From: Spirochaetia bacterium
Lineage (GTDB): Bacteria; Spirochaetota; Spirochaetia; DSM-27196; Salinispiraceae
Length of the DNA: 64,000 nt
Direction: 5' to 3'
NCBI GenBank assembly: GCA_038204425.1
Contig: JBBRCZ010000006.1
Span: 1 to 64,000 of the forward strand
In this document: piece by piece, positions 1 to 64,000 of the stretch
Layout: each line of letters begins with the position of its first letter
Numbering within the stretch: the stretch's first letter is position 1
Translations under genes and position numbers: made by a program
The notes under the pieces: generated by a model
What the model was told of the DNA's origin: nothing
The model's database searches: none
Seen by the model: the letters and a program-made list of their open reading frames with translations, nothing else

Positions 1-151
1 GCTGATCGATCAAGCCCGTGTAAACATGCTGAAGGACTGGAAGCATTCTGGTTTTAGTATTGAGAGCGAAACCAGACTATTCAGCAAGGCGGATCGAGAA
101 GCCTTGGGTCAATATGTAGTTCGCGGCGCTACCTGTGCAGACAAAATATGA
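1..151 (+). mobile_element. Truncated IS91-family (rolling-circle, Y2-type) transposase fragment entering from the left edge
   Basis: Frame starting at base 2 reads LIDQARVNMLKDWKHSGFSIESETRLFSKADREALGQYVVRGATCADKI then TGA at 149-151. W.HSGFS followed by L.QY..R resembles IS91-like transposases. The ORF stops where an AT-rich segment begins. Confidence 0.6.
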
Positions 152-444
152 ATGGGTTTAAAAGTGATGGCAGTTATTACTATGGTGGATTAATATTGTA
201 CGGAAGAGAGTGGGATGAAAATTTTAGTGACACAATTAAAAGGATAGAAAAGGGAATTATCAGATTTGAATATTCTGATGAAGTAAATCCAATAGCTATC
301 AATACAACAAGAGAAATAGTTGAAATCTGTAGAGAAAATGGAATAGAGTTGATAGCTTTTATACCACCATATGCTCCTTCAATATATGATATGATGGATT
401 TCACGGCAGTACTGAATTATACGAAAAAATTGCCAATGAAATAA
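148..444 (+). pseudogene. AT-rich fragment of a hypothetical protein, possibly part of an SGNH-like envelope-modification protein
   Basis: 98-aa ORF with no RBS, visibly more AT-rich than its neighbours. The segment ICRENGIELIAFIPPY resembles internal parts of SGNH-like proteins. Confidence 0.35.
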
Positions 445-488
445 TCAGCAAGAAAACACAAGGAGATCAGACTGCGTCCAACAGCCAG

Positions 489-533
489 TAAACTAAGTTT
501 TCCATTTATGAAAACTAAACTAAGTTTTCCATT
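489..533. repeat. 18-bp direct repeat TAAACTAAGTTTTCCATT duplicating the parE 3' end
   Basis: Exact copies at 489-506 and 516-533. The second copy lies in the last codons (MENLV-stop) of the minus-strand gene. Confidence 0.9.
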
Positions 534-2518
534 ATATAGTCCCGGCGTTGCGGTGTGTTCTTGCCCATATAAAACTCGAGCGTGCCAGTAATTTCTTTGA
601 TAGCCTTGATGTCTACCGGTACCAAACGAATATCGGGCCCAATAAACTGTCCAAATTCTTTGGGGCTGATTTCGCCCAAGCCTTTAAAGCGGGTCACTTC
701 TATGCTGCCAGTGGCCGACAATACGACACCTTCGGCCTCAATCGCCTTGGCAGCGCGCGCTCCACCCAGTTGCAATACGGCAGAGTCACGTTCCTTTTCA
801 CTATAACAATAAACGGTGTTTTGCTTGTTGCGCACTCTAAAAAGCGGCGTTTCCAGAATATAGAGGTGGCCGCGCACGACAAGTTCTTCAAAGTACGACA
901 AAAAAAACGTCAAAAGCAAGTTGCGAATATGAAAGCCGTCGTTGTCAGCATCGGTTGCCAACACGATGCGATTGTAACGCAGGCCTTCGAGTTCGTTTTC
1001 GATGCCCAGGGCCATCATCATATTGTAGAGTTCTTCGTTTTGGTAGATTTCGGCTCGCTTTCGCCTGTGCATATTTTGCGGTTTACCGCGCAAACTAAAT
1101 ATTGCTTGCGTATAGACATCCCGAGAGCTCACCATCGAGCCTGATGCCGACTGACCTTCGGTAATAAAGATAGTTGAGTTTTCTATTTGATCTAGTTCTT
1201 TGGTGGTTTTGCCTTGGTCACCAAGGTGCGACTTGCAGTCCTTGAGGTTGGGAATCTTGAGTGCAATTTTTTTGGCGGCCTCGCGGGCCTTATTTTTGAC
1301 AACAGCCAGTTCTTTGCGCAGGGCCTCGTTTTGCATGATCTTGTCTTGTACTTTGCGCGATTCCACCGGATTTTTGTGCAGCCAGTCATTGACTGCGTCG
1401 CGCACTTCGGCCACCACCCAGGTGCGGATTTCGGTGTTGCCCAATTTGTTTTTGGTTTGTGACTCAAAGATTGGATTTTCTAGTTTGACAGCCAAAGCTG
1501 CCGCAAAACCGTCTCGTACGTCTTGACCGCTAAAGTCCTTTTTAAAGAACTCGTTGACGCCCTTTAAGAAGCCCTCTCTAAAGGCCGAAAGGTGGGTGCC
1601 GCCGTCAGACGTGTGTTGACCGTTTACGAATGAAAAATAGTTCTCACCATAGTTTGCGGTGTGGGTAAAGGCAAGCTCCATCAGTTTGCCCTTGTAGTGT
1701 GCTATGTCGTAGATGATCTCATCGCCAACTTCGGCAGTCAAGAGATCAAACAAACCGCGTTCGCTAGAAAAGGCTACTCCGTTGAAGTACAAAGTCAATC
1801 CAGAGTTGAGATAAGCGTAGTGACGCAGACGCTCTTCGACAAATTCGGCCTTATAGTCGTAGTCACTAAATATTTTTGCATCCGGTGTAAAGCGCACGTA
1901 GGTGCCATCGGCTTGCTTGGCTTTGTTTACAGCGCCAGGTACTGCGGCCACCTCAGCTGCGCCTTTTGGTTGCTCGGCCTGTTTTTGCACTAGCAAGTTG
2001 CCGGATTCAAAAACGGCACTTGAATACTTGCTCTCTCTAAAACTGGTAACTTCAAACTTGCCAGACAAAGCGTTTACCGCCTTGGTTCCAACACCGTTGA
2101 GACCTACCGAAAACTGAAAAACTTCGGTATTGTACTTGGCACCGGTGTTGATGACAGAAACGCATTCAACAACCTTACCAAGTGGAATGCCGCGGCCATA
2201 GTCGCGGACGGTGATGGTTTTGCCGTCCAGTTGGATATCTATGCGCTTGCCAAAGCCCATAATGAACTCGTCCACCGCGTTATCGATTACTTCTTTAATA
2301 AGAATATAGATGCCGTCACTTGGATTGGAGCCATCGCCAAGGCGACCAATATACATGCCCGAGCGCAGACGGATATGCTCAAGGCTCGACAGAGTTTTGA
2401 TCTTGGACTCGTCATAGACGCCCGATGGACTGGCTGAGCTTACAGGAGCCTTGGATGCGCCAGCCTTTTTTGAAACTGGGTCGAGCGAAAATTCGCCTTG
2501 TACAGGAGTCTTTGCCAT
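515..2518 (-). CDS. parE: DNA topoisomerase IV subunit B (type IIA topoisomerase B subunit)
   Basis: EHIRLRSGMYIG, EVIDNAVDE, GLNGVG (GHKL ATPase); TEGQSA, LRGK, ATDADNDG (TOPRIM); RFKGLGE. The MYIGRLGDGS..DGIY signature is of the spirochaete/Bacteroidota ParE type. Confidence 0.85.
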   Translation of the reverse strand: MAKTPVQGEFSLDPVSKKAGASKAPVSSASPSGVYDESKIKTLSSLEHIRLRSGMYIGRLGDGSNPSDGIYILIKEVIDNAVDEFIMGFGKRIDIQLDGKTITVRDYGRGIPLGKVVECVSVINTGAKYNTEVFQFSVGLNGVGTKAVNALSGKFEVTSFRESKYSSAVFESGNLLVQKQAEQPKGAAEVAAVPGAVNKAKQADGTYVRFTPDAKIFSDYDYKAEFVEERLRHYAYLNSGLTLYFNGVAFSSERGLFDLLTAEVGDEIIYDIAHYKGKLMELAFTHTANYGENYFSFVNGQHTSDGGTHLSAFREGFLKGVNEFFKKDFSGQDVRDGFAAALAVKLENPIFESQTKNKLGNTEIRTWVVAEVRDAVNDWLHKNPVESRKVQDKIMQNEALRKELAVVKNKAREAAKKIALKIPNLKDCKSHLGDQGKTTKELDQIENSTIFITEGQSASGSMVSSRDVYTQAIFSLRGKPQNMHRRKRAEIYQNEELYNMMMALGIENELEGLRYNRIVLATDADNDGFHIRNLLLTFFLSYFEELVVRGHLYILETPLFRVRNKQNTVYCYSEKERDSAVLQLGGARAAKAIEAEGVVLSATGSIEVTRFKGLGEISPKEFGQFIGPDIRLVPVDIKAIKEITGTLEFYMGKNTPQRRDYIMENLV

Positions 2519-2525
2519 AAGCTTT

Positions 2526-2534
2526 ACTATACCA
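2526..2534 (-). promoter_or_regulatory. Extended -10 element TGGTATAGT 7 nt upstream of the parE ATG (putative leaderless promoter)
   Basis: Minus strand reads TGG-TATAGT-AAAGCTT-ATG with no Shine-Dalgarno. Confidence 0.55.
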
Positions 2535-2581
2535 CGTCAGCACAAGCCAAGAAAACCCACCTTTGGGAACTGGCCCAAACC

Positions 2582-2610
2582 TTGACAGGCCTTGCCAGTA
2601 CGAGTAGTTT
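2582..2610 (+). promoter_or_regulatory. Putative sigma70 promoter for tgt
   Basis: TTGACA (2582-2587), 17-nt spacer, TAGTTT (2605-2610). Confidence 0.55.
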
Positions 2611-2651
2611 ACTTGTCGCTATGGGGACGACCCACTATAGGATGGTAGCTC

Positions 2652-4649
2652 TTGTCGCGTCTCAACTTTAAACTCCAAGCCACCTCTTCGGGCAGCGCAG
2701 CGCGGGCTGCTTCTTTTACTGCACTTCATGGCGAAGTGCAGACGCCTATCTTTATGCCAGTGGGCACACAAGCGACAGTCAAAGGCCTGGATACTGCCAC
2801 GCTCGAACGAGTAGGTTCTCGCGTCCTACTGGCAAATACGTATCACCTCCTGCTCAGACCTGGCCCCGAGGTTTTTGAGGCGGCTGGTGGCATCAACAAG
2901 TTTATGGATTGGCCACGGCCTGTCTTGACTGACTCAGGCGGCTTTCAGATTTTTTCACTGCCGCGCTCACGCCAGATGAGCGAGGATGGTGCTGCGTTCA
3001 AAAGTTATGTCGATGGTAGAGCCTACTTGCTTTCTCCGGAATCAAGCATTGCTATGCAGCGTTCGATCGGCTCTGACATTATGATGGTACTCGACCAATG
3101 TATTCCGGCCAGCTCAAGCTACGAACAGGCCAAAGCCGCCATGGAGCTTACTCATCGTTGGGCAGGCCGTAGCTTAGTGGCCCGAGGTGATTCGCCACAA
3201 GCTATGTTTGGCATTGTTCAGGGAGCTTGCTATCCTGACTTACGCCGCCAAAGTGCTAAATTTCTGAGTCAGGCCGGCTTTGACGGTCTGGCAATAGGTG
3301 GTTTGGCTGTGGGCGAGAGTCGCGCCCAACGTCAGGACTTTACCGAACTGGTGGCTGCCATGCTGCCTGTTGACTTGCCACGCTATCTGATGGGTGTCGG
3401 TACTCCGCTCGATATTTTAGAAGCCGTCCATCGTGGTGTTGATATGTTTGACTGCATTATGCCCGTCGCCTTGGCTCAGCACGGTACGGCCTTTACCTCA
3501 CAAGGAAAGTTTCAGGTGCGACGTAGCGTCTATAAATTTGACCAAGGCAGCTTAGACCCAGAGTGCGCCTGTACAGCTTGCACCCGCCATTCGATTTCGT
3601 ACTTGCATCACTTGCAAAAGACAGGCGAAAATCTTGGCTGGCAATTGCTTGCTGAGCACAATTTGCAGTTCTACCATGGTTTAATGACCCAAATTCGCCA
3701 ACATATACTTGCCGGAAGCTTTGAATCTTTTTACAAGCTCAAACGTCAGCAGTTGGATAGCGATGACCAGGTGCATCCTGCCCAGCCAGGCAAGCAACGT
3801 AAGCCCAAGGCTCTACGTCAGAGTCAATTGGGAAACTATCAAGTCAATGTTTCGCCAGCTGGATTTTGTAGTATTCAACAGCGTAGCTCCGGCGAAATTA
3901 TGCATTCGGTTTCCGACCCAATGCTTGAGGCCCAGGCCTTATACGTTGATCAGATCCAACTTGGTGCGCGCCTCACTGAGCATCGACATAAGCCGCTGGT
4001 TATCTGGGATCTGGGCCTTGGCGCTGCCACCAACGCGATGGCTGCAATTAAGTGTGCACAAGACTGGCGAGCGCCTCTCAGGCTGATAAGCTTTGAAAAT
4101 GACCTCGACGCGCTTAGGTTGGCAGTCAACAATGCAGGTCGATTTTTGCACCTTCAACACCCTGCTTCTTCTCATTTGCTGCGCCATGGTCGCTGGACAA
4201 GCGACGATGGCCACATTGAATGGCTGCTCTTGGAAGGTGATGCCATGACGCGCATTGCTGATGCTGAATGTGCAGACGTCGTTTACTATGACCCTTTTTC
4301 TCCCAGCAGCGACACAAGCTTGTGGACAATTGACTGTTTTGCCAAGCTTAAAGCGCGCCTCAACCAGAATGGTCTTGTGCTAACTTACAGCAATTCTACA
4401 GCGGTCAGGGTGGCAATGCTTGCAGCTGGTTTTTTTGTCGCTGCCGGGATAGCTACGGGGCCAAAGGCAAACACCAGCATTGCATTTCTCAATCATGCTA
4501 GTCTGCCAGCGTCGGCGCAGATCTTGGGAAGCGCTTGGCTTGCAAGCTGGGAAAAGAGTCAAGCTAAACTGCCGTATGGCATCGCGTCAGAACAAGATGC
4601 TTGGCTTTTTGAGACCATACGGCGACACGCTCAGTGGCAGCTTTCCTAA
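2652..4649 (+). CDS. tgt: tRNA-guanine(34) transglycosylase fused to a C-terminal MnmC/MnmD-like SAM-dependent methyltransferase
   Basis: N-terminal ~370 aa: TPIFMPVGT, ANTYHL, DSGGFQ, LDQC, GGLAVGE, RYLMGVG, DMFDC, Zn site CACTAC. C-terminal ~280 aa: GEIMHS, DLGLGAATNA, SFE, YYDPFSP..LWT, as in the MnmC methyltransferase domain. Confidence 0.9.
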   Translation: MSRLNFKLQATSSGSAARAASFTALHGEVQTPIFMPVGTQATVKGLDTATLERVGSRVLLANTYHLLLRPGPEVFEAAGGINKFMDWPRPVLTDSGGFQIFSLPRSRQMSEDGAAFKSYVDGRAYLLSPESSIAMQRSIGSDIMMVLDQCIPASSSYEQAKAAMELTHRWAGRSLVARGDSPQAMFGIVQGACYPDLRRQSAKFLSQAGFDGLAIGGLAVGESRAQRQDFTELVAAMLPVDLPRYLMGVGTPLDILEAVHRGVDMFDCIMPVALAQHGTAFTSQGKFQVRRSVYKFDQGSLDPECACTACTRHSISYLHHLQKTGENLGWQLLAEHNLQFYHGLMTQIRQHILAGSFESFYKLKRQQLDSDDQVHPAQPGKQRKPKALRQSQLGNYQVNVSPAGFCSIQQRSSGEIMHSVSDPMLEAQALYVDQIQLGARLTEHRHKPLVIWDLGLGAATNAMAAIKCAQDWRAPLRLISFENDLDALRLAVNNAGRFLHLQHPASSHLLRHGRWTSDDGHIEWLLLEGDAMTRIADAECADVVYYDPFSPSSDTSLWTIDCFAKLKARLNQNGLVLTYSNSTAVRVAMLAAGFFVAAGIATGPKANTSIAFLNHASLPASAQILGSAWLASWEKSQAKLPYGIASEQDAWLFETIRRHAQWQLS

Positions 4650-4769
4650 GGCATTTCCTGCTTAGTTTACAATTATTTGACAAAGCTTTTACGTAACACA
4701 GGCTTTTCTGTCCATTAAGTGGGCTATGCTTAAGATCTAGCGACTGAGTTTTGAAGGAGAAGCCATCCC

Positions 4770-7700
4770 ATGAAACGACCTATTAAATATAGCTTGCAAG
4801 CATTGCTTGTAGTGATGTCCCTGTTTGTCTTGACTTCGCAGAGTGTAGCAGAACATCGAGAGCGTACTCTCGTGCGCCGCGTCCCACCCATAATGACTGA
4901 CGAATCAGGTAATAGCGCTCGCCAATTGGATTTGGCGACATTTTTGCTAGATGTCAAGGTGATGGGCGTGCTGGCACGAACAACAATGACCATGACCTTC
5001 TACAATCCTGGATCGCGCGCGGTAGCAGGAAATCTTTATGTTCCATTGCCAGTTGATGCTACCATTTCTGGCTACGCATTGGACGTCAATGGCGTTATGG
5101 TTGACGGCGTTCCCGTTGAACGAGACACTGCTCGTCAAGTTTACCAAACCGTAGTGGCTCGCGGCATTGACCCTGGCTTGGTGGAGTGGACACGTGGCAA
5201 TGTGTTTAAAACACGGGTCTTCCCGGTTCCAGCAAAGGGTAGTCGTACGGTTAGTCTTAGTTACCTGAGCACTGTCGTCACTGCTGTCGCGACTAGCGAT
5301 AGTCCAGCCAAAAAGCCGCGTTTGATCATTCCATTTGACTTCAAAAAGCCGATAGCAGATTTTAAACTTAGTCTTGAGGTTGTCAAACCTATGGTCAAAC
5401 CCTTGGTTATTTCAGCTTCGTGGAACAAACTAGAGTTCCTTGCTTGGCGCGACGGATTTCGCAGCGAGTTTAGCGCCAAAAACTTTACACCCGATAGCGA
5501 TTGCGAAATCGAACTACCAACAGTCGACGAGCGAAGCGTGCTTTTGGAGAAGAACAATCAAGCAGAAGTAAACGGTGGCAAAGGGGCTTGGTTCTTGTGG
5601 ACCAGCCCACGTGCAGCTTTGGGTCAGTCGCTAGGCATATCGGCCCAACCTAGTCCAGCAAAAGAGCTTAGTCTGTATTGGGATGCGAGCCTAAGTCGCC
5701 AGAACGCTCGCCACGATCTAATAATCAAAACGCTAGCTATTTGGCTTGTAGAGCAAGCAAAAACGCCAGCCAGTTCAGTAGAAAAAGTGCACCTTACCGT
5801 TTTTCGCGAAAGCGCAGAAGCGACGCGTAGCTACCCGGTAAACAGGGGCCTATCGCCTGATCTGCTGCGCGATCTTGCTGCCCTTAGCTACGATGGTGGT
5901 ACCCGAAGTGGCTATTTGCCAAGTCCTCCGAAAGCAAGTCAGATGGTGATTCTGGTCTCTGATGGTTTTTACACTATTGGGCAAAAAGCATTTCCGGACT
6001 TTTCTCAGCCTGTCTATTGTCTCGCCAGCGAGGCACGGTTAGACAGCTCACGTCTACAGAGTATCGCCAATGCCAACGGCGGCAGTCTAGTAATTGTCAA
6101 AGACCCTTTGGAAGCAGCCAAGCAGCTCGGGCGAGCGAGTTTTAGGCTCATTTCTGCCACGGTAAGTGAGGGCAAAGTGAGCGCAATAGAGTCAATTGCT
6201 GATTCAAGCAATGACTTGAGCGGCGTCACCGGTCTGCTAGAAAGCCAAACTGCAAAACTGAGCTTGAGCTATGGCTTTGGCACTGTGGTGAGCAAAAAAA
6301 TTGAGCTAGAGCTAAGGCTCGACCAAGCAGTTGACGCCTATGTTGACGGGGGAGCCTACCAGGATGTTCGTGGCAGTCTTGGGATTTTTTGGGCTCAAAA
6401 CAAACTTTTGCGCTTAATGGCTGGCTCAGATTCTCAGACGGAGGCTCGCAAGGCAGATATGAGAGAGCTTGGTCTGCAGTGGAACCTCGTAAGCCCAGGC
6501 ACCAGTTTGCTGGTGTTGGAAAGCCTCGCCCAGTACCTCGAGTTTAAGATAGCACCACCGCTAAGCTTGGCCGCCATGCGAAGCGAATACTTCCAAGCGA
6601 TGGAAGACCAGAGCAAAGAAAAACGAGTGACAAGCGAAGCCCATCAAGACCAGGTTTTTGCTTGGTGGCAAGAAAGGCTCACGTGGCACAAAACCAAATT
6701 TGACTATCCAGCAAATTATCGGGCTGCGCAGATCAACAAAAAGTCGGCAGAATCGGGAGCCGCTGACGTCATGCATAGTCCCGCTTCCGGTCTCAGCCAG
6801 CAAACGCAAGATATTGCTGCCGAACGCTCAGTTGCGGGCCAGCCAACAAAGGGAGCAGCTGAAGAGTCAGGCCCAGCGGTCAGCATTCAAGCTTGGCAGC
6901 CTGATACTCCTTACTTGCGCTCCTTGCTCAAGTTGGTAGGCGAGGACTCAGATTTTGCTACTGGTTCTGACAACAAAGCTAAACCACGGGCCCTTACACC
7001 GGTCTTGGCTCAAAAGGCCTATCAACACTATCTCGACCTGCGAAAGTCTTACCTTACGTCGCCAAGTTTTTTCTTTGATGTTGGAGACTTCTTTGAAGCT
7101 CGGGCAGCATCTTCATATGCAATAAGAATTTGGTCAGTCTTGACAGAGATGGATCTTGAGGCGCCGGGACTACTGCGCATTGTCGCCTATCGATTGACTC
7201 AAACGGGTCAGCACCAACTTGCTCGTGAAATCTTTGAGCAAGTTTTGGCAATGCGGCCTGAAGAACCACAGTCTTGGCGAGACTTGGCCTTGGTCTTAGA
7301 TGCGCTCAAGCAACATGAGCGTGCAGTGGATTTGTTGTGGCATGTCGTGAGTAACGAGTGGTCTATGACGCCGCAGATAGAAGTCATCTGTTTGATGGAA
7401 ATGAATGCCGCACTAGTAAGGGCTAAAGCCGCTGGCCAAAAACATAGCGCTACTATTCCTGCTCGTTTTGTCCAAGCGCTCGATACTGACATACGCATAG
7501 TTTTGACCTGGGATACCAATCTCTCGGACATGGACCTGTGGGTAATTGAGCCATCAGGCGAGAAGGCGTTCTATGGAAACCAAAGAACCCATATTGGTGG
7601 CTTGGTGAGTCAAGACATAACCACTGGCTATGGTCCAGAAGAGTACCTTCTTAAAAAAGGAATGCGAGGCGACTACACTGTTATGGTTAACTACTATGGA

Positions 7701-7847
7701 AACCAAAATCCAGAAGTCAGCGGTACCGTAACTCTACAGGCCGAGATAATCACCAACTTCGCAAGACCCAATGAAAAGCGACAAGCCCTGACACTAAGCT
7801 TACAGGGCGACGGCAGTTCTTATACTGTTGGGAAGGTTGCTTGGTAG
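4770..7847 (+). CDS. Secreted protein with VIT domain, vWA-like region, TPR and C-terminal DUF2135/YfaP-like domain
   Basis: Signal peptide; VIT-like ARTTMTMTFYNP..PLP..ISGYALD..DPGLVE; WDASLSR; TPR-like RPEEPQSWRDLA; C-terminal IVLTWD..DMDLWVIEPSGE..GYGPEEY; RBS AAGGAG. Confidence 0.8.
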   Translation: MKRPIKYSLQALLVVMSLFVLTSQSVAEHRERTLVRRVPPIMTDESGNSARQLDLATFLLDVKVMGVLARTTMTMTFYNPGSRAVAGNLYVPLPVDATISGYALDVNGVMVDGVPVERDTARQVYQTVVARGIDPGLVEWTRGNVFKTRVFPVPAKGSRTVSLSYLSTVVTAVATSDSPAKKPRLIIPFDFKKPIADFKLSLEVVKPMVKPLVISASWNKLEFLAWRDGFRSEFSAKNFTPDSDCEIELPTVDERSVLLEKNNQAEVNGGKGAWFLWTSPRAALGQSLGISAQPSPAKELSLYWDASLSRQNARHDLIIKTLAIWLVEQAKTPASSVEKVHLTVFRESAEATRSYPVNRGLSPDLLRDLAALSYDGGTRSGYLPSPPKASQMVILVSDGFYTIGQKAFPDFSQPVYCLASEARLDSSRLQSIANANGGSLVIVKDPLEAAKQLGRASFRLISATVSEGKVSAIESIADSSNDLSGVTGLLESQTAKLSLSYGFGTVVSKKIELELRLDQAVDAYVDGGAYQDVRGSLGIFWAQNKLLRLMAGSDSQTEARKADMRELGLQWNLVSPGTSLLVLESLAQYLEFKIAPPLSLAAMRSEYFQAMEDQSKEKRVTSEAHQDQVFAWWQERLTWHKTKFDYPANYRAAQINKKSAESGAADVMHSPASGLSQQTQDIAAERSVAGQPTKGAAEESGPAVSIQAWQPDTPYLRSLLKLVGEDSDFATGSDNKAKPRALTPVLAQKAYQHYLDLRKSYLTSPSFFFDVGDFFEARAASSYAIRIWSVLTEMDLEAPGLLRIVAYRLTQTGQHQLAREIFEQVLAMRPEEPQSWRDLALVLDALKQHERAVDLLWHVVSNEWSMTPQIEVICLMEMNAALVRAKAAGQKHSATIPARFVQALDTDIRIVLTWDTNLSDMDLWVIEPSGEKAFYGNQRTHIGGLVSQDITTGYGPEEYLLKKGMRGDYTVMVNYYGNQNPEVSGTVTLQAEIITNFARPNEKRQALTLSLQGDGSSYTVGKVAW

Positions 7848-7900
7848 CAGGAATTAACTAGGTCTTTTTGAAAGATGTGTTTTGTTCTATTATGTGATGC

Positions 7901-8959
7901 ATGGAACAAATGGCAACGACAGACTTCAAAGACAGCAACCTAACATTAAATCGTCGTATGCCTGCCGAGTGGGAGCCGCGCGAACGAAGCCTAATGGCTT
8001 GGCCAGTTCGCGCGGAAGCTTGGCTCGATGGCCTAGACAGTGCCATTGTTGCTTATGTCGAAGTAGCCAACCATATTGCGTCCTGTCAGCCGCTGACCAT
8101 GGTCGTCAAACCCTCAGAGCTTGCCAAAGCAAAGAAATTGTTGAGTTCTTCTGTTGAACTCTTGCCAATCCATCATGACGACTCGTGGATCAGAGACAAT
8201 GGTCCCACCATCATCTACAACAACGATAGGCGTGTTGGGATAAGCTGGCGATTTAACGCATGGGGCAACAAATACAAGCCTTTTGATGCAGATAATCAAG
8301 TTGCACGACGGGTTTTGGATCAACTGCATATCGATGTTGAGTTTTCGCCACTAGTGATGGAAGGTGGCAGTCTGCACGTAGATGGTCAGGGTACCCTTTT
8401 GACGAGCGAGCAGTGCCTTTTGGCAGCCAATCGCAATCCCGATCTGTCTAAGGCAAATCTCGAACGACTACTTGGCCTCTACCTCGGTGTAAAAAAAGTG
8501 ATTTGGTTGGGGCAGGGTCTGGACGGAGATGAGACCGACGGTCATATAGATAACATTGCATGTTTTACTAAACCGGGCCGAGTGATTTGGCAAAGCTGTG
8601 ACGACAAAAACGATCCCAACTATCAAACGACGCTCTATAATCGCCAAGTCCTGAGTGAGGCCTTTGACGCAAGTGGTCGTAAGCTTGAGACCATCGAGAT
8701 TCCTCAAGCAGAATTGACGCTCTACAAGGGGCAAAGGTTGGCACTCAGTTACATAAATTTCTATCCGGTGGCCGATACGCTTATCGTACCTTTTTTTGCC
8801 GGCCATGCCAAAGCAGCAGATGATCGTGCAGGACGAATTCTGTCAGACGCATATCCAGGTTATCGAATAGTGGGTATCGATGGTATGCGCCTTATCAAGG
8901 GTGGTGGAAACGTGCACTGTATAACCCAGCAAGTACCCCAGCGCGGCAAAGGAGAATAG
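7901..8959 (+). CDS. aguA: Agmatine deiminase
   Basis: RMPAEWE, DSWIRDNGP, FNAWG, EGGS, ETDGHID, GGGNVHCITQQ. Confidence 0.95.
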   Translation: MEQMATTDFKDSNLTLNRRMPAEWEPRERSLMAWPVRAEAWLDGLDSAIVAYVEVANHIASCQPLTMVVKPSELAKAKKLLSSSVELLPIHHDDSWIRDNGPTIIYNNDRRVGISWRFNAWGNKYKPFDADNQVARRVLDQLHIDVEFSPLVMEGGSLHVDGQGTLLTSEQCLLAANRNPDLSKANLERLLGLYLGVKKVIWLGQGLDGDETDGHIDNIACFTKPGRVIWQSCDDKNDPNYQTTLYNRQVLSEAFDASGRKLETIEIPQAELTLYKGQRLALSYINFYPVADTLIVPFFAGHAKAADDRAGRILSDAYPGYRIVGIDGMRLIKGGGNVHCITQQVPQRGKGE

Positions 8960-8964
8960 CTTAG

Positions 8965-9864
8965 ATGCGAAAAGTAAAAGTTGCGGCCACACAAATGGCA
9001 GCAAGTTGGAACATTGACGATAATATCTTGCAAGCAGAAAAGATGGTTCGCAAAGCTGCCAGCAAAGGTGCACAAATAATTCTATTACAGGAGCTTTTTG
9101 AAACTCCCTATTTTTGCCAAAAACAAAAACCGGATTTTTTTGCCTTTGCTCACAGCGCCGAAGACAGCAAGACCCTACGTTTATTTACCGCCTTGGCCCG
9201 TGAGTTGCAGGTTGTTTTGCCAATAAGCTTTTTTGAGAAGGCTGGCACAGCCTACTACAATTCTGTCGCAATGATAGATGCCGATGGAAGCATAATGGGC
9301 TTCTATCGAAAGACGCACATCCCTGATGGCCCCGGCTATCAAGAGAAGTACTATTTTAATCCCGGCGACCTTGGTCTCAAGGTTTGGCAGACTCGCTACG
9401 CGCGCATAGGACTTGGCATCTGCTGGGATCAGTGGTTTCCTGAGTTGGCACGTAGTTTGGTTTTGCAGGGGGCCGAACTGTTGTTGTATCCAACTGCGAT
9501 AGGAAGCGAACCTCAGGATGCTGACTTAGACTCAAGAGATCACTGGCAGTTGGTGATGCGCGGACATGCGGGGGCCAATCTTTGCCCAGTCATTGCTTCC
9601 AATCGCATTGGACGAGAAGTAATTGATGATTCTACGATTAGCTTTTATGGATCATCTTTTATGACTGACGAAAAAGGCGGTATGGTGCAAGAAGCGGATC
9701 GACAAAGTGAGACCATACTTGTTCACGAATACAACCTAGACAACATTGAAAAAGCACGCGCAAGTTGGGGAGTCTTTAGAGATAGGCGACCCGATATCTA
9801 TTCCAAACTTCTAACGCTCGATGGTGAGCATCTACATTCAAGTTACCGGGGGACCGCACAATGA
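8965..9864 (+). CDS. aguB: N-carbamoylputrescine amidase
   Basis: Nitrilase triad QELF, YRKTHIPDGPGYQEK, ICWDQWFPE; YPTAIGSEP; FRDRRP; directly follows aguA. Confidence 0.95.
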   Translation: MRKVKVAATQMAASWNIDDNILQAEKMVRKAASKGAQIILLQELFETPYFCQKQKPDFFAFAHSAEDSKTLRLFTALARELQVVLPISFFEKAGTAYYNSVAMIDADGSIMGFYRKTHIPDGPGYQEKYYFNPGDLGLKVWQTRYARIGLGICWDQWFPELARSLVLQGAELLLYPTAIGSEPQDADLDSRDHWQLVMRGHAGANLCPVIASNRIGREVIDDSTISFYGSSFMTDEKGGMVQEADRQSETILVHEYNLDNIEKARASWGVFRDRRPDIYSKLLTLDGEHLHSSYRGTAQ

Positions 9865-11777
9865 AGCAAAAATGGTCAATTAACGACGCGCAAAAGCTTT
9901 ACGGAATAAGCAATTGGGGAGCTGGTTACTTTGGCATCGACGATTTGGGATGTTTGACCGTATCTCCTGATGCCGAGTTCAAACCCGGGGTGCGGATGAC
10001 AGAGATTATAGAAGAGGCTCGCAAGCTTGGTTTGGAAGCACCGTTGCATGTGAGATTCCAAGACATACTGCACCATAGGGTGCAACGCTTAAACGAAGCC
10101 TTTGCAGAAGCTATCAGCGAACATGACTACCAAGCCAGCTATCAAGGCGTCTATCCAATAAAGGTCAACCAACTGCGTGAAGTAGTAGAAGCCTTGCTCG
10201 AGGCAGGCGACCCATACAAGCTTGGCATCGAAGCTGGCAGCAAGCCTGAGCTCTTATTGGCGCTATCACTTCATAAAAACTACCAATCTTTGCTCTTATG
10301 CAATGGCTACAAAGACGAAACCTATATTCGCTATGCCTTGGCTGGCCTTAAGCTAGGCAAAAAGGTGATTATCATCGTCGAAAAACTGGAAGAACTTCCG
10401 GTTATTCTGGAGGTTGCAGCCGAACTAAAGGTTAGGCCAATGATTGGTCTACGCGTTAAGTTGGCTACACGTTCTAGCGGGCAGTGGGCAACCAGTTCTG
10501 GCGACAACGCTAAGTTTGGGCTGTCTTCGGTTGATATTTTACAGGCAATTGAGCTTTTGACCGAACGAGATTTACTGGACACCGTTAAGCTTTTGCACTT
10601 TCACATTGGCAGTCAGATTCCAGAAATTAACGTCATTAGCCGGGCTGTACGCGAGGGTGCGCGCTTTTATGCTAAGCTTGCAGAGCGTGGTTGCACCATC
10701 GAATATGTCGATGTCGGTGGAGGTTTGGGCATAGACTACGATGGTAGCGCTTCCAGTCAAGCATCCAGCGTCAACTACAGTTTGAGAGAGTATGCTTCTG
10801 CCATTATTTGCGGCCTCAAAGAAGTCTGCAACGAAGAAAAAGTGGTTCAGCCTACCGTTATAACAGAAAGCGGCAGGGCCCTAGTGGCCCATCACTCGGT
10901 TTTGGTTATAGAGTCGTTTGGAAAAATTCACAAACAAAACACGCTCAAATCCATGCCAGAACCCGCCAGTCTGCATCGTTTGGTGCAGGACGTTTTAGAC
11001 ATTCGAAAGACCTTGGCCAAAGGTCACCTGGTTGAGGCGTTTCACGATCTCGTTTACTACAAGCAGCAAGCCTTGTCCTTGTTTGACCTTGGTTTTCTTG
11101 ACCTAGAATCACGGGCCGTAATCGACAGTCTCTATTGGGAAATTGGCTCGCAGATAGCAGAGCAATGCAAAAATCTGGAAAAGGTGCCGCACGAAATTAA
11201 GACGTTGCTAGACGAACTTAAAGATCAATATTTGATGAATTTTTCTGTCTTTAGAAGCTTGATAGATTTTTGGGCCTTGGGACAAAACTTCCCTATAGTC
11301 CCACTGGATCGACTAGAACAAAAACCAGACTGTGAGGCGATCCTCGCTGACATTACCTGTGACTCTGATGGAAAAATAGACCGATTTATCGGTGCGCCGG
11401 TTGGCGAAAAAAACGCTTTGCTTCTGCACAACCTTGACGACAAACCCTACTTTTTGGGTGTTTTTTTGACAGGTGCTTACCAAGACACTTTGGGCGACAT
11501 GCACAATTTATTCGGCAGAATGAACGAAGTGCATATTGTACTTGACCCGGACGAAGAGGGTGGGTGGTACGTTGACCAAGACATAGCTGGAGACAAAGTA
11601 GATGAAATGCTGACCCAAAATGAATACTCAGTGAGTGAGCTAGTTAGGGCCTTTAAGGCCCAAGTTGACCAAGCAATAAAGAGCGATCGAGTGCGACCGT
11701 CTGAAGGTGTGGGCATTCTTAACGACTACGAAAAAGCTATGAGCGGCTATACCTATTTGTCGGTGAGCAAGAAATAG
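9861..11777 (+). CDS. speA: Biosynthetic arginine decarboxylase
   Basis: VYPIKVNQ (PLP lysine), EAGSKPEL, HFHIGSQI, DVGGGLG, DITCDSDG, GAYQ..HNLFG; ATGA overlap with aguB. Confidence 0.95.
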   Translation: MKQKWSINDAQKLYGISNWGAGYFGIDDLGCLTVSPDAEFKPGVRMTEIIEEARKLGLEAPLHVRFQDILHHRVQRLNEAFAEAISEHDYQASYQGVYPIKVNQLREVVEALLEAGDPYKLGIEAGSKPELLLALSLHKNYQSLLLCNGYKDETYIRYALAGLKLGKKVIIIVEKLEELPVILEVAAELKVRPMIGLRVKLATRSSGQWATSSGDNAKFGLSSVDILQAIELLTERDLLDTVKLLHFHIGSQIPEINVISRAVREGARFYAKLAERGCTIEYVDVGGGLGIDYDGSASSQASSVNYSLREYASAIICGLKEVCNEEKVVQPTVITESGRALVAHHSVLVIESFGKIHKQNTLKSMPEPASLHRLVQDVLDIRKTLAKGHLVEAFHDLVYYKQQALSLFDLGFLDLESRAVIDSLYWEIGSQIAEQCKNLEKVPHEIKTLLDELKDQYLMNFSVFRSLIDFWALGQNFPIVPLDRLEQKPDCEAILADITCDSDGKIDRFIGAPVGEKNALLLHNLDDKPYFLGVFLTGAYQDTLGDMHNLFGRMNEVHIVLDPDEEGGWYVDQDIAGDKVDEMLTQNEYSVSELVRAFKAQVDQAIKSDRVRPSEGVGILNDYEKAMSGYTYLSVSKK

Positions 11778-11858
11778 GCCCCCAAGGTTTGGTTTGATAA
11801 GTATTTCTTGTTTGCCGGCCTAGATTGACCTACACTTTTAGCGGGGGCCGAGCAGACA

Positions 11859-14843
11859 TTGACCGTTAAAAAGCAGTTAAATCTTTTAGTCTTTATCATG
11901 GTCGGGCTGTTTGCAATTTGTGCCGGCTGCTACTTTTTGTTTCTACTTCCAGTAGTTCAGATACAAGAAGAAGAAAAACGACTCTCAAACCTTTCGAGTT
12001 CTATTTCCGACTTGCAAGAAGCTTCATCTGCCTTATTAAAGTACCCACTTCTTGAACAAAAACCAGGGTTTTGGGCCTTGGTCAAGAAATATGAAGCGGC
12101 CGAAGACCGCATTACCCAAGTGCGAGCACTTTTGACCATTAGCCCTGTATTGAGCGAATCGCTCAGGGTGGTCTTTAGTATTAGGCAGTTGGTAGATAAA
12201 AGTATAACCGAGTTTACAGACTTGATGGACAAAGTTTTGGAAGAGTCGAGCCGTCAAGCTTTATCTCCCTTCTGGACGGTTGATTCGATTAGGACTTCCT
12301 GGACACCAGATTCAGCGACACAAGACAATAGTTGGTGGATCTACTATTTGGATAAATTTGAGAAGCAACATACCTACCTAAATCGTATTCTAACCGAGTC
12401 ACGCAAGGTCATTGCAACCAAAGACGTAATTGTAAGTGAGGAGGTTCAGAAGCTTTCTCGGCGCAATAATGCCATGGTTCTTTCAATTATTGTCTTGGCA
12501 ATCATCTTGGCGCTTTACATTTCGTCTCGGCTGGCGAGAGGTATCTTAAAGACCAACCGTGCCAATCTTGATCAAATAATTGCCAGCAATGTTGAGTTAG
12601 AAAAAGCTCGGGATGCTGCAGAAACAGCCAATAAGGCCAAAAGCAATTTCTTAGCCAATATGAGTCACGAGATTAGAACACCCATGAACGCTATATTGGG
12701 CATGGGGCATCTTGTTTTGGCAACCGACTTGACTGACAAGCAACGCTACTACATCGGTACTATAGAAAAGGCGGCTAGCCAACTTCTCGGCATCTTAAAT
12801 GACATCTTGGACTACTCAAAAATTGAAGCCGGCAGGCTGACTTTAGAGTCGATTCCTTTTAATCTTGAGGAAGTCATCGCACAAGTGCTCAATCTGCAGG
12901 CACAGCAGGTAGCGGAAAAATCGCTGGAATTACTATCACGTATTTCACCACGGATACCTGTACAACTACGTGGTGACCCCCACCGGCTCAGTCAGATATT
13001 GATTAACCTGGTGGGCAATAGTGTCAAGTTTACCGAAAAAGGTGAGATACTTGTCTGGGCCGACGTCAAGGATGGATCCGATGGGCAATATGGCATACTT
13101 TTTGAGATTACCGACACCGGCATTGGAATTAGTGAAGAGCAGGTTAAGCAACTATTTCAGCCTTTTACTCAGGCTGACCAAAGTATTACAAGAAAATTTG
13201 GCGGGACAGGACTAGGTCTTGCGATCTGTCGGCAACTTACCAGCATTATGAAAGGCTCCTTGTCACTAAAGAGCCAAGAAGGTATTGGCAGCACTTTTAG
13301 CCTTTGGCTGCCCTTTATAGCCTTGGACGATGCCGCCGGCTCGCAGATGGCACTTAACAAGCGTCTTCCAACAAGCTTAAAAGGCATGCGCGTCTTGGTT
13401 GTCGACGACAGTGACGATTCACTCTTAATCCTAGAAGAACAACTGCGCAGTTTTGGTTTAGAACCTTCCACAGCTTTGAGTGGAGCGCAGGCCATTGAGT
13501 CCATTGAGCAAGCCATAGACAATGGCCTGCCGTATCAACTAGTACTTCTTGATTGGATGATGCCGGACTTAGACGGATTGCAAACCGCAAAACAGATTAC
13601 CAATAAATTTAGCCACCAAGCGCCCAAAATTCTGATGGTTACCGCTCATTCAAGAGATGAGATTCTGAGCAGACTTGATACCAAAGTCATCGACGGTCTC
13701 CTGCTTAAACCAGTCATGCCATCAGCACTCAACGACGTCATAGCTCAGACCTTTGGTCACGAAATTCAACGTTCAATTGGACAGTTGCCACCGGTCAATT
13801 TAGAATTTGACGGCGAGTCAATTCTTTTAGTAGAAGACAACGAAGTAAATCGCCAAATTGCGATTGAGTTACTTGAGACAGTTGGACTGCAAGTGAGTGT
13901 CGCATGCAATGGCCAAGAGGCAATAGAAGCCATAAGTCAGGCAAGTTTCTCACTAGTGCTAATGGATATTCAAATGCCGGTGATGGACGGTTTGCAAGCC
14001 AGTCGAAAGATTAGGGAACAAGAACAAGTGAGTGGATCCAATCGACTGCCAATAGTTGCGATGACAGCACATGTAATGTCAGAAGAAATTTTGGCAGCCA
14101 AAAATGCAGGCATGGATGGGCATTTGGCCAAGCCGGTAGATCCGAGTCTGCTATATGCGACTATCGTGTCCTGGATAAGTCCCAAAAAAAAGCGACGATT
14201 AGACTCTGTAGCGAGTTTTGATTCCGCTGCACCAGTGCTTTCGATAGCAGGAGTAAACAGTCAGCTTGGTATGCGCTATGCTAACAACGATCCAAGAGTT
14301 TACGCCAAAGTACTAGGGCTTTTCGTAGAGCAGCATCGCCACTTTGCAAGACTCTGGAAGGACTGTGTTGCCCTAAACCACAAGGCAGAGTCACTTGGCT
14401 TGGTTCACAACTTAAAATCAGCAGCTGGCTTAATTGGGGCCCAAAATCTACAAGACTCAACCGAAGTCTTAGAAAAGTCACTGCGAAAAGATGGCCATTG
14501 GCACAGTTTGGCAGATACAGTCATAAGTCTCTTGCAGACTTTGATACATGATCTCAAGAAGAATAGTTTTCTAAAAACAGATCATGACGCCTTGCAACCA
14601 AGTTCCAGCCCCGTCGACGACAAAGTCTGTTCTTTACCCGATCTTGTGGCAAAACTTGGAGAAGCAGTTGAACGACAAAAGCCGCGTGAAGCTCGCCGAT
14701 TAGTTAAAATTATCTCGCAGAATCAAATCAGCGAAGAACAAAAACAAACACTAAAAAAACTCGAGGAATGTCTAACGGCCTTAGATTTTCCTCTGGCCCA
14801 AGTGGTATTTAGGACTGATTTTAACAAGGCAGGTTGGAAATGA
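11859..14843 (+). CDS. Membrane hybrid sensor histidine kinase (periplasmic helical sensor, HisKA, HATPase, two REC, HPt)
   Basis: Two TM helices; [44 protein letters not shown] and LMDIQMP; HPt [12 protein letters not shown]. Confidence 0.92.
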
Positions 14844-16468
14844 TGCGCACTTGTTTGCTTAGTATAGTGATGATAGGGTTGCTTGGCTGTGGACAACAAG
14901 AAGCTGATGAGGTCGGAACAACTAGTATAGTAAACCCTTTGCAGGACTCAGAAAAACGTCTGAGCTTCTCTTGGTACATTGACTATCCTTGGTTTGTGCC
15001 GCCCAACCCTTGGGGCCAAGACCCAGTGTCGGCATGGCTAAAAGAACACAAAGCAGTTGCTATCGATTGGCTTTCGCCTAGCGTCAAAGGCTCCGGTGAT
15101 TTTGATACTTTTGTGGCAACAGGAAATTTTCCGGATATTCTCTGCATCAATCGAGGCAGCAAAGTAACACAACTTTTGGAAATGGACGCATTGCTGGCTC
15201 TTGATCCCTACCTAGACTTGTTACCCAATCTCAAAAAATGGCTTGGACCGCTCAATATGGCACTCTTACGGTCGGACGATGGTAAACTATACCAGTTCCC
15301 AAACTGGTACATTGACCCTGACATGAAGGTTGGCAATGGAACTGCAGGCTGGGCAGTAAATAAGAAGATACATCGAGCCTTGGGCAGCCCTGCACTAGTA
15401 AACTTTGACGACCTCAGGCGCTACTTATCAGCGGTCAAAAAGTCTTATCCGCATGTACTACCGCTAGAAGTATCGGAGGACAATCAAGCGCTAAGCCTGT
15501 ATATAAGGGCGTCGGCACCCCAACAAGTGGAACACTTTGGTAGGATGCTCGGAAGCCCTAAGTCAGATGTCTTTGGCAAGGTTTTTGACGACCCACTTGT
15601 GGTCGACGCTTTTATTTACTTCGCGCGCCTCAATCGAGAAAACCTTGTCAGCGCAGAAGCATTTATTCAATCAAGAGATCAAGTCTTACAAAAAATGATT
15701 AATCAAAGTGTTGCGGTGATAGCATCCATGGATGTGCTGTCTGTGCTACATAGTGCGGAGGCCGTTGACGACCAAACACACTATCAAATAATCTGGCCAC
15801 CTGTAAAAAATGGAGTTGACCCACGTTTGGTCGCACTGTCCACCTCACAGTCAGTAGGTTGGAATGTAAATGTCTTTCCAAAGTCGGCAGAACCAAAAAT
15901 CAAAGAACTATTGACCTATCTCGATTGGCTCACCGGTGAAGAGGGGCAGCGAATATTGAGCTATGGCCCACCTGGCTATTTTTGGTCAAAAGTAGACCAA
16001 GAAGGCATACCAATTTGGAACGAGGTCTATAGGGAGTGCAATCTTGCGCAAAGAGATGCGGCGCGACTTTTTAGGTGGAACTGGGTCGGCAACACAACAT
16101 GGGTGGACAATGGTAAAGTCAAGGCCAATCAAAGACTGCCTTTGGACAAGCAAGATAAATGGGTCAAATCACAGAGCGAAATTTTATGGAAAACCACCAT
16201 GTTCTCGGATGGTCTATCGTACTCATTCCCCTCACCGGAAAGTGAGCTTGGCATCAAAATAAGCCAAATGAGAGACGTTTTTGACGACACCAGACGGCTG
16301 GCCACCATGGCAAAAAACGAGGCGGAAGTGCGTAGCTTGCTTAAAGAAGCGCAATCCAAGCTTGACAGCCTTGGCTATCAAGAGTACCTCGACTTCGCCC
16401 AAGCACAATTGAAAAAAAGAAGAGACTTGTTAAAAAGGAACCAAGAGATCGGGAATACTGGCGTATAA
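14840..16468 (+). CDS. Extracellular solute-binding lipoprotein (carbohydrate ABC SBP family 1, LplA-like)
   Basis: Lipobox [14 protein letters not shown] and [20 protein letters not shown] are typical of large sugar SBPs; ATGA overlap with the kinase stop. Confidence 0.8.
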
Positions 16469-16495
16469 TAAAAGCGAAGGAGACTCGGCTATCCC

Positions 16496-17665
16496 ATGAC
16501 TAAGGATTCAATCCTGATCGTTGATGATCAACGATTCAACATTGAGGTATTGAGCAATCTCTTGGATTCTGACTATGACTTGGGCATAGCCATGGACGGC
16601 GCCACGGCCCTGCGACTGGTCAAAAACTATCCGCCAGACTTAATTTTACTAGACGTCAACTTACCGGACATCAATGGCTATGAGATTTGTCGGCAGCTCA
16701 AAGCAGATCCTGTAAGCGCAAACATTCCGCTTATTTTTTTGACTGGTCTGAGCGATGAGACGGACGAAGTGACCGGCCTCAATCTGGGTGCTGTGGATTA
16801 CATCGCCAAACCTTTTAGTCCAGCTCTCGTTAAAGCACGCATTGCCAACGTGCTAAAATTATCGCATTCCGCTCGCGAAATTAGCTTACAACAAGAGCGC
16901 ATGGCTCAGCAAGAAAAAATGGTGAGTCTTGGCATGCTGATGGCAAGTATTGCCCATGAGCTCAACACACCGATAGGCAATGTTGTTTTAGCTAACTCAT
17001 TTATGCTGGAGCAAATGCGAGATGTAGACAATCACATAGAAGAGGGTAGTCTCAGTTTGGAGAGATTTAAAAAGTTTTCGCTGGAAGTAGGGCAGTCGCT
17101 GCAGTTGGTTCAACGAAACGTTGGGCGTGCTGTTGATTTGATTAATAGTATCAAAAAGATTTTTAATGACGATAAGGAAGAAGTGCTTAGTACGGTTGTT
17201 GTGCACAAAAAAGTTGAAGAAGTTATTTTGCTTAACTCAGCAGGTTTGCAAGGCAGGAGCTGTGTAGCGACCGTGTTTGGTCCCCAGGAACTTAAATTTC
17301 GTACTTATTCAAAGGCCTTTGAACAAATGATCGCCTTACTTTTGGAGTTTAGCATCAAGCAAACATTCCAAACCTTGCCAGGTCAAATTAGCATCCGATT
17401 TGGGTTCAATGAGACGGGAGAGCTTTTTTTAGAGTACGAAGACAATGGTATGGGGACGGTGGAAGATCGTGTACCACTTTTGATAGAGTCAAGTGTTTAC
17501 TCTTCTGACTTAGAGCATAGCTTGTCCTTGGAAATTTTTGGACTCTACAGTTTGGTAAAAAATAGACTTAAAGGTAGTATACAAAGCTATTCAGTAAATG
17601 AGAGAGGTATTAAGTACTTAGTTACCTTGCCTTTTGACAGCGATAGCGACGATAGCAGTGCTTAG
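16496..17665 (+). CDS. REC-HisKA-HATPase hybrid protein with a degenerate ATP-binding domain
   Basis: REC (IVDD, LLDVNLP, KPF); H-box ASIAHELNTP; EDNGMG retained but the N-box Asn and GxGLG are missing. Confidence 0.8.
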   Translation: MTKDSILIVDDQRFNIEVLSNLLDSDYDLGIAMDGATALRLVKNYPPDLILLDVNLPDINGYEICRQLKADPVSANIPLIFLTGLSDETDEVTGLNLGAVDYIAKPFSPALVKARIANVLKLSHSAREISLQQERMAQQEKMVSLGMLMASIAHELNTPIGNVVLANSFMLEQMRDVDNHIEEGSLSLERFKKFSLEVGQSLQLVQRNVGRAVDLINSIKKIFNDDKEEVLSTVVVHKKVEEVILLNSAGLQGRSCVATVFGPQELKFRTYSKAFEQMIALLLEFSIKQTFQTLPGQISIRFGFNETGELFLEYEDNGMGTVEDRVPLLIESSVYSSDLEHSLSLEIFGLYSLVKNRLKGSIQSYSVNERGIKYLVTLPFDSDSDDSSA

Positions 17666-17714
17666 TCATAAATGAATGCTTGCGAACTATGGCTGCAGTG
17701 CATGATACTTACTA

Positions 17715-19430
17715 GTGATGCTTGTTTATCGAAGTCTACTTTTTAAGATACTGTTCTTGATCTTGGCGCTCTTGGTGGTATCTGGTTTACTGATTGCGCA
17801 ATTAGTAACAGAGTTTTCTAAAAATGCCCTATTTGAGACAAGCGCGCTCCTAGCCTTTGAGAGGACCAAACGCATTAAGTCACGCTTGACCTATGAGATT
17901 GGCAGCTGGACCAACCTACTTGAGATCATTCAAAAAACACCCAGTATCGACACCTTTAGCCCGCAGAAAGTCCAGTTGTATCTTGCTTCTGTCAAACTGA
18001 CTTATCCTCAAGTACAGAGCATTTTTATAAGTAAGCGAAACGGGGACACTCTGCTATCGAGTGGTGCAACTACCAATCTGTCAGACAGGGACTATTTTAG
18101 AGCTGCCTTGCGTGGAGAAACCACAGTTTCGCAGCCAATCATTGGAAAAGTGAGTGGCAAACCTCTAGTGACCGTTATGCGGCCGCTCTATGCCGATAAC
18201 GGTATCGTGGGGGCCTTGGGTTTGGCTGTTGAACTGAGTAGACTATCGGCACTTGTCAACATTGAGCCGTTTGGTAAGACTGGATACAGTTTTATGGTCG
18301 ACAAAAGTGGTTTGATTTTGGCGCATCCGAATGAGTCCTTGCTCATGACCCGTGATGATGAAATAGACAATGCAGCATCAACTGGCTTGCGCGCTGTCCT
18401 CCTGCGCATGGTTAGTCAGGAATCAGGAAATGCGAGTTACCGTTACCACAACGCCGACAAAATTGTGTCGTTTATGCCGCTTGGGATAAATCAGTGGTCA
18501 ATCGGGTCAGGCATCAATCACAACGAGATTTACGAAGGAATAGATGATATTGCTCGTTCAATCTTTTTTGTTCAGCTGTCAGGAGTTCTGTTTGTCGGCC
18601 TTATTTTTCTCTTTTTGATTTATACCATGGTTCTGAAACCAATCAAACGTTTGACTGAGCTTGTCAAAAGCTTTAAGTCTGGAGATCTGCCGGCTAGGTT
18701 GGTGGCCCCGGGAAAGGATGAGATAGCCTATCTTGAGGACAACTTCTATCAAATGGCACAATCAGTAAGCTCAACCATCCAAAGACTCACCAGTTCTGAC
18801 CGCAGTCTTAGGAATAGCCTTATCGAACGTGAGACTATGCTCAATGAAATTAACCACCGGGTCAAAAACAACTTTAATTCGATAGTTGCCATCTTGACTT
18901 TACAAAAACGTTCTTTGCTTGACGCCAAAGCGCAGGAAGTTCTGTCCACCTCAATTGATCGCATTTATTCCATGGCACTTGTGCAAGATGTTTTGTATCA
19001 GTCAGAAAATATCTCAATGATTAACGTGCGAGACTACCTAAATCGTCTAATGGCCCACTTAGAAGAGAGTTACAAACGGCCCAATTTTTTACTGCATATA
19101 GTAAAAGATATAGACCCAATAGTTTTGGAACCGCGCAAAGTCTTGCCGCTCGGCCTGATAATAAATGAACTTTTTACCAATACTATTAAACATGCCTTCC
19201 CACAAAAAACCAATGGTACTTTTTCTTTAACGGTCAAACGTGGTGATGCGCTTGTTTTGTGTTCGATAAGTGATGATGGCATTGGTTTACCCGTGCAATG
19301 GTCGCTCCAACAAGACAAAAATCTTGGCTACGAACTTATCAAGATTTTAATCGAACAGTTAGACGGCCAGTTTAGTCTCACGCCGGGCCTAGGTTTTAGG
19401 TTGAGCCTTGAGTTTAAGGATGGCCAGTGA
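17715..19430 (+). CDS. dCache-HAMP sensor histidine kinase, HisKA_2 type
   Basis: SDRDYF, GKTGYSFMVDKSGLILAHP (dCache); HAMP DEIAYL; H-box EINHRVKNN; GLIINELFTN; DDGIG. Confidence 0.9.
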   Translation: MMLVYRSLLFKILFLILALLVVSGLLIAQLVTEFSKNALFETSALLAFERTKRIKSRLTYEIGSWTNLLEIIQKTPSIDTFSPQKVQLYLASVKLTYPQVQSIFISKRNGDTLLSSGATTNLSDRDYFRAALRGETTVSQPIIGKVSGKPLVTVMRPLYADNGIVGALGLAVELSRLSALVNIEPFGKTGYSFMVDKSGLILAHPNESLLMTRDDEIDNAASTGLRAVLLRMVSQESGNASYRYHNADKIVSFMPLGINQWSIGSGINHNEIYEGIDDIARSIFFVQLSGVLFVGLIFLFLIYTMVLKPIKRLTELVKSFKSGDLPARLVAPGKDEIAYLEDNFYQMAQSVSSTIQRLTSSDRSLRNSLIERETMLNEINHRVKNNFNSIVAILTLQKRSLLDAKAQEVLSTSIDRIYSMALVQDVLYQSENISMINVRDYLNRLMAHLEESYKRPNFLLHIVKDIDPIVLEPRKVLPLGLIINELFTNTIKHAFPQKTNGTFSLTVKRGDALVLCSISDDGIGLPVQWSLQQDKNLGYELIKILIEQLDGQFSLTPGLGFRLSLEFKDGQ

Positions 19431-19801
19431 ACAAAAAAACCATTCTTATCATCGAAGACGAAGCAATCAACATCCTGATGCTCAGGTCGGTGATAGAATC
19501 GATAGCCGGGCTTCACCTTATTGGGCATGCCATGCATGCCGACGAGGCATATAAAGTTATAATAGAACAAAAGCCCGACTTCATTTTGGTGGATATAAAA
19601 CTCAAGGCTGATAGCAGCGGATTGAGTCTTGTGGCAAACTTAGAATCTGAGGGCAAGTTGCCAACGCATATCTTTTGTACTGCCTATAATGAGCTTTCGA
19701 TGATGGAACTAATGCAAGTCAGTAAACCTGCTGCTATTTTGACCAAACCCATCAATGAATTTAGACTGCGTACGGTAATAGAGAAGCTTTTGCAGGCCTA
19801 A
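19427..19801 (+). CDS. Single-domain response regulator
   Basis: 124 aa; IIEDE, LVDIKL, CTA, TKP; no output domain; overlaps the kinase stop. Confidence 0.88.
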   Translation: MNKKTILIIEDEAINILMLRSVIESIAGLHLIGHAMHADEAYKVIIEQKPDFILVDIKLKADSSGLSLVANLESEGKLPTHIFCTAYNELSMMELMQVSKPAAILTKPINEFRLRTVIEKLLQA

Positions 19802-19879
19802 GTTAGCTGGCCCAGCTACTACTAATAAAGACCAAAGTCATGTTATAAATGCCTCATTACGTAACATGGAGACTTAACG

Positions 19880-22036
19880 ATGCCAAATACAAATACCTTT
19901 AAAGGTCGTATGACCTTACCAGCCGAAAAAGGCATGGACAAAGAACTTGCGCTTCTCATGGAAAAATGGGGCTGCGACGCTGTGCGCGACTCGGATGGCA
20001 CAGAACTACCTGCCAACATCAAAGAATTGGGCATGGATGTCTATTCTACCCTTTGCATGGTGCGAGCAGATAAAGAGTTTGGCCAGAACAATCGCGATGT
20101 CTTGCAACAGAAGTATCTCATGTCGGATCCGGTAACCGCTTTTGAAGACTCCCTGACCATAGAGCTTTTGAAGGGTTACTATGACCAGCAGTTTGAGATT
20201 GATTGTGCTCACCAGCCAGCAAAATGGTGGGAAGTGCGCAATCGTAGCACTGGCGAAGTGCTCAAAAGCAGTGAGTGGGACTTTGATGCCAAAAAAGGCG
20301 CCGTCACCATCGCCAAGGCCCAAAAATATAACGTCTATACCGTGGCTTTTTTGGTCTATCAGGTCTGGGACTCAACTTCAATGTACAACGCACTTACCAA
20401 CGGTTGGTCCGGTGATCATCCCGGTGCTGTTGATCCTTTTCAACCTAAGGCTCGAGAACATCTCAAGGTTTTTTTGCAGAAGTGGCTAGGCGAACACCCA
20501 GCCACCGACATTGTGCGCTTTACTTCAGTGGCCTATCATTTTACCAACATTTTTAGTGATAAGGCTGAGCCACGCTACCGCGATTGGTCGGGCTACACCG
20601 ACATGATCAGCCCCTACATGATCGAAAAATTTGAGAAAGAACGCGGCTATCGATTGAGTCCTGAGGATTTTGTAACAGCTGGCTACCTCAACAGTTGCGA
20701 CCGAGTGCCTAGCAAGCAGTACTTGGATTGGATAGACTTTGTAAACGAGCACTTGGTGGCATTTTGTAAAGAATGGGTAGATATTACGCACCAAGCCAAT
20801 CGCAAGGCGATGTTATTTTTCTGTGACCACTGGATTGGTACCGAGCCCTATGGCAAGCGTTTTGATCAGATTGGGTTTGACTCGCTGGTTAACCCCGTAA
20901 AAAACGCCATCGAGCTGCGCCGTATTGCTGACGTGCCTGGCAACTATCAGCGCGAAGCCCGCCTCTATCCTTACTTCTTCCCCGTTAACCTAGGCAACCA
21001 ACCCAGCTTTGCCCCTGGCGGCAACCCCAAGGCCGAATGTGTTGAATTTTGGATGTTGGTACGTCGAGCGCTTATGCAAAAACTGATAGAACGGATTGGC
21101 TTTGGTGGCTATACCAACTTGGCCGTTCAGTTTCCTGATTTTATTGACTACGTGGCGATTTTGGCTGATGAGTTCCGAGAAATGCACGCTATGAGCCAAG
21201 GTGTGCCAAGCTACAAGGCACCCTTTAAAGTCGGTGTGCTCAACGCTTGGGGCAAGAGCCGTTCGTGGATCACTAAGGAGTTTCACCTTGGCGGCTTGAT
21301 GGAAAGCCTTGGTGGCCTGCCTTTTGAAGTAGAGTTTTTTAACTTTGAAGACATCGAAGCATCAGGTATACCCGCAGGTGTTAAGGTTATTATCAACACG
21401 GGCAACGCAGATACCGCATGGAGTGGCGGACAACATTGGACTCGGGCCAAGGTTACCAGTGCTATCCGCGAGTTTGTTGCCAAGGGTGGTGGCTTTATTG
21501 GCGTCGGCGAACCAAGCGCTCACGATCACGAAGGTAAGTTCTTCCAAATTTCCGACGTCTTGGGAGTCGACAAAGAACGACATATGAGCGTCGGGAGAGT
21601 AAAGACCAAACTGCCAAGCGAAGCAAGTCACTTTATTACCGCCGACGGCGGCTTTGATTTGGGCTTTACCAGCATCGAAATTTTTGCCGATTTTCCCGAG
21701 CAGCTCAAAGTGCTGGTGGCCGCACGGGATGGCATAAAGATAGCCACCAATAATTACCAAAAGGGCCGCAGCGTGTATTTGGCCGGTTATAACTTTAGCT
21801 GGGCCAACGTACGCCTTTTGTACCGAAGTATCTTGTGGGCCGCAGGTCAGGAAGAACTCAGCAAAAAATGGTTTAGCAGTAACTACCACACTGAGGTTTC
21901 GGCCTTTGAAAAAGGCGGGCGCTTTGCGGTTTACAACAACACCAACGATGCCCAAGAGACAGAAGTTTTTAGAGCAGACGGCAAGACAGTAAAAGTAAGT
22001 CTCGCGGGGAACGAATGTAAGTGGTTTGACATTTAG
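19880..22036 (+). CDS. gnpA: GH112 1,3-beta-galactosyl-N-acetylhexosamine phosphorylase (galacto-/lacto-N-biose phosphorylase family)
   Basis: GRMTLP, WGCDAVRDSDGT, MYN..TNGW, VRFT, DHWIGTEP (catalytic Asp), RLYPYFFP, RIGFGGY, VLNAWGK; 718 aa. Confidence 0.9.
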   Translation: MPNTNTFKGRMTLPAEKGMDKELALLMEKWGCDAVRDSDGTELPANIKELGMDVYSTLCMVRADKEFGQNNRDVLQQKYLMSDPVTAFEDSLTIELLKGYYDQQFEIDCAHQPAKWWEVRNRSTGEVLKSSEWDFDAKKGAVTIAKAQKYNVYTVAFLVYQVWDSTSMYNALTNGWSGDHPGAVDPFQPKAREHLKVFLQKWLGEHPATDIVRFTSVAYHFTNIFSDKAEPRYRDWSGYTDMISPYMIEKFEKERGYRLSPEDFVTAGYLNSCDRVPSKQYLDWIDFVNEHLVAFCKEWVDITHQANRKAMLFFCDHWIGTEPYGKRFDQIGFDSLVNPVKNAIELRRIADVPGNYQREARLYPYFFPVNLGNQPSFAPGGNPKAECVEFWMLVRRALMQKLIERIGFGGYTNLAVQFPDFIDYVAILADEFREMHAMSQGVPSYKAPFKVGVLNAWGKSRSWITKEFHLGGLMESLGGLPFEVEFFNFEDIEASGIPAGVKVIINTGNADTAWSGGQHWTRAKVTSAIREFVAKGGGFIGVGEPSAHDHEGKFFQISDVLGVDKERHMSVGRVKTKLPSEASHFITADGGFDLGFTSIEIFADFPEQLKVLVAARDGIKIATNNYQKGRSVYLAGYNFSWANVRLLYRSILWAAGQEELSKKWFSSNYHTEVSAFEKGGRFAVYNNTNDAQETEVFRADGKTVKVSLAGNECKWFDI

Positions 22037-22077
22037 AACTTGAGGCCATGCGCCGTATTATCTTAGGAGCAAAATTT

Positions 22078-24849
22078 ATGGGAACGATCAAATTTGACAA
22101 AGCCGGATTTATCATCAACGGAAAGCGAGAAGTGCTTCATGGTGGTGAGTTCCAGTATTTTCGTATTCTATCCAGTGAGTGGGACGACCGCCTGCGCAAA
22201 ATGAAGCAGTCAGGTGCCAATTTTCTGTCTACGTATATTCCTTGGAGCTGGCACGAGCCGGTCGAAGGTCAGTACGACTGGACCAGCCCGGAACGTGATG
22301 TGCGTCGCTTTTTGGACTTGTGCAAAAAAAACGGTTTGTATGTTGTCATTAAACCCGGTCCCTACATCTGCGCAGAATGGGACTTTGGCGGCTACCCACA
22401 CTGGTTTTACGAAAAAGACGTAGTTTTTCGCACAGGCGAAAAAAACTACATGGCGCTCACTAAAACCTGGTTTAGCGCCTGTGCAGAAGTAATCCGCCCC
22501 TACCTGATCACCAAGGGCGAAGGCCCTATTATTTTGATGCAGGTTGAGAACGAATATGACCACCTCTGCAAGTACCACCCAGAAATCACTGGCAGCAAAG
22601 AAGATGCACGAAAATATGTAACTACCTTGTTGCAATATGGCCGCGACGATGGACTAGATGTGCCAGTCTTTAGCAACGACTGCGAAAGCATCATAGGCAC
22701 CGAAATCATCAACTGTAACACCTACTATCCCAACATTCCATGGTTTACCTGGTGGCGTAACGACTTTTATGAAGAGCAAATGGAAACTAACCTGCGCGAA
22801 CAGCCAGACAAACCTCTCATGGTTCTGGAAGCCCAGGCAGGCTGGTTTAACAAGCACGGCTATCCTATAGTACCCTTTGAACTGCCCTCATTTGAAATGG
22901 CCACCAAATCCATTACTGCTTTTGGTACCAGTCTCATCAATTACTACATGTTTGCCGGTGGTTCTACCTGGCCCTATTGGGGCAGTAAAGGCGACGGCGG
23001 TGGCATTGGCATGACCACAACTTACGACTTTAGCGGCGTTCCTATCCGCGAATGGGGCGAAACTCACGAAGACAAATACGGCTCTTTTAAACTGTGGGCT
23101 TATTTTTTGGCCAGTTATCCGCAGATCGTTACCGAAGCTACGCTCAGCTATGACGCAGTAAAACTAGTCTCGGGTGCCAGCCATCTCAGTGCCCTGTACA
23201 AGGAAAAATCCAGCATCAACGCGGATTTTAAGGACACTTACCAAGGTTTGTTTGCCTTGGCACGCCTAGGAAAAGACTACTCATCGGCCTTAATTCGCAA
23301 CTTAGGTGACGATCAACAATCGCTGACAGCCAAGTTTACATCCACTACCCTGGGCAAGGAAATCACCTTTCCGGCGAGCGGGCCTCTTGATTTAGAGCCC
23401 CATACCGCCACCTTTTTGCCCATAGATTTTACCCTATCAGGTGACCACAAAATTATCTGGTCTGTCAGTGAAGTGGGCTTCAAGAAAGATATTGGCGGCA
23501 GAACCCACGTGATATTGCACGGGCCCAAGGCGCGACCGGGCCAGACTCTGATCGTCAGCAGCCAAGCCCCCAAGCTTTTGGCCGGCGAAGTAAAGCAGGA
23601 AAAAACCAGCGATGGCTGGCTGCTTAGCTATCGTCACGACCAAGAAGCCGCCTTCCAAGTTGGCGAAGTTGTGGTTCTGGTCTACGAAACCTTTGCCGCC
23701 TACAAACTCTGGCAGCAGCCTGACTTCCTTATGCAATCCGACGTATACCACTTGGATCACGTCAAACAAAGCGGCACCACCACCACACTTGGACTACAGA
23801 TTAAAGCTGGCAAAGCACAAAAAACATCGCTGATAGCCAGTAAAAAAATTAAAAAGATCAGTTTGGCTGGCGAGCCAATACCCTTTAAGCCGCTCAAAGG
23901 CATCGACGGCGGCGTTAGTTTTCAACTTGACCAAGCCCCCGTCCAAGCTGCCAAAGCTGAGTGGACAAGTAACTGGAAGTATCAATACGACTCAGCCGAA
24001 AGTTTGTCAGGCTATGACGACACTAGCTGGGGAAGCATTGCAGCCGACAAGCCCTTGGAGCTGGACAAACACTATGAACACGGCTTCTATTGGTACCGCT
24101 GGGCTTTTGACGTGCAGGGCAACGTGGAGAGTCTCTTTCTAGACTTTAAGACCAACAACTACGACCGCTACTTGGTCTACCTCAACGGCGAGCTAATTCT
24201 GACTCATAATCGCTCGTACTGGATCGACATAGGTAAAAAGATCAAACAAGGCAAGAACCATGTTGCGGTCATGTACGTTTACGAGTGGCACACCAAAGCT
24301 CATCCACACGAAGGCCCCATCAAAAAAATCTCAGGCCTCTACTTGCCAGTCTGTGTGCGCGGCGTGATTGACGGTAAAGACCACAAAGAAGAATTTAAGT
24401 CCTACAAGATGCGACCCTTCCTCGGCGGCGACTTGGCCAAGTTCCAATCGCCCGACTTTGATGACTCCAAGTGGCCGCAAGCTGCTCCCAACAAAAAGTA
24501 CATCATCCAAGAGGACTTGGGCATCTTTGCCTGGTTTAGACGTGAGTTTAGCTTTAGTAAAAAAGAAGGCTGGGAAGCGCCACTTTTGCTACGCATCAAA
24601 AAACTCAAAGAGCGAAGCTTGTTTTTTGTAAATGGACACGCCTGTGGACGCAGTGAAAATGTTGGCCCTCAAGTCGACTTTTACATTCCTGCACAATGGC
24701 TCAAAGAACAGAACAACTTTACCATGCTCATCGAAGGCCCCGGCTATGGTGATCGTCACTTGGGTTATAAACCGGCTTGGTTTGAAGAACTGGAGTTTGA
24801 CTTTTATTACAACGCTCGCCATATCGACATAGTGCTCGAGACAGAATAG
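22078..24849 (+). CDS. GH35 beta-galactosidase with C-terminal jelly-roll domains (no signal peptide)
   Basis: GGEFQYFR, TYIPWSWHEP, KPGPYICAEWDFGGYP, QVENEY, EAQAGWF, NYYMFAGG, TTYD, GPQVDFYIP. Start moved to ATG 22078, which follows AGGAG. Confidence 0.9.
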   Translation: MGTIKFDKAGFIINGKREVLHGGEFQYFRILSSEWDDRLRKMKQSGANFLSTYIPWSWHEPVEGQYDWTSPERDVRRFLDLCKKNGLYVVIKPGPYICAEWDFGGYPHWFYEKDVVFRTGEKNYMALTKTWFSACAEVIRPYLITKGEGPIILMQVENEYDHLCKYHPEITGSKEDARKYVTTLLQYGRDDGLDVPVFSNDCESIIGTEIINCNTYYPNIPWFTWWRNDFYEEQMETNLREQPDKPLMVLEAQAGWFNKHGYPIVPFELPSFEMATKSITAFGTSLINYYMFAGGSTWPYWGSKGDGGGIGMTTTYDFSGVPIREWGETHEDKYGSFKLWAYFLASYPQIVTEATLSYDAVKLVSGASHLSALYKEKSSINADFKDTYQGLFALARLGKDYSSALIRNLGDDQQSLTAKFTSTTLGKEITFPASGPLDLEPHTATFLPIDFTLSGDHKIIWSVSEVGFKKDIGGRTHVILHGPKARPGQTLIVSSQAPKLLAGEVKQEKTSDGWLLSYRHDQEAAFQVGEVVVLVYETFAAYKLWQQPDFLMQSDVYHLDHVKQSGTTTTLGLQIKAGKAQKTSLIASKKIKKISLAGEPIPFKPLKGIDGGVSFQLDQAPVQAAKAEWTSNWKYQYDSAESLSGYDDTSWGSIAADKPLELDKHYEHGFYWYRWAFDVQGNVESLFLDFKTNNYDRYLVYLNGELILTHNRSYWIDIGKKIKQGKNHVAVMYVYEWHTKAHPHEGPIKKISGLYLPVCVRGVIDGKDHKEEFKSYKMRPFLGGDLAKFQSPDFDDSKWPQAAPNKKYIIQEDLGIFAWFRREFSFSKKEGWEAPLLLRIKKLKERSLFFVNGHACGRSENVGPQVDFYIPAQWLKEQNNFTMLIEGPGYGDRHLGYKPAWFEELEFDFYYNARHIDIVLETE

Positions 24850-24897
24850 GACTCTTCAAAGGCCATCAAAAGGGGCGCCTGCCCCTAGGCTCCATAA

Positions 24898-24924
24898 AAA
24901 AGCCCGCCAAACCGGCGGGCTTTT
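24898..24924. terminator. Bidirectional intrinsic terminator
   Basis: AAAAGCCCGCC-AAACC-GGCGGGCTTTT between convergent genes. Confidence 0.9.
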
Positions 24925-24959
24925 GTTATTGCGCCACCCCCTTTTTGGCGAGTAGGCTG

Positions 24960-25496
24960 CTAGAATCTAAACTGCCATCTGAGACTGAGCACATCTTGGT
25001 CGTCTCGGGCCTGATTGGGACGGTTTCTTCTCAGGTCATCGTTGAGTTGGCCATCACCTCGTGGTCGGATGCGTCTTTCATCCTCAAAGTCACGGTCTCG
25101 TCGTTTGCCTTGGTTGGCAGCGATTGCTTCTTGGGCCAGCCTTCGTGCATACAAGGAGTGTTGCATTGCACTTTGATAGTCAGCCTGTCTAAAAAGATCA
25201 TAGGCAAACTCTTGGTTTGAGTAGGCATCGGCAAGCTTGCCGGTAAAGACACGGTTGTTGATGACCACTTCCTTGGCATGATCCAAGACTTGGTCGGTGC
25301 GTAGAATTACCTCACGAGCAAGCTCGCGGTCAGAGTCTACTGTACTTGTGGTGGTTCGACTGATGCGAGCTGAGTAAAATCCAGCACAGTTGGTCAAAGC
25401 AATAGCGGCCGCTACTAGAACTAGTAGTACAAGACCTGTCAGTTTTGCGCGTTTAGTCACGTTAAATCCCTTATTTGATTTTAGAAATACTGGCAT
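24960..25496 (-). CDS. Hypothetical exported, possibly lipoprotein, helical protein
   Basis: Basic N-terminus, hydrophobic stretch and LTNC; helical core; charged tail. Exact start uncertain. Confidence 0.65.
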   Translation of the reverse strand: MPVFLKSNKGFNVTKRAKLTGLVLLVLVAAAIALTNCAGFYSARISRTTTSTVDSDRELAREVILRTDQVLDHAKEVVINNRVFTGKLADAYSNQEFAYDLFRQADYQSAMQHSLYARRLAQEAIAANQGKRRDRDFEDERRIRPRGDGQLNDDLRRNRPNQARDDQDVLSLRWQFRF

Positions 25497-25729
25497 CCAC
25501 GCGAGACGCTTAAATCGAACGCACGGAGAAGTTTTGCAAAACCTACGATTGGTTTACATGGGTCTAGGACCTGCCTAGACCTATAAGGTACTTATAACTG
25601 TCTCAAAGCACCAAATTTTGTCCGGTTTAGCTATGCACCACGCTTCTGATTGAAAACAAGAGCTAAATCATTAGTTTGGCGTGTAGCTATCGGGGGCAGG
25701 AAAAACAAGAAAGAAAACCGCAAAAAATC

Positions 25730-25758
25730 TTGACCAACGATCGAGCAATAACTACTAT
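25730..25758 (+). promoter_or_regulatory. Putative sigma70 promoter
   Basis: TTGACC, 17-nt spacer, TACTAT, followed by AGGAGA and the ATG at 25780. Confidence 0.6.
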
Positions 25759-25779
25759 TCTGAATATAGGAGATTCACT

Positions 25780-26193
25780 ATGAAATCAATCAAAGTTATT
25801 GCTCTATCAATAATGATCTTGTTCGTTGGAAGTCAGTTTGTTGCAGCTCAGGCCAGTACATCCACCACCTTAGCAGCCTACAATGCCGAAGCCACCAAAA
25901 AGGCAATGCGAGAGTTTTGGGGAGCACTTAACGCCATCAAAGCACCCGTAACTACTAGTAATTTTTATGCGATCGCCGATCAGTTTATTGTAATTGCTAA
26001 GTCGGCCTCAAGCCTCATTGCTACTAAAGCCCCCAAGGGTAGCGACGCCGCCTGGGTCCAGTCGTGGGACAAGTTTATCTCAGCAGCCTACCGAGGTGTG
26101 GGAGCAGCTGGCGAGAAGGACATCGCCAAGGTTAAAAAAGTTCTAGAAGAAATAACGGAACTTAACAAGACCGGCCACGCTCAGTTCAAATAA
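25780..26193 (+). CDS. Secreted four-helix protein, cytochrome b562/c'-like
   Basis: Signal peptide (..FVAAQA); helical mature part with Met near the N-terminus (KKAMREF) and C-terminal NKTGHAQFK; no CxxCH. Confidence 0.55.
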   Translation: MKSIKVIALSIMILFVGSQFVAAQASTSTTLAAYNAEATKKAMREFWGALNAIKAPVTTSNFYAIADQFIVIAKSASSLIATKAPKGSDAAWVQSWDKFISAAYRGVGAAGEKDIAKVKKVLEEITELNKTGHAQFK

Positions 26194-26213
26194 ACTGCAG
26201 AGCCCGTTTCATT

Positions 26214-26969
26214 TTATACCAGAATCAGGTTGGGCGTGCCATTATGTTCGACGCCAACCTGGTTGCTTATAATCTTGGTAAAAGCGCTGGTCTCCGAGAA
26301 CTTTAGAAATCCCTTCTGTTGCAACTTGCTATCGTCAGCAAGCAAATAGGATCGGCTTGCATTTTCTAGTCCAATGCGTTTCATCAAGAGACTTTCCATC
26401 TCCGTGGTATAGGCCCAACCTTGTTGAAGATCTAGGCCAGAACAGCCCATAAACGCCGCGTCAAAATTAAACTGCTTGAGGTTTTCTTGAGCTACCGAGC
26501 CTACAACCATGTCATAATGTGGCAAAAATCTGCCGCCCACCAAAAATATCTCGGCGCGTGCATTGGCAAAATGCTGCAGCACAAGTGAATTGTAGGTCAC
26601 GATCTTGATATTTTTCCTTGAGAGAATCTCTGCTAGCGGCACCATGCTTGTTCCCCCGTCGAGGAATATGCAGTCGCCATCGCTAACCAGCTCACTGGCA
26701 AACTTGCAGATCTTGGTCTTGGCTTCAATGTGCAGACCAATTTTTTGATTCATCGTAAGCTCAGCCGCGTCTATTTTTTCTTCGCTACTGGTCTCAATGG
26801 TTGCCCCACCAACAACGCGTTTGAGTTTGCCTTCTGATTCCAGCTTCTCAAAATCTCGTCGTACGGTGACTTCTGAAATCTCAAGGTTTTTGGCGATTTC
26901 TTTGAGGTTGATGATGCCTTTTGCATTGAGACTTTGCAAAATATAGCGTGAACGTTCAGAAGCAATCAT
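26214..26969 (-). CDS. DeoR/GlpR-family transcriptional regulator
   Basis: HTH ISEVTVRRDF..LE..GKLKRVVGGA; FLDGGTS; LADDSK. Confidence 0.93.
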   Translation of the reverse strand: MIASERSRYILQSLNAKGIINLKEIAKNLEISEVTVRRDFEKLESEGKLKRVVGGATIETSSEEKIDAAELTMNQKIGLHIEAKTKICKFASELVSDGDCIFLDGGTSMVPLAEILSRKNIKIVTYNSLVLQHFANARAEIFLVGGRFLPHYDMVVGSVAQENLKQFNFDAAFMGCSGLDLQQGWAYTTEMESLLMKRIGLENASRSYLLADDSKLQQKGFLKFSETSAFTKIISNQVGVEHNGTPNLILV

Positions 26970-26989
26970 AGCGATACCTCGTATACTTT

Positions 26990-27967
26990 CTATAGTAAGT
27001 CAGCAGAAAACTCAATCTTGACTTGGGCGCGGATCTGATCTAAGACCATCAAGGTTTGGCGTGAGTACTGGTTAAAACTCTGCGCCTCTTGCGGTACTGC
27101 GCACAGTTGGATAAACTTGTTTAGTTCGTAGTACATATCTTCTTCTAGGTTCTGAACTTGGTAATTCTCTGGATCTTTTCCACGCAAAGCAACGTGCACC
27201 GTGCGGGGACAGCCCAGATGGTCAAAAAGAATAGTGCCTTGCTCGCCAATAATCTCATTCCATGCCACCGAGTCGCCAATTTTTGAGTAGACCAAGCTGG
27301 CTTGCATGGTGGGGTAGCTGGCAATTACACTTCCAGCGCCATCGATGCCATTGGACAGTTTGATATCTGAGGCGAGTATCGACTGAGGTGGCCCAAAGAA
27401 TCGCATCAACATGTGCACTACGTAGACGCCAATATCCATCAGTGCTCCATTGGACAAGTTTGGATCAAAGGCGTTTTCAATTTTGCCTTGCTTAAAATCA
27501 TCATAGCGCGATGAGTATTGGCAATAGTGCAGTTTTACTTGGCGTACTGGCTCAATGCTGGCAATTTTTGAAGCTATGAGCTCGGTTGACGGCATAAACA
27601 TAGGTCTCATGGCCTCAAGTAAGACGCGCTTGTTGGTGTGTGCCGCATCAAACATGCGCTGCAGTTCTTTGCTGTTGGATGCCAAAGGTTTTTCGCACAA
27701 AACGTGCTTGAGGGCTTCCAGCATGCTGATGCTATGAAATGCGTGGTAGGCCGTAGGGCTGGCCACATAGACTGCGTCGACCAACTCGCAATCAGCTATT
27801 TGCTGCAAGGTGTCAAAGGCAAGGCAGCCGGTGTAAGACGCAGCAAAGGTGTCGGCCTTAAGTTTTGACCTTGAATAGACGGCGGCAAGGCTTGCATTGG
27901 GCATAGTGCGTATGCAGCTAGCAAAACGCCGGGCGATGGCACTAGTTCCAATTATTGCAAACCTCAT
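26990..27967 (-). CDS. Gfo/Idh/MocA NAD(P)-dependent oxidoreductase (YgjR/IolU-like)
   Basis: IIGTSAIA, VYVASPT..H, HVLCEKP, CQYSSRYD, NGALMDIGVY. Confidence 0.9.
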   Translation of the reverse strand: MRFAIIGTSAIARRFASCIRTMPNASLAAVYSRSKLKADTFAASYTGCLAFDTLQQIADCELVDAVYVASPTAYHAFHSISMLEALKHVLCEKPLASNSKELQRMFDAAHTNKRVLLEAMRPMFMPSTELIASKIASIEPVRQVKLHYCQYSSRYDDFKQGKIENAFDPNLSNGALMDIGVYVVHMLMRFFGPPQSILASDIKLSNGIDGAGSVIASYPTMQASLVYSKIGDSVAWNEIIGEQGTILFDHLGCPRTVHVALRGKDPENYQVQNLEEDMYYELNKFIQLCAVPQEAQSFNQYSRQTLMVLDQIRAQVKIEFSADLL

Positions 27968-28947
27968 GCGTCCTCAAAACGGCAACAACAGACCAGATGG
28001 TCTTCAATCATTGCCGCGCCTATGATGCCGGCGTCATTGCCAAGGCTGGCTATTCTTACTTTTGGCGCGCCAATGGCGGAGTAAGCAAAGACATAGTCTT
28101 CTAACTTTTGGTTAATAGGATTTAGAAGGGCATCACCTTGCTGGCAGACGCCCCCCCCGATTAGGACCACCTTGGGTCTAAAAATGGTGACTAAATTGGC
28201 AATGCCGGCTGCAACGTAAGACAAATAGCGGTCAATTACTGCCATGGCAGTTGGATCGCCAGCATTAGAAGCGAGAAAGGCAATATTTCCATCGACCTTA
28301 CTCAAGTTACCGCCAGAAAGAGAATGCAGCAAAGAGTCGGGGTTGGCCTTCATGGCCGCTTGGGTTTGTTTAACCAGAGCGCTTCCTGAGGCATAAGCTT
28401 CTAAGCAGCCGCGCTTACCGCAGCTGCAAGGCTCGCCCTCAAAAACTAAAGTGGTGTGGCCAACTTCGGCACCCATCTGGTCGCAGCCGTTAAATATTTG
28501 CCCATTAAGAATTATGCCGCCCCCCACACCGGTGCCGAGGGTAACCATAACCACATTCTCAAATGATTTAGCCGCTCCAGCTAAGGACTCACCAAGGGCT
28601 GCGCAGTCAGCATCGTTGGCAAATGATAGGTGTCTGCCAAAACGCGCGGTTAGTTGATCTTTTACCGGGGCATTTTCCCAACACATGCTATTGGCAAAGA
28701 CTAAGAGTCCGGTTTTGGGGTTTATACAGCTTGGTGTGCCTATGCCCAAAGAGCGCATGTCCGCCAAACTTAGAGAAGCCTTTTCTAGTGCCTGTTGGGC
28801 GACTTTGACTATATCAGACAGAACCAAGTCAAATGCCCGACCTGCACCGGTAGCAAGGCTCGCACGGGACACCAGCTGGTAGTTTTCGTCAACGACTCCC
28901 GCCGCAATTTTTGTTCCACCTAAGTCAATGCCAAGGTAATGTTTCAT
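27964..28947 (-). CDS. ROK-family sugar kinase
   Basis: GIDLGGTK, NDADCAALGE, TLGTGVGGG, EVGH, CSCGKRGCLEAYAS, LGNDAGIIGAA; no HTH. Confidence 0.92.
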   Translation of the reverse strand: MKHYLGIDLGGTKIAAGVVDENYQLVSRASLATGAGRAFDLVLSDIVKVAQQALEKASLSLADMRSLGIGTPSCINPKTGLLVFANSMCWENAPVKDQLTARFGRHLSFANDADCAALGESLAGAAKSFENVVMVTLGTGVGGGIILNGQIFNGCDQMGAEVGHTTLVFEGEPCSCGKRGCLEAYASGSALVKQTQAAMKANPDSLLHSLSGGNLSKVDGNIAFLASNAGDPTAMAVIDRYLSYVAAGIANLVTIFRPKVVLIGGGVCQQGDALLNPINQKLEDYVFAYSAIGAPKVRIASLGNDAGIIGAAMIEDHLVCCCRFEDA

Positions 28948-29010
28948 CGCAATTCGTCTCCAGAGCTCAGAAGGTTAATAATGCATAGCATAGCATCGTT
29001 TTATCTATAG

Positions 29011-29130
29011 CACAATCAAAAACGATCGAAAAAGATCACAATTGAACTGGAAAGTGAATATATGCGATCAAAATGAGGCGAAACACTGATTCAAGTTGAT
29101 TAAAAATGATAACGGATGTATAATAATGAT
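29011..29130. promoter_or_regulatory. Divergent control region: 10-bp-phased direct repeats (candidate DeoR operators) overlapping a sigma70 promoter for nanE
   Basis: ATC cores at 29015, 29025, 29035; TGAT at 29087, 29097, 29107, 29127; promoter TTGATT (29096-29101), 17-nt spacer, TATAAT (29119-29124). Confidence 0.65.
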
Positions 29131-29143
29131 AAAGGAGATTGAA

Positions 29144-29893
29144 ATGAAAACTACAGACCCTAAAAAAAGACAATTGTTGGAATCGTTTAAGAATGGTTTG
29201 ATTGTGTCGTGCCAGGTTCAGAAGGACGATCCTATTTATAGTGAGGAGCTGGTAGTCAAAATGGCTATAGCCGCCCAATGGGCAGGAGCTGTGGGCATCC
29301 GAGCCAATACCCCTGACCAAATTCGTTTGATCAAAGCTAAGGTAAACTTGCCAGTAATCGGGCTCTACAAAATCTGGCATGACGATACTGACGTCTTTAT
29401 TACCCCCACGATCGAAGCAGCTAAACTAGTTTGGGATGCTGGAGCAGAAATAATTGCGCTGGATTGTACCAATCAAACTACTCATCAAAAAACCAAAGCC
29501 TGGGAGCTTTTGCCGATACTTAAAAAAGAAATCCCTGAAGCAATAATCTTTGCCGACGTAGCCAACTACGAAGAAGCAAAACACGCTGCAGAACTTGGCG
29601 CCGATATCGTTGGTCCAACACTTTATGGCTACACTGCCGAAACCAAAGACATTGAGCTGCCAGACATGCGAGAGTTTGCACGGATGTGTCGCGACCTTGG
29701 TAATGAGTGTTATATGATGATGGAAGGTCACGTTTACACCCCCGAAGACGCCATGAAGTGTTTGTTCTTAGGAGCGCATTCAGTAGTGGTTGGTAGTGCC
29801 ATTACACGTCCTCACCTTACTGCCAAGAGATTTGTGGATTTGCTGTCGGGCTACCAAGATAACTGGAGAGCCGCCGAACGCAAGAAGCACTAA
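29144..29893 (+). CDS. nanE: N-acetylmannosamine-6-phosphate 2-epimerase
   Basis: GLIVSCQ, GIRAN, LPVIGLYK (Schiff-base Lys), FITPT, IALD, TLYGYT, VVVGSAITRP. Start at ATG 29144 after AAGGAG. Confidence 0.92.
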   Translation: MKTTDPKKRQLLESFKNGLIVSCQVQKDDPIYSEELVVKMAIAAQWAGAVGIRANTPDQIRLIKAKVNLPVIGLYKIWHDDTDVFITPTIEAAKLVWDAGAEIIALDCTNQTTHQKTKAWELLPILKKEIPEAIIFADVANYEEAKHAAELGADIVGPTLYGYTAETKDIELPDMREFARMCRDLGNECYMMMEGHVYTPEDAMKCLFLGAHSVVVGSAITRPHLTAKRFVDLLSGYQDNWRAAERKKH

Positions 29894-29941
29894 GGTATCC
29901 GTTCGCCGCCGAGATCATTTAATTAAAGGGGAGCAGGCAAG

Positions 29942-32221
29942 ATGGCAAAGTTCAATGTTGACGGGGTCCAGAACGTAGAAGTGAGCAAGAAGTTTCCATG
30001 TCAAAAACCATTGTCTCAACAACTGCAGATTATGGAGCAATATACCTCTACGCATCGCCTACATGCCGGCTCTTCCAAAGAAGTTCGTGAGTTGGAATGC
30101 CTCAAAGTACTCTACCCAAAACTTTTTCGCACTATAGAAGATGCAGACCTAATCGCGGGTCGCATAGACTTTCTGCCGATTGGTTTTGGTTGCGTCACCT
30201 CACTTGGCGGTGTTGGGCACTATTGTGTATTTAATAAACTGCGTGAGCTGCAAAGGCAACTTGACAGCCAGCAGGAAAAAGACCGAGTTGATCAGCTCTA
30301 TAATTATTGGCTGGAAAACGATGTAAAAACCATTTACTGCAACGAGGTGCTTACCGACGATACGATTGGTCGCTTTATCGACTGCGATTATGCGCTTATT
30401 GCAACGGCTCGTTTGTCGGGTATGATGTTGGACTATCCCAAGCTATTTGACTATGGCATAGATGGTTTACGTGACCTAGTCAACGAAAACCTCAAAGCTG
30501 ATCCCAAAAATGAGTTTTTGCAGGCTTCTCTTGGTTCCCTTAGCTTGTTCAGTTTCTGTGCTGATTCGCTACGAGAAATTCTGAGTGCCCAATGTGCAAG
30601 TGCAAGCCCAGAGCGTCGCGCGCAGCTAGAACTAATGATCGCCAGTCTGCTGCATGTAGCCCACAAAAAACCCGAGACCTTTCACCAAGCCTTGCAACTC
30701 TTTTGGCTCTATGCGCTGCTTGCTGGGGTAATCAACTACGGTCGTCTTGATGACTTTTTGGGGCCCTATTTGGTGCGAGACTTAGAATCGGGTCGGATCG
30801 ATCAGGATCAAGCTTATCAATACCTTGCTTCGTTGTGGACTTTGATAGAAAACCGTCGTACCACTGTTAATGGTCGCATTATCGTTGGTGGTCGTGGTAG
30901 AAAGAATCCAAAAGAAGCAGACGTCTTCTTGCATATAGCAATGAAGGTTGTAAAAAACTTCCGCTATGTTGAGCCTCAATTTACGCTACGAATGGACAAA
31001 AGCACCTCCAAGGAAATCTGGGACGAGGCGATGGATGCCATTGGCGCCGGTGCAACCTATCCCACCATCTACAATGATGAGGTCAATGTGCCAGCCCTGA
31101 TGCATGCCATGCGGGTGGACCAAAAAACTGCCGAACAGTATGTGCCATTTGGCTGTACTGAGTTTGTTATCCAAGGCCAGAGCACGGGCACTCCCAACGT
31201 TTGTATGAACGTTCTTAAGATGCTGACGATAACGCTTAATCAAGGCATAGATCCCTTTGACGGCAAGAGCCGCAGTGGCCCTGTCAAGATTAAGGCGTTA
31301 GAAGAGTTTGCCAGTTTTGAAGATTTTTACCAAACTTACAAAGAGCTTCTCGACCACTACATGGATTTGTCCATTGACGCTCAGATGAAGTCCTATGAGG
31401 TAATGGCCAAACAGGTTTCGTTTCTATTTTCTAGCATCTTGATTGACGACTGCATCAGTCGCGGCAAAGCTATCTTGGATGGTGGCGTGAGATACCTTGG
31501 TGGAACCAATGAGATCTACGGCATTATCAATGCCTCCGACGCATTGTGGGCCATAAAGGACTTGGTATTTGATAAGAAAATCTACACCTTGAGTCAGTTA
31601 CAAAGCGCTGCTATGGACAATTTTGCAGGCAACGAAGAGCTCAGGCGCCAACTTTGGGACTGTGACAAGTACGGCAACGACCTTGATACAGCTGACAACA
31701 TGGCACTTGATCTCTATCATCATATTGCCCAAGGAGTGCGAGACCGAGGCATCGCGGCCGGCATGCAGTACTATTTGATTGTAATCAGCAATAACCAGCT
31801 CAACACCGAATGGGGACGCACGACTGCCGCCAGCTTGGATGGACGCCTGCGCGGGCAGTATATGAACCCGGCCAATAACCCCCAAGGTGGCGCAGACAAA
31901 AGCGGCCCAAGCGCCATGCTCAACTCAGTTGCCAAGTTTGAAGCAAAATATCACGGTGGATCAGTTCAGAACATTAAGTTTACGCCAGAGTTCTTTAACA
32001 AGAACCGAGAGATGATTACTGTTCTGTTTAAGACCTACTTTGATCGAGGCGGTTGCCACTTGATGGTAACGGTAGTTGGTCGAGACGTTTTGGAAGACGC
32101 TATGAAACACCCCGAGAAGTATTCTAGCCTAATTGTGAGAGTGAGCGGCTTTTCGGCCATCTTCGTAAACTTAGACAAAGAAGTTCAACAAGAGCTCTTG
32201 AGCCGGGTTCTGTATGGTTAG
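29942..32221 (+). CDS. Glycyl radical enzyme of unknown substrate (single-Cys GCxE eliminase/isomerase type, not PFL)
   Basis: 759 aa; GRLDDFL; Cys loop PFGCTEF (Cys405, Glu407); DGR; Gly loop VRVSGFS (Gly736); activase follows. Confidence 0.92.
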   Translation: MAKFNVDGVQNVEVSKKFPCQKPLSQQLQIMEQYTSTHRLHAGSSKEVRELECLKVLYPKLFRTIEDADLIAGRIDFLPIGFGCVTSLGGVGHYCVFNKLRELQRQLDSQQEKDRVDQLYNYWLENDVKTIYCNEVLTDDTIGRFIDCDYALIATARLSGMMLDYPKLFDYGIDGLRDLVNENLKADPKNEFLQASLGSLSLFSFCADSLREILSAQCASASPERRAQLELMIASLLHVAHKKPETFHQALQLFWLYALLAGVINYGRLDDFLGPYLVRDLESGRIDQDQAYQYLASLWTLIENRRTTVNGRIIVGGRGRKNPKEADVFLHIAMKVVKNFRYVEPQFTLRMDKSTSKEIWDEAMDAIGAGATYPTIYNDEVNVPALMHAMRVDQKTAEQYVPFGCTEFVIQGQSTGTPNVCMNVLKMLTITLNQGIDPFDGKSRSGPVKIKALEEFASFEDFYQTYKELLDHYMDLSIDAQMKSYEVMAKQVSFLFSSILIDDCISRGKAILDGGVRYLGGTNEIYGIINASDALWAIKDLVFDKKIYTLSQLQSAAMDNFAGNEELRRQLWDCDKYGNDLDTADNMALDLYHHIAQGVRDRGIAAGMQYYLIVISNNQLNTEWGRTTAASLDGRLRGQYMNPANNPQGGADKSGPSAMLNSVAKFEAKYHGGSVQNIKFTPEFFNKNREMITVLFKTYFDRGGCHLMVTVVGRDVLEDAMKHPEKYSSLIVRVSGFSAIFVNLDKEVQQELLSRVLYG

Positions 32222-32249
32222 GGTGTATGGTTAGGGTGTATGGCTAAGG
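32211..32249. repeat. 13-bp tandem repeat, three copies, spanning the GRE stop codon
   Basis: TGTATGGTTAGGG, TGTATGGTTAGGG, TGTATGGCTAAGG. Confidence 0.9.
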
Positions 32250-32265
32250 AGTATGAGAAAGCTAT

Positions 32266-33084
32266 ATGATTAAGAGTGGAACCATTCTGCAAAAAAAACT
32301 AAACGTCTTTGATATCCAGCGATTTTGCCTGCATGACGGGCCTGGGATCAGAACTACTGTCTTTCTCAAAGGCTGTGGCCTGCGCTGTCCTTGGTGTGCC
32401 AACCCCGAGTCGCAGTCCAAGCAAGTACAGACGCTACGGATCGCCAACACCAAAAATCCCGCCCTGCCGCCAACTCTAAAAGCGTGCGGAGCTATGCTCG
32501 GTGTAGAAGAAATTATGCAGACCGTGCTAAAAGATAAGGACTACTATCAAAATAGCGGTGGAGGACTCACTGTTTCCGGTGGCGAACCAATGCTGCAAAC
32601 CCCTGCATTGTTAGAACTCTTGCACGCCGCCAAGTATGCAGGCCTCAGTACGGCTATTGAGACCTGCGGTGACACTAAGCAAGAAGATTTTGGCGCCGTC
32701 AAGGCTTTGGTGGACTACTTTCTGTTTGACGTAAAACATCTGGATTCGCAGAAGCTAAAGCACGTAACACAAGGAAATGCTGAGAGAATACTGTCAAATC
32801 TGCGTTTTTTGGCCAGCCATGACGCAGACAAAATTACCGTACGAGTACCTTTGATTCCTGGTTTTAATATGGACTCAGAACTGATGAATCAAATCTTTGA
32901 CTTGCTGATTAGTCTGGGCATTAAAAAAGTAGACCTCTTGCCCTACCACGTCTTAGGCAAAAACAAATACCAGCAACTCGGCATCGCCTATCCCGGAGAA
33001 ATGATTTCAGCAATAAGCCGTGCTGAGTGCCAAATCCTAGAACGACTTGCTGCCTCAAGGGGGCTAACCGTCAATGGAGCCTAG
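32266..33084 (+). CDS. Glycyl-radical enzyme activating protein (radical SAM)
   Basis: HDGPGIRTTVFLKGCGLRCPWCANPES, SGGEP, IETCG, PLIPG, LLPYH; no ferredoxin insert. Confidence 0.95.
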   Translation: MIKSGTILQKKLNVFDIQRFCLHDGPGIRTTVFLKGCGLRCPWCANPESQSKQVQTLRIANTKNPALPPTLKACGAMLGVEEIMQTVLKDKDYYQNSGGGLTVSGGEPMLQTPALLELLHAAKYAGLSTAIETCGDTKQEDFGAVKALVDYFLFDVKHLDSQKLKHVTQGNAERILSNLRFLASHDADKITVRVPLIPGFNMDSELMNQIFDLLISLGIKKVDLLPYHVLGKNKYQQLGIAYPGEMISAISRAECQILERLAASRGLTVNGA

Positions 33085-33719
33085 CGCGGCAAAAGCTCAT
33101 AGCCTTGGACAACATAAAGACGGTGGAATAGGCGATAGGACTCGGCATATTTGATGTGATCCTTGCCGCATTGCATGGCTCTAAATTGATGTTGAATAGG
33201 AACTTGCGACAAAATAGGCGTATGGTCACATTGGGTTTTATGTTCTTTGAGCATCGTCATTTTTAGGTCAAACTGAGCGCTAATATCAATATAAAACTGT
33301 GGTTCAAAGGCTATGCCGCCAAGGTTGTCGGCGTAGAATACTGGCACCCAGGATACATCAGTAATTAGTCGGCTAATTACGCGATGGTCGGGATGATAGT
33401 CGCCTGGGTCGTGGGTAAAGATCACGTCAGGTTGTAGTTGAGCATACAATTGGCGACATGCTTTGTAGGTCTCTTGGTCGTAGATTATCTGTCCGTCTTC
33501 AAAGTTTAAAAAAATTGGCTCAATACCAAGGTGGGCCAATGAAGCACGAGCTTCGGCCTGACGGATTTTGGTCAAACCTGGGCCTTCAGGTTTGCCGGCC
33601 TGTCCATTGCTTGCAATCACGCAACTTAGCTCGTGCCCTTGCTGTTTGTACTTAATCAAAGTGCCCATGAAGGTTGCTTCTAGATCATCAGGGTGGGCAC
33701 CAACGGCCATCACTTTCAT
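33081..33719 (-). CDS. PIG-L/LmbE-family N-deacetylase
   Basis: AHPDDLE, R..EA, HPDH, H.TQ, YAE; SD GAGGAG; stop overlaps the activase stop. Confidence 0.9.
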   Translation of the reverse strand: MKVMAVGAHPDDLEATFMGTLIKYKQQGHELSCVIASNGQAGKPEGPGLTKIRQAEARASLAHLGIEPIFLNFEDGQIIYDQETYKACRQLYAQLQPDVIFTHDPGDYHPDHRVISRLITDVSWVPVFYADNLGGIAFEPQFYIDISAQFDLKMTMLKEHKTQCDHTPILSQVPIQHQFRAMQCGKDHIKYAESYRLFHRLYVVQGYELLPR

Positions 33720-33816
33720 AAACTCTCCTCGCTAGATTAGTTGCCAATAATATAAGTCAGAATAGCCTTAACTGGACTAAATGTCATCAAATCATTGACT
33801 TATAGCTCGTCTAAAA

Positions 33817-35877
33817 CTATTCGCTGTGGCCCAAAACTTCGAGATATTCATTGAGTTTGAGTGGTCTGTAGTAGAGAAAACCTTGAAACAACGATATTTT
33901 ATGGTCTATCAAAAACTTGGCTTGCTCACGACGTTCAACACCTTCTGCAACGACACTTAAGCCAAAGGCAAAGGCAATGTCTGCCACGGCGCTAACCAAG
34001 GCCTCGGAAGCTTTGCTGCCAGGGATTCCTGCCAAAAAAGCCTTGTCCAGTTTAAGCATGTCGACCGGCAAGCGGTGTAGGTAGCCAAGCGAAGAGTAGC
34101 CCGAACCAAAGTCGTCGATAGCAATCGACATGCCCGCGTTTCTAAATCTTTCAAGTGCGGCGCTCCCACGGCCACCAGCTTCCATCAATATCGACTCGGT
34201 TACTTCTAGTCTGATTTTTTTTGGATTGATCTTGTAGTAATCCAAACGTTCCATAAGTTCGTCAGAAAAGCCGGCGTATAGCAACTGACTTGGCGAAAGG
34301 TTGAGCGCCACCGGTGGAAAGTCTGGCCGAGACAGGTAGGGGGCCAAATCACTAAAGACCATGTCGATAATGAGCTTGCCAAGATCTCGCATTAGGCCGG
34401 CTGATTCGGCAAGAGGTACAAAAATAGACGGGCTTGAGACATAGCTTTTTTGCAAAGACTGCCAGCGCACCAAGGCTTCGCACGAGGCTATTGTTCCATT
34501 TGCATTGACTATTGGCTGATAGACCATAGAAAAGCGCTTCTCCGCTAGGTCATGGCGCAGATTTGCAATTGTTAGAATTTTCTCTAGGCTGGCTTGGTGG
34601 GACATTGGTGAGTAGACGGTAATCTGTCCTGGGTGCTTTTTGGCATCACGCAAAACACTCCAACAGGCCGAGAGGACACTGGAGCGATCTTTAACAGAGT
34701 CGGGTAGCCAGTTGACTCCGATCGAGCAGCTCAGGGCTTGTGTTCCCTCGTCGACCTTAATTCCGGCCTTAGCAAGTTCGTAAATCGCTTGTCCAAGCGC
34801 AACAAGTTGGGCTCCAGAACTAGCTTGTCTGGTCAAGATTGCAAACTCACTGCCACCAAGTCTAAATACACTTGATTCCAGCGGTATAACTTGGCGAATA
34901 GTGGTGACAAATGACTTAATTACAGCGTCGCCATATTCAACAGAAAAGCTTTCGTTGAGATCCATTAGTTCGTCCAAATAGATCAATATCAGGCCTGTTT
35001 TGGCGTGGGGCGAGCCCATTTCATCATCAATAGCCTGCAAAAAGGCGCGGCGGTTGGAGATGCCCGTCAAGTCGTCAGTCAAATTTAGCTGTGCGAGCAG
35101 GCGCTCACTGCGTTTGAGTGCGTCGCGAGCTTGTGAGACCTCACGTGCTTGCAACAAAAAAATGCGGAAAAAACCGAGTGCGATCAAGACACAGAAGCCA
35201 GTTAGCCCAAAGGTCATACGAGAAAAACGAACAAAGAACAATGGATCTATGACAAAGCCGAGGCTGCTTTCGGCCACAGCTGACAAGCCAAAAAACATAC
35301 CAAACGTTATGGCCGACAGTACCAGTCTGTTTCTTTTGAATGTTCCCCAGCGAACGTGGTCAATCAACAATGCCACCAAGCTGGTGATCATAAACAAAAC
35401 CTGAATCAGGTCGGTTATGTAGTAAAGTGGGCCTTTTTGAGCTAGCTGCGGATTAAAGTTTCCGGTATCAAAGAGACTTGAAGCGACAATAAAATTGTTG
35501 GGTGATGCAGCGACCATAATATAGGCAATAATCATCAAGAGTGTGCCTAGATAGCACATCAGTAAGAAGACCCTCCTCGCATGGGCAGGCTTAAGAATAT
35601 TTGCATAAAGAAAAAGTGGCATGGCTAGCCAGAACAAAAAGTGCACCGATTGTTGCACTAAATAGACGGCACCCAGTAGTTCTTGACCGGCGTCGCTGCC
35701 CAACAGTAGAAACAGGGTGATCTCTAACGCACTATAAGCAAAGGTGATCAACAAAATCATTACAAATGAGAGGTAGTTGTTTTCTTTAAAATAGCTTCGG
35801 ACCAGCAATAGATAAATAACCGTAGTAGCTATTAGTCCGCAGGATACCCCTGCTAAGATAAGATCGGGCAAGAACAT
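33817..35877 (-). CDS. Multi-TM GGDEF(degenerate)-EAL protein, probable c-di-GMP phosphodiesterase
   Basis: About 7 TM helices; DDLTGISNRR; RLGGSEF; YQP..EALVRW; EVTES; DDFGSGYSSL; AEGVE. Confidence 0.9.
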   Translation of the reverse strand: MFLPDLILAGVSCGLIATTVIYLLLVRSYFKENNYLSFVMILLITFAYSALEITLFLLLGSDAGQELLGAVYLVQQSVHFLFWLAMPLFLYANILKPAHARRVFLLMCYLGTLLMIIAYIMVAASPNNFIVASSLFDTGNFNPQLAQKGPLYYITDLIQVLFMITSLVALLIDHVRWGTFKRNRLVLSAITFGMFFGLSAVAESSLGFVIDPLFFVRFSRMTFGLTGFCVLIALGFFRIFLLQAREVSQARDALKRSERLLAQLNLTDDLTGISNRRAFLQAIDDEMGSPHAKTGLILIYLDELMDLNESFSVEYGDAVIKSFVTTIRQVIPLESSVFRLGGSEFAILTRQASSGAQLVALGQAIYELAKAGIKVDEGTQALSCSIGVNWLPDSVKDRSSVLSACWSVLRDAKKHPGQITVYSPMSHQASLEKILTIANLRHDLAEKRFSMVYQPIVNANGTIASCEALVRWQSLQKSYVSSPSIFVPLAESAGLMRDLGKLIIDMVFSDLAPYLSRPDFPPVALNLSPSQLLYAGFSDELMERLDYYKINPKKIRLEVTESILMEAGGRGSAALERFRNAGMSIAIDDFGSGYSSLGYLHRLPVDMLKLDKAFLAGIPGSKASEALVSAVADIAFAFGLSVVAEGVERREQAKFLIDHKISLFQGFLYYRPLKLNEYLEVLGHSE

Positions 35878-35971
35878 ATGCTAAGTATACAGTAAGCCGA
35901 CTTGTTGATGTTGGTTTTTTTTTAACTTGTAGCTAGTTGCCATTCTATAAACTTATGGGCATGCTCTTGGC

Positions 35972-36880
35972 ATGAAATCCAGAGAATTGAGCTCCTCACT
36001 GCTTTTACTAGTAACAGCTCTCATTTGGGGCTTGGCCTTTGTTGCCCAAAGAGAGGGGGCCAAAGTGCTTTCCACTTTTTCGTTTAATGGCATTCGGTTT
36101 GCTTTAGGTGCGCTTTCTTTGTCGCCGGTGATTATCTTTATGCAAAACCGAGAGAAAAACATCAAGGCTTCAATGGGTGGGCTTGCACAAGGTCACATCA
36201 GAGTGCTTGGACTTGCTGGTATTTCCTGCGGACTGGTGCTCTTTGCTGCAGCCTCGTTGCAGCAGCTTGGCATGAGTGACACAATCTTTGGGCAAGCTAC
36301 GAGTGCCGGAAAAGCTGCCTTTATCACGGGATTCTACATCCCCTTGGTGCCGATTGTTGGTTTGTTCTTTAGGCAAAAAATTTCCTGGCCAGCATGGATA
36401 GGAATAGTGGTGTCGCTTTTTGGACTGTATCTCTTGAGTATCACCAGTGATTTTACCGTCTCAGGCAGCGACGTGCTGGTATTAATCGGCGCACTCTTTT
36501 GGACAGCGCATATTCTGTTGATAGACCATTTTTCGCAACGATGTGATGCCCTGCTTTTGGCGTGTTTACAGTTTCTTACTTGTTCCGTTTTGAGCCTCAT
36601 AATCGCCCTTGGTTTTGAAAAGCCTAGTTGGGAAGCAATACGTGCTGCAGCATATCCCCTGCTCTTTGGTGGCATAGCTTCAGTTGGCATTGCCTATACC
36701 TTGCAGGTTATTGGGCAAAAACACGTGCGGCCAAGCTCTGCGGCGCTCTTATTGAGCCTAGAAACGGTTTTTGCCAGTCTTGGTGGCTTAATTATTCTTG
36801 GTGAACTCATGAGCGGACGGGCACTTGCAGGTTGTGCATTGATGTTGGCAGGGATTCTTGTCTCGCAGCTCAAAAGGTAG
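35972..36880 (+). CDS. DMT/EamA-family transporter
   Basis: IWGLAFVAQ, AGKAAFITG, IAYTLQVIGQK, LETVFA; about 10 TM. Confidence 0.9.
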   Translation: MKSRELSSSLLLLVTALIWGLAFVAQREGAKVLSTFSFNGIRFALGALSLSPVIIFMQNREKNIKASMGGLAQGHIRVLGLAGISCGLVLFAAASLQQLGMSDTIFGQATSAGKAAFITGFYIPLVPIVGLFFRQKISWPAWIGIVVSLFGLYLLSITSDFTVSGSDVLVLIGALFWTAHILLIDHFSQRCDALLLACLQFLTCSVLSLIIALGFEKPSWEAIRAAAYPLLFGGIASVGIAYTLQVIGQKHVRPSSAALLLSLETVFASLGGLIILGELMSGRALAGCALMLAGILVSQLKR

Positions 36881-37636
36881 TTAGTGCAGAATATTGTCCA
36901 AAAATTTACGCGTGCGTTCTTCTTTGGGCTTATCGAACAGCTCACGTGGACTGCCTGTTTCTACAACCAAACCGGCATCCATAAAGATGACCCTGTCGGC
37001 TGCAGCCTTGGCAAAACCCATCTCGTGGCTGACTACTACCATCGTCATGCCCTCCCGTGCAAGATCAAGCATCACGTCGAGTACTTCTTTGACCATTTCG
37101 GGGTCAAGCGCACTGGTTGGCTCATCAAAAAGCATGATCTTGGGGTGCATAGCCAAAGCTCGGGCTATGGCTACACGCTGTTGCTGACCACCAGACAATT
37201 GGTCAGGAAAGCTATACTCTTTTTCACTCAGGCCGACTTTTGCAAGTAGGGAACGGCCTTGCTCGCGTGCCTCATTTTTTCCGATTTTTTTAACGTTGAT
37301 AGGGCTAAGGCAAATGTTGTCTAAGACGTTGAGATGTGGAAAGAGGTTAAAGTTCTGAAACACCATGCCCACCTCTTCGCGTAGGCGTCGAATATCGGCA
37401 TTGGCGGCACAAACTTCTATGTCTGCCACGCGGATGCTGCCACTGCTTAGGTGTTCTAGCCGGTTTATAGAGCGCAGCAAAGTGGATTTGCCGCTACCGG
37501 ATGGGCCGATAATGAGAACCACTTCGCCCTTGGCAACGCTTAGGTTTACGCCTGCCAATGCTCGTTGTTCTTGGAAGACTTTGACTGCGTCACGAATCTC
37601 AATTATTGCCTGAGTGTCTTTGTCAGTTGTACCCAA
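36881..37636 (-). CDS. Polar amino acid ABC transporter ATP-binding protein (GlnQ-like)
   Basis: [41 protein letters not shown]. Confidence 0.95.
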
Positions 37637-37637
37637 T

Positions 37638-38519
37638 TTATTTACGCCCTCTCTTTTGCAGACGTTCTTCCATAATACCTACCAGGCGAGACAAAAATAG
37701 CGTCATGACCAAGTACAAGAGGGCAACCATAGTAAAGGTTTCAAAATAGGCGAATGACTGGGACGTGTACTGTCTGCCGCGCGTCATAAGGTCTGGCAAG
37801 GCAACAATGCTCACCAAAGAACTGTCTTTGAGCATGGCAATAAGTTCGTTTCCGAGGGCTGGAAGGATTACTCGGACTGTTTGGGGGAGAATAATAAACC
37901 TAAAAGCTTGGCGGCGGGTCATCCCCAAGGCAAGCGCTGCTTCCATTTGGCCTCTGGAAATGCTTTGAATCCCGGCTCTAAAAATTTCACCAATATAGGC
38001 ACCGTAGCAGATCGAGAGAGCAGCCACCGCTGCCAAGACACCTTCTGTTCTTAGCAACTGCCCTAAAGAGTAGTAGATGTAAAAGAGTTGAACGATCAAC
38101 GGAATGCCGCGAATCACTTCTACGTAGACGGTGGAAACTCTGTTGATCAGTGTATTGCGTGAAATTTGGCCCAGTCCTGCAAACAAGCCGATGACCGTAG
38201 CACATGCAATTGAAAGCAAAGTAACTTGAAACGTGATTATTAGTCCGTCGGGCACAAATTTTAGCGCGTTCCAGTAGTAATTGCGATAACTGCCATCTGC
38301 GATGCGCTCCAAAACAGGATTGGGTGTGCTGGATGGAAACACCTGTAACCATAGTGTATGAACAAAACTCTGTACCTCGGCGGTATTGATCAAAGGCACG
38401 ACTATCAGCAAGCCAATGGCACCAATCAGTGCGATTCGCCAAGCTGAGAAGACACCCTTGTTTCCTCGTTCGGGAATCAGGGTGCCGTCTGCAATAACTA
38501 TGGTTACCGGTTGGGACAT
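37638..38519 (-). CDS. Polar amino acid ABC transporter permease (HisM/GlnP-like)
   Basis: [32 protein letters not shown]. Confidence 0.93.
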
Positions 38520-39298
38520 TACTTAATTCCCCATTTGGCTTTAATGGCGTCCAATCCACCATTGGCCCTCAGCGTACTAATGCCTTGGTTGAGCTTGGCC
38601 AAGAGTTCGGTGTTATCCATACGTAAGGTATATGCATAAGGTTCAGCTGTAATCAAATCTCCAACGATTAAAACTTTGCCCTTAAAATTTGGATTGACAA
38701 GTGCGTAGTCGGCGGCTACCGGGCTGTCTATGACCACACCTGCAAGATTGCCGTTGACCAGATCCTGAAACGCCAAGCCGATCTCGGCGTAAGTTCTTAC
38801 CTCTACAACCTTTGCAGCGTCAGCAGTATTGTTGCCTGTCGTGCCAATCTGCACGCCAACCTGCTTGCCAGCCAGTTCTTGTAGCTTGGTGGTTTTGCTG
38901 TCTGTTGCAGGTACTACTAATACTTGGCCCACATTTACATAAGGGTCAGAGAAGGCAAACTTGAGTTTTCGCTCGTCAGTAATACTGACCGAACTAGCAA
39001 TCATGTCGTACTTACCGTTCTCAAGCGATATAAAAATGCCATCCCAAGAGACGTTTTCAAATTGGGGAGTAAAACCCACCAGTTCGCCTATAGCTTTGAG
39101 CAAGTCAATGTCAAACCCGATGATGTTACGGTTTTCGTCAACATATTCCATTGGTGGAAAGCTTGCATCGGTTGCGACCTTAATCACTTGGAGAGTGGTC
39201 GTCGCATTATTGGAACTAGAGTTGGATTCGCCTTTTTGACAAGCTACAAAACCTGCAGCGATTGCAATCACAAGAGCCAGAGTGAGAAAACGCTTCAT
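38519..39298 (-). CDS. Polar/basic amino acid ABC transporter substrate-binding lipoprotein (SBP family 3)
   Basis: Lipobox FVAC; ATDASFPPME, GFDIDL, ITDER, FSDPY, VQIGTTG. Confidence 0.93.
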   Translation of the reverse strand: MKRFLTLALVIAIAAGFVACQKGESNSSSNNATTTLQVIKVATDASFPPMEYVDENRNIIGFDIDLLKAIGELVGFTPQFENVSWDGIFISLENGKYDMIASSVSITDERKLKFAFSDPYVNVGQVLVVPATDSKTTKLQELAGKQVGVQIGTTGNNTADAAKVVEVRTYAEIGLAFQDLVNGNLAGVVIDSPVAADYALVNPNFKGKVLIVGDLITAEPYAYTLRMDNTELLAKLNQGISTLRANGGLDAIKAKWGIK

Positions 39299-39370
39299 AA
39301 GATATCTCCTATGAACGAAATACTAAAGCCAAGTTCTAAGCCATGTCAACGCAAGCAACGACCATAGAAG

Positions 39371-41206
39371 CTAAACTTTAAAGACTTTTACGCTCTCCAC
39401 GAGGCTTTGTCCCACTTCGCCGATTTGGTGCGAATGGTCAGATACTTGATGGACCGCTTGGTTGATTTCTTGCAATCCGATCACAATTTCGCCAATGTTA
39501 GAGGTAACCTCTCCGGACAGGCGGCTTAAGTCAAGAAAGCTTACGGCCAGCTGTTTGGTGTTGTCGCCAATAGTTGCTGCTTCGTCGATAATCACCGTCG
39601 AACCAGCTCTTAGACTCTGCATGGTGTCCAAGACTTGACGGCCACCTGCGCGCATGTCTTGAATGTTTTTAACAATCTCTGTAATGGATTCGGCTACCGC
39701 AGAAATTTTTAAGCTGATGCTATCAAAGGCTTTGGAGGTACCTTCCCGGGTGGCGTCAGCCTCGCTGATACTTTGAGTGATGGTGCGAATAGTTTCTGCG
39801 ATCTCGCCTGAGCTTGCAGCTGAGGCGGCCGCAAGCTTGCCAATTTCATCGGCTACTACCGCAAATCCTCTACCGAGATCGCCAGCGTGAGCAGCCTCGA
39901 TGGCGGCGTTCATGGCCAAAATATTGGTTTGACTGGCAATCTTGGCTATTACATCTGACATTTCTTGAATAGCACTGACTTGCTCAGAAATGGACGCGAC
40001 TTTGGCAAACGAGTCTTCAAAAATCTCTCGTCCAGATTCGCTTTCTCTAACCAAGCTATTGGCGGCCTCGCGATCGAGCTCAGCGATATGGGATACTTTT
40101 TCCAATGAACTTATCATGTCTGTTACAGCGACGGTGGAGGTCTCAACATGTGTGCCTTGTTCGGCAATACGTCCGCGATAGCTTGCAACCCCGTCTGCAA
40201 CGCCGCGCGACCTGCCATCGGCCTCCCTAACCATGTTATCCATGGTTAACATCTGAGCGCGAATAGATGCAGTGTTGGCTTCTATTTCGATCGCGCTTGA
40301 AGTGGCAGTTGACACAGCTTGGCCCAAGTGGTTCCTTAGTTCGATATTGGTCTCACTGGCGTCCTTTATTTTGCCTATCGAACTATGAAGCGCCTCAAGA
40401 AGTAGGTCCAGATTCTTACTCAGCCGGCCAATTTCATCCTTGGATCGTGTATTAAAACGACCGCGGAGATCGCCAGTGCTCATGATCTGAACTTGGTTTT
40501 GAATCGACTTAAGCGAGCGTGCAATAGATCGGGACAACAAAAAGGAGAAGATCAGCAGTAACGTTGCGCAGAGAGAGACAACTATCCCAACGATCAGGAA
40601 GGCGCGGGCTTTGACAAGGCCAATTTCATTGGCAACCACGTCATCTTGGGCCGCGAGTTTTTCTACCGTTATAAGCAGGATAATTTGCGCGCTGGCCTCG
40701 CGGCTAGCGAAGTCTCTCACCATAGAACGCAATCGTCCCCTTCCTACGTCAGTAGAGGACGCGGAGTAAATGCTTAGGTCAATAATACTGCCCAATTGAG
40801 TATTGTTTTCTTCCGCTGCAACTGACAATAGATCGGTTAAAGACTTTTCTAAAGCCTTGAGGCTGGAACTTCCCAGTTCCTTAAGTTTGGCTACCACGTC
40901 GATGGCACCGGCCAGCGCTTGATTGACACGCGGCAGGTACGTCAAACTCGCAAGCTTGGCAAAGGCATCTTCATAATTCTTAAAGGCTAGGTCATAACTC
41001 AGTTTTTGTTTGACCAAGTTGGCATTCATTAGCTTGGATGCCTCTATCTGTAAGTCACGTACCGCTAGTTCGGTTTGCGAAAATTGAGTGTATTCTTGGT
41101 CTATCAAATCAATCGGTGAAATAACTAAGAGGTAACAGCCAACAGCGACTGCAAACATAGACAGGTTTATAAAAACCAGAAAATAAAGCTTTGTTTTTAT
41201 ATTCAC
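39371..41206 (-). CDS. Methyl-accepting chemotaxis protein
   Basis: Two TM helices, HAMP (GDL..KDEIGRL), hairpin [35 protein letters not shown]. Confidence 0.95.
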
Positions 41207-41313
41207 AATAGTCCTTTGGTCTCGGATATGATTAAGCTACCAGATTAAGCGGCTTCTTCCAAGTGCTGACGCAATTCGTATGCGCGTTCTAAATTATACC
41301 GTATACTAATGCC

Positions 41314-41652
41314 ATGGTGGCAGAAGGTTTTTGGATAACTAACCCAATCTGGGATCCTAGCAAGGAGATGCTAATCGTTTCTTTGCAAGGACAGCTAGAT
41401 GCGTCGGAGGTTCAGCAGTTTAGAGACCAACTTATCGCGACCTGTGACAAATATCCAACGCTCAAAGTTGTCAGAGTAGATGTCGGCGGCTTGCGCTATG
41501 TTTCTTCAACTGGCATTGGAGCCATTATTGATACTATGAAGTTACTGCGCTCGCGATGGGATGCTGAGCTGCAACTGTGTCGAGTGCAACAGCCAGTTAG
41601 GCAATTGATAGACCTTCTTGGTTTTTCACCCTATCTGAGCATAAAAGATTAG
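41314..41652 (+). CDS. STAS-domain protein (anti-sigma factor antagonist type)
   Basis: LQGQLD, LRYVSSTGIG, LLGF; 112 aa. Confidence 0.85.
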   Translation: MVAEGFWITNPIWDPSKEMLIVSLQGQLDASEVQQFRDQLIATCDKYPTLKVVRVDVGGLRYVSSTGIGAIIDTMKLLRSRWDAELQLCRVQQPVRQLIDLLGFSPYLSIKD

Positions 41653-41675
41653 AAATAAAGAATAAAGAACTGGAG

Positions 41676-42518
41676 ATGATTATGAAATTGAACATGAATT
41701 TGACTTTAAGGTGTCTGATGAGTGCTTTGGTGCTTTTGACAGCAAGTACCGCGTTGTCTGCACAGGCCACCGCCTATAAAGATGGCATCTATTTTGCTCA
41801 AGAAGCAAATTTTGCCGCTTCAGGATGGAAGGGGCAGCTGATTGTAAGAGTAAAAGCTGGCAAAATTGTGGCCGTTAACTGGAATGGCGTCAACAATCTC
41901 AATCTCTTAGACAAAAAGACCGTTGCCCAAACCGGCGGCTACGGCATGGGCAAGGTGGCCAAAAAGGGTGAGTGGCATCTCCAGGCCGCAGCTGTTGAAA
42001 CGTGGGTTATTAAAAATCAAGGTATAGGCGGACTTACCGTCAATGCCAACAAGACGACTGATGGTATTGCTGGAGCTAGTGTAAAAGTTGACGGCTTTGT
42101 TGCACTCTTTAACCAGGCTATAAGCTCGGCACCTGTAGCCAGTGGTTTGTACAAAAAAGACGGCTGGTATCGAGCCGAAGAAGTAGCCTTTGATCCACGA
42201 GCTGGCTGGAAGGATTCAGTCCTCCTTACCGTGGTAAATGGGCGAGTGGTGGATGCAGTTTGGAACGGCGCCTACAAGGACGCAACAAAAAAATCAAAAC
42301 TTAGCGAGTCCATTTCTGGTGCATACGGAATGGAAAAAGCAGCCAAAGCAGGAGCATGGCATGTACAAGCGGCAAGAGTTGAGGCTCACTTTTTGACCGT
42401 GCAAGATCCGGCCAAGGTGGCGCTCAAGGATGGCAAAGTAGACGGCCTCAGTGGCGCTAGTCTTAACCAGAGCGGGTTCTTTGCGCTCGCTAGCAACGCC
42501 TTAAAGACTGCGCGATAG
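41676..42518 (+). CDS. Exported protein with two tandem FMN-binding (flavinylation) domains
   Basis: Signal peptide; two repeats of YKDG.Y..E....GWK..V..G..V...WNG..K..YGM...W..QA..VE, ending in DGIAGAS and DGLSGAS. Confidence 0.8.
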   Translation: MIMKLNMNLTLRCLMSALVLLTASTALSAQATAYKDGIYFAQEANFAASGWKGQLIVRVKAGKIVAVNWNGVNNLNLLDKKTVAQTGGYGMGKVAKKGEWHLQAAAVETWVIKNQGIGGLTVNANKTTDGIAGASVKVDGFVALFNQAISSAPVASGLYKKDGWYRAEEVAFDPRAGWKDSVLLTVVNGRVVDAVWNGAYKDATKKSKLSESISGAYGMEKAAKAGAWHVQAARVEAHFLTVQDPAKVALKDGKVDGLSGASLNQSGFFALASNALKTAR

Positions 42519-42519
42519 T

Positions 42520-42538
42520 TTTGGCTTGCAAAGCCAAA
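42520..42538. terminator. Hairpin between convergent genes, possible terminator
   Basis: TTTGGCTT-GCA-AAGCCAAA. Confidence 0.55.
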
Positions 42539-42548
42539 GCCGAGCAAG

Positions 42549-43412
42549 TCACTTGCTGAGTGAGTTGCTCCTTAGGTACTCGTAGAACCAGCGAGTACTG
42601 AGCGCCTCAAAGGTGCCATCGGCCTTGAGAGCTGCGATAGCTGAGTTGATAACTGACTTGAGCTCGTGTCCTTTAGGAAACACAAAACCCAGTTCTTCTA
42701 AGCCAAGTGGCTGACCCACAAGCTTAAGTTTTTCTGGGTAGACCGCCAAGTAGCCGCGAGAACTGGAGCTATCCATCAAAATCAAGTCTACGTTGCCCGC
42801 TAGTAGAGCATCAACGACGCCGTCAAAATTGTCAAAAAGCTTGATGCGCGGGTTTTGTTCATTGCCGCCAAAAAAAGTATTTACTGCTACGCCAAAGTTG
42901 CTTGTGCCGGTTTGACTGCCAATTAGCAACTTTTCGTTACCAACAAAGCTGGCGACATCCGAAAAACGTGTTTCGTCACTTCGTACCAGCATCAATTGTT
43001 GAACCAACAAATAGGGGTCGGAAAAATCTACTAAACTTCGGCGTTCTTGAGTAATGCCTATGCCATTCATGCCCATGTCAACCTTGCCTGAAGCTACGTG
43101 AGCCAACATTTTGTCCCAAGAAACAAGTTCAAACACCAAGCTTGCATTGAGCCGTTTGGCAATTTCGGCCACTGCGTCGTATTCCCAGCCAATGCCCTTA
43201 TTTGAACCAAGTAACGTAAAGTTGAGCGGCACGTAGTCATTGGCAACGGCGATTTTGATTACACGCTCTTGTAGGTCGGCAAGGCCTGACAGACCTAAAA
43301 TGCTGCTGGTTGTAGTCGGCTTGGTATTGCCACAGGCAAAGCTAAGAAGAGCGATAAAAAATAGAGCCATAGCAAAAAAAACCTGGCTAACTGGCTTAGG
43401 TAAAAGTGTCAT
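42549..43412 (-). CDS. Second SBP-family-3 amino acid-binding lipoprotein (stand-alone)
   Basis: Lipobox SFAC; NDYVPLNF, GWEYD, ITQERR..DFSDPY, QTGTSN. Start placed at ATG 43412 behind AAGGA. Confidence 0.85.
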   Translation of the reverse strand: MTLLPKPVSQVFFAMALFFIALLSFACGNTKPTTTSSILGLSGLADLQERVIKIAVANDYVPLNFTLLGSNKGIGWEYDAVAEIAKRLNASLVFELVSWDKMLAHVASGKVDMGMNGIGITQERRSLVDFSDPYLLVQQLMLVRSDETRFSDVASFVGNEKLLIGSQTGTSNFGVAVNTFFGGNEQNPRIKLFDNFDGVVDALLAGNVDLILMDSSSSRGYLAVYPEKLKLVGQPLGLEELGFVFPKGHELKSVINSAIAALKADGTFEALSTRWFYEYLRSNSLSK

Positions 43413-43456
43413 AGAATAGTCCTTGGAGCGCATAATCGCTCTATTGATAATCAACA

Positions 43457-44092
43457 CTACACTTGTTTAGGTTTTTTTGCATCTCTATATTTCTGCAAAA
43501 GACGCCTAAAGCTGGCTATCATGTGTTTGCTTATTGCAATGTCGTCGCCAAGAACTTCAAGAGTATTAGCAATCGACTCAATAGTCGACAAGCATTCTCT
43601 GCGCGGTTCTCGACGTAGATTGCCGTAGAGCGAAGGCTGACTTGGCATGACCACCGCTCGATTAAGTTTTAAGAGCCAAGGGTTCCGCCACCACAAAGCC
43701 TTGGCCTGAGCCCAAGTACCATCTATGGCAACAATACCTTGTATCGACGAAACATCTTTGGGCACAAGGTCGCCTAGTTTATCAAAAAAATGAATGGCTG
43801 ATTGCGCCTGACTCTGGACAAGCTGTTCAAACTTGTAAGTGCTCCCTAAAAAAAGAACTAACCATTGCCGCGCATCTGCTTCTGCTCCAAGGGCGTGGCT
43901 TAGCTTGGCCCAAGAAAGGCCGGTAGCCAAAACTGAGTTCTTTAGAATCAAGTGAGAGATAAGCGCCGTTCCAAGCTCTTTGTCTGGTTCTTGAGGATGC
44001 TGAAGGATGAGCACTCTCAAGCGATTGTCAAAGACTTGCAGGTGATCACAAATACAAAGAGAGAGGGGCTTTTGACAACGCTCACACAACAT
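43457..44092 (-). CDS. DTW-domain tRNA-uridine aminocarboxypropyltransferase (TapT-like)
   Basis: CERC...CIC, LQHPQE, IDGTWAQA, LSTIES. Start placed at ATG 44092 behind AAGGA. Confidence 0.85.
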   Translation of the reverse strand: MLCERCQKPLSLCICDHLQVFDNRLRVLILQHPQEPDKELGTALISHLILKNSVLATGLSWAKLSHALGAEADARQWLVLFLGSTYKFEQLVQSQAQSAIHFFDKLGDLVPKDVSSIQGIVAIDGTWAQAKALWWRNPWLLKLNRAVVMPSQPSLYGNLRREPRRECLSTIESIANTLEVLGDDIAISKHMIASFRRLLQKYRDAKKPKQV

Positions 44093-44185
44093 CTTCTTTG
44101 ATTTCCTTTGCACAAAATCTTGGGACAAACTAAGGTTAGGCAGGCAGCTTGTCAAGTGTGGGGCCAAGTGTGGTAGTCTGACCAG

Positions 44186-44701
44186 ATGAATTGGTACGTG
44201 GTTCAGGTAGTTAGTGGCAAAGAAACTCAGTATAAGCGCCTGGCAGACTCGAGATTATCTAAGTCAACTGAAGTCGAGTGGTTTTTTCCAACGCGAGCTC
44301 TGGTTGAGCGTCGTCGAGGCCAAGACAAGTTACGCAACGTGCCTCTATATCCTGGTTACCTATTTATCTGCTTGCAGTCTGCCGATCCTCAAATTTTTGA
44401 TGTCTTGTCGCGTCAGCTAGGTTTTATTCGATTTTTGGGTAGCTCGGGACAAGCTGATCCACTACCAGAACAAGACTTGGAGCTGCTCAAAGTACTGCGA
44501 AGCCATGGCGATAGTCCAGGTTTGTCAACGGTAAGTTTTGCCGAAGACATGACCATAAAAGTCATCTCTGGGCCCCTTAAAGATTTGCAGGGCAGGATCG
44601 TAAAGATTGATAAGCGCAAACAACGTGCCCGTGTTAGGCTTGACCTGTATGCTGAGTCCTTTGACTTGGACTTTGGCTATAAGCTCTTGGGACAGGCTTA
44701 G
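44186..44701 (+). CDS. loaP: NusG-paralog transcription antiterminator, LoaP type
   Basis: WYVVQVVSGKE, PLYPGYLF, KOW GPLKDLQG, basic KIDKRKQRA motif; sits at the head of a long polysaccharide operon. Confidence 0.8.
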   Translation: MNWYVVQVVSGKETQYKRLADSRLSKSTEVEWFFPTRALVERRRGQDKLRNVPLYPGYLFICLQSADPQIFDVLSRQLGFIRFLGSSGQADPLPEQDLELLKVLRSHGDSPGLSTVSFAEDMTIKVISGPLKDLQGRIVKIDKRKQRARVRLDLYAESFDLDFGYKLLGQA

Positions 44702-44734
44702 CCAATTGCGGCTTTTGAACGCTCAAAACTAGAA

Positions 44735-44779
44735 TTGACGTCTTGTTGCTTGCATGCTATTGTTCAATTTGTGAACAAT
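44735..44779 (+). promoter_or_regulatory. Sigma70 promoter overlapped by palindromic operator ATTGTTCA-N5-TGAACAAT
   Basis: TTGACG (44735-44740), 17-nt spacer ending in TGC, TATTGT (44758-44763); perfect 8-bp inverted repeat at 44759-44779. Confidence 0.7.
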
Positions 44780-44900
44780 GCTGGCTGTCGCTTTTGAGTG
44801 TGTTCCGGCCGCCGAAAGAAGCTGTCAGTTATAGCCCTTTTTTTGCGCCAGTTAGTCTAGCGCAAGCTACGCACGCCCACACGCCCACACGGATACAATT

Positions 44901-45500
44901 TTGGAACACGAATTAGAACTTGATATTCTCGAACACATTTCTCAAACTGAGCAAAAAGTTAGACAGCGGGACTTGGCCCACATTATTGGCAAGAGTCTCG
45001 GTATGACCAACGCAATCCTGCAGCGTTTGGTTCAAAAAGGCATGCTTAAAGTGGCACAAGCAAATGGCCGGAGTTTGTCGTATGTTGTCACTCCAGATGG
45101 AGTGCGAGAGCTGGCAAGTCGCAGTTACCGTTTTTTTAAACGCACCATAAAAAATGTGGTTTTTTATAAAGATGGCATAGAGAAGGCAGTCAAAAGTTGT
45201 TTGCAAGAGTCAGTGCCCAAAGGCTCTGCTGCGGTAGTCTTACTTGGCCAAAGTGACCTTGATTTTGTGGTGGAGCACGTTGTTCAATCGGCTGGCTTAG
45301 TTTTGTTGAGGCACACGGAGCCTAACGAGCTTGAAACCGTGCCAGGTTTAAAAGTGGTGGCATGTTTGCTAAGTGAGTCGGCATCTGAATCGATGCGTGC
45401 GTTTACAAAGACAAGGACCGCTTCTGTGTGGCATGATGCGCAACTAATAGACTTGTCACAAATTGTTTTGGGCACAACAATGGATCAGGAGAGAAGCTAA
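44901..45500 (+). CDS. Winged-helix MarR-like regulator of the EPS-associated type
   Basis: QRDLA....SLGMTNAIL..LVQKG, YVVTPDG; TAATG overlap with legB. Confidence 0.85.
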   Translation: MEHELELDILEHISQTEQKVRQRDLAHIIGKSLGMTNAILQRLVQKGMLKVAQANGRSLSYVVTPDGVRELASRSYRFFKRTIKNVVFYKDGIEKAVKSCLQESVPKGSAAVVLLGQSDLDFVVEHVVQSAGLVLLRHTEPNELETVPGLKVVACLLSESASESMRAFTKTRTASVWHDAQLIDLSQIVLGTTMDQERS

Positions 45501-46498
45501 TGCAGTTAAGAGGCAAAAAAGTCTTGGTGACCGGAGCCGACGGTTTTATTGGCAGTCACCTGACTGAGGCGCTGTTGGCAGAAGGCGCGCACGTTAGGGC
45601 ATTTGTTTACTACAACAGTTTTAATTCTTGGGGCTGGTTGGATAGCCTACCTGCTGAGGTTTTAAGTACAATCGAAATATTTGCTGGGGATATTCGAGAT
45701 CCAAATGGGGTTAGAAAAGCAATGGATGGCATTGAGATAGTCTTCCATCTGGCGGCTTTAATTGCTATTCCTTTTAGCTATCATTCTCCAGATAGTTACG
45801 TGGACACCAATATAAAAGGAACTCTCAATATCCTGCAGGCAGCTCGTGAGCTCGGGACCAAGAAAATTTTGGTTACTTCTACATCGGAAGTGTATGGCAC
45901 CGCACTCTACGTTCCCATTGACGAAAAACACCCCTTCCAAGGACAGTCTCCCTATTCGGCAACCAAAATTGGGTCTGATCGTATGGCAGAGAGTTTCTAT
46001 CGTAGTTTTGATCTGCCCGTAAGCATCGTGAGACCATTTAATACCTACGGACCTCGTCAATCGGCCCGTGCTGTTATCCCAACCATCATCACTCAGTTGT
46101 TGGCCGGCAAGTCCGAGATCAAGCTTGGCAGCCTTCATCCCACCCGCGACCTGCTTTTTGTAAAAGATACGGCGCGTGGTTTTATTGAGATAGCTAAGTC
46201 CGATAAGACTATCGGGCAAGAAATCAATATCGCCACTCAAGCCGAAATAAGTATAGGTGACTTAGCCAATGAACTGATTGCGCAGATAAATCCCGCTGCC
46301 ACTATAGTGACTGATGATGTGCGACTACGGCCCAACCTTAGTGAAGTAGAACGCTTGCTGGGCTCAAAGGAAAAGATTGAAGCGTTAACGGCTTGGCGGC
46401 CAGAGTTTGACCTCAAGGCTGGTTTGGCAGCTACTATCGCTTGGTTTAGAGATTCAAGCAACTTGGCCCGTTACAAGGCGGATATTTACAATGTATAG
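45500..46498 (+). CDS. legB: NAD-dependent NDP-GlcNAc 4,6-dehydratase
   Basis: TGADGFIGSHL, YNSFNSWGWLD, HLAALIAIPFSY, TSTSEVYG, YSATK, GPRQSARA. Confidence 0.92.
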   Translation: MQLRGKKVLVTGADGFIGSHLTEALLAEGAHVRAFVYYNSFNSWGWLDSLPAEVLSTIEIFAGDIRDPNGVRKAMDGIEIVFHLAALIAIPFSYHSPDSYVDTNIKGTLNILQAARELGTKKILVTSTSEVYGTALYVPIDEKHPFQGQSPYSATKIGSDRMAESFYRSFDLPVSIVRPFNTYGPRQSARAVIPTIITQLLAGKSEIKLGSLHPTRDLLFVKDTARGFIEIAKSDKTIGQEINIATQAEISIGDLANELIAQINPAATIVTDDVRLRPNLSEVERLLGSKEKIEALTAWRPEFDLKAGLAATIAWFRDSSNLARYKADIYNV

Positions 46499-46507
46499 GC
46501 ACTCAAC

Positions 46508-47659
46508 ATGAACCCCAGTCTCAAAGAACTTGTCGATTTTATTAAGCAACTCTATCCAAGTGAAAATCCAGTACCATTACATGCACCGCGTTTTTTGGGT
46601 GCCGAAAAGCAGTATCTGGCAGAATGTATAGATTCTACCTTTGTGTCATACGTTGGTGCCTTTGTGACCAAGTTTGAAAAACAAATTAGTGACTTAACTG
46701 GTGCAAAGCATGCTGTGGCGATGGTAAACGGAACAGCCGCTTTGCAAATGGCTTTGATAGCTTCTGGTATGCAAAGTGGAGATGAAGTCATAACTCAGGC
46801 ATTGACCTTTGTTGCCACGGCAAACGGCATTCGACACGCCGGTGGTGAGCCTGTTTTTATTGATGTGGACCGAGATACGCTTGGTATGAGCCCAAAAGCT
46901 TTGGAAGATTTTTTGGCTAAGTTCGCAGCCGTTCGCGACGGCGCCGTCTACAACAAGCTCAGCGGTCGACGAATCTTTGCAGTTATGCCAATGCATACGT
47001 TTGGTTTTGCGTGTCGAATTGTGGAACTTGCAAGCATCTGCAAAAAATGGGGTTTGGAGCTTATCGAGGATTCAGCTGAGTCGCTGGGCACTTGGGTAGG
47101 CGAACAGCACACCGGCACTTTTGGCAAGGCTGGTTTGTTGTCTTTTAATGGCAATAAACCCATTACTTGCGGCGGCGGTGGCATGTTGATTACTAATGAT
47201 GACGCAGTCGCCCACAAGGCGCGGCATATTTCGACCACCTCCAAAAGAAAACATGCCTGGGAATTTTTTCATGATGAGCTTGGTTGGAACTTGCGTATGC
47301 CCAACGTCAATGCAGCTCTTGGCTGTGCACAAATGGACAGACTTGACCACATACTATCAAACAAAAAAGAAACTGCAGCATGGTATGCAAGCTGGTGTGA
47401 TAAGCACAATGTCGGTTTTATTAAGCCCGTTGATGGCACTCGCCCAAACCACTGGTTAAATACCATAGTAGTGGCAGATTCCCTTGAGCGGGAAGAGTTC
47501 TTGGACTTCAGCAATAGCAATGGCGTTCAAACTAGGCCAATTTGGGTTCTGATGAACAAGTTGCCTATGTATCAAAACTGTTTAGTTGGCGATCTTCAGC
47601 AATCGCAGTGGCTCGAGGACCGCTTGGTAAACATTCCAAGTAGCGTAAGGGTGCAATGA
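46508..47659 (+). CDS. legC: LegC-family PLP aminotransferase
   Basis: VPLHAP, FVSYVG, NGTAAL, EDSAESLG, SFNGNK, NIPSS. Confidence 0.92.
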   Translation: MNPSLKELVDFIKQLYPSENPVPLHAPRFLGAEKQYLAECIDSTFVSYVGAFVTKFEKQISDLTGAKHAVAMVNGTAALQMALIASGMQSGDEVITQALTFVATANGIRHAGGEPVFIDVDRDTLGMSPKALEDFLAKFAAVRDGAVYNKLSGRRIFAVMPMHTFGFACRIVELASICKKWGLELIEDSAESLGTWVGEQHTGTFGKAGLLSFNGNKPITCGGGGMLITNDDAVAHKARHISTTSKRKHAWEFFHDELGWNLRMPNVNAALGCAQMDRLDHILSNKKETAAWYASWCDKHNVGFIKPVDGTRPNHWLNTIVVADSLEREEFLDFSNSNGVQTRPIWVLMNKLPMYQNCLVGDLQQSQWLEDRLVNIPSSVRVQ

Positions 47660-48291
47660 AAATTGTTCTTTTGGGCGCTGGTGGGCACGCAAAAAGTTGT
47701 ATTGCTTGTCTTGAAAGCGCTGGCTACCAGATAGCTGGTCTACTAGCTGGGCCTGAGCAGATTGGGCAGCGGTTTATGGGCTACGAGGTTTTGGGTGGCG
47801 ACGAGCAAATTGATTCACTAGCCAAGGCTGGGTATGAGTTTTTGGTAGCCGTTGGCCATATAGAAACCGCATTGGTTCGTCAAAGCTTGTTTGAGCGAGT
47901 TTTAGAGTCTGGCGGCCAGCTTCCGTCAATAATTGCGGCTGATTCCATAGTGCATCGATCAGCAGAGCTTGGTGCTGGAACCTTGATTATGCACAGGGGT
48001 TTTGTGAATGCAGGCGCCAAGCTTGGCAGAAACTGCATCATTAACACAGGCGCGATCGTTGAACATGATGTGACTATCGGCGACCATGTACATGTATCCA
48101 CAGGAGCCATTGTCAACGGCTCGGTTTGCATTGGCGACGGAAGTTTTATTGGCAGCGGTGCCGTGATTAGAAATAATTTGAGTATAGCAAGTCAAGTGGT
48201 GATTGGGGCAGGGGCAGTAGTGGTAAGCAGTATTGTGCTGCCGGGCACCTACGTTGGAAACCCGGCCCGTCGTCTGGAGAGTCTTGGATGA
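47656..48291 (+). CDS. NeuD/PglD-family hexapeptide acetyltransferase (LegH role)
   Basis: GAGGHAK, INTGAIVEHD, hexapeptide repeats, GNPAR. Confidence 0.88.
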   Translation: MKIVLLGAGGHAKSCIACLESAGYQIAGLLAGPEQIGQRFMGYEVLGGDEQIDSLAKAGYEFLVAVGHIETALVRQSLFERVLESGGQLPSIIAADSIVHRSAELGAGTLIMHRGFVNAGAKLGRNCIINTGAIVEHDVTIGDHVHVSTGAIVNGSVCIGDGSFIGSGAVIRNNLSIASQVVIGAGAVVVSSIVLPGTYVGNPARRLESLG

Positions 48292-49292
48292 ACAAAGTAC
48301 TAATAATTGCCGAAGCTGGTGTAAACCACAATGGTGATATGGACATGGCCTGCAGTCTAATTGAAAAAGCCAAATGGGCAGGTGCCGATATTGTTAAGTT
48401 CCAAACTTTTAAAACCGAACTTTTGGTGACGGCCGATGCCAAAAAGGCTGATTATCAGTCAAGAGAGACGGGCAGCAATGAGAGTCAGTTTTTGATGCTT
48501 AAGAAACTTGAGCTCAACCCTGCAGCCCACCAGACACTACTTGAGCACTGTGCCAAGACAGGGATTCAATTTATGTCGACTGCCTTTGATCACGATAGCA
48601 TCGACTTGCTCGCGAGCTTTCAAATGCCCTTTTGGAAGATACCATCCGGAGAACTTACCAATATTCCCTACCTTCGACGCATCGCTTCCTTAGGTAAAAA
48701 GCTTATTCTGTCGACGGGAATGGCCGTCCTGGGAGAAGTGGAGCAAGCTCTGGATGTGCTAATGCAGGCAGGCGCTTCTCGTGACGACATTACAGTCTTA
48801 CATTGTACTACCGAGTATCCTACGCCTTGGGACCAGGTTAACCTACGAGCTATGTTGACCATACGCGAAGCTTTTAAAGTGGCTGTTGGCTATTCGGATC
48901 ATACAGCTGGCGTTGAGGTGGCAATAGCTGCCGTCGCTATGGGCGCAACAGTTATTGAAAAACATTTTACCCTCGACAAAAATCTAGCCGGCCCCGATCA
49001 CAAGGCTTCACTCGAACCCCAAGAACTTAAGGCCATGGTGGACAGCATTCGACACATCGAAATAGCGCTCGGTGATGGTGTCAAAAAGCCGACCGAATCA
49101 GAGCTAAAAAACAAGATTGTTGCTCGCAAGAGCATTGTTGCTGCCAAAAAAATAGAGAAAGGGCAGGTTTTTTTGGAAGGCTCATTGGCGTTAAAACGGC
49201 CAGGTAGCGGCTTGCCTGCCAGCTTTCTGGAACACTTATTGGGCAAACCTGCCCGTCGTGACTATGCAATTGACGAGTGTATTGAGCTCTAA
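48288..49292 (+). CDS. neuB: Nonulosonic (legionaminic) acid synthase, NeuB/LegI
   Basis: IAEAGVNHNG, VKFQT, KIPSGE, LSTGM, GYSDHT, EKHFTLD, KRPG. Confidence 0.93.
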   Translation: MNKVLIIAEAGVNHNGDMDMACSLIEKAKWAGADIVKFQTFKTELLVTADAKKADYQSRETGSNESQFLMLKKLELNPAAHQTLLEHCAKTGIQFMSTAFDHDSIDLLASFQMPFWKIPSGELTNIPYLRRIASLGKKLILSTGMAVLGEVEQALDVLMQAGASRDDITVLHCTTEYPTPWDQVNLRAMLTIREAFKVAVGYSDHTAGVEVAIAAVAMGATVIEKHFTLDKNLAGPDHKASLEPQELKAMVDSIRHIEIALGDGVKKPTESELKNKIVARKSIVAAKKIEKGQVFLEGSLALKRPGSGLPASFLEHLLGKPARRDYAIDECIEL

Positions 49293-50450
49293 ATGAAAAA
49301 AATTGGTGTTTTTACTGGTACCCGTGCCGAATATGGCCTGCTAAAGCCGTTGATAAAGGAAATTGCGCTCGACCGAGACAATTTTGATGGGGTGGTGATT
49401 GCAAGCGGAACGCACCTATCTCCCGAGTTTGGAAAAACCATTGACCAGATTGATGACCTGTTGCCGGTTGAAGCCATAGAGACACTGCTAAGCTCCGACA
49501 CCAGTGTGGGTGTGGCTAAATCTTTTGGCTTGGGTGTTTTGGGCTACACCGAGGTCTTGGCTAGGATCAAGCCGGATTGCTTGCTAATAGTCGGTGATCG
49601 TTATGAGGCACTTGCGTGTGCAATTACAGCGGTTATGCTTGGGATACCAATAGCTCACGTGCATGGCGGTGAAATTTCAGAAGGTTCCTATGATGAATAC
49701 TATAGACACGCAATCACTAAGCTAAGTCGCCTCCATTTTACATCTACCGAACAATATCGACAACGCGTTATACAAATGGGGGAGCAGCCAAGTACCGTGT
49801 TTAATGTGGGTGCAATAGGTCTGGATAATGTTAGATTGGCCAACTATCTTGATAGGCCTGCCCTTGAAATGAGTCTTGGAATCAAACTGGCCAAGCGGGT
49901 GCTTTTGATTACCTATCATCCAGAGCACACGGTAGGCACCAGCGATCTGAGGACAAAATTTTTGCGCTTTTTGTCGGGGCTTGTCCAGGCAAGTGACGCC
50001 CAGCTTATTTTTACCAAGGCAAATGCCGATGCCAACGGTCGCATGATTAACCAGATGATTGACGAGTTTGTGGCAAAAAATAGTGACAGGGCTGTTTTGT
50101 TTGATTCGCTCGGTTTGCAACGATATTTTTCCCTGCTACGGTTTGTTGAAGTTGTAATAGGCAACTCTTCCAGTGGTCTTATAGAAGTGCCCTCTTTTGG
50201 AATTCCAAGCATTAACGTAGGACGCAGGCAAGATGGTCGCTTTAAAGGGCTAAGTATCATAGATTGTGAAGAAGAAGATATTGAAAAAGCGATTGAAAAG
50301 TCTAACGATCCTCAGTTTAGAACCGCTATAAGGCAGCTCACTAATCCTTACGGAACGGGAGACGCTTCCAAGCAAATCGCAAAGGAGCTTAGAACCTTTG
50401 CGTGCCCGACAAGTATCAAAAAGTTTTACGATCTGGAAGTAACACTATGA
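49293..50450 (+). CDS. neuC: Hydrolysing NDP-sugar 2-epimerase, NeuC/LegG
   Basis: TGTRAEYGLL, GDRYE, HVHGGE, RHAITKLS, GNSSSG, RQDGR, NPYG.G. Confidence 0.93.
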   Translation: MKKIGVFTGTRAEYGLLKPLIKEIALDRDNFDGVVIASGTHLSPEFGKTIDQIDDLLPVEAIETLLSSDTSVGVAKSFGLGVLGYTEVLARIKPDCLLIVGDRYEALACAITAVMLGIPIAHVHGGEISEGSYDEYYRHAITKLSRLHFTSTEQYRQRVIQMGEQPSTVFNVGAIGLDNVRLANYLDRPALEMSLGIKLAKRVLLITYHPEHTVGTSDLRTKFLRFLSGLVQASDAQLIFTKANADANGRMINQMIDEFVAKNSDRAVLFDSLGLQRYFSLLRFVEVVIGNSSSGLIEVPSFGIPSINVGRRQDGRFKGLSIIDCEEEDIEKAIEKSNDPQFRTAIRQLTNPYGTGDASKQIAKELRTFACPTSIKKFYDLEVTL

Positions 50451-51526
50451 AGAATATAGAATCAAACCTTGCGCTCTTGATTGGCCCCACAGCCACAATC
50501 AGGGAAGCCTTAAAGCAGATAGATATCAATCAAGAAGGTGCGCTTTTTGTCGTTGACGAAAGACGATTTTTGCTTGGGGTATTAACGGATGGTGATATAC
50601 GAAGAGCAATAATTCGCGGCAAGCAACTGACGGAAACCATAAATACGCTTTACAATACGCAACCCTATTCGGTGCTAAAGAAAGAATTTGACCTTGCAGT
50701 CATTCGCAAGGTTTTGGTTGAGAAAAGATATGATGTGATTCCTATCTTAGAAATTGATGGTGTGATAATCGGCTATGAAACGTGGGCCGAACTACTAGGG
50801 GGTGATGAAAATCAGAGCCATGAGCGGGTTATTGAGGTGCCCGTTGTAATTATGGCAGGTGGCAAAGGCACCCGCATGGCTCCCTTTACCACGGTATTGC
50901 CAAAGCCCTTAATTCCCATTGGTGAAAAAACAATTCTTGAACTGATAATTGATCAGTTTGGTCGTTTTGGGGTCAAAGATTACTACATAACGATCAACTA
51001 TCGCGGTGAAATGATAAAAGCTTACTTTGATTGTATAGAACGAGACTATTCGATTGAATACATTAAGGAAAGCGATTTTTTTGGTACCGCCGGTAGCCTC
51101 AAATTGCTTCCCCAGAACCTGGGCGACACATTCATAGTTTCTAATTGTGATATTATTGTCAAAGCAGATTTTGCGGAGGTCTTAGATTTTCACCGTGCAA
51201 CTAAAGCTGCGCTTACCGTTCTTTCATCGATCCAGCACCATACCGTGCCTTATGGGGTAATCAAATTTGAGCAAGGTGGTCGCGTTCTAGAGATTGAAGA
51301 AAAGCCCGAGTTCTCTTTCTGCATAAACACGGGTGTATACATACTAAATCGTGAATGTCTTTCCTATATTCCAGATGGAAAGGTCTTCCACATGACAGAT
51401 TTGATGGCAGCACTAATGAGTGATGGCAAGCAGGTAGTTACGTATCCAATAAATGAACGAGAATATATTGATATAGGTCAGTGGGAAGAATATCAAAAAG
51501 CAATTATTTTGCTAAAAGGACAGTAG
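50447..51526 (+). CDS. CBS-domain nucleotidyltransferase (PtmE/LegX-like)
   Basis: TDGDIRR (CBS), MAGGKGTR, LPKPL, GTAGSL, EEKP, DIG; ATGA overlap with neuC. Confidence 0.88.
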   Translation: MKNIESNLALLIGPTATIREALKQIDINQEGALFVVDERRFLLGVLTDGDIRRAIIRGKQLTETINTLYNTQPYSVLKKEFDLAVIRKVLVEKRYDVIPILEIDGVIIGYETWAELLGGDENQSHERVIEVPVVIMAGGKGTRMAPFTTVLPKPLIPIGEKTILELIIDQFGRFGVKDYYITINYRGEMIKAYFDCIERDYSIEYIKESDFFGTAGSLKLLPQNLGDTFIVSNCDIIVKADFAEVLDFHRATKAALTVLSSIQHHTVPYGVIKFEQGGRVLEIEEKPEFSFCINTGVYILNRECLSYIPDGKVFHMTDLMAALMSDGKQVVTYPINEREYIDIGQWEEYQKAIILLKGQ

Positions 51527-51530
51527 CGGA

Positions 51531-52382
51531 ATGTACCATAGAATTATCGCGAAACTTGACATAAAGGGCCCCAATTTGGTCAAAGGGATCCACCTGGAAG
51601 GTTTGAGAGTTCTCGGAAAGCCGGAAACTTTTGCTAGGTACTATTATGAACAAGGTGCCGACGAACTCATGTACATGGATGTTGTAGCTAGTCTCTACAA
51701 CCGCAATAGCATTCATGAGCTTATTTCCAGAACTGCCAAAGAGGTCTTTATACCTCTGACAGTAGGGGGAGGTCTTCGAAGTATCGATGATATTCGATCG
51801 GTTCTTCGAGCTGGGGCAGACAAGGTTTCACTCAATACGGCCGCGATTAAAGACCCGCAACTTATTCGTCAGGCCGCAAGGTACTTTGGATCCTCAACTA
51901 TTGTGGCAACCATCGAAGCTATCAAGCAGCCGAATGGGCAATACTTTGCGTTTATTGACAATGGACGTGAAGAGACAGGAATAGAAGTTGCGGAATGGGC
52001 ACAGCGTGTAACCGAGTTAGGTGCCGGCGAGATTGTTCTGACCTCGGTTGACCGTGAAGGCACAGGAGAAGGATTCGATATCGAATTGACAAAAAAAATA
52101 AGCGACTTGGTCGGGATCCCAGTCATCGCTTGCGGTGGAGCCGGTAAGCCAGTTCATGTGCGAGATGTGCTTCAAAATGGGCACGCAGATGCAGTAGCAA
52201 TAGCTTCTATGTTTCACTATGATTTTGTTCACCGACAGAATGATCAGGGGCACCATGAGAGCGAGGGCAACAATGAATTTCTTAAGAACAAGCGTCGGTC
52301 CGGCAAGATTGATGCAACTGGTTTGTCTGAGTTGAAAGCCTATCTAAAATCTGAAAAAATACCTTGCAGGACAACAGAATGA
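51531..52382 (+). CDS. HisF-like cyclase paralog for sugar amidination (WbuZ-type)
   Basis: [32 protein letters not shown]; inside the polysaccharide locus next to a WbuX homolog. Confidence 0.85.
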
Positions 52383-53035
52383 AGAGCTACAAAATAGCAA
52401 TTGTCGATTATGAGATGTGCAACCTATTTAGTGTTAGTCACGCTTGCGAATTTGCAGGTGTGCAAGCAATAATAACCCGCGATCCCAAAACAATAATGCA
52501 ATCTGACGGAGTTATTCTGCCAGGCGTTGGCGCCTTTGGTGATGCAATGAAAAATCTTAAAAAACATGGCCTTATTCAGGTAGTAAAAGATGTTGTTCAA
52601 TCTGGGAAGCCGTTTATGGGGATCTGCTTGGGATTACAACTATTGTTTAGTGGAAGCGAGGAATTCGGAGACCACGAGGGACTTGGCATCATCCCGGGCA
52701 TCGTAAAAAAGTTCCCGGAATCCGCGAATGGCAAGAGAGTAAAAGTGCCTCAAATTGGATGGAACAGAATAAAAAAACAAAAGGACCACGCTGTGCTTAG
52801 CGATGTACCTGATGGTGCTTTTATGTATTTCGTGCACTCGTTTTACGTTGAACCTGAAGAACGTGAATCGGTATTGACAAGTACTGAATATGAAGGGCTC
52901 GACTATTGTTCGAGCATTCAAAAAAATAATACGATTGCGTTCCAGTTTCACCCAGAAAAAAGTGCCGGAATAGGACTCGGAATCTATACATCATGGAAGA
53001 ACATTATTGAAAAAAACAACGAAGGGAAGCAATAG
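52379..53035 (+). CDS. HisH-like glutamine amidotransferase paralog (WbuY-type)
   Basis: LPGVGAF, GICLG, YFVHS, QFHPEKS; ATGA overlap. Confidence 0.88.
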   Translation: MKSYKIAIVDYEMCNLFSVSHACEFAGVQAIITRDPKTIMQSDGVILPGVGAFGDAMKNLKKHGLIQVVKDVVQSGKPFMGICLGLQLLFSGSEEFGDHEGLGIIPGIVKKFPESANGKRVKVPQIGWNRIKKQKDHAVLSDVPDGAFMYFVHSFYVEPEERESVLTSTEYEGLDYCSSIQKNNTIAFQFHPEKSAGIGLGIYTSWKNIIEKNNEGKQ

Positions 53036-53038
53036 AAT

Positions 53039-54262
53039 ATGAAGGATCTTCAAGTTAAATACGGGTTACCAGCAGAGGTTAAGTTTTGTGTACGTTGTGT
53101 GATGTCCAATCAGCGGCCGGCCTCAACGGCTGAGTTTAAGCACAACAAAGACAGTAAAAAGATTACCTTGAATATTGATTCAGAGGGAGTTTGTGACGCA
53201 TGCAGGCATGCCGAAGAGAAACAGCTTATAGATTGGAAGAAGCGAGAAGATGAGTTACTGCGCTTACTCGATAAGCATCGAAAAAATGACGGATCATACG
53301 ATTGTCTTGTTCCAGGTAGTGGAGGAAAAGACTCAGCGTACCAGTCACATGTTTTGAAGTATAAATACGGCATGCACCCGTTAACCGTAACGTGGCCGCC
53401 AATACTGTATACTGACTATGGCTTAAAAAACTTTAGGAATTGGATTGATGTAGGTGGTTTTGACAATCTGTCCTTCAATAGGAATGGTAAAGTAATGAAG
53501 CTTTTGACAAAGCTGTCAATTGAAAATTTGATGCATCCATTTCAGACTTTTATACTCGGCCAGAAGAATTTGGCGCCGAAGTTGGCTTTGAAGTTTAACA
53601 TTCCCTTGATTTTTTACGGCGAAAATGAAGCTGAATATGGAAATCCTTTGGCAGACAACACCTCTTCACTGCGAGACAAGTCGTATTTTGCCATGAACAA
53701 TCTGGATGAAATCTATTTAGGCGGTGTCTCAATCCGTGAGTTGAGGGAGAAATTCTCCGTTGACCTTGTCGATCTCATGTCGTTCCTGCCACCTCCTATT
53801 GAAGAAATAGAGAAAAGCAATATTGAAGTTCATTATTTAGGCTATTATCTTAAGTGGACTCCTCAGGAAGTATATTATTATGCTGTAGAAAATACAGGGT
53901 TTAAAGCTCGTCCATTCAGAACACAAGGTACTTATTCAAAATATAATAGCATAGACGACAAGATTGACGATCTACACTATTACACTACGTTCATTAAGTT
54001 TGGCATTGGAAGAGCGACATACGACGCATCGCAGGAGATCAGGAATGCTCACTTGACTCGTGAAGAAGGCGTGGCACTGGTCCAGAAATTTGACGGGGAG
54101 TTTCCTGATCGATATTTTGATGAAGTTATGGAACACATTGAACTAAAACCTGAACGATTTCATGAGCTTTGTGATCAATTCCGGTCTCCGCACCTCTGGG
54201 AAAAGTCGAATGGAGAGTGGAAGTTGCGACACAACGTTGGAAAAACGGGAACTGCTGATTGA
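53039..54262 (+). CDS. N-acetyl sugar amidotransferase (WbuX/PseA/PtmG family)
   Basis: CVRC..RP, GVCDAC, PP-loop SGGKDS, YGEN.AEYG, KFGIGRAT, REEG. Confidence 0.9.
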   Translation: MKDLQVKYGLPAEVKFCVRCVMSNQRPASTAEFKHNKDSKKITLNIDSEGVCDACRHAEEKQLIDWKKREDELLRLLDKHRKNDGSYDCLVPGSGGKDSAYQSHVLKYKYGMHPLTVTWPPILYTDYGLKNFRNWIDVGGFDNLSFNRNGKVMKLLTKLSIENLMHPFQTFILGQKNLAPKLALKFNIPLIFYGENEAEYGNPLADNTSSLRDKSYFAMNNLDEIYLGGVSIRELREKFSVDLVDLMSFLPPPIEEIEKSNIEVHYLGYYLKWTPQEVYYYAVENTGFKARPFRTQGTYSKYNSIDDKIDDLHYYTTFIKFGIGRATYDASQEIRNAHLTREEGVALVQKFDGEFPDRYFDEVMEHIELKPERFHELCDQFRSPHLWEKSNGEWKLRHNVGKTGTAD

Positions 54263-54284
54263 TAAACCGCGGGCCTTTAAATAG

Positions 54285-55214
54285 ATGAATATTCTCATCA
54301 TTGGATTTGGATCTATAGGGAGGCGTCATTGGGAGGTCTTGGGCGAGCTCTACCCACAGTCAACCATGTCTGTAGTAAGCCGTCAATCTCTGAACCTTGA
54401 TAATGTTTATCCTGATCTTGCCACGGTTCCAGACATTGCGGCATATGATTATTACGTCATCGCAACAGAAACATCTTTGCACTATGAGCATTTGAAGTAT
54501 TTGTCGGATCGAGTAAGAGGAAAAAAAATACTGGTCGAGAAGCCTCTGTTTGATCAGATTCGCGACTTTAATGAAGGTGAGAATAGAATTTTCGTTGGCT
54601 ACAATCTACGTTTTCATCCATTGATTGCAGCATTGCGGAATGAAATTCAGCATAAAAAAGTTTTGGCAGTTCAAATTGTTGCGGGACAGTATTTGCCATC
54701 ATGGCGTCCTCAAGAAGACTATAGACTGTCTTACAGTGCGTCAAAATCTCGGGGTGGTGGGGTTCTAAGGGACTTGAGTCACGAAATCGATTACGTCCAG
54801 TGGATCTTTGGATCCTTGCTTGTGGAGAATGCCTTTTGCGGAAAAATATCGGATTTGGAGATTTCATCAGATGACTACGCAGTGGTCGTTGGCAGATCTG
54901 AATTGGGCGCAATTGTTACAATAACAGCTGATTACTTGTGCCGTAAACCGCAAAGAACTGTCACAGTTATCGGAAGTGAATCAACTTACTACCTGGATAT
55001 TATTGAAGGCCAACTAGAAATTGTCGCAGAGGCTGGAGTCAGGAAGATGGTAACTCCAGACGGTTTTTCAAGAAACTATACTTATAGGCGAATGCATATG
55101 GAAATTATACAAGGCGATATTGAGAATGCATGTACATTGGACCAAGCAAGGCAGGTCATGTTTGTTATCGCAGAGGTTGAAAGAGCGCATAGAGAAGGGT
55201 GGAGCAATAAATGA
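54285..55214 (+). CDS. Gfo/Idh/MocA oxidoreductase (PtmF-like)
   Basis: IGFGSIGRRH, VEKP, YNLRFHP, YLPSWRP..DYR..YSA, GGGVLRDLSHEIDY. Confidence 0.88.
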   Translation: MNILIIGFGSIGRRHWEVLGELYPQSTMSVVSRQSLNLDNVYPDLATVPDIAAYDYYVIATETSLHYEHLKYLSDRVRGKKILVEKPLFDQIRDFNEGENRIFVGYNLRFHPLIAALRNEIQHKKVLAVQIVAGQYLPSWRPQEDYRLSYSASKSRGGGVLRDLSHEIDYVQWIFGSLLVENAFCGKISDLEISSDDYAVVVGRSELGAIVTITADYLCRKPQRTVTVIGSESTYYLDIIEGQLEIVAEAGVRKMVTPDGFSRNYTYRRMHMEIIQGDIENACTLDQARQVMFVIAEVERAHREGWSNK

Positions 55215-55930
55215 GTGATATTCTTTGTACTATTTGCGCACGGGGTGGCTCAAAGGGCGTGAAAAATAAAAATATTCGGATCTTGGCTGGTAAACCGTTG
55301 ATCGCCTACACGATAGAGGCTGCGAAGGCCGCGAACATTTTTGATCACATTGTTGTAAGTACCGATTCAGACTTAATTTCTGAAGTGGCCCAAGAGTACG
55401 GCGCGGAGATTTTTTTTAGAAGACCTCAGGAACTTGCTAGTGATCAATCAGCGAAGGTGCCTGTTGTTCGACATGCGTTGATTCAAAGTGAGCTGCATTA
55501 TGATCGCCAGTTTTCCTATTTGGTGGACTTGGACGCAACCTCTCCATTGCGGTCGGTTGACGATATTAGAGCGGCCATGCATGTTTTTAAGGAAACTGGA
55601 GTCGATAATCTCATTACCGGCATGCCTTCTAGACGTTCCCCTTATTTTAATATGGTTGAACTAAATCACAACGGAAACGTGATTCTTTCTAAGCAAGTGG
55701 ACAGGCCAATCGTGCGGCGACAGGATGCACCTCGTTGTTATGATATGAACGCTTCAATCTATATATGGAAGCGTGAGGTGCTCTTAGCCAAAGATGGCGT
55801 CATCCTAAACAATACAGGCTTCTATGAAATGCCAGAAGAACGTTCTATCGACATAGATAGTGAATTGGATTTCGAGTTTGTAGAGTTTCTCATGGATAGG
55901 AAACTGAAGAAAAATGTTATTACAGAATAA
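55211..55930 (+). CDS. neuA: CMP-nonulosonic acid synthetase (NeuA/LegF/PtmB family)
   Basis: ARGGSKGVKNKN, STD, TSPLR, RRQD, NASIY, SIDID. Confidence 0.92.
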   Translation: MSDILCTICARGGSKGVKNKNIRILAGKPLIAYTIEAAKAANIFDHIVVSTDSDLISEVAQEYGAEIFFRRPQELASDQSAKVPVVRHALIQSELHYDRQFSYLVDLDATSPLRSVDDIRAAMHVFKETGVDNLITGMPSRRSPYFNMVELNHNGNVILSKQVDRPIVRRQDAPRCYDMNASIYIWKREVLLAKDGVILNNTGFYEMPEERSIDIDSELDFEFVEFLMDRKLKKNVITE

Positions 55931-56687
55931 GCTTGTAGTTGTATCGGGAGGGGCAGGTTTACTAGGCCAGAAAATCTGTCGTGGTATTGTTGAGCAAGGT
56001 GGGCGAGTAGTCATTGCCGATTTGGACGGTAGAAGAGCAGAAGTCCTAGTGGATGAACTGGCTAAGCAGGGCTTTGAGAAAAGCGTACACGTCGAGACGG
56101 TGGACATTAGCGATGAAAGCTCCATTAAGAGTTTAATTGATTTAGTGAGTGAAAAGTATGGGAGAATCGACTCGTTTGTAAATGCTGCTTATCCAAGAAA
56201 TAGTCTCTATGGTAAAAAGCTTGAAGAAGTAAGTTACGATAGCTTCTGCGAAAATGTTTCGATGCACTTAGGTGGATATTTTTTGGCTATGAAAGTGTTT
56301 GGCCTGTATTTTCAAGAACTTGGCGTAGGAAACGTAATTAATATTTCCTCAGTTTATGGCTTCGTTGCACCACGATTTGAAATTTATCAAGATACAGCAA
56401 TGACGATGCCAGTCGAATATGCTGCTATAAAGGCTGGTGTTATTCAGTTGACTCGATATATGGTTAAGTATTTCAAGGGTAAGCACATTAGATTCAATTG
56501 CATTTCACCGGGGGGTCTTATTGACAAGCAGCCTGAGGCTTTTTTGGAAAAATACAACGCTTTTGCCCAAAGCAAAGGAATGCTAGATCCAAAAGACATA
56601 CTAGGCTCAGTTTTTTTTCTTCTCTCCGATCTATCAGAATGGATTACAGGGCAGAATATCATAGTTGATGACGGGTGGAGCCTGTAA
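55914..56687 (+). CDS. Short-chain dehydrogenase, PtmA-like
   Basis: SGGAGLLG, NAAYPR, HLGGYF, MPVEYAAIK, ITGQNIIVDDG. Confidence 0.88.
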   Translation: MLLQNKLVVVSGGAGLLGQKICRGIVEQGGRVVIADLDGRRAEVLVDELAKQGFEKSVHVETVDISDESSIKSLIDLVSEKYGRIDSFVNAAYPRNSLYGKKLEEVSYDSFCENVSMHLGGYFLAMKVFGLYFQELGVGNVINISSVYGFVAPRFEIYQDTAMTMPVEYAAIKAGVIQLTRYMVKYFKGKHIRFNCISPGGLIDKQPEAFLEKYNAFAQSKGMLDPKDILGSVFFLLSDLSEWITGQNIIVDDGWSL

Positions 56688-57391
56688 TGTTTGCGGTGGC
56701 AAAATCACTTAGATCTAGGCTTGGATCGTTTGTAAAATGGGTGAACAAACAATTTCTGCGATTTAGAAGCGATCTAATAATCGAAAAGAGATGTATAATT
56801 GATCTAAAAACCAGATTTGAGGGTGGCAATCGCATTGGGGCAGAATCACGTATTTACAAGTCGTATTTTGGTTTTGGAACCTACGTTGGCGCCCGAGCTT
56901 CAATCAATTCCTCAAAAATAGGGAGGTTTTGTTCGATTGGAAATGAACTTAGAATTGTAGCCGGAAAACATCCTTTGGCCACATTCGTTTCTACTCATCC
57001 GGCTTTCTACTCGCTGCAAAAGCAAGCAGGATTCACATATGCAAACGAACAAAAATTTTCCGAGTATGAATTTGCGGACATTGAAGAAAAGTATTGGGTT
57101 GATATTGGCTCTGATGTTTGGATCGGAGACAACGTTCTTATTTTGGCAGGCTGCAGTATAGGTGTTGGAGCAGTTGTCGCAACAGGTGCAGTTGTGACAA
57201 AAAACGTTGAACCATATTCAATAGTGGGTGGGATCCCTGCAAGAGCAATAAAAAGTCGCTTTGATGCTGCGACTGTTGAGTCACTACTAAAAACACAGTG
57301 GTGGAACAAGCCAATCGAATGGATAAAGAAGAAATCAGAAAAAATGGCAAATGTAGAAACCTTTATTAAAGATTTTGAATTGGAATCATAG
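56687..57391 (+). CDS. CatB/Vat-like hexapeptide O-acetyltransferase
   Basis: IGRFCSIG, STHP, IGSDVWIG, VVTKNV.PYSIVGGIPAR, WWN. Confidence 0.85.
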   Translation: MFAVAKSLRSRLGSFVKWVNKQFLRFRSDLIIEKRCIIDLKTRFEGGNRIGAESRIYKSYFGFGTYVGARASINSSKIGRFCSIGNELRIVAGKHPLATFVSTHPAFYSLQKQAGFTYANEQKFSEYEFADIEEKYWVDIGSDVWIGDNVLILAGCSIGVGAVVATGAVVTKNVEPYSIVGGIPARAIKSRFDAATVESLLKTQWWNKPIEWIKKKSEKMANVETFIKDFELES

Positions 57392-57416
57392 TGCTGATCG
57401 GCTATAGGAGATAATA

Positions 57417-58751
57417 ATGGTTGATTTTCTTTTCTCATATCAACATAAAGCCAGAGAAATAGAGGCCCTTTGTTTGATCAAGGTGGAGTTAGAGAGAAGG
57501 GGGTATATCGTTGAATTTGTTTGCACTTTTGACCCAAAAAGAATTGGTTTTGCAAGGAGAGCCAAGCCTGTAGTTACCGTAGCTTCCGCGCTCTATGACG
57601 ATGACTCTCTTTCTTTTTTTGTCTACGATATCGCTGGATTTTGCAATAAAGTTGTCAATTTGCAATGGGAACAAGTGCTTTCAATTGACGAAGAACAGGA
57701 TGTTCACGGATATCACAATCCAAAAGGAAGCGCAAAAGATGCTCTTCACCTGTGTTGGGGTAGGGCTAGTCAAGAGCGCCTAATTAAAAATGGGGTTCCC
57801 GAAAGAAATGCTTTAGTTACGGGCCCCGTGCAAATGGATTTTTTAAATGAAAAAATGCGTGGCTACTTCTACAATAAAGAAGAACTTGCCCACAAATTTC
57901 AGCTAAATCCCCAATGCAAATGGATGATATTTGTATCGAGTTTTACCTTGACAAATATGACACAAGAAGAGTTTGCGGATATTGTTGCAAGCGTGGGGAA
58001 TGAAGCAATTGTCATGAAAAAGGTGGCAATTGATTCCAAAAGAACTATATTGGGCTGGTTCAGGAGTGTGATTCTTGACTTTCCAGAAATGGAGTTTATT
58101 TACAGGCCTCATCCAGATGAGAATGGCGACGTTGAACTTCTCGAATTGGCACAAAACAATGCGAATTTTCATATAATTCCAGACTACTCAGTAAAACAGT
58201 GGGTTATTGCCTGTGACCGGATCTTTACATGGTACAGTACGGCAATTGCTGATGTCTATTTTGCTGGTAAAACGTGTGAGATTTTGAGGCCAATTGAAAT
58301 ACCTTACAAATATGACATGTCAATTTATCAGGGTGGTCGATTTATAGCAAACTATGAGAGTTTTTCTGCGGTTCTTTCACAAGGGTCTACGGATTTTCCC
58401 CTTAAAGAGGATCTTGTAAAACACTATTTCGATGCCTATAGTGATACTTTTTCTTTTTCCAAAGTGTGCGATGTTTTGGAGAAAGTGTATAGTTCTTTGG
58501 ACTATCAGATGAAGATTCCTATCAAACTAAAACTAAGAAACCTACTCTATAGAAACTATAACCGTTTAATCGGATTGCTATCTATCTTGCCGTATAAAAA
58601 GTTGTTTTTCTTTAGCAAGGATATTATGCGGAGAATCGCCCATTTTAAGGGTACTTTAGAGCGAGTCAAAAAAGATAGCCAAAAAAATATCGCTAGTAGT
58701 GAGGAAATTGAAACTATCATAAAAAAATTGAAAAACTGTTTTGGTAGGTAA
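57417..58751 (+). CDS. Surface carbohydrate biosynthesis protein, candidate nonulosonic-acid transferase (GT-B-like)
   Basis: HKAREIE, QWEQ, LCWG, TG...D, YRPHPDE, STA; RBS AGGAG; located between the sugar synthesis genes and wzx. Confidence 0.65.
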   Translation: MVDFLFSYQHKAREIEALCLIKVELERRGYIVEFVCTFDPKRIGFARRAKPVVTVASALYDDDSLSFFVYDIAGFCNKVVNLQWEQVLSIDEEQDVHGYHNPKGSAKDALHLCWGRASQERLIKNGVPERNALVTGPVQMDFLNEKMRGYFYNKEELAHKFQLNPQCKWMIFVSSFTLTNMTQEEFADIVASVGNEAIVMKKVAIDSKRTILGWFRSVILDFPEMEFIYRPHPDENGDVELLELAQNNANFHIIPDYSVKQWVIACDRIFTWYSTAIADVYFAGKTCEILRPIEIPYKYDMSIYQGGRFIANYESFSAVLSQGSTDFPLKEDLVKHYFDAYSDTFSFSKVCDVLEKVYSSLDYQMKIPIKLKLRNLLYRNYNRLIGLLSILPYKKLFFFSKDIMRRIAHFKGTLERVKKDSQKNIASSEEIETIIKKLKNCFGR

Positions 58752-58752
58752 A

Positions 58753-58862
58753 ATGGTCAAAATTGTGATTGTGTCGAGACATAATGTCTAGAATAACCGA
58801 GACACGGAATAGACCTAATAGTTGACCAGACTATAAATGACTATGAAATCGCTCTGAATGAT
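58753..58862 (+). pseudogene. Decayed N-terminal remnant of a GT2 glycosyltransferase
   Basis: MVKIVIVSRHNV-stop-NN then, after a frameshift, GIDLIVDQTINDYEIALND, paralleling the GT2 consensus IVPVYNVE..CIDS..QT..DYEII..D. Confidence 0.55.
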
Positions 58863-59020
58863 ATTTGTTTTCGCAATCCATTTGCCCCTGGTCCGTTAGC
58901 GCAAAGTCTTAGCATTTGCAGTTAGTCCAAATAGGGACGCGACATAAAAGTCAAAAGTAAATGGGTTGCCGTAAAATCTTCTGCATTCTACAAAATAAGT
59001 ACCGTAAAAATGAGTAAACA

Positions 59021-60541
59021 TTGAGAATCAAAAATTCCATGAAGAACATCAGCTTTTCTCTTTTCTCCTACTTCTTTATTTTTATTTCAAAGTATATTGC
59101 AAGGTATTTCTTTATCTACGTATTTGGGAATGAGCTCCTCGGCGTGAATGTTTTGTTCTCAAATATAGTTTCTATGCTTTCGTTGGCTGAGTTGGGCTTT
59201 GGCGTTGCTGTTACAACGCTGTTGTATAAACCTCTTCAAGAAAAAAACATCGAATACATAAAGTCTATAATAAAATTTACCAAAAAGATTTTCTATTTCG
59301 TAGCTGGATTTATGCTTCTTGCTGGAATTTTTGCATCATTTTTCATTGATTCAATAATTAAGGATTCTCCATTTGATCCAGTTGAAATTAGATGGTTCTT
59401 TTTGCTTTTCTTGGCCAGCTCAGTGGTTTCATACTTCAATTCAGATAAACTTATACTTTTGATTGCCGATCAAAAGCAGTATTTTGAAAAGATTGTTACG
59501 ACTATCGCTTCGCTAACGCTTGTGGTTGTCCAGATAGTGGTTTCAATTATCACTCGAAATTTCTATTTTTTCTTGTTGGTTCAGATATTCATCACGATCG
59601 CGCAGAACATTTTTCTTTCAAGAAGAATTGTGAGGCTCTACCCCTATCTTAAGGATCGTAGCGTGCTTCCAATTTCCCACCAAGATCTAAAAGAGCTTCG
59701 AAAAAACATGCTTGCGATGTTGAGCCACAAACTGGGTGGTGTTGGGGTTCTCTATACTACGAATATCATAATTAGTATGTTTATTGGCATATCAGAAGTA
59801 GGTTTGTTTTCAAATTACAGCCTAATATTTTGGGCTATATTGGCGCTATGTTCTCAAATATTCGATGGGTTTACTGCCAGTATTGGTAATATCTGGGTTA
59901 CTGAGTCAGTCGGTACAGTCTATTTACATTTCAAAAGAATAATGTTGCTTAACTATTGGATCTATACTACGGCTACAGTTTGTCTAATAGTTCTTATTCA
60001 ACCACTTATTGCGCTATGGTTAGGCGCAGAATACAAAATAGATCTCCCTATTGTGGTAATACTAATCATCAACTTTTATTTCACCGGGACTCGAAGTGTT
60101 GTCAATAGTTTTAAAAATACCAAAGGATTGTTTTGGAATGATAGATTTAAGCCAATTGCCGAAATACTCGTCAATCTAATCGTTTCTCTGGTCCTTGTTA
60201 ATTTTTTTGGACTAATTGGTATATTTTTGGGTACTACCGCGAGCATGTTGTTCGTTGTTTTGTGGGTTGAACCGCACATTCTGTTCAAATATGGTTTAAA
60301 GATGCCCAGTAGACTGTTTTTCGTTCAGTACTTTTTGATGTTTTTTCTAACTGGGCTTCTGTCGACGGTCTTGTTTTTTGGCACAATACTTTTGCAAAAT
60401 GATGCAATCGGTCTGCTGGTCAAGTTGGTGTTGTGCATAGTTGTGCCAAATGCAGTTTTATATTTAATATATAGAAGAAACGAGGCGTATCTTTATCTAA
60501 AGAAGGTCGGTTTATCACTATTGACTCGAACCAGAAATTAG
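59021..60541 (+). CDS. wzx: Wzx-type polysaccharide flippase
   Basis: Highly hydrophobic (about 14 TM); LSLAELG, LYKPL, ADQK, YTTNIIIS..G..SNY, GLF. Confidence 0.88.
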   Translation: MRIKNSMKNISFSLFSYFFIFISKYIARYFFIYVFGNELLGVNVLFSNIVSMLSLAELGFGVAVTTLLYKPLQEKNIEYIKSIIKFTKKIFYFVAGFMLLAGIFASFFIDSIIKDSPFDPVEIRWFFLLFLASSVVSYFNSDKLILLIADQKQYFEKIVTTIASLTLVVVQIVVSIITRNFYFFLLVQIFITIAQNIFLSRRIVRLYPYLKDRSVLPISHQDLKELRKNMLAMLSHKLGGVGVLYTTNIIISMFIGISEVGLFSNYSLIFWAILALCSQIFDGFTASIGNIWVTESVGTVYLHFKRIMLLNYWIYTTATVCLIVLIQPLIALWLGAEYKIDLPIVVILIINFYFTGTRSVVNSFKNTKGLFWNDRFKPIAEILVNLIVSLVLVNFFGLIGIFLGTTASMLFVVLWVEPHILFKYGLKMPSRLFFVQYFLMFFLTGLLSTVLFFGTILLQNDAIGLLVKLVLCIVVPNAVLYLIYRRNEAYLYLKKVGLSLLTRTRN

Positions 60542-60733
60542 ATAAGTGGTTAATAGTTGGTTTGTTGCGATTGGGCCTTAGTTTCTGGTGTACAAAATAC
60601 TAAACAACCGCGACCACGTTTTGAATTGCATTGGGAATCTTTATTGTCTCAATTGCTTGTCGTTCTATACTGTAAAAAATGGCGGTCACTACTAAGCTGC
60701 GTTTTTTTAGGATCGTCTAATAGGGAGGAAAAA

Positions 60734-61687
60734 ATGAAGTCAGACAGCAAAGCAGAAATATTGGTATCAATTGTCATTCCCGTTTATAAAGGCTCTAACT
60801 TTGTAGCCCAAGCAATTGAATCTGCCTTGGCGCAAACCTATACTAATATCGAAATAATTGTTGTGAACGATGGCTCGCCTGATGGCGGAAGAACGAAGAA
60901 AGCTTGCGAGCCGTACATGGATAAGATCCAATACATTGAAAAAGAAAATGGCGGAGTTTCAACCGCGTTGAATCTGGCCATAAAGACAATGAAAGGGCAG
61001 TACTTTTCATGGCTAAGTCACGATGACTTATATTTGCCAACAAAGATTGAGCGTAATTTGCAAGCAATTGAAGCGTGTTCCAGTGAGATAGTTGTACCCT
61101 ATTCGGATTACGAATACATTAATTCCAATTCTAGTATAGTTAAAAAAACGTATGTGAAGTCAAACGAATGTGCCATGGTTAGTGTTTTGATGGGCAATAT
61201 CAATGGGCTTTCGCTTTTGATTCATAGATCTTGCTTCGAAAAAGTGGGCCTTTTCGATGAAAAAGAAACAACTATTCAGGACTACAAACTTTATTTTGAA
61301 CTTGCCAAGCACTATCGTTTTGTACACACGCAGGAAATTCTTGTAGCTAGCCGCATTCATGGCGCTCAACAGGGTAAAGAAAAGTATGGCGAGCATATTC
61401 AAAGGTCGGATAGATTCTTTGTTTCTTGCCTGCAGGAACTTGAAGCGAATTTTTTGCAAACATTACCAACTAGAAAGTCCAAAATTTTTTTTGATATCGC
61501 TTACCGGCATCGACGCAATGGCTACAAGCAAACGGAGAAAACTGCCCTGAAAATGGCCTTTCGATATCGAAATTCGCGTTTTGATTATGGCATCAACGCA
61601 TTGGCTTACAGAGTAAAAACGCTTGCCGTGTTTTATCCATGGCTGGTTCTAAAGTTCTTGTATGGAAAAATTAGGAAACTGTCGTAA
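60734..61687 (+). CDS. GT2 glycosyltransferase
   Basis: VSIVIPVY, QTY, VNDGSPD, NGGVSTALN, WLSHDD, QDY. Start at ATG 60734 after GGAGG. Confidence 0.92.
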   Translation: MKSDSKAEILVSIVIPVYKGSNFVAQAIESALAQTYTNIEIIVVNDGSPDGGRTKKACEPYMDKIQYIEKENGGVSTALNLAIKTMKGQYFSWLSHDDLYLPTKIERNLQAIEACSSEIVVPYSDYEYINSNSSIVKKTYVKSNECAMVSVLMGNINGLSLLIHRSCFEKVGLFDEKETTIQDYKLYFELAKHYRFVHTQEILVASRIHGAQQGKEKYGEHIQRSDRFFVSCLQELEANFLQTLPTRKSKIFFDIAYRHRRNGYKQTEKTALKMAFRYRNSRFDYGINALAYRVKTLAVFYPWLVLKFLYGKIRKLS

Positions 61688-63060
61688 TGGTACAGCATAT
61701 TTCCGTAGTTAAAGATGCGTTTCCAATTGCACGAGTAACGATTCTGTTATTGTTGTTTTACGCCGCAAGTGCTTGGATTTCTGGGCCACAAAGCGCCGTA
61801 TTTTGCATGATCCTAGCTAGCATAATTCTTTACGTCTATTTTGTTTCCAAGAAGCTTGGCCTATACCAATCGCTGGTGCTCTTGATACCCTTCCTGGTTT
61901 TATTTGATTCACCATTGTTTGCGTTTACCGCCTTTAACCTCCGAATCTGGTATGCAATTGTAGTTGTTGGCATTATACGAAAAGTAATTCTATTGTTAAG
62001 CGGAAGAGTTCGATTCTCCGGAAAAAAAATAGTGCCAATAGTTTTTTTTGTTGTGCTCTCTGTGTTCCATTTCATTATCGATGACCAGAATGGGCGACTT
62101 TCAAATATCAAATACTGGCTATTTACTATCGGTGCTGCCTTGATTCTTGTTGCGGATCTCAAGCCAGTTTTTATTAAACAGAAGAGGTTCATGCTGGGGT
62201 ACATTCTTGCCATGATCTATTTTGTTACATTATTTGGGCTTGTACAGTATGCGGCAGTCAAAACAGGGTTGGGGCAACGCTTTATGTTAAATCCTTCGAC
62301 AGTTCGACCTGATGCATTCTTTTCTGAGACAACCTGGTATGCTAGCTATGCTTTATTTGGACTGATCTTGTTATTCTACTATTGTACCCACTACATGAAA
62401 TCAACTGGATTTCTACTAAGTTTGACCTTTATTGCAGCAATCTTTATTTCAAATACCAGAAATGCATATTTAGCCATCGCGCTTGTATCTTTGTTTGCAA
62501 TGCTTTTTTTTGCGGGAAGATTGCATTTGCCATTTTCGAAGCACTTGGCAAAAGGATATTTTTTACTTCTAATAGTTATATCTATCGTCATTTCGTTTGT
62601 TCTACCATTGGTTGCCGACACAGTAGCAAATCTGCAGGTTAAGCTGTCACTGCAGGACGCCTCGGCTATGGGTCGTGCCACCGGTTTTACTAAATCATTT
62701 CAACAAATTTCTGCCTCCCCATATCTTGGGCAGGGCTTCAACTGGTCCATGGAGGACACGATACAGTCAGCCGGAACAGCAATTGGTGCTAAATCATTTA
62801 ATCTGTTTCTGCAGATCTTTCACATCTTTGGTCTTCTTGGACTAGTACCTTTCGTGATCATAGTTGGTCGCCGTCTGTCTTGGCTTGGTCTTCGTACGAT
62901 TGCTTTGAATAGTTTAGAATATAGATATTCATTTTATTTCTTCTTAGCATTCTTAAGCATGTCATTTTTTGCGCCAATTCATCAGCACTCTGCGGGAGTG
63001 TTATTTCTCGCAGTTTCAGCCTGGCTAGGAAACGAGAAGATCAATGAAACCAAAAATTAA
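61687..63060 (+). CDS. O-antigen polymerase/ligase (Wzy/WaaL) family membrane protein
   Basis: Multiple TM helices; R...FSE, SNTRNA, SAMGR, PYLGQG, NLFLQ...FGLLG. Confidence 0.78.
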   Translation: MVQHISVVKDAFPIARVTILLLLFYAASAWISGPQSAVFCMILASIILYVYFVSKKLGLYQSLVLLIPFLVLFDSPLFAFTAFNLRIWYAIVVVGIIRKVILLLSGRVRFSGKKIVPIVFFVVLSVFHFIIDDQNGRLSNIKYWLFTIGAALILVADLKPVFIKQKRFMLGYILAMIYFVTLFGLVQYAAVKTGLGQRFMLNPSTVRPDAFFSETTWYASYALFGLILLFYYCTHYMKSTGFLLSLTFIAAIFISNTRNAYLAIALVSLFAMLFFAGRLHLPFSKHLAKGYFLLLIVISIVISFVLPLVADTVANLQVKLSLQDASAMGRATGFTKSFQQISASPYLGQGFNWSMEDTIQSAGTAIGAKSFNLFLQIFHIFGLLGLVPFVIIVGRRLSWLGLRTIALNSLEYRYSFYFFLAFLSMSFFAPIHQHSAGVLFLAVSAWLGNEKINETKN

Positions 63061-64000
63061 GTTTGTAATGCTCCAACTCAAACTCGGTGGAGGCAACAAA
63101 GTATTTGTCGAACTTGCCAAAGTTCTCAACGGTCTTGGTTTCGATTGTGAATTGATTGTCGGCGCCACTAAACACCATGATAGCCTCAAAACGGATAGCA
63201 TTGTGACAAGCAAAGTTGGTTATCGGTCAACAAACATTCTTTCACGAATGCTAAGTTTGTTTGCTCTTTTGAGAAAACTATTTTTTGCTGAGCGCCATGA
63301 CGTCTATGTTTTTTCGGACCCATTTGTTGCATTGCTTATGTTACTTGTGCCCAGTAAACGAATGATGAGATTTATTCAAGCGGACGACTATCGCCTTTTC
63401 GATGGCAACCGCAAGTTCCCCCAATTCTTGCTTTCTATATACCATTTTCTAATGCAAATTAGTTTTTTGAAACGCAACGTCACAATGATATTCAACTCGC
63501 AATTTGTCTATCAACAATACCGAAAGCGAGGCCCAAGCCTTCAAAAGGCTAGATTTGTGTATCCGGGCATAGATCACAAAGATTTTTTTTGCGAAACCAA
63601 TGCCGTCAGGATCTCCGATTCAATAGCTGTCCTAGCAAGAGAAGAACCCGTCAAGGGACTAAAAGTGGTCGAAGATGCTCTTGAGATACTCAAGAGTCAA
63701 GGTCATTTCGTTAAGCTTGCCAAGATTAGCTACTTCGGTACTCGTCTGCTTGCATCTCGACATCCGGAACTTGAGCATGTGCAGACTAGTTCCTCCTGTC
63801 CGAATCGATACGTTCTTAGTCGGACTGACATGTTTGTCTTTCCTTCTCTGCGCGAGGGATTTGGCCTGCCTCCACTCGAGGCGATGGCATGTGGATGCGC
63901 TGTTATTGCTTCTGATTGCGGGGGAGTAAGAGAGTATGGTAAACATAATGACAATTTGCTTTTCTTTACAGCTGGTGATGCACGAGACTTGGCAAGTAAG
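63044..64000 (+). CDS. GT4 glycosyltransferase, truncated by the window edge (absent from the ORF track)
   Basis: ATG 63044 reads MKPKIKFVMLQLKLGGGNKVFVELA; in the same frame near 63827 is DMFVFPSLREGFGLPPLEAMACG. Confidence 0.88.
   Translation, partial: MKPKIKFVMLQLKLGGGNKVFVELAKVLNGLGFDCELIVGATKHHDSLKTDSIVTSKVGYRSTNILSRMLSLFALLRKLFFAERHDVYVFSDPFVALLMLLVPSKRMMRFIQADDYRLFDGNRKFPQFLLSIYHFLMQISFLKRNVTMIFNSQFVYQQYRKRGPSLQKARFVYPGIDHKDFFCETNAVRISDSIAVLAREEPVKGLKVVEDALEILKSQGHFVKLAKISYFGTRLLASRHPELEHVQTSSSCPNRYVLSRTDMFVFPSLREGFGLPPLEAMACGCAVIASDCGGVREYGKHNDNLLFFTAGDARDLASK

Follow-up and report, generated by a model that had tools for sequence, protein, structure and literature searches.

A Tgt paralogue fused to an MnmC2-type methyltransferase as a candidate two-step RNA-modifying enzyme

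One gene in the window, the whole 64,000-nucleotide stretch of spirochaete DNA analysed here, encodes a second Tgt joined in a single reading frame to a SAM methyltransferase of the MnmC2 fold. Since the cell already has ordinary enzymes for both jobs, this extra, re-tuned Tgt and its amine methyltransferase probably write an RNA modification so far undescribed. The form of this proposal that we tentatively put forward, with somewhat more doubt than confidence, is that preQ1 is inserted at a guanosine different from, or additional to, the ordinary queuosine sites, where the fused half then N-methylates it. Bacterial tRNA 7-deazaguanine chemistry is generally taken to involve a single enzyme that serves four GUN tRNAs and leads to a single end product. 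The Tgt halves of such fusions form a conserved second Tgt clade, catalytically intact as judged by sequence and annotated as ordinary Tgt, that differs at the sites which read the RNA.

The frame opens with a TTG codon and contains no internal stop (Table 1). It had been described beforehand as one ORF uniting an intact Tgt with a SAM methyltransferase, and every motif named then is in place: DSGGFQ (residues 94–99), LDQC (147–150), GGLAVGE (216–222), and the zinc ligands C305, C307, C310, and H336 in the Tgt half, followed by DLGLGAATNA (453–462) and YYDPFSP (545–551) in the methyltransferase half. Pfam recognizes both domains (TGT, residues 16–367, E 5e-139; Methyltransf_30, residues 517–607, E 1.5e-14), the N-terminus agrees with the family start MSRLNF, and the TIGR00430 Tgt score of 437.7 bits passes the cut-off of 306.75. 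A full-length model (pTM 0.57) has a flexible linker between the domains. An assembly artefact or chance fusion can be rejected, as the best 119 non-self matches are full-length and 55–60% identical over 97–100% of the protein, and the same fusion, or its start, occurs at 80 genome loci. The suspicion that the architecture might already be annotated in other bacteria proved correct: Jaroch et al. (bioRxiv 10.1101/2023.12.21.572861) list TGT/MnmC2 fusions of this kind and give them one sentence in the main text, without function, paralogy, or altered residues. Database entries name the fusion proteins ordinary Tgt. The GC content of the gene is 0.52 against 0.46 for the window and 0.47–0.50 for its neighbours, an excess too weak to date a transfer. 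Rfam gave zero matches in the window, and its promoter and terminator counts equal those of shuffled sequence.

Table 1. Features of the fusion gene, in window coordinates
Feature	Position	Strand	Basis
Shine–Dalgarno-like AGGA	2639..2642	+	9 bases 5′ of the TTG start, read from sequence
Tgt-paralogue/methyltransferase fusion ORF, 665 aa	2652..4649	+	ORF list, Pfam, family models, homologues
Tgt domain, residues 1–370	2652..3761	+	Pfam, TIGR00430, alignment, structure model
Y119, place of Z. mobilis His127 (insertion 3)	3006..3008	+	alignment
A153-S154, Z. mobilis Tyr161-Pro162	3108..3113	+	alignment; family consensus Ser-Thr
A273 and Q276, places of Z. mobilis Arg286/Arg289 (insertion 8), clade signature	3468..3479	+	alignment numbering, counts
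R291	3522..3524	+	alignment
Linker, basic and proline-rich	3762..3827	+	pLDDT <50 at residues 378–388
MnmC2/MnmD-fold SAM methyltransferase, residues 393–665	3828..4646	+	motifs, structure match

The Tgt half is most likely a working base-exchange enzyme, to judge from its intact catalytic residues. D94 and D267 align with the catalytic Asp102 and Asp280 of Z. mobilis TGT, and together with the guanine-pocket residues S95, D148, Q190, and G217 they are invariant in 70/70 aligned fusions; M247 is also listed for the pocket of the window protein. The same holds for the zinc ligands (70/70) and for the preQ1 determinants C150, A219, V220, and E222 (70/70), which L218 completes in the window protein. 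This residue set is of the preQ1 type (PMC3660597, PMC5699537). The Val158 and Gly233 of QTRT1 are absent, Cys158 and Val233 being found in 70/70 fusions. Dimer-interface residues are kept in the alignment, and the model of the Tgt half superimposes on Z. mobilis TGT with a TM-score by target of 0.93–0.95, at 44–46% identity to canonical Tgt structures. An inactive helper subunit resembling QTRT2 is rejected on sequence, given that both catalytic aspartates are invariant. Residue counts here and below refer to 70 aligned fusions or to 87 fusions, with 41 canonical copies encoded in those genomes for comparison, and kin are non-independent in every genome and residue count.

Within this conserved scaffold, the RNA-reading sites have changed. 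The fused Tgts form one clade (SH-aLRT 100) on a stem of length 1.11, whose signature is the loss of two arginines. Arg286 is retained in 0/87 fusions, as compared with 39/41 canonical copies (the other 2 carry Lys), and Arg289 in 1/87 as compared with 41/41; among representatives at 50% identity, each arginine is found in 1/39 fusions and 79/82 canonical sequences. In the Z. mobilis TGT–RNA structure, Arg286 and Arg289 reportedly read U35 and its backbone, for which our literature search found no printed statement. The insertions that hold these arginines and the His127 site confer GUN specificity (PMC10164549). At the latter position, tyrosine occurs in 85/87 fusions and histidine in 37/41 canonical copies. 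R291 is invariant in 70/70 aligned fusions, where canonical enzymes mostly have Asn (29/41; Asn304 in Z. mobilis), and a small residue replaces Tyr161 in 87/87, the consensus Ser-Thr matching Ser164-Thr165 of human QTRT1. On sequence grounds, loss of both arginines points to an altered RNA target. Conceivably, an arginine one position further on, found in 59/87 fusions, might compensate for them, and the variability within the clade (Q, A, S, or E at position 286; Q, K, H, or W at 289) could reflect relaxed rather than new specificity.

The methyltransferase half retains the catalytic set of MnmC2 (PMC3527978), comprising motif I, the motif II Glu, the motif III Asp, DxF, and the motif VI Tyr. 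In the window protein, the corresponding residues are GxGxxxN at 455–461, E482, D530, and the catalytic D547-x-F549, with W558 and Y579; among the fusions, GxGxxxN is present in 86/87 and DxF in 85/87. Its closest structure is Aquifex MnmC2 (3vyw; Z 25.6, rmsd 2.8, 237 aligned residues), followed by the N-domain of E. coli MnmC (Z 21.4). It is set apart from MnmC and from the MnmD encoded next to MnmL, in a clade with modest support (FastTree 0.82). In the G-x-K-R-E motif, the Arg that follows the conserved Lys has been lost, and additional helices at the C-terminus carry conserved W-L-x-R-W-x-R-S and H-P-Q-F. Its NF033855 score of 77.7 bits misses the cut-off of 136, a miss that carries little weight because true MnmL-adjacent MnmD proteins score only about 85 bits too (84.6 and 86).

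Neither ordinary job requires the fusion in its own genome, because separate genes serve both. Alongside it are a canonical tgt (C3), queA, queG, a YhhQ-type preQ transporter, mnmG, an MnmL-like gene, a stand-alone MnmD that scores above the NF033855 cut-off (160.9 bits), and all four GUN tRNAs. This weakens the proposal that the fusion simply links two wobble pathways. The pattern extends to other carriers, whose inspection for a second tgt, queA, and a further mnmC or mnmM had been recommended in the preliminary description. A second tgt is found in 50/50 other fusion genomes (one copy as frameshifted pieces), a retention also expected of any near-universal core gene; queA and mnmG each occur in 48/51, a separate MnmC or MnmD in 13/51, and MnmM in 4/51. 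A separate PF05430 gene accompanies the fusion in 16/18 genomes of the own-phylum sample. With canonical tgt and queA thus kept, a role as the sole Tgt, supplanting queuosine, is rejected. The idea that N-methyl-preQ1 replaces queuosine on GUN tRNAs is accordingly not the likeliest one, the loss of the two arginines also speaking against it.

The fusion recurs commonly, in many phyla, with a patchy, horizontally transferred distribution. Its Tgt clade, for which we use the name Tgt2, occurs in 86/301 sampled Bdellovibrionota, roughly a quarter, in Verrucomicrobiota, in spirochaetes, and in other phyla, at least eight in all. The two halves can part: many Tgt2 proteins stand alone, 83 of 119 matches in a set separate from the full-length ones above being short forms that lack the start of the methyltransferase, some of them possibly cut, and in 13 Tgt2 proteins the methyltransferase is truncated without its catalytic motif. 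Where Tgt2 is unfused or its partner degenerate, the same methyltransferase type is encoded in trans in 9/12 genomes, as compared with 20/214 genomes without Tgt2; in the other 3/12 it was not found, these genomes being incomplete. The methyltransferase is not strictly dependent on Tgt2, since 20 genomes of Bdellovibrionota and one of a spirochaete carry it with canonical tgt as the only tgt found. The original pair of options, a link between two pathways or methylation of preQ1 just inserted, stands in part: the fusion keeps an intact preQ1-type pocket and all catalytic residues of MnmC2, but some of the evidence from other genomes uncouples the domains.

Taken together, the fusion may be an accessory enzyme, spread by horizontal transfer, that modifies RNA in two steps. 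Tgt2 would remove guanine from an RNA loop and put preQ1, or a base closely derived from it, in its place. The U33-G34-U35 set of canonical Tgt probably does not fully describe where it acts; G34 of other tRNAs, or a subset or a wider range of anticodon loops, would be most likely. The fused methyltransferase would then move the SAM methyl group to the free aminomethyl nitrogen, much as MnmC2 does on nm5U, to give N-methyl-preQ1 as a final product that does not proceed to queuosine; alternatively, the free base might be methylated before insertion. We infer the activity, the base, the RNA target, and the sharing of one nucleoside by both halves. The farthest-reaching version, in which a widespread bacterial pathway writes N-methyl-preQ1 outside the four GUN tRNAs through a Tgt paralogue with changed anticodon read-out, and thus the first 7-deazaguanine at a non-GUN wobble base, is possible but doubtful. 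Were N-methyl-preQ1 or other anticodons confirmed, the known tRNA modifications would gain a member and the preQ1 pathway a further branch, and a natural Tgt of altered RNA specificity would become available for RNA labelling.

Tgt2 shares with canonical Tgt (TIGR00430, PF01702; Z. mobilis 1q2r/1enu, E. coli 10fa, T. maritima 2ash) its fold, both catalytic aspartates, the guanine pocket, Cys158/Leu231/Ala232/Val233/Glu235, the zinc site, and the dimer interface. Unlike canonical Tgt, it is always an extra copy, forms a separate clade, is usually fused to a methyltransferase, and is substituted at Arg286, Arg289, His127, Tyr161-Pro162, and Asn304. The proposed product has a precedent in phage DNA, where DpdA2 inserts preQ1 and DpdM methylates the amine (PMC10516641). 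There, however, the target is DNA, the methylase is a metal-binding DUF3109 protein rather than a Rossmann MnmC2 fold, and DpdA has diverged from Tgt much further than Tgt2 has. Among the papers covered by our literature search, none described a function for the fusion or N-methyl-preQ1 in RNA.

The most substantial rival holds that the halves are uncoupled: Tgt2 would place preQ1 or queuosine at new or partial sites, while the methyltransferase would be an MnmD isoenzyme acting on nm5(s2)U34, perhaps in a subset of tRNAs, and fusion would share only expression or tRNA binding. We regard this as rather unlikely, albeit with solid arguments behind it. The nearest structural relative, Aquifex MnmC2, is a proven nm5U methylase, and each half is found without the other. 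Furthermore, no additional MnmD, MnmC, or MnmM was found in 32/51 fusion genomes; such a lone MnmD-like gene, with mnmG nearly constant, fits an MnmD role there. Similarly, the stand-alone methyltransferase is the only PF05430 gene in 5/15 Tgt2-less genomes. The other 10/15, by contrast, have a second PF05430 gene, adjoining an MnmL-type gene in 8 and encoding a bifunctional MnmC in 1, and the fusion half often occurs in addition to a true MnmD, as seen from the separate genes counted above, above all in own-phylum carriers. The lost basic residue of G-x-K-R-E also argues against the isoenzyme, as does the finding of MnmL in 0/5 Opitutaceae-type carriers, in which nm5U could therefore arise only by the ammonium route. 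A distinctly improbable alternative keeps the same GUN tRNAs and invokes a bulkier base: with a widened groove, Tgt2 would insert queuine or pre-methylated preQ1 at G34, or the methyltransferase would act on preQ1 or queuosine placed there canonically and thereby modulate or cap the formation of queuosine. The Ser-Thr five and six residues past the pocket Asp resembles QTRT1, whose Ser164 touches the side ring of queuine; most fusions retain Lys52 and the hydroxyl of Thr/Ser285; the stand-alone methyltransferase coexists with canonical tgt only; and the own genome, with no QueC or QueF but with the transporter, salvages its precursor. Nonetheless, QTRT1 admits queuine through Val and Gly where Tgt2 has Cys158 and Val233, the latter of which prevents productive queuine binding. 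A small residue at 161 is also seen in 18/69 diverse canonical Tgts, queA is retained, and an unchanged RNA target would leave the loss of both arginines unexplained.

Two further readings are less likely still. In one, the protein is housekeeping redundancy, an ordinary Tgt and an ordinary MnmD kept as spare copies for their textbook jobs, as its database name, TIGR00430 score, and full catalytic complement would allow. This is very unlikely in view of the canonical copy, missing in 0/50 genomes, the long separate stem with conserved clade-specific changes at RNA-contact sites, and the high conservation across phyla after transfer. In the other, which we consider slightest of all, Tgt2 modifies rRNA, mRNA, tmRNA, or, like DpdA, DNA. 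Previous second tgt copies did prove to be DNA-modifying (PMC5699537), bacterial Tgt can also use mRNA and uracil-DNA loops as substrates (PMC4425180), and the distribution is patchy and transferred. Against this stand the 44–46% identity to canonical Tgt structures, a DpdA model (NF041059) score of 13.4 bits against a cut-off of 200, and the retained dimer interface. A defence system is likewise rejected (PADLOC matches = 0); with this query, viral contigs yielded 4 loci, every one a canonical Tgt, and no plasmid record covered 80% of the query. A Pfam scan of 143 of the 161 nearest neighbours (17 long and 1 short were left out) revealed no DNA-metabolism or defence genes and no conserved neighbourhood or operon that would name the substrate; a recurring tRNA gene beside the fusion loci was not found either. 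The few neighbours that do recur are tRNA enzymes (DTW in 4/143, TruA in 2/143), and the fused partner has the fold of a tRNA methyltransferase.

The fusion, whose TTG start has AGGA placed 9 bases 5′, carries Pfam TGT at residues 16–367 and Pfam Methyltransf_30 at residues 517–607, and all of the motifs cited in the preliminary description are present at their places. TIGR00430 (Tgt) scores 437.7 bits against a cut-off of 306.75, and NF033855 (MnmC2) 77.7 bits, below its cut-off of 136; this shortfall is weak evidence, because MnmL-adjacent MnmD proteins also score only ~85 bits. For the model of the methyltransferase half (pLDDT 96), the top structural match is Aquifex MnmC2 (Z 25.6, rmsd 2.8, 237 aligned), followed by the N-domain of E. 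coli MnmC, and the SAM-binding and catalytic residues named for MnmC2 in excerpts of PMC3527978 are retained (motif I in 86 and DxF in 85 of 87 fusions). By FastTree, 27 fused and 17 stand-alone methyltransferase relatives form one group (support 0.82), separate from 16 Aquifex-like MnmD and 16 E. coli-like MnmC; these fusion-type enzymes lack a basic residue after the conserved Lys in G-x-K-R-E. The genes on either side of the fusion, assigned by Pfam, encode a type II topoisomerase B subunit (divergent) and a VIT-domain protein, and gene context is not conserved among the fusion loci compared. In a scan of 143 nearest neighbours, four loci (L018, L046, L279, L283) have a DTW tRNA-modification gene immediately 5′ of the Tgt2 gene (the Tgt clade of the fusion), and two related loci have TruA in that place.

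Coordinates of the fusion gene and of other features in the window and in comparison loci (L numbers)
Feature	Location	Strand	Remarks
Tgt2–methyltransferase fusion ORF	window 2652–4649	+	single ORF, 665 aa, TTG start
VIT/TPR/DUF2135 protein, 1025 aa	window 4770–7847	+	immediately 3′ of fusion gene; Pfam domains
Agmatine deiminase, carbon–nitrogen hydrolase, arginine decarboxylase genes	window 7901–11777	+	consecutive; putrescine route (Pfam)
Lacto-N-biose phosphorylase and GH35 beta-galactosidase	window 19880–24849	+	
DTW-domain tRNA aminocarboxypropyltransferase gene	window 43457–44167	−	another copy on contig C12 of the same genome
Nucleotide-sugar and O-antigen-ligase genes	window 45500–63060	+	long cluster
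Gene with DPPY DNA-methylase motif	L004 470–1435	−	named by motif; after stand-alone mnmD, same strand
Stand-alone duplicate of methyltransferase half	L020 15015–15851		5 kb 3′ of intact fusion
Stand-alone fusion-type methyltransferase	L257 2294–3025		adjoins trhO
Degenerate fusion	L285 3992–5563		methyltransferase truncated, motifs lost, Tgt2 intact
Degenerate fusion	L288 3967–5622		as L285; others among proteins P0127–P0205

The fusion is a real architecture and is already catalogued: one sentence of a preprint (bioRxiv 10.1101/2023.12.21.572861; Jaroch), which also lists MnmC2–YhdJ methylase fusions, names TGT among MnmC2 fusion partners. The passages on tgt and MnmC in a 2026 review (PMC13602947) do not mention it, and a literature search covering openly accessible papers turned up neither a role for the fusion nor any occurrence of N-methyl-preQ1 in RNA. 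The best 119 non-self database matches are full-length at 55–60% identity, and 80 loci were kept from GTDB genomes of Verrucomicrobiota, Bdellovibrionota, Spirochaetota, Myxococcota, Binatota, Riflebacteria, Pseudomonadota and others. All counts of presence and absence across genomes, here and below, are limited by incomplete assemblies and kinship; in a 301-genome sample of its own phylum the full fusion occurs in 18, and the closest relatives of the host, within family and order, are without it.

The host genome (completeness 95.6%) has three of the genes that the preliminary description proposed looking for in fusion genomes, a canonical second tgt (374 aa), queA and queG (272 bits; cut-off 200), together with a stand-alone MnmD that exceeds the NF033855 cut-off. 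It also has a queuosine-precursor transporter, all four GUN tRNAs, mnmG and an MnmL/YtqA-like gene (tblastn E 7e-36), and therefore both textbook pathways are complete without the fusion; neither QueF nor true QueC was found in this genome. Its Arg tRNA anticodons (contigs C5, C8, C10) are GCG, UCG and CCG, ACG not being found, and the start of the MnmL-like gene adjoins tRNA-Arg(CCG) on C10. Fifty of the 80 fusion genomes, picked for longer contigs and spread, were searched likewise: all 50 have an additional tgt in a short frame (one as frameshifted pieces), and with the host included, 48 of 51 have queA, 42 a QueF-like match (none above cut-off, the model being of the long form) and four MnmM.

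In a quick, midpoint-rooted IQ-TREE run on 70 fused and 41 stand-alone Tgt domains (these being the host copy and 40 others drawn from 38 of the 50 genomes), the fused Tgts occupy one side of a single branch (SH-aLRT 100, length 1.11), with phyla intermingled inside the clade. The Tgt-half model superposes on Z. mobilis TGT (TM-score 0.90–0.95 by target), and the alignment shows no or almost no variation at the catalytic, guanine-pocket, preQ1-determinant, zinc and dimer-interface positions. The last are those we take to form the interface, and mutant titles of matched structures echo them; the roles of the others follow excerpts of PMC5699537, PMC3660597 and PMC6165067. The differences from canonical copies cluster together (Z. 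mobilis numbering). At 286, canonical copies have Arg in 39 of 41 and Lys in two, fusions Arg in 0 of 87; at 289, the counts for Arg are 41 of 41 and 1 of 87. The best 119 database fusions keep Arg in 0 (286) and 1 (289), and 119 shorter Tgt2-clade members in 1 and 3. Among 50%-identity representatives, Arg stands at each position in 1 of 39 Tgt2 (five rows unmatched) and 79 of 82 canonical Tgts (six rows unmatched), the canonical misses being three mis-anchored matches and one His. The two arginines presumably contact U35 and the backbone nearby. Furthermore, position 127 (His) is Tyr in 85 of 87 fusions, and 304 (Asn) is Arg in 70 of 70. Anticodon-loop reading and GUN specificity are attributed to insertions 3 and 8 in passages of PMC10164549, and the changes at 286, 289 and 127 lie, by our own placement, in these insertions. 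The Tgt half is an uncharacterised paralogue that bears a testable sign of altered RNA specificity.

A Tgt-domain-only query added 119 Tgt2-clade members. Of these, 83 are short and lack the beginning of the methyltransferase; several of them are on long contigs, and some may be cut. A further 13 have a truncated methyltransferase without the catalytic motif. Across 301 Bdellovibrionota genomes, at thresholds of our own setting (1e-125 for the Tgt2 clade, 1e-24 for the methyltransferase type), Tgt2 occurs in 86 and the methyltransferase in 104; the two occur together in 83 of the 86, in most cases through the fusion itself. Twelve genomes have Tgt2 solely in unfused or degenerate form, not counting G431, G507, G533, G635 and G568, which are contig-edge cases. 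Canonical tgt is kept in 11 of the 12, and the methyltransferase lies elsewhere in nine; the background for the methyltransferase among genomes without Tgt2 is 20 of 214, the frameshifted fusion of G609 removed. Two Tgt2 copies, one fused and one stand-alone or both fused, occur in G550, G565, G571 and G600.

The likeliest single reading, held tentatively, is that Tgt2 would exchange guanine for preQ1 in a tRNA loop, at a site outside or beyond the U33-G34-U35 set, and that the tethered methyltransferase, acting as MnmC2 does, would N-methylate the aminomethyl group of preQ1 to yield the N-methyl-preQ1 raised in the preliminary description. Its narrower form, with a non-GUN site, holds the larger share of this likelihood and is by itself somewhat unlikely. 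The data show the anatomy of the fusion, its redundancy with the ordinary genes, the separate clades and the residue changes; the enzyme activity, base, RNA target and coupling of the halves we infer. In phage DNA, N-methyl-preQ1 is made by DpdM, whose fold is unrelated to the methyltransferase here (excerpts of PMC10516641).

It is rather unlikely that the domains are uncoupled and the methyltransferase acts on nm5U. Bearing on this, mnmG is present in 48 of 51 fusion genomes; 13 carry an additional MnmC or MnmD that falls outside the fusion-type clade (two further matches unclassified), and in 32 there was none. Of the 18 own-phylum fusion genomes, 16 have a separate PF05430 gene, and MnmL is absent from all five Opitutaceae-type carriers examined. 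The main evidence against strict pairing with Tgt2 is the methyltransferase standing alone in 20 Bdellovibrionota genomes and one spirochaete. Of 15 such Tgt2-less genomes tested, five have it as sole PF05430 gene and 10 have a second, at least eight of these beside an MnmL-type gene (one confirmed as TIGR01212) and at least one a bifunctional MnmC among the matches listed; the lone methyltransferase is therefore often not the MnmD. That GUN tRNAs receive a bulkier base, or a cap, is improbable. Here Tyr161-Pro162 is replaced by Ser/Ala-Thr (Ala in the window protein), a small residue at 161 being found in 87 of 87 fusions versus 3 of 41 same-genome canonical copies and 18 of 69 diverse canonical Tgts. 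Ser164-Thr165 of human QTRT1 aligns with these residues, Ser164 touching the queuine side ring (excerpts of PMC6165067); Val233, which blocks productive queuine binding (excerpts of PMC3660597), is retained in Tgt2. Plain redundancy with the ordinary enzymes is quite improbable, and a target other than tRNA slightly more so, no DNA-modification or defence genes being present among the 143 scanned nearest neighbours. At three loci (L095, L254, L366), a stand-alone methyltransferase is divergent from a leuS-like gene, named by its N-terminal motif.
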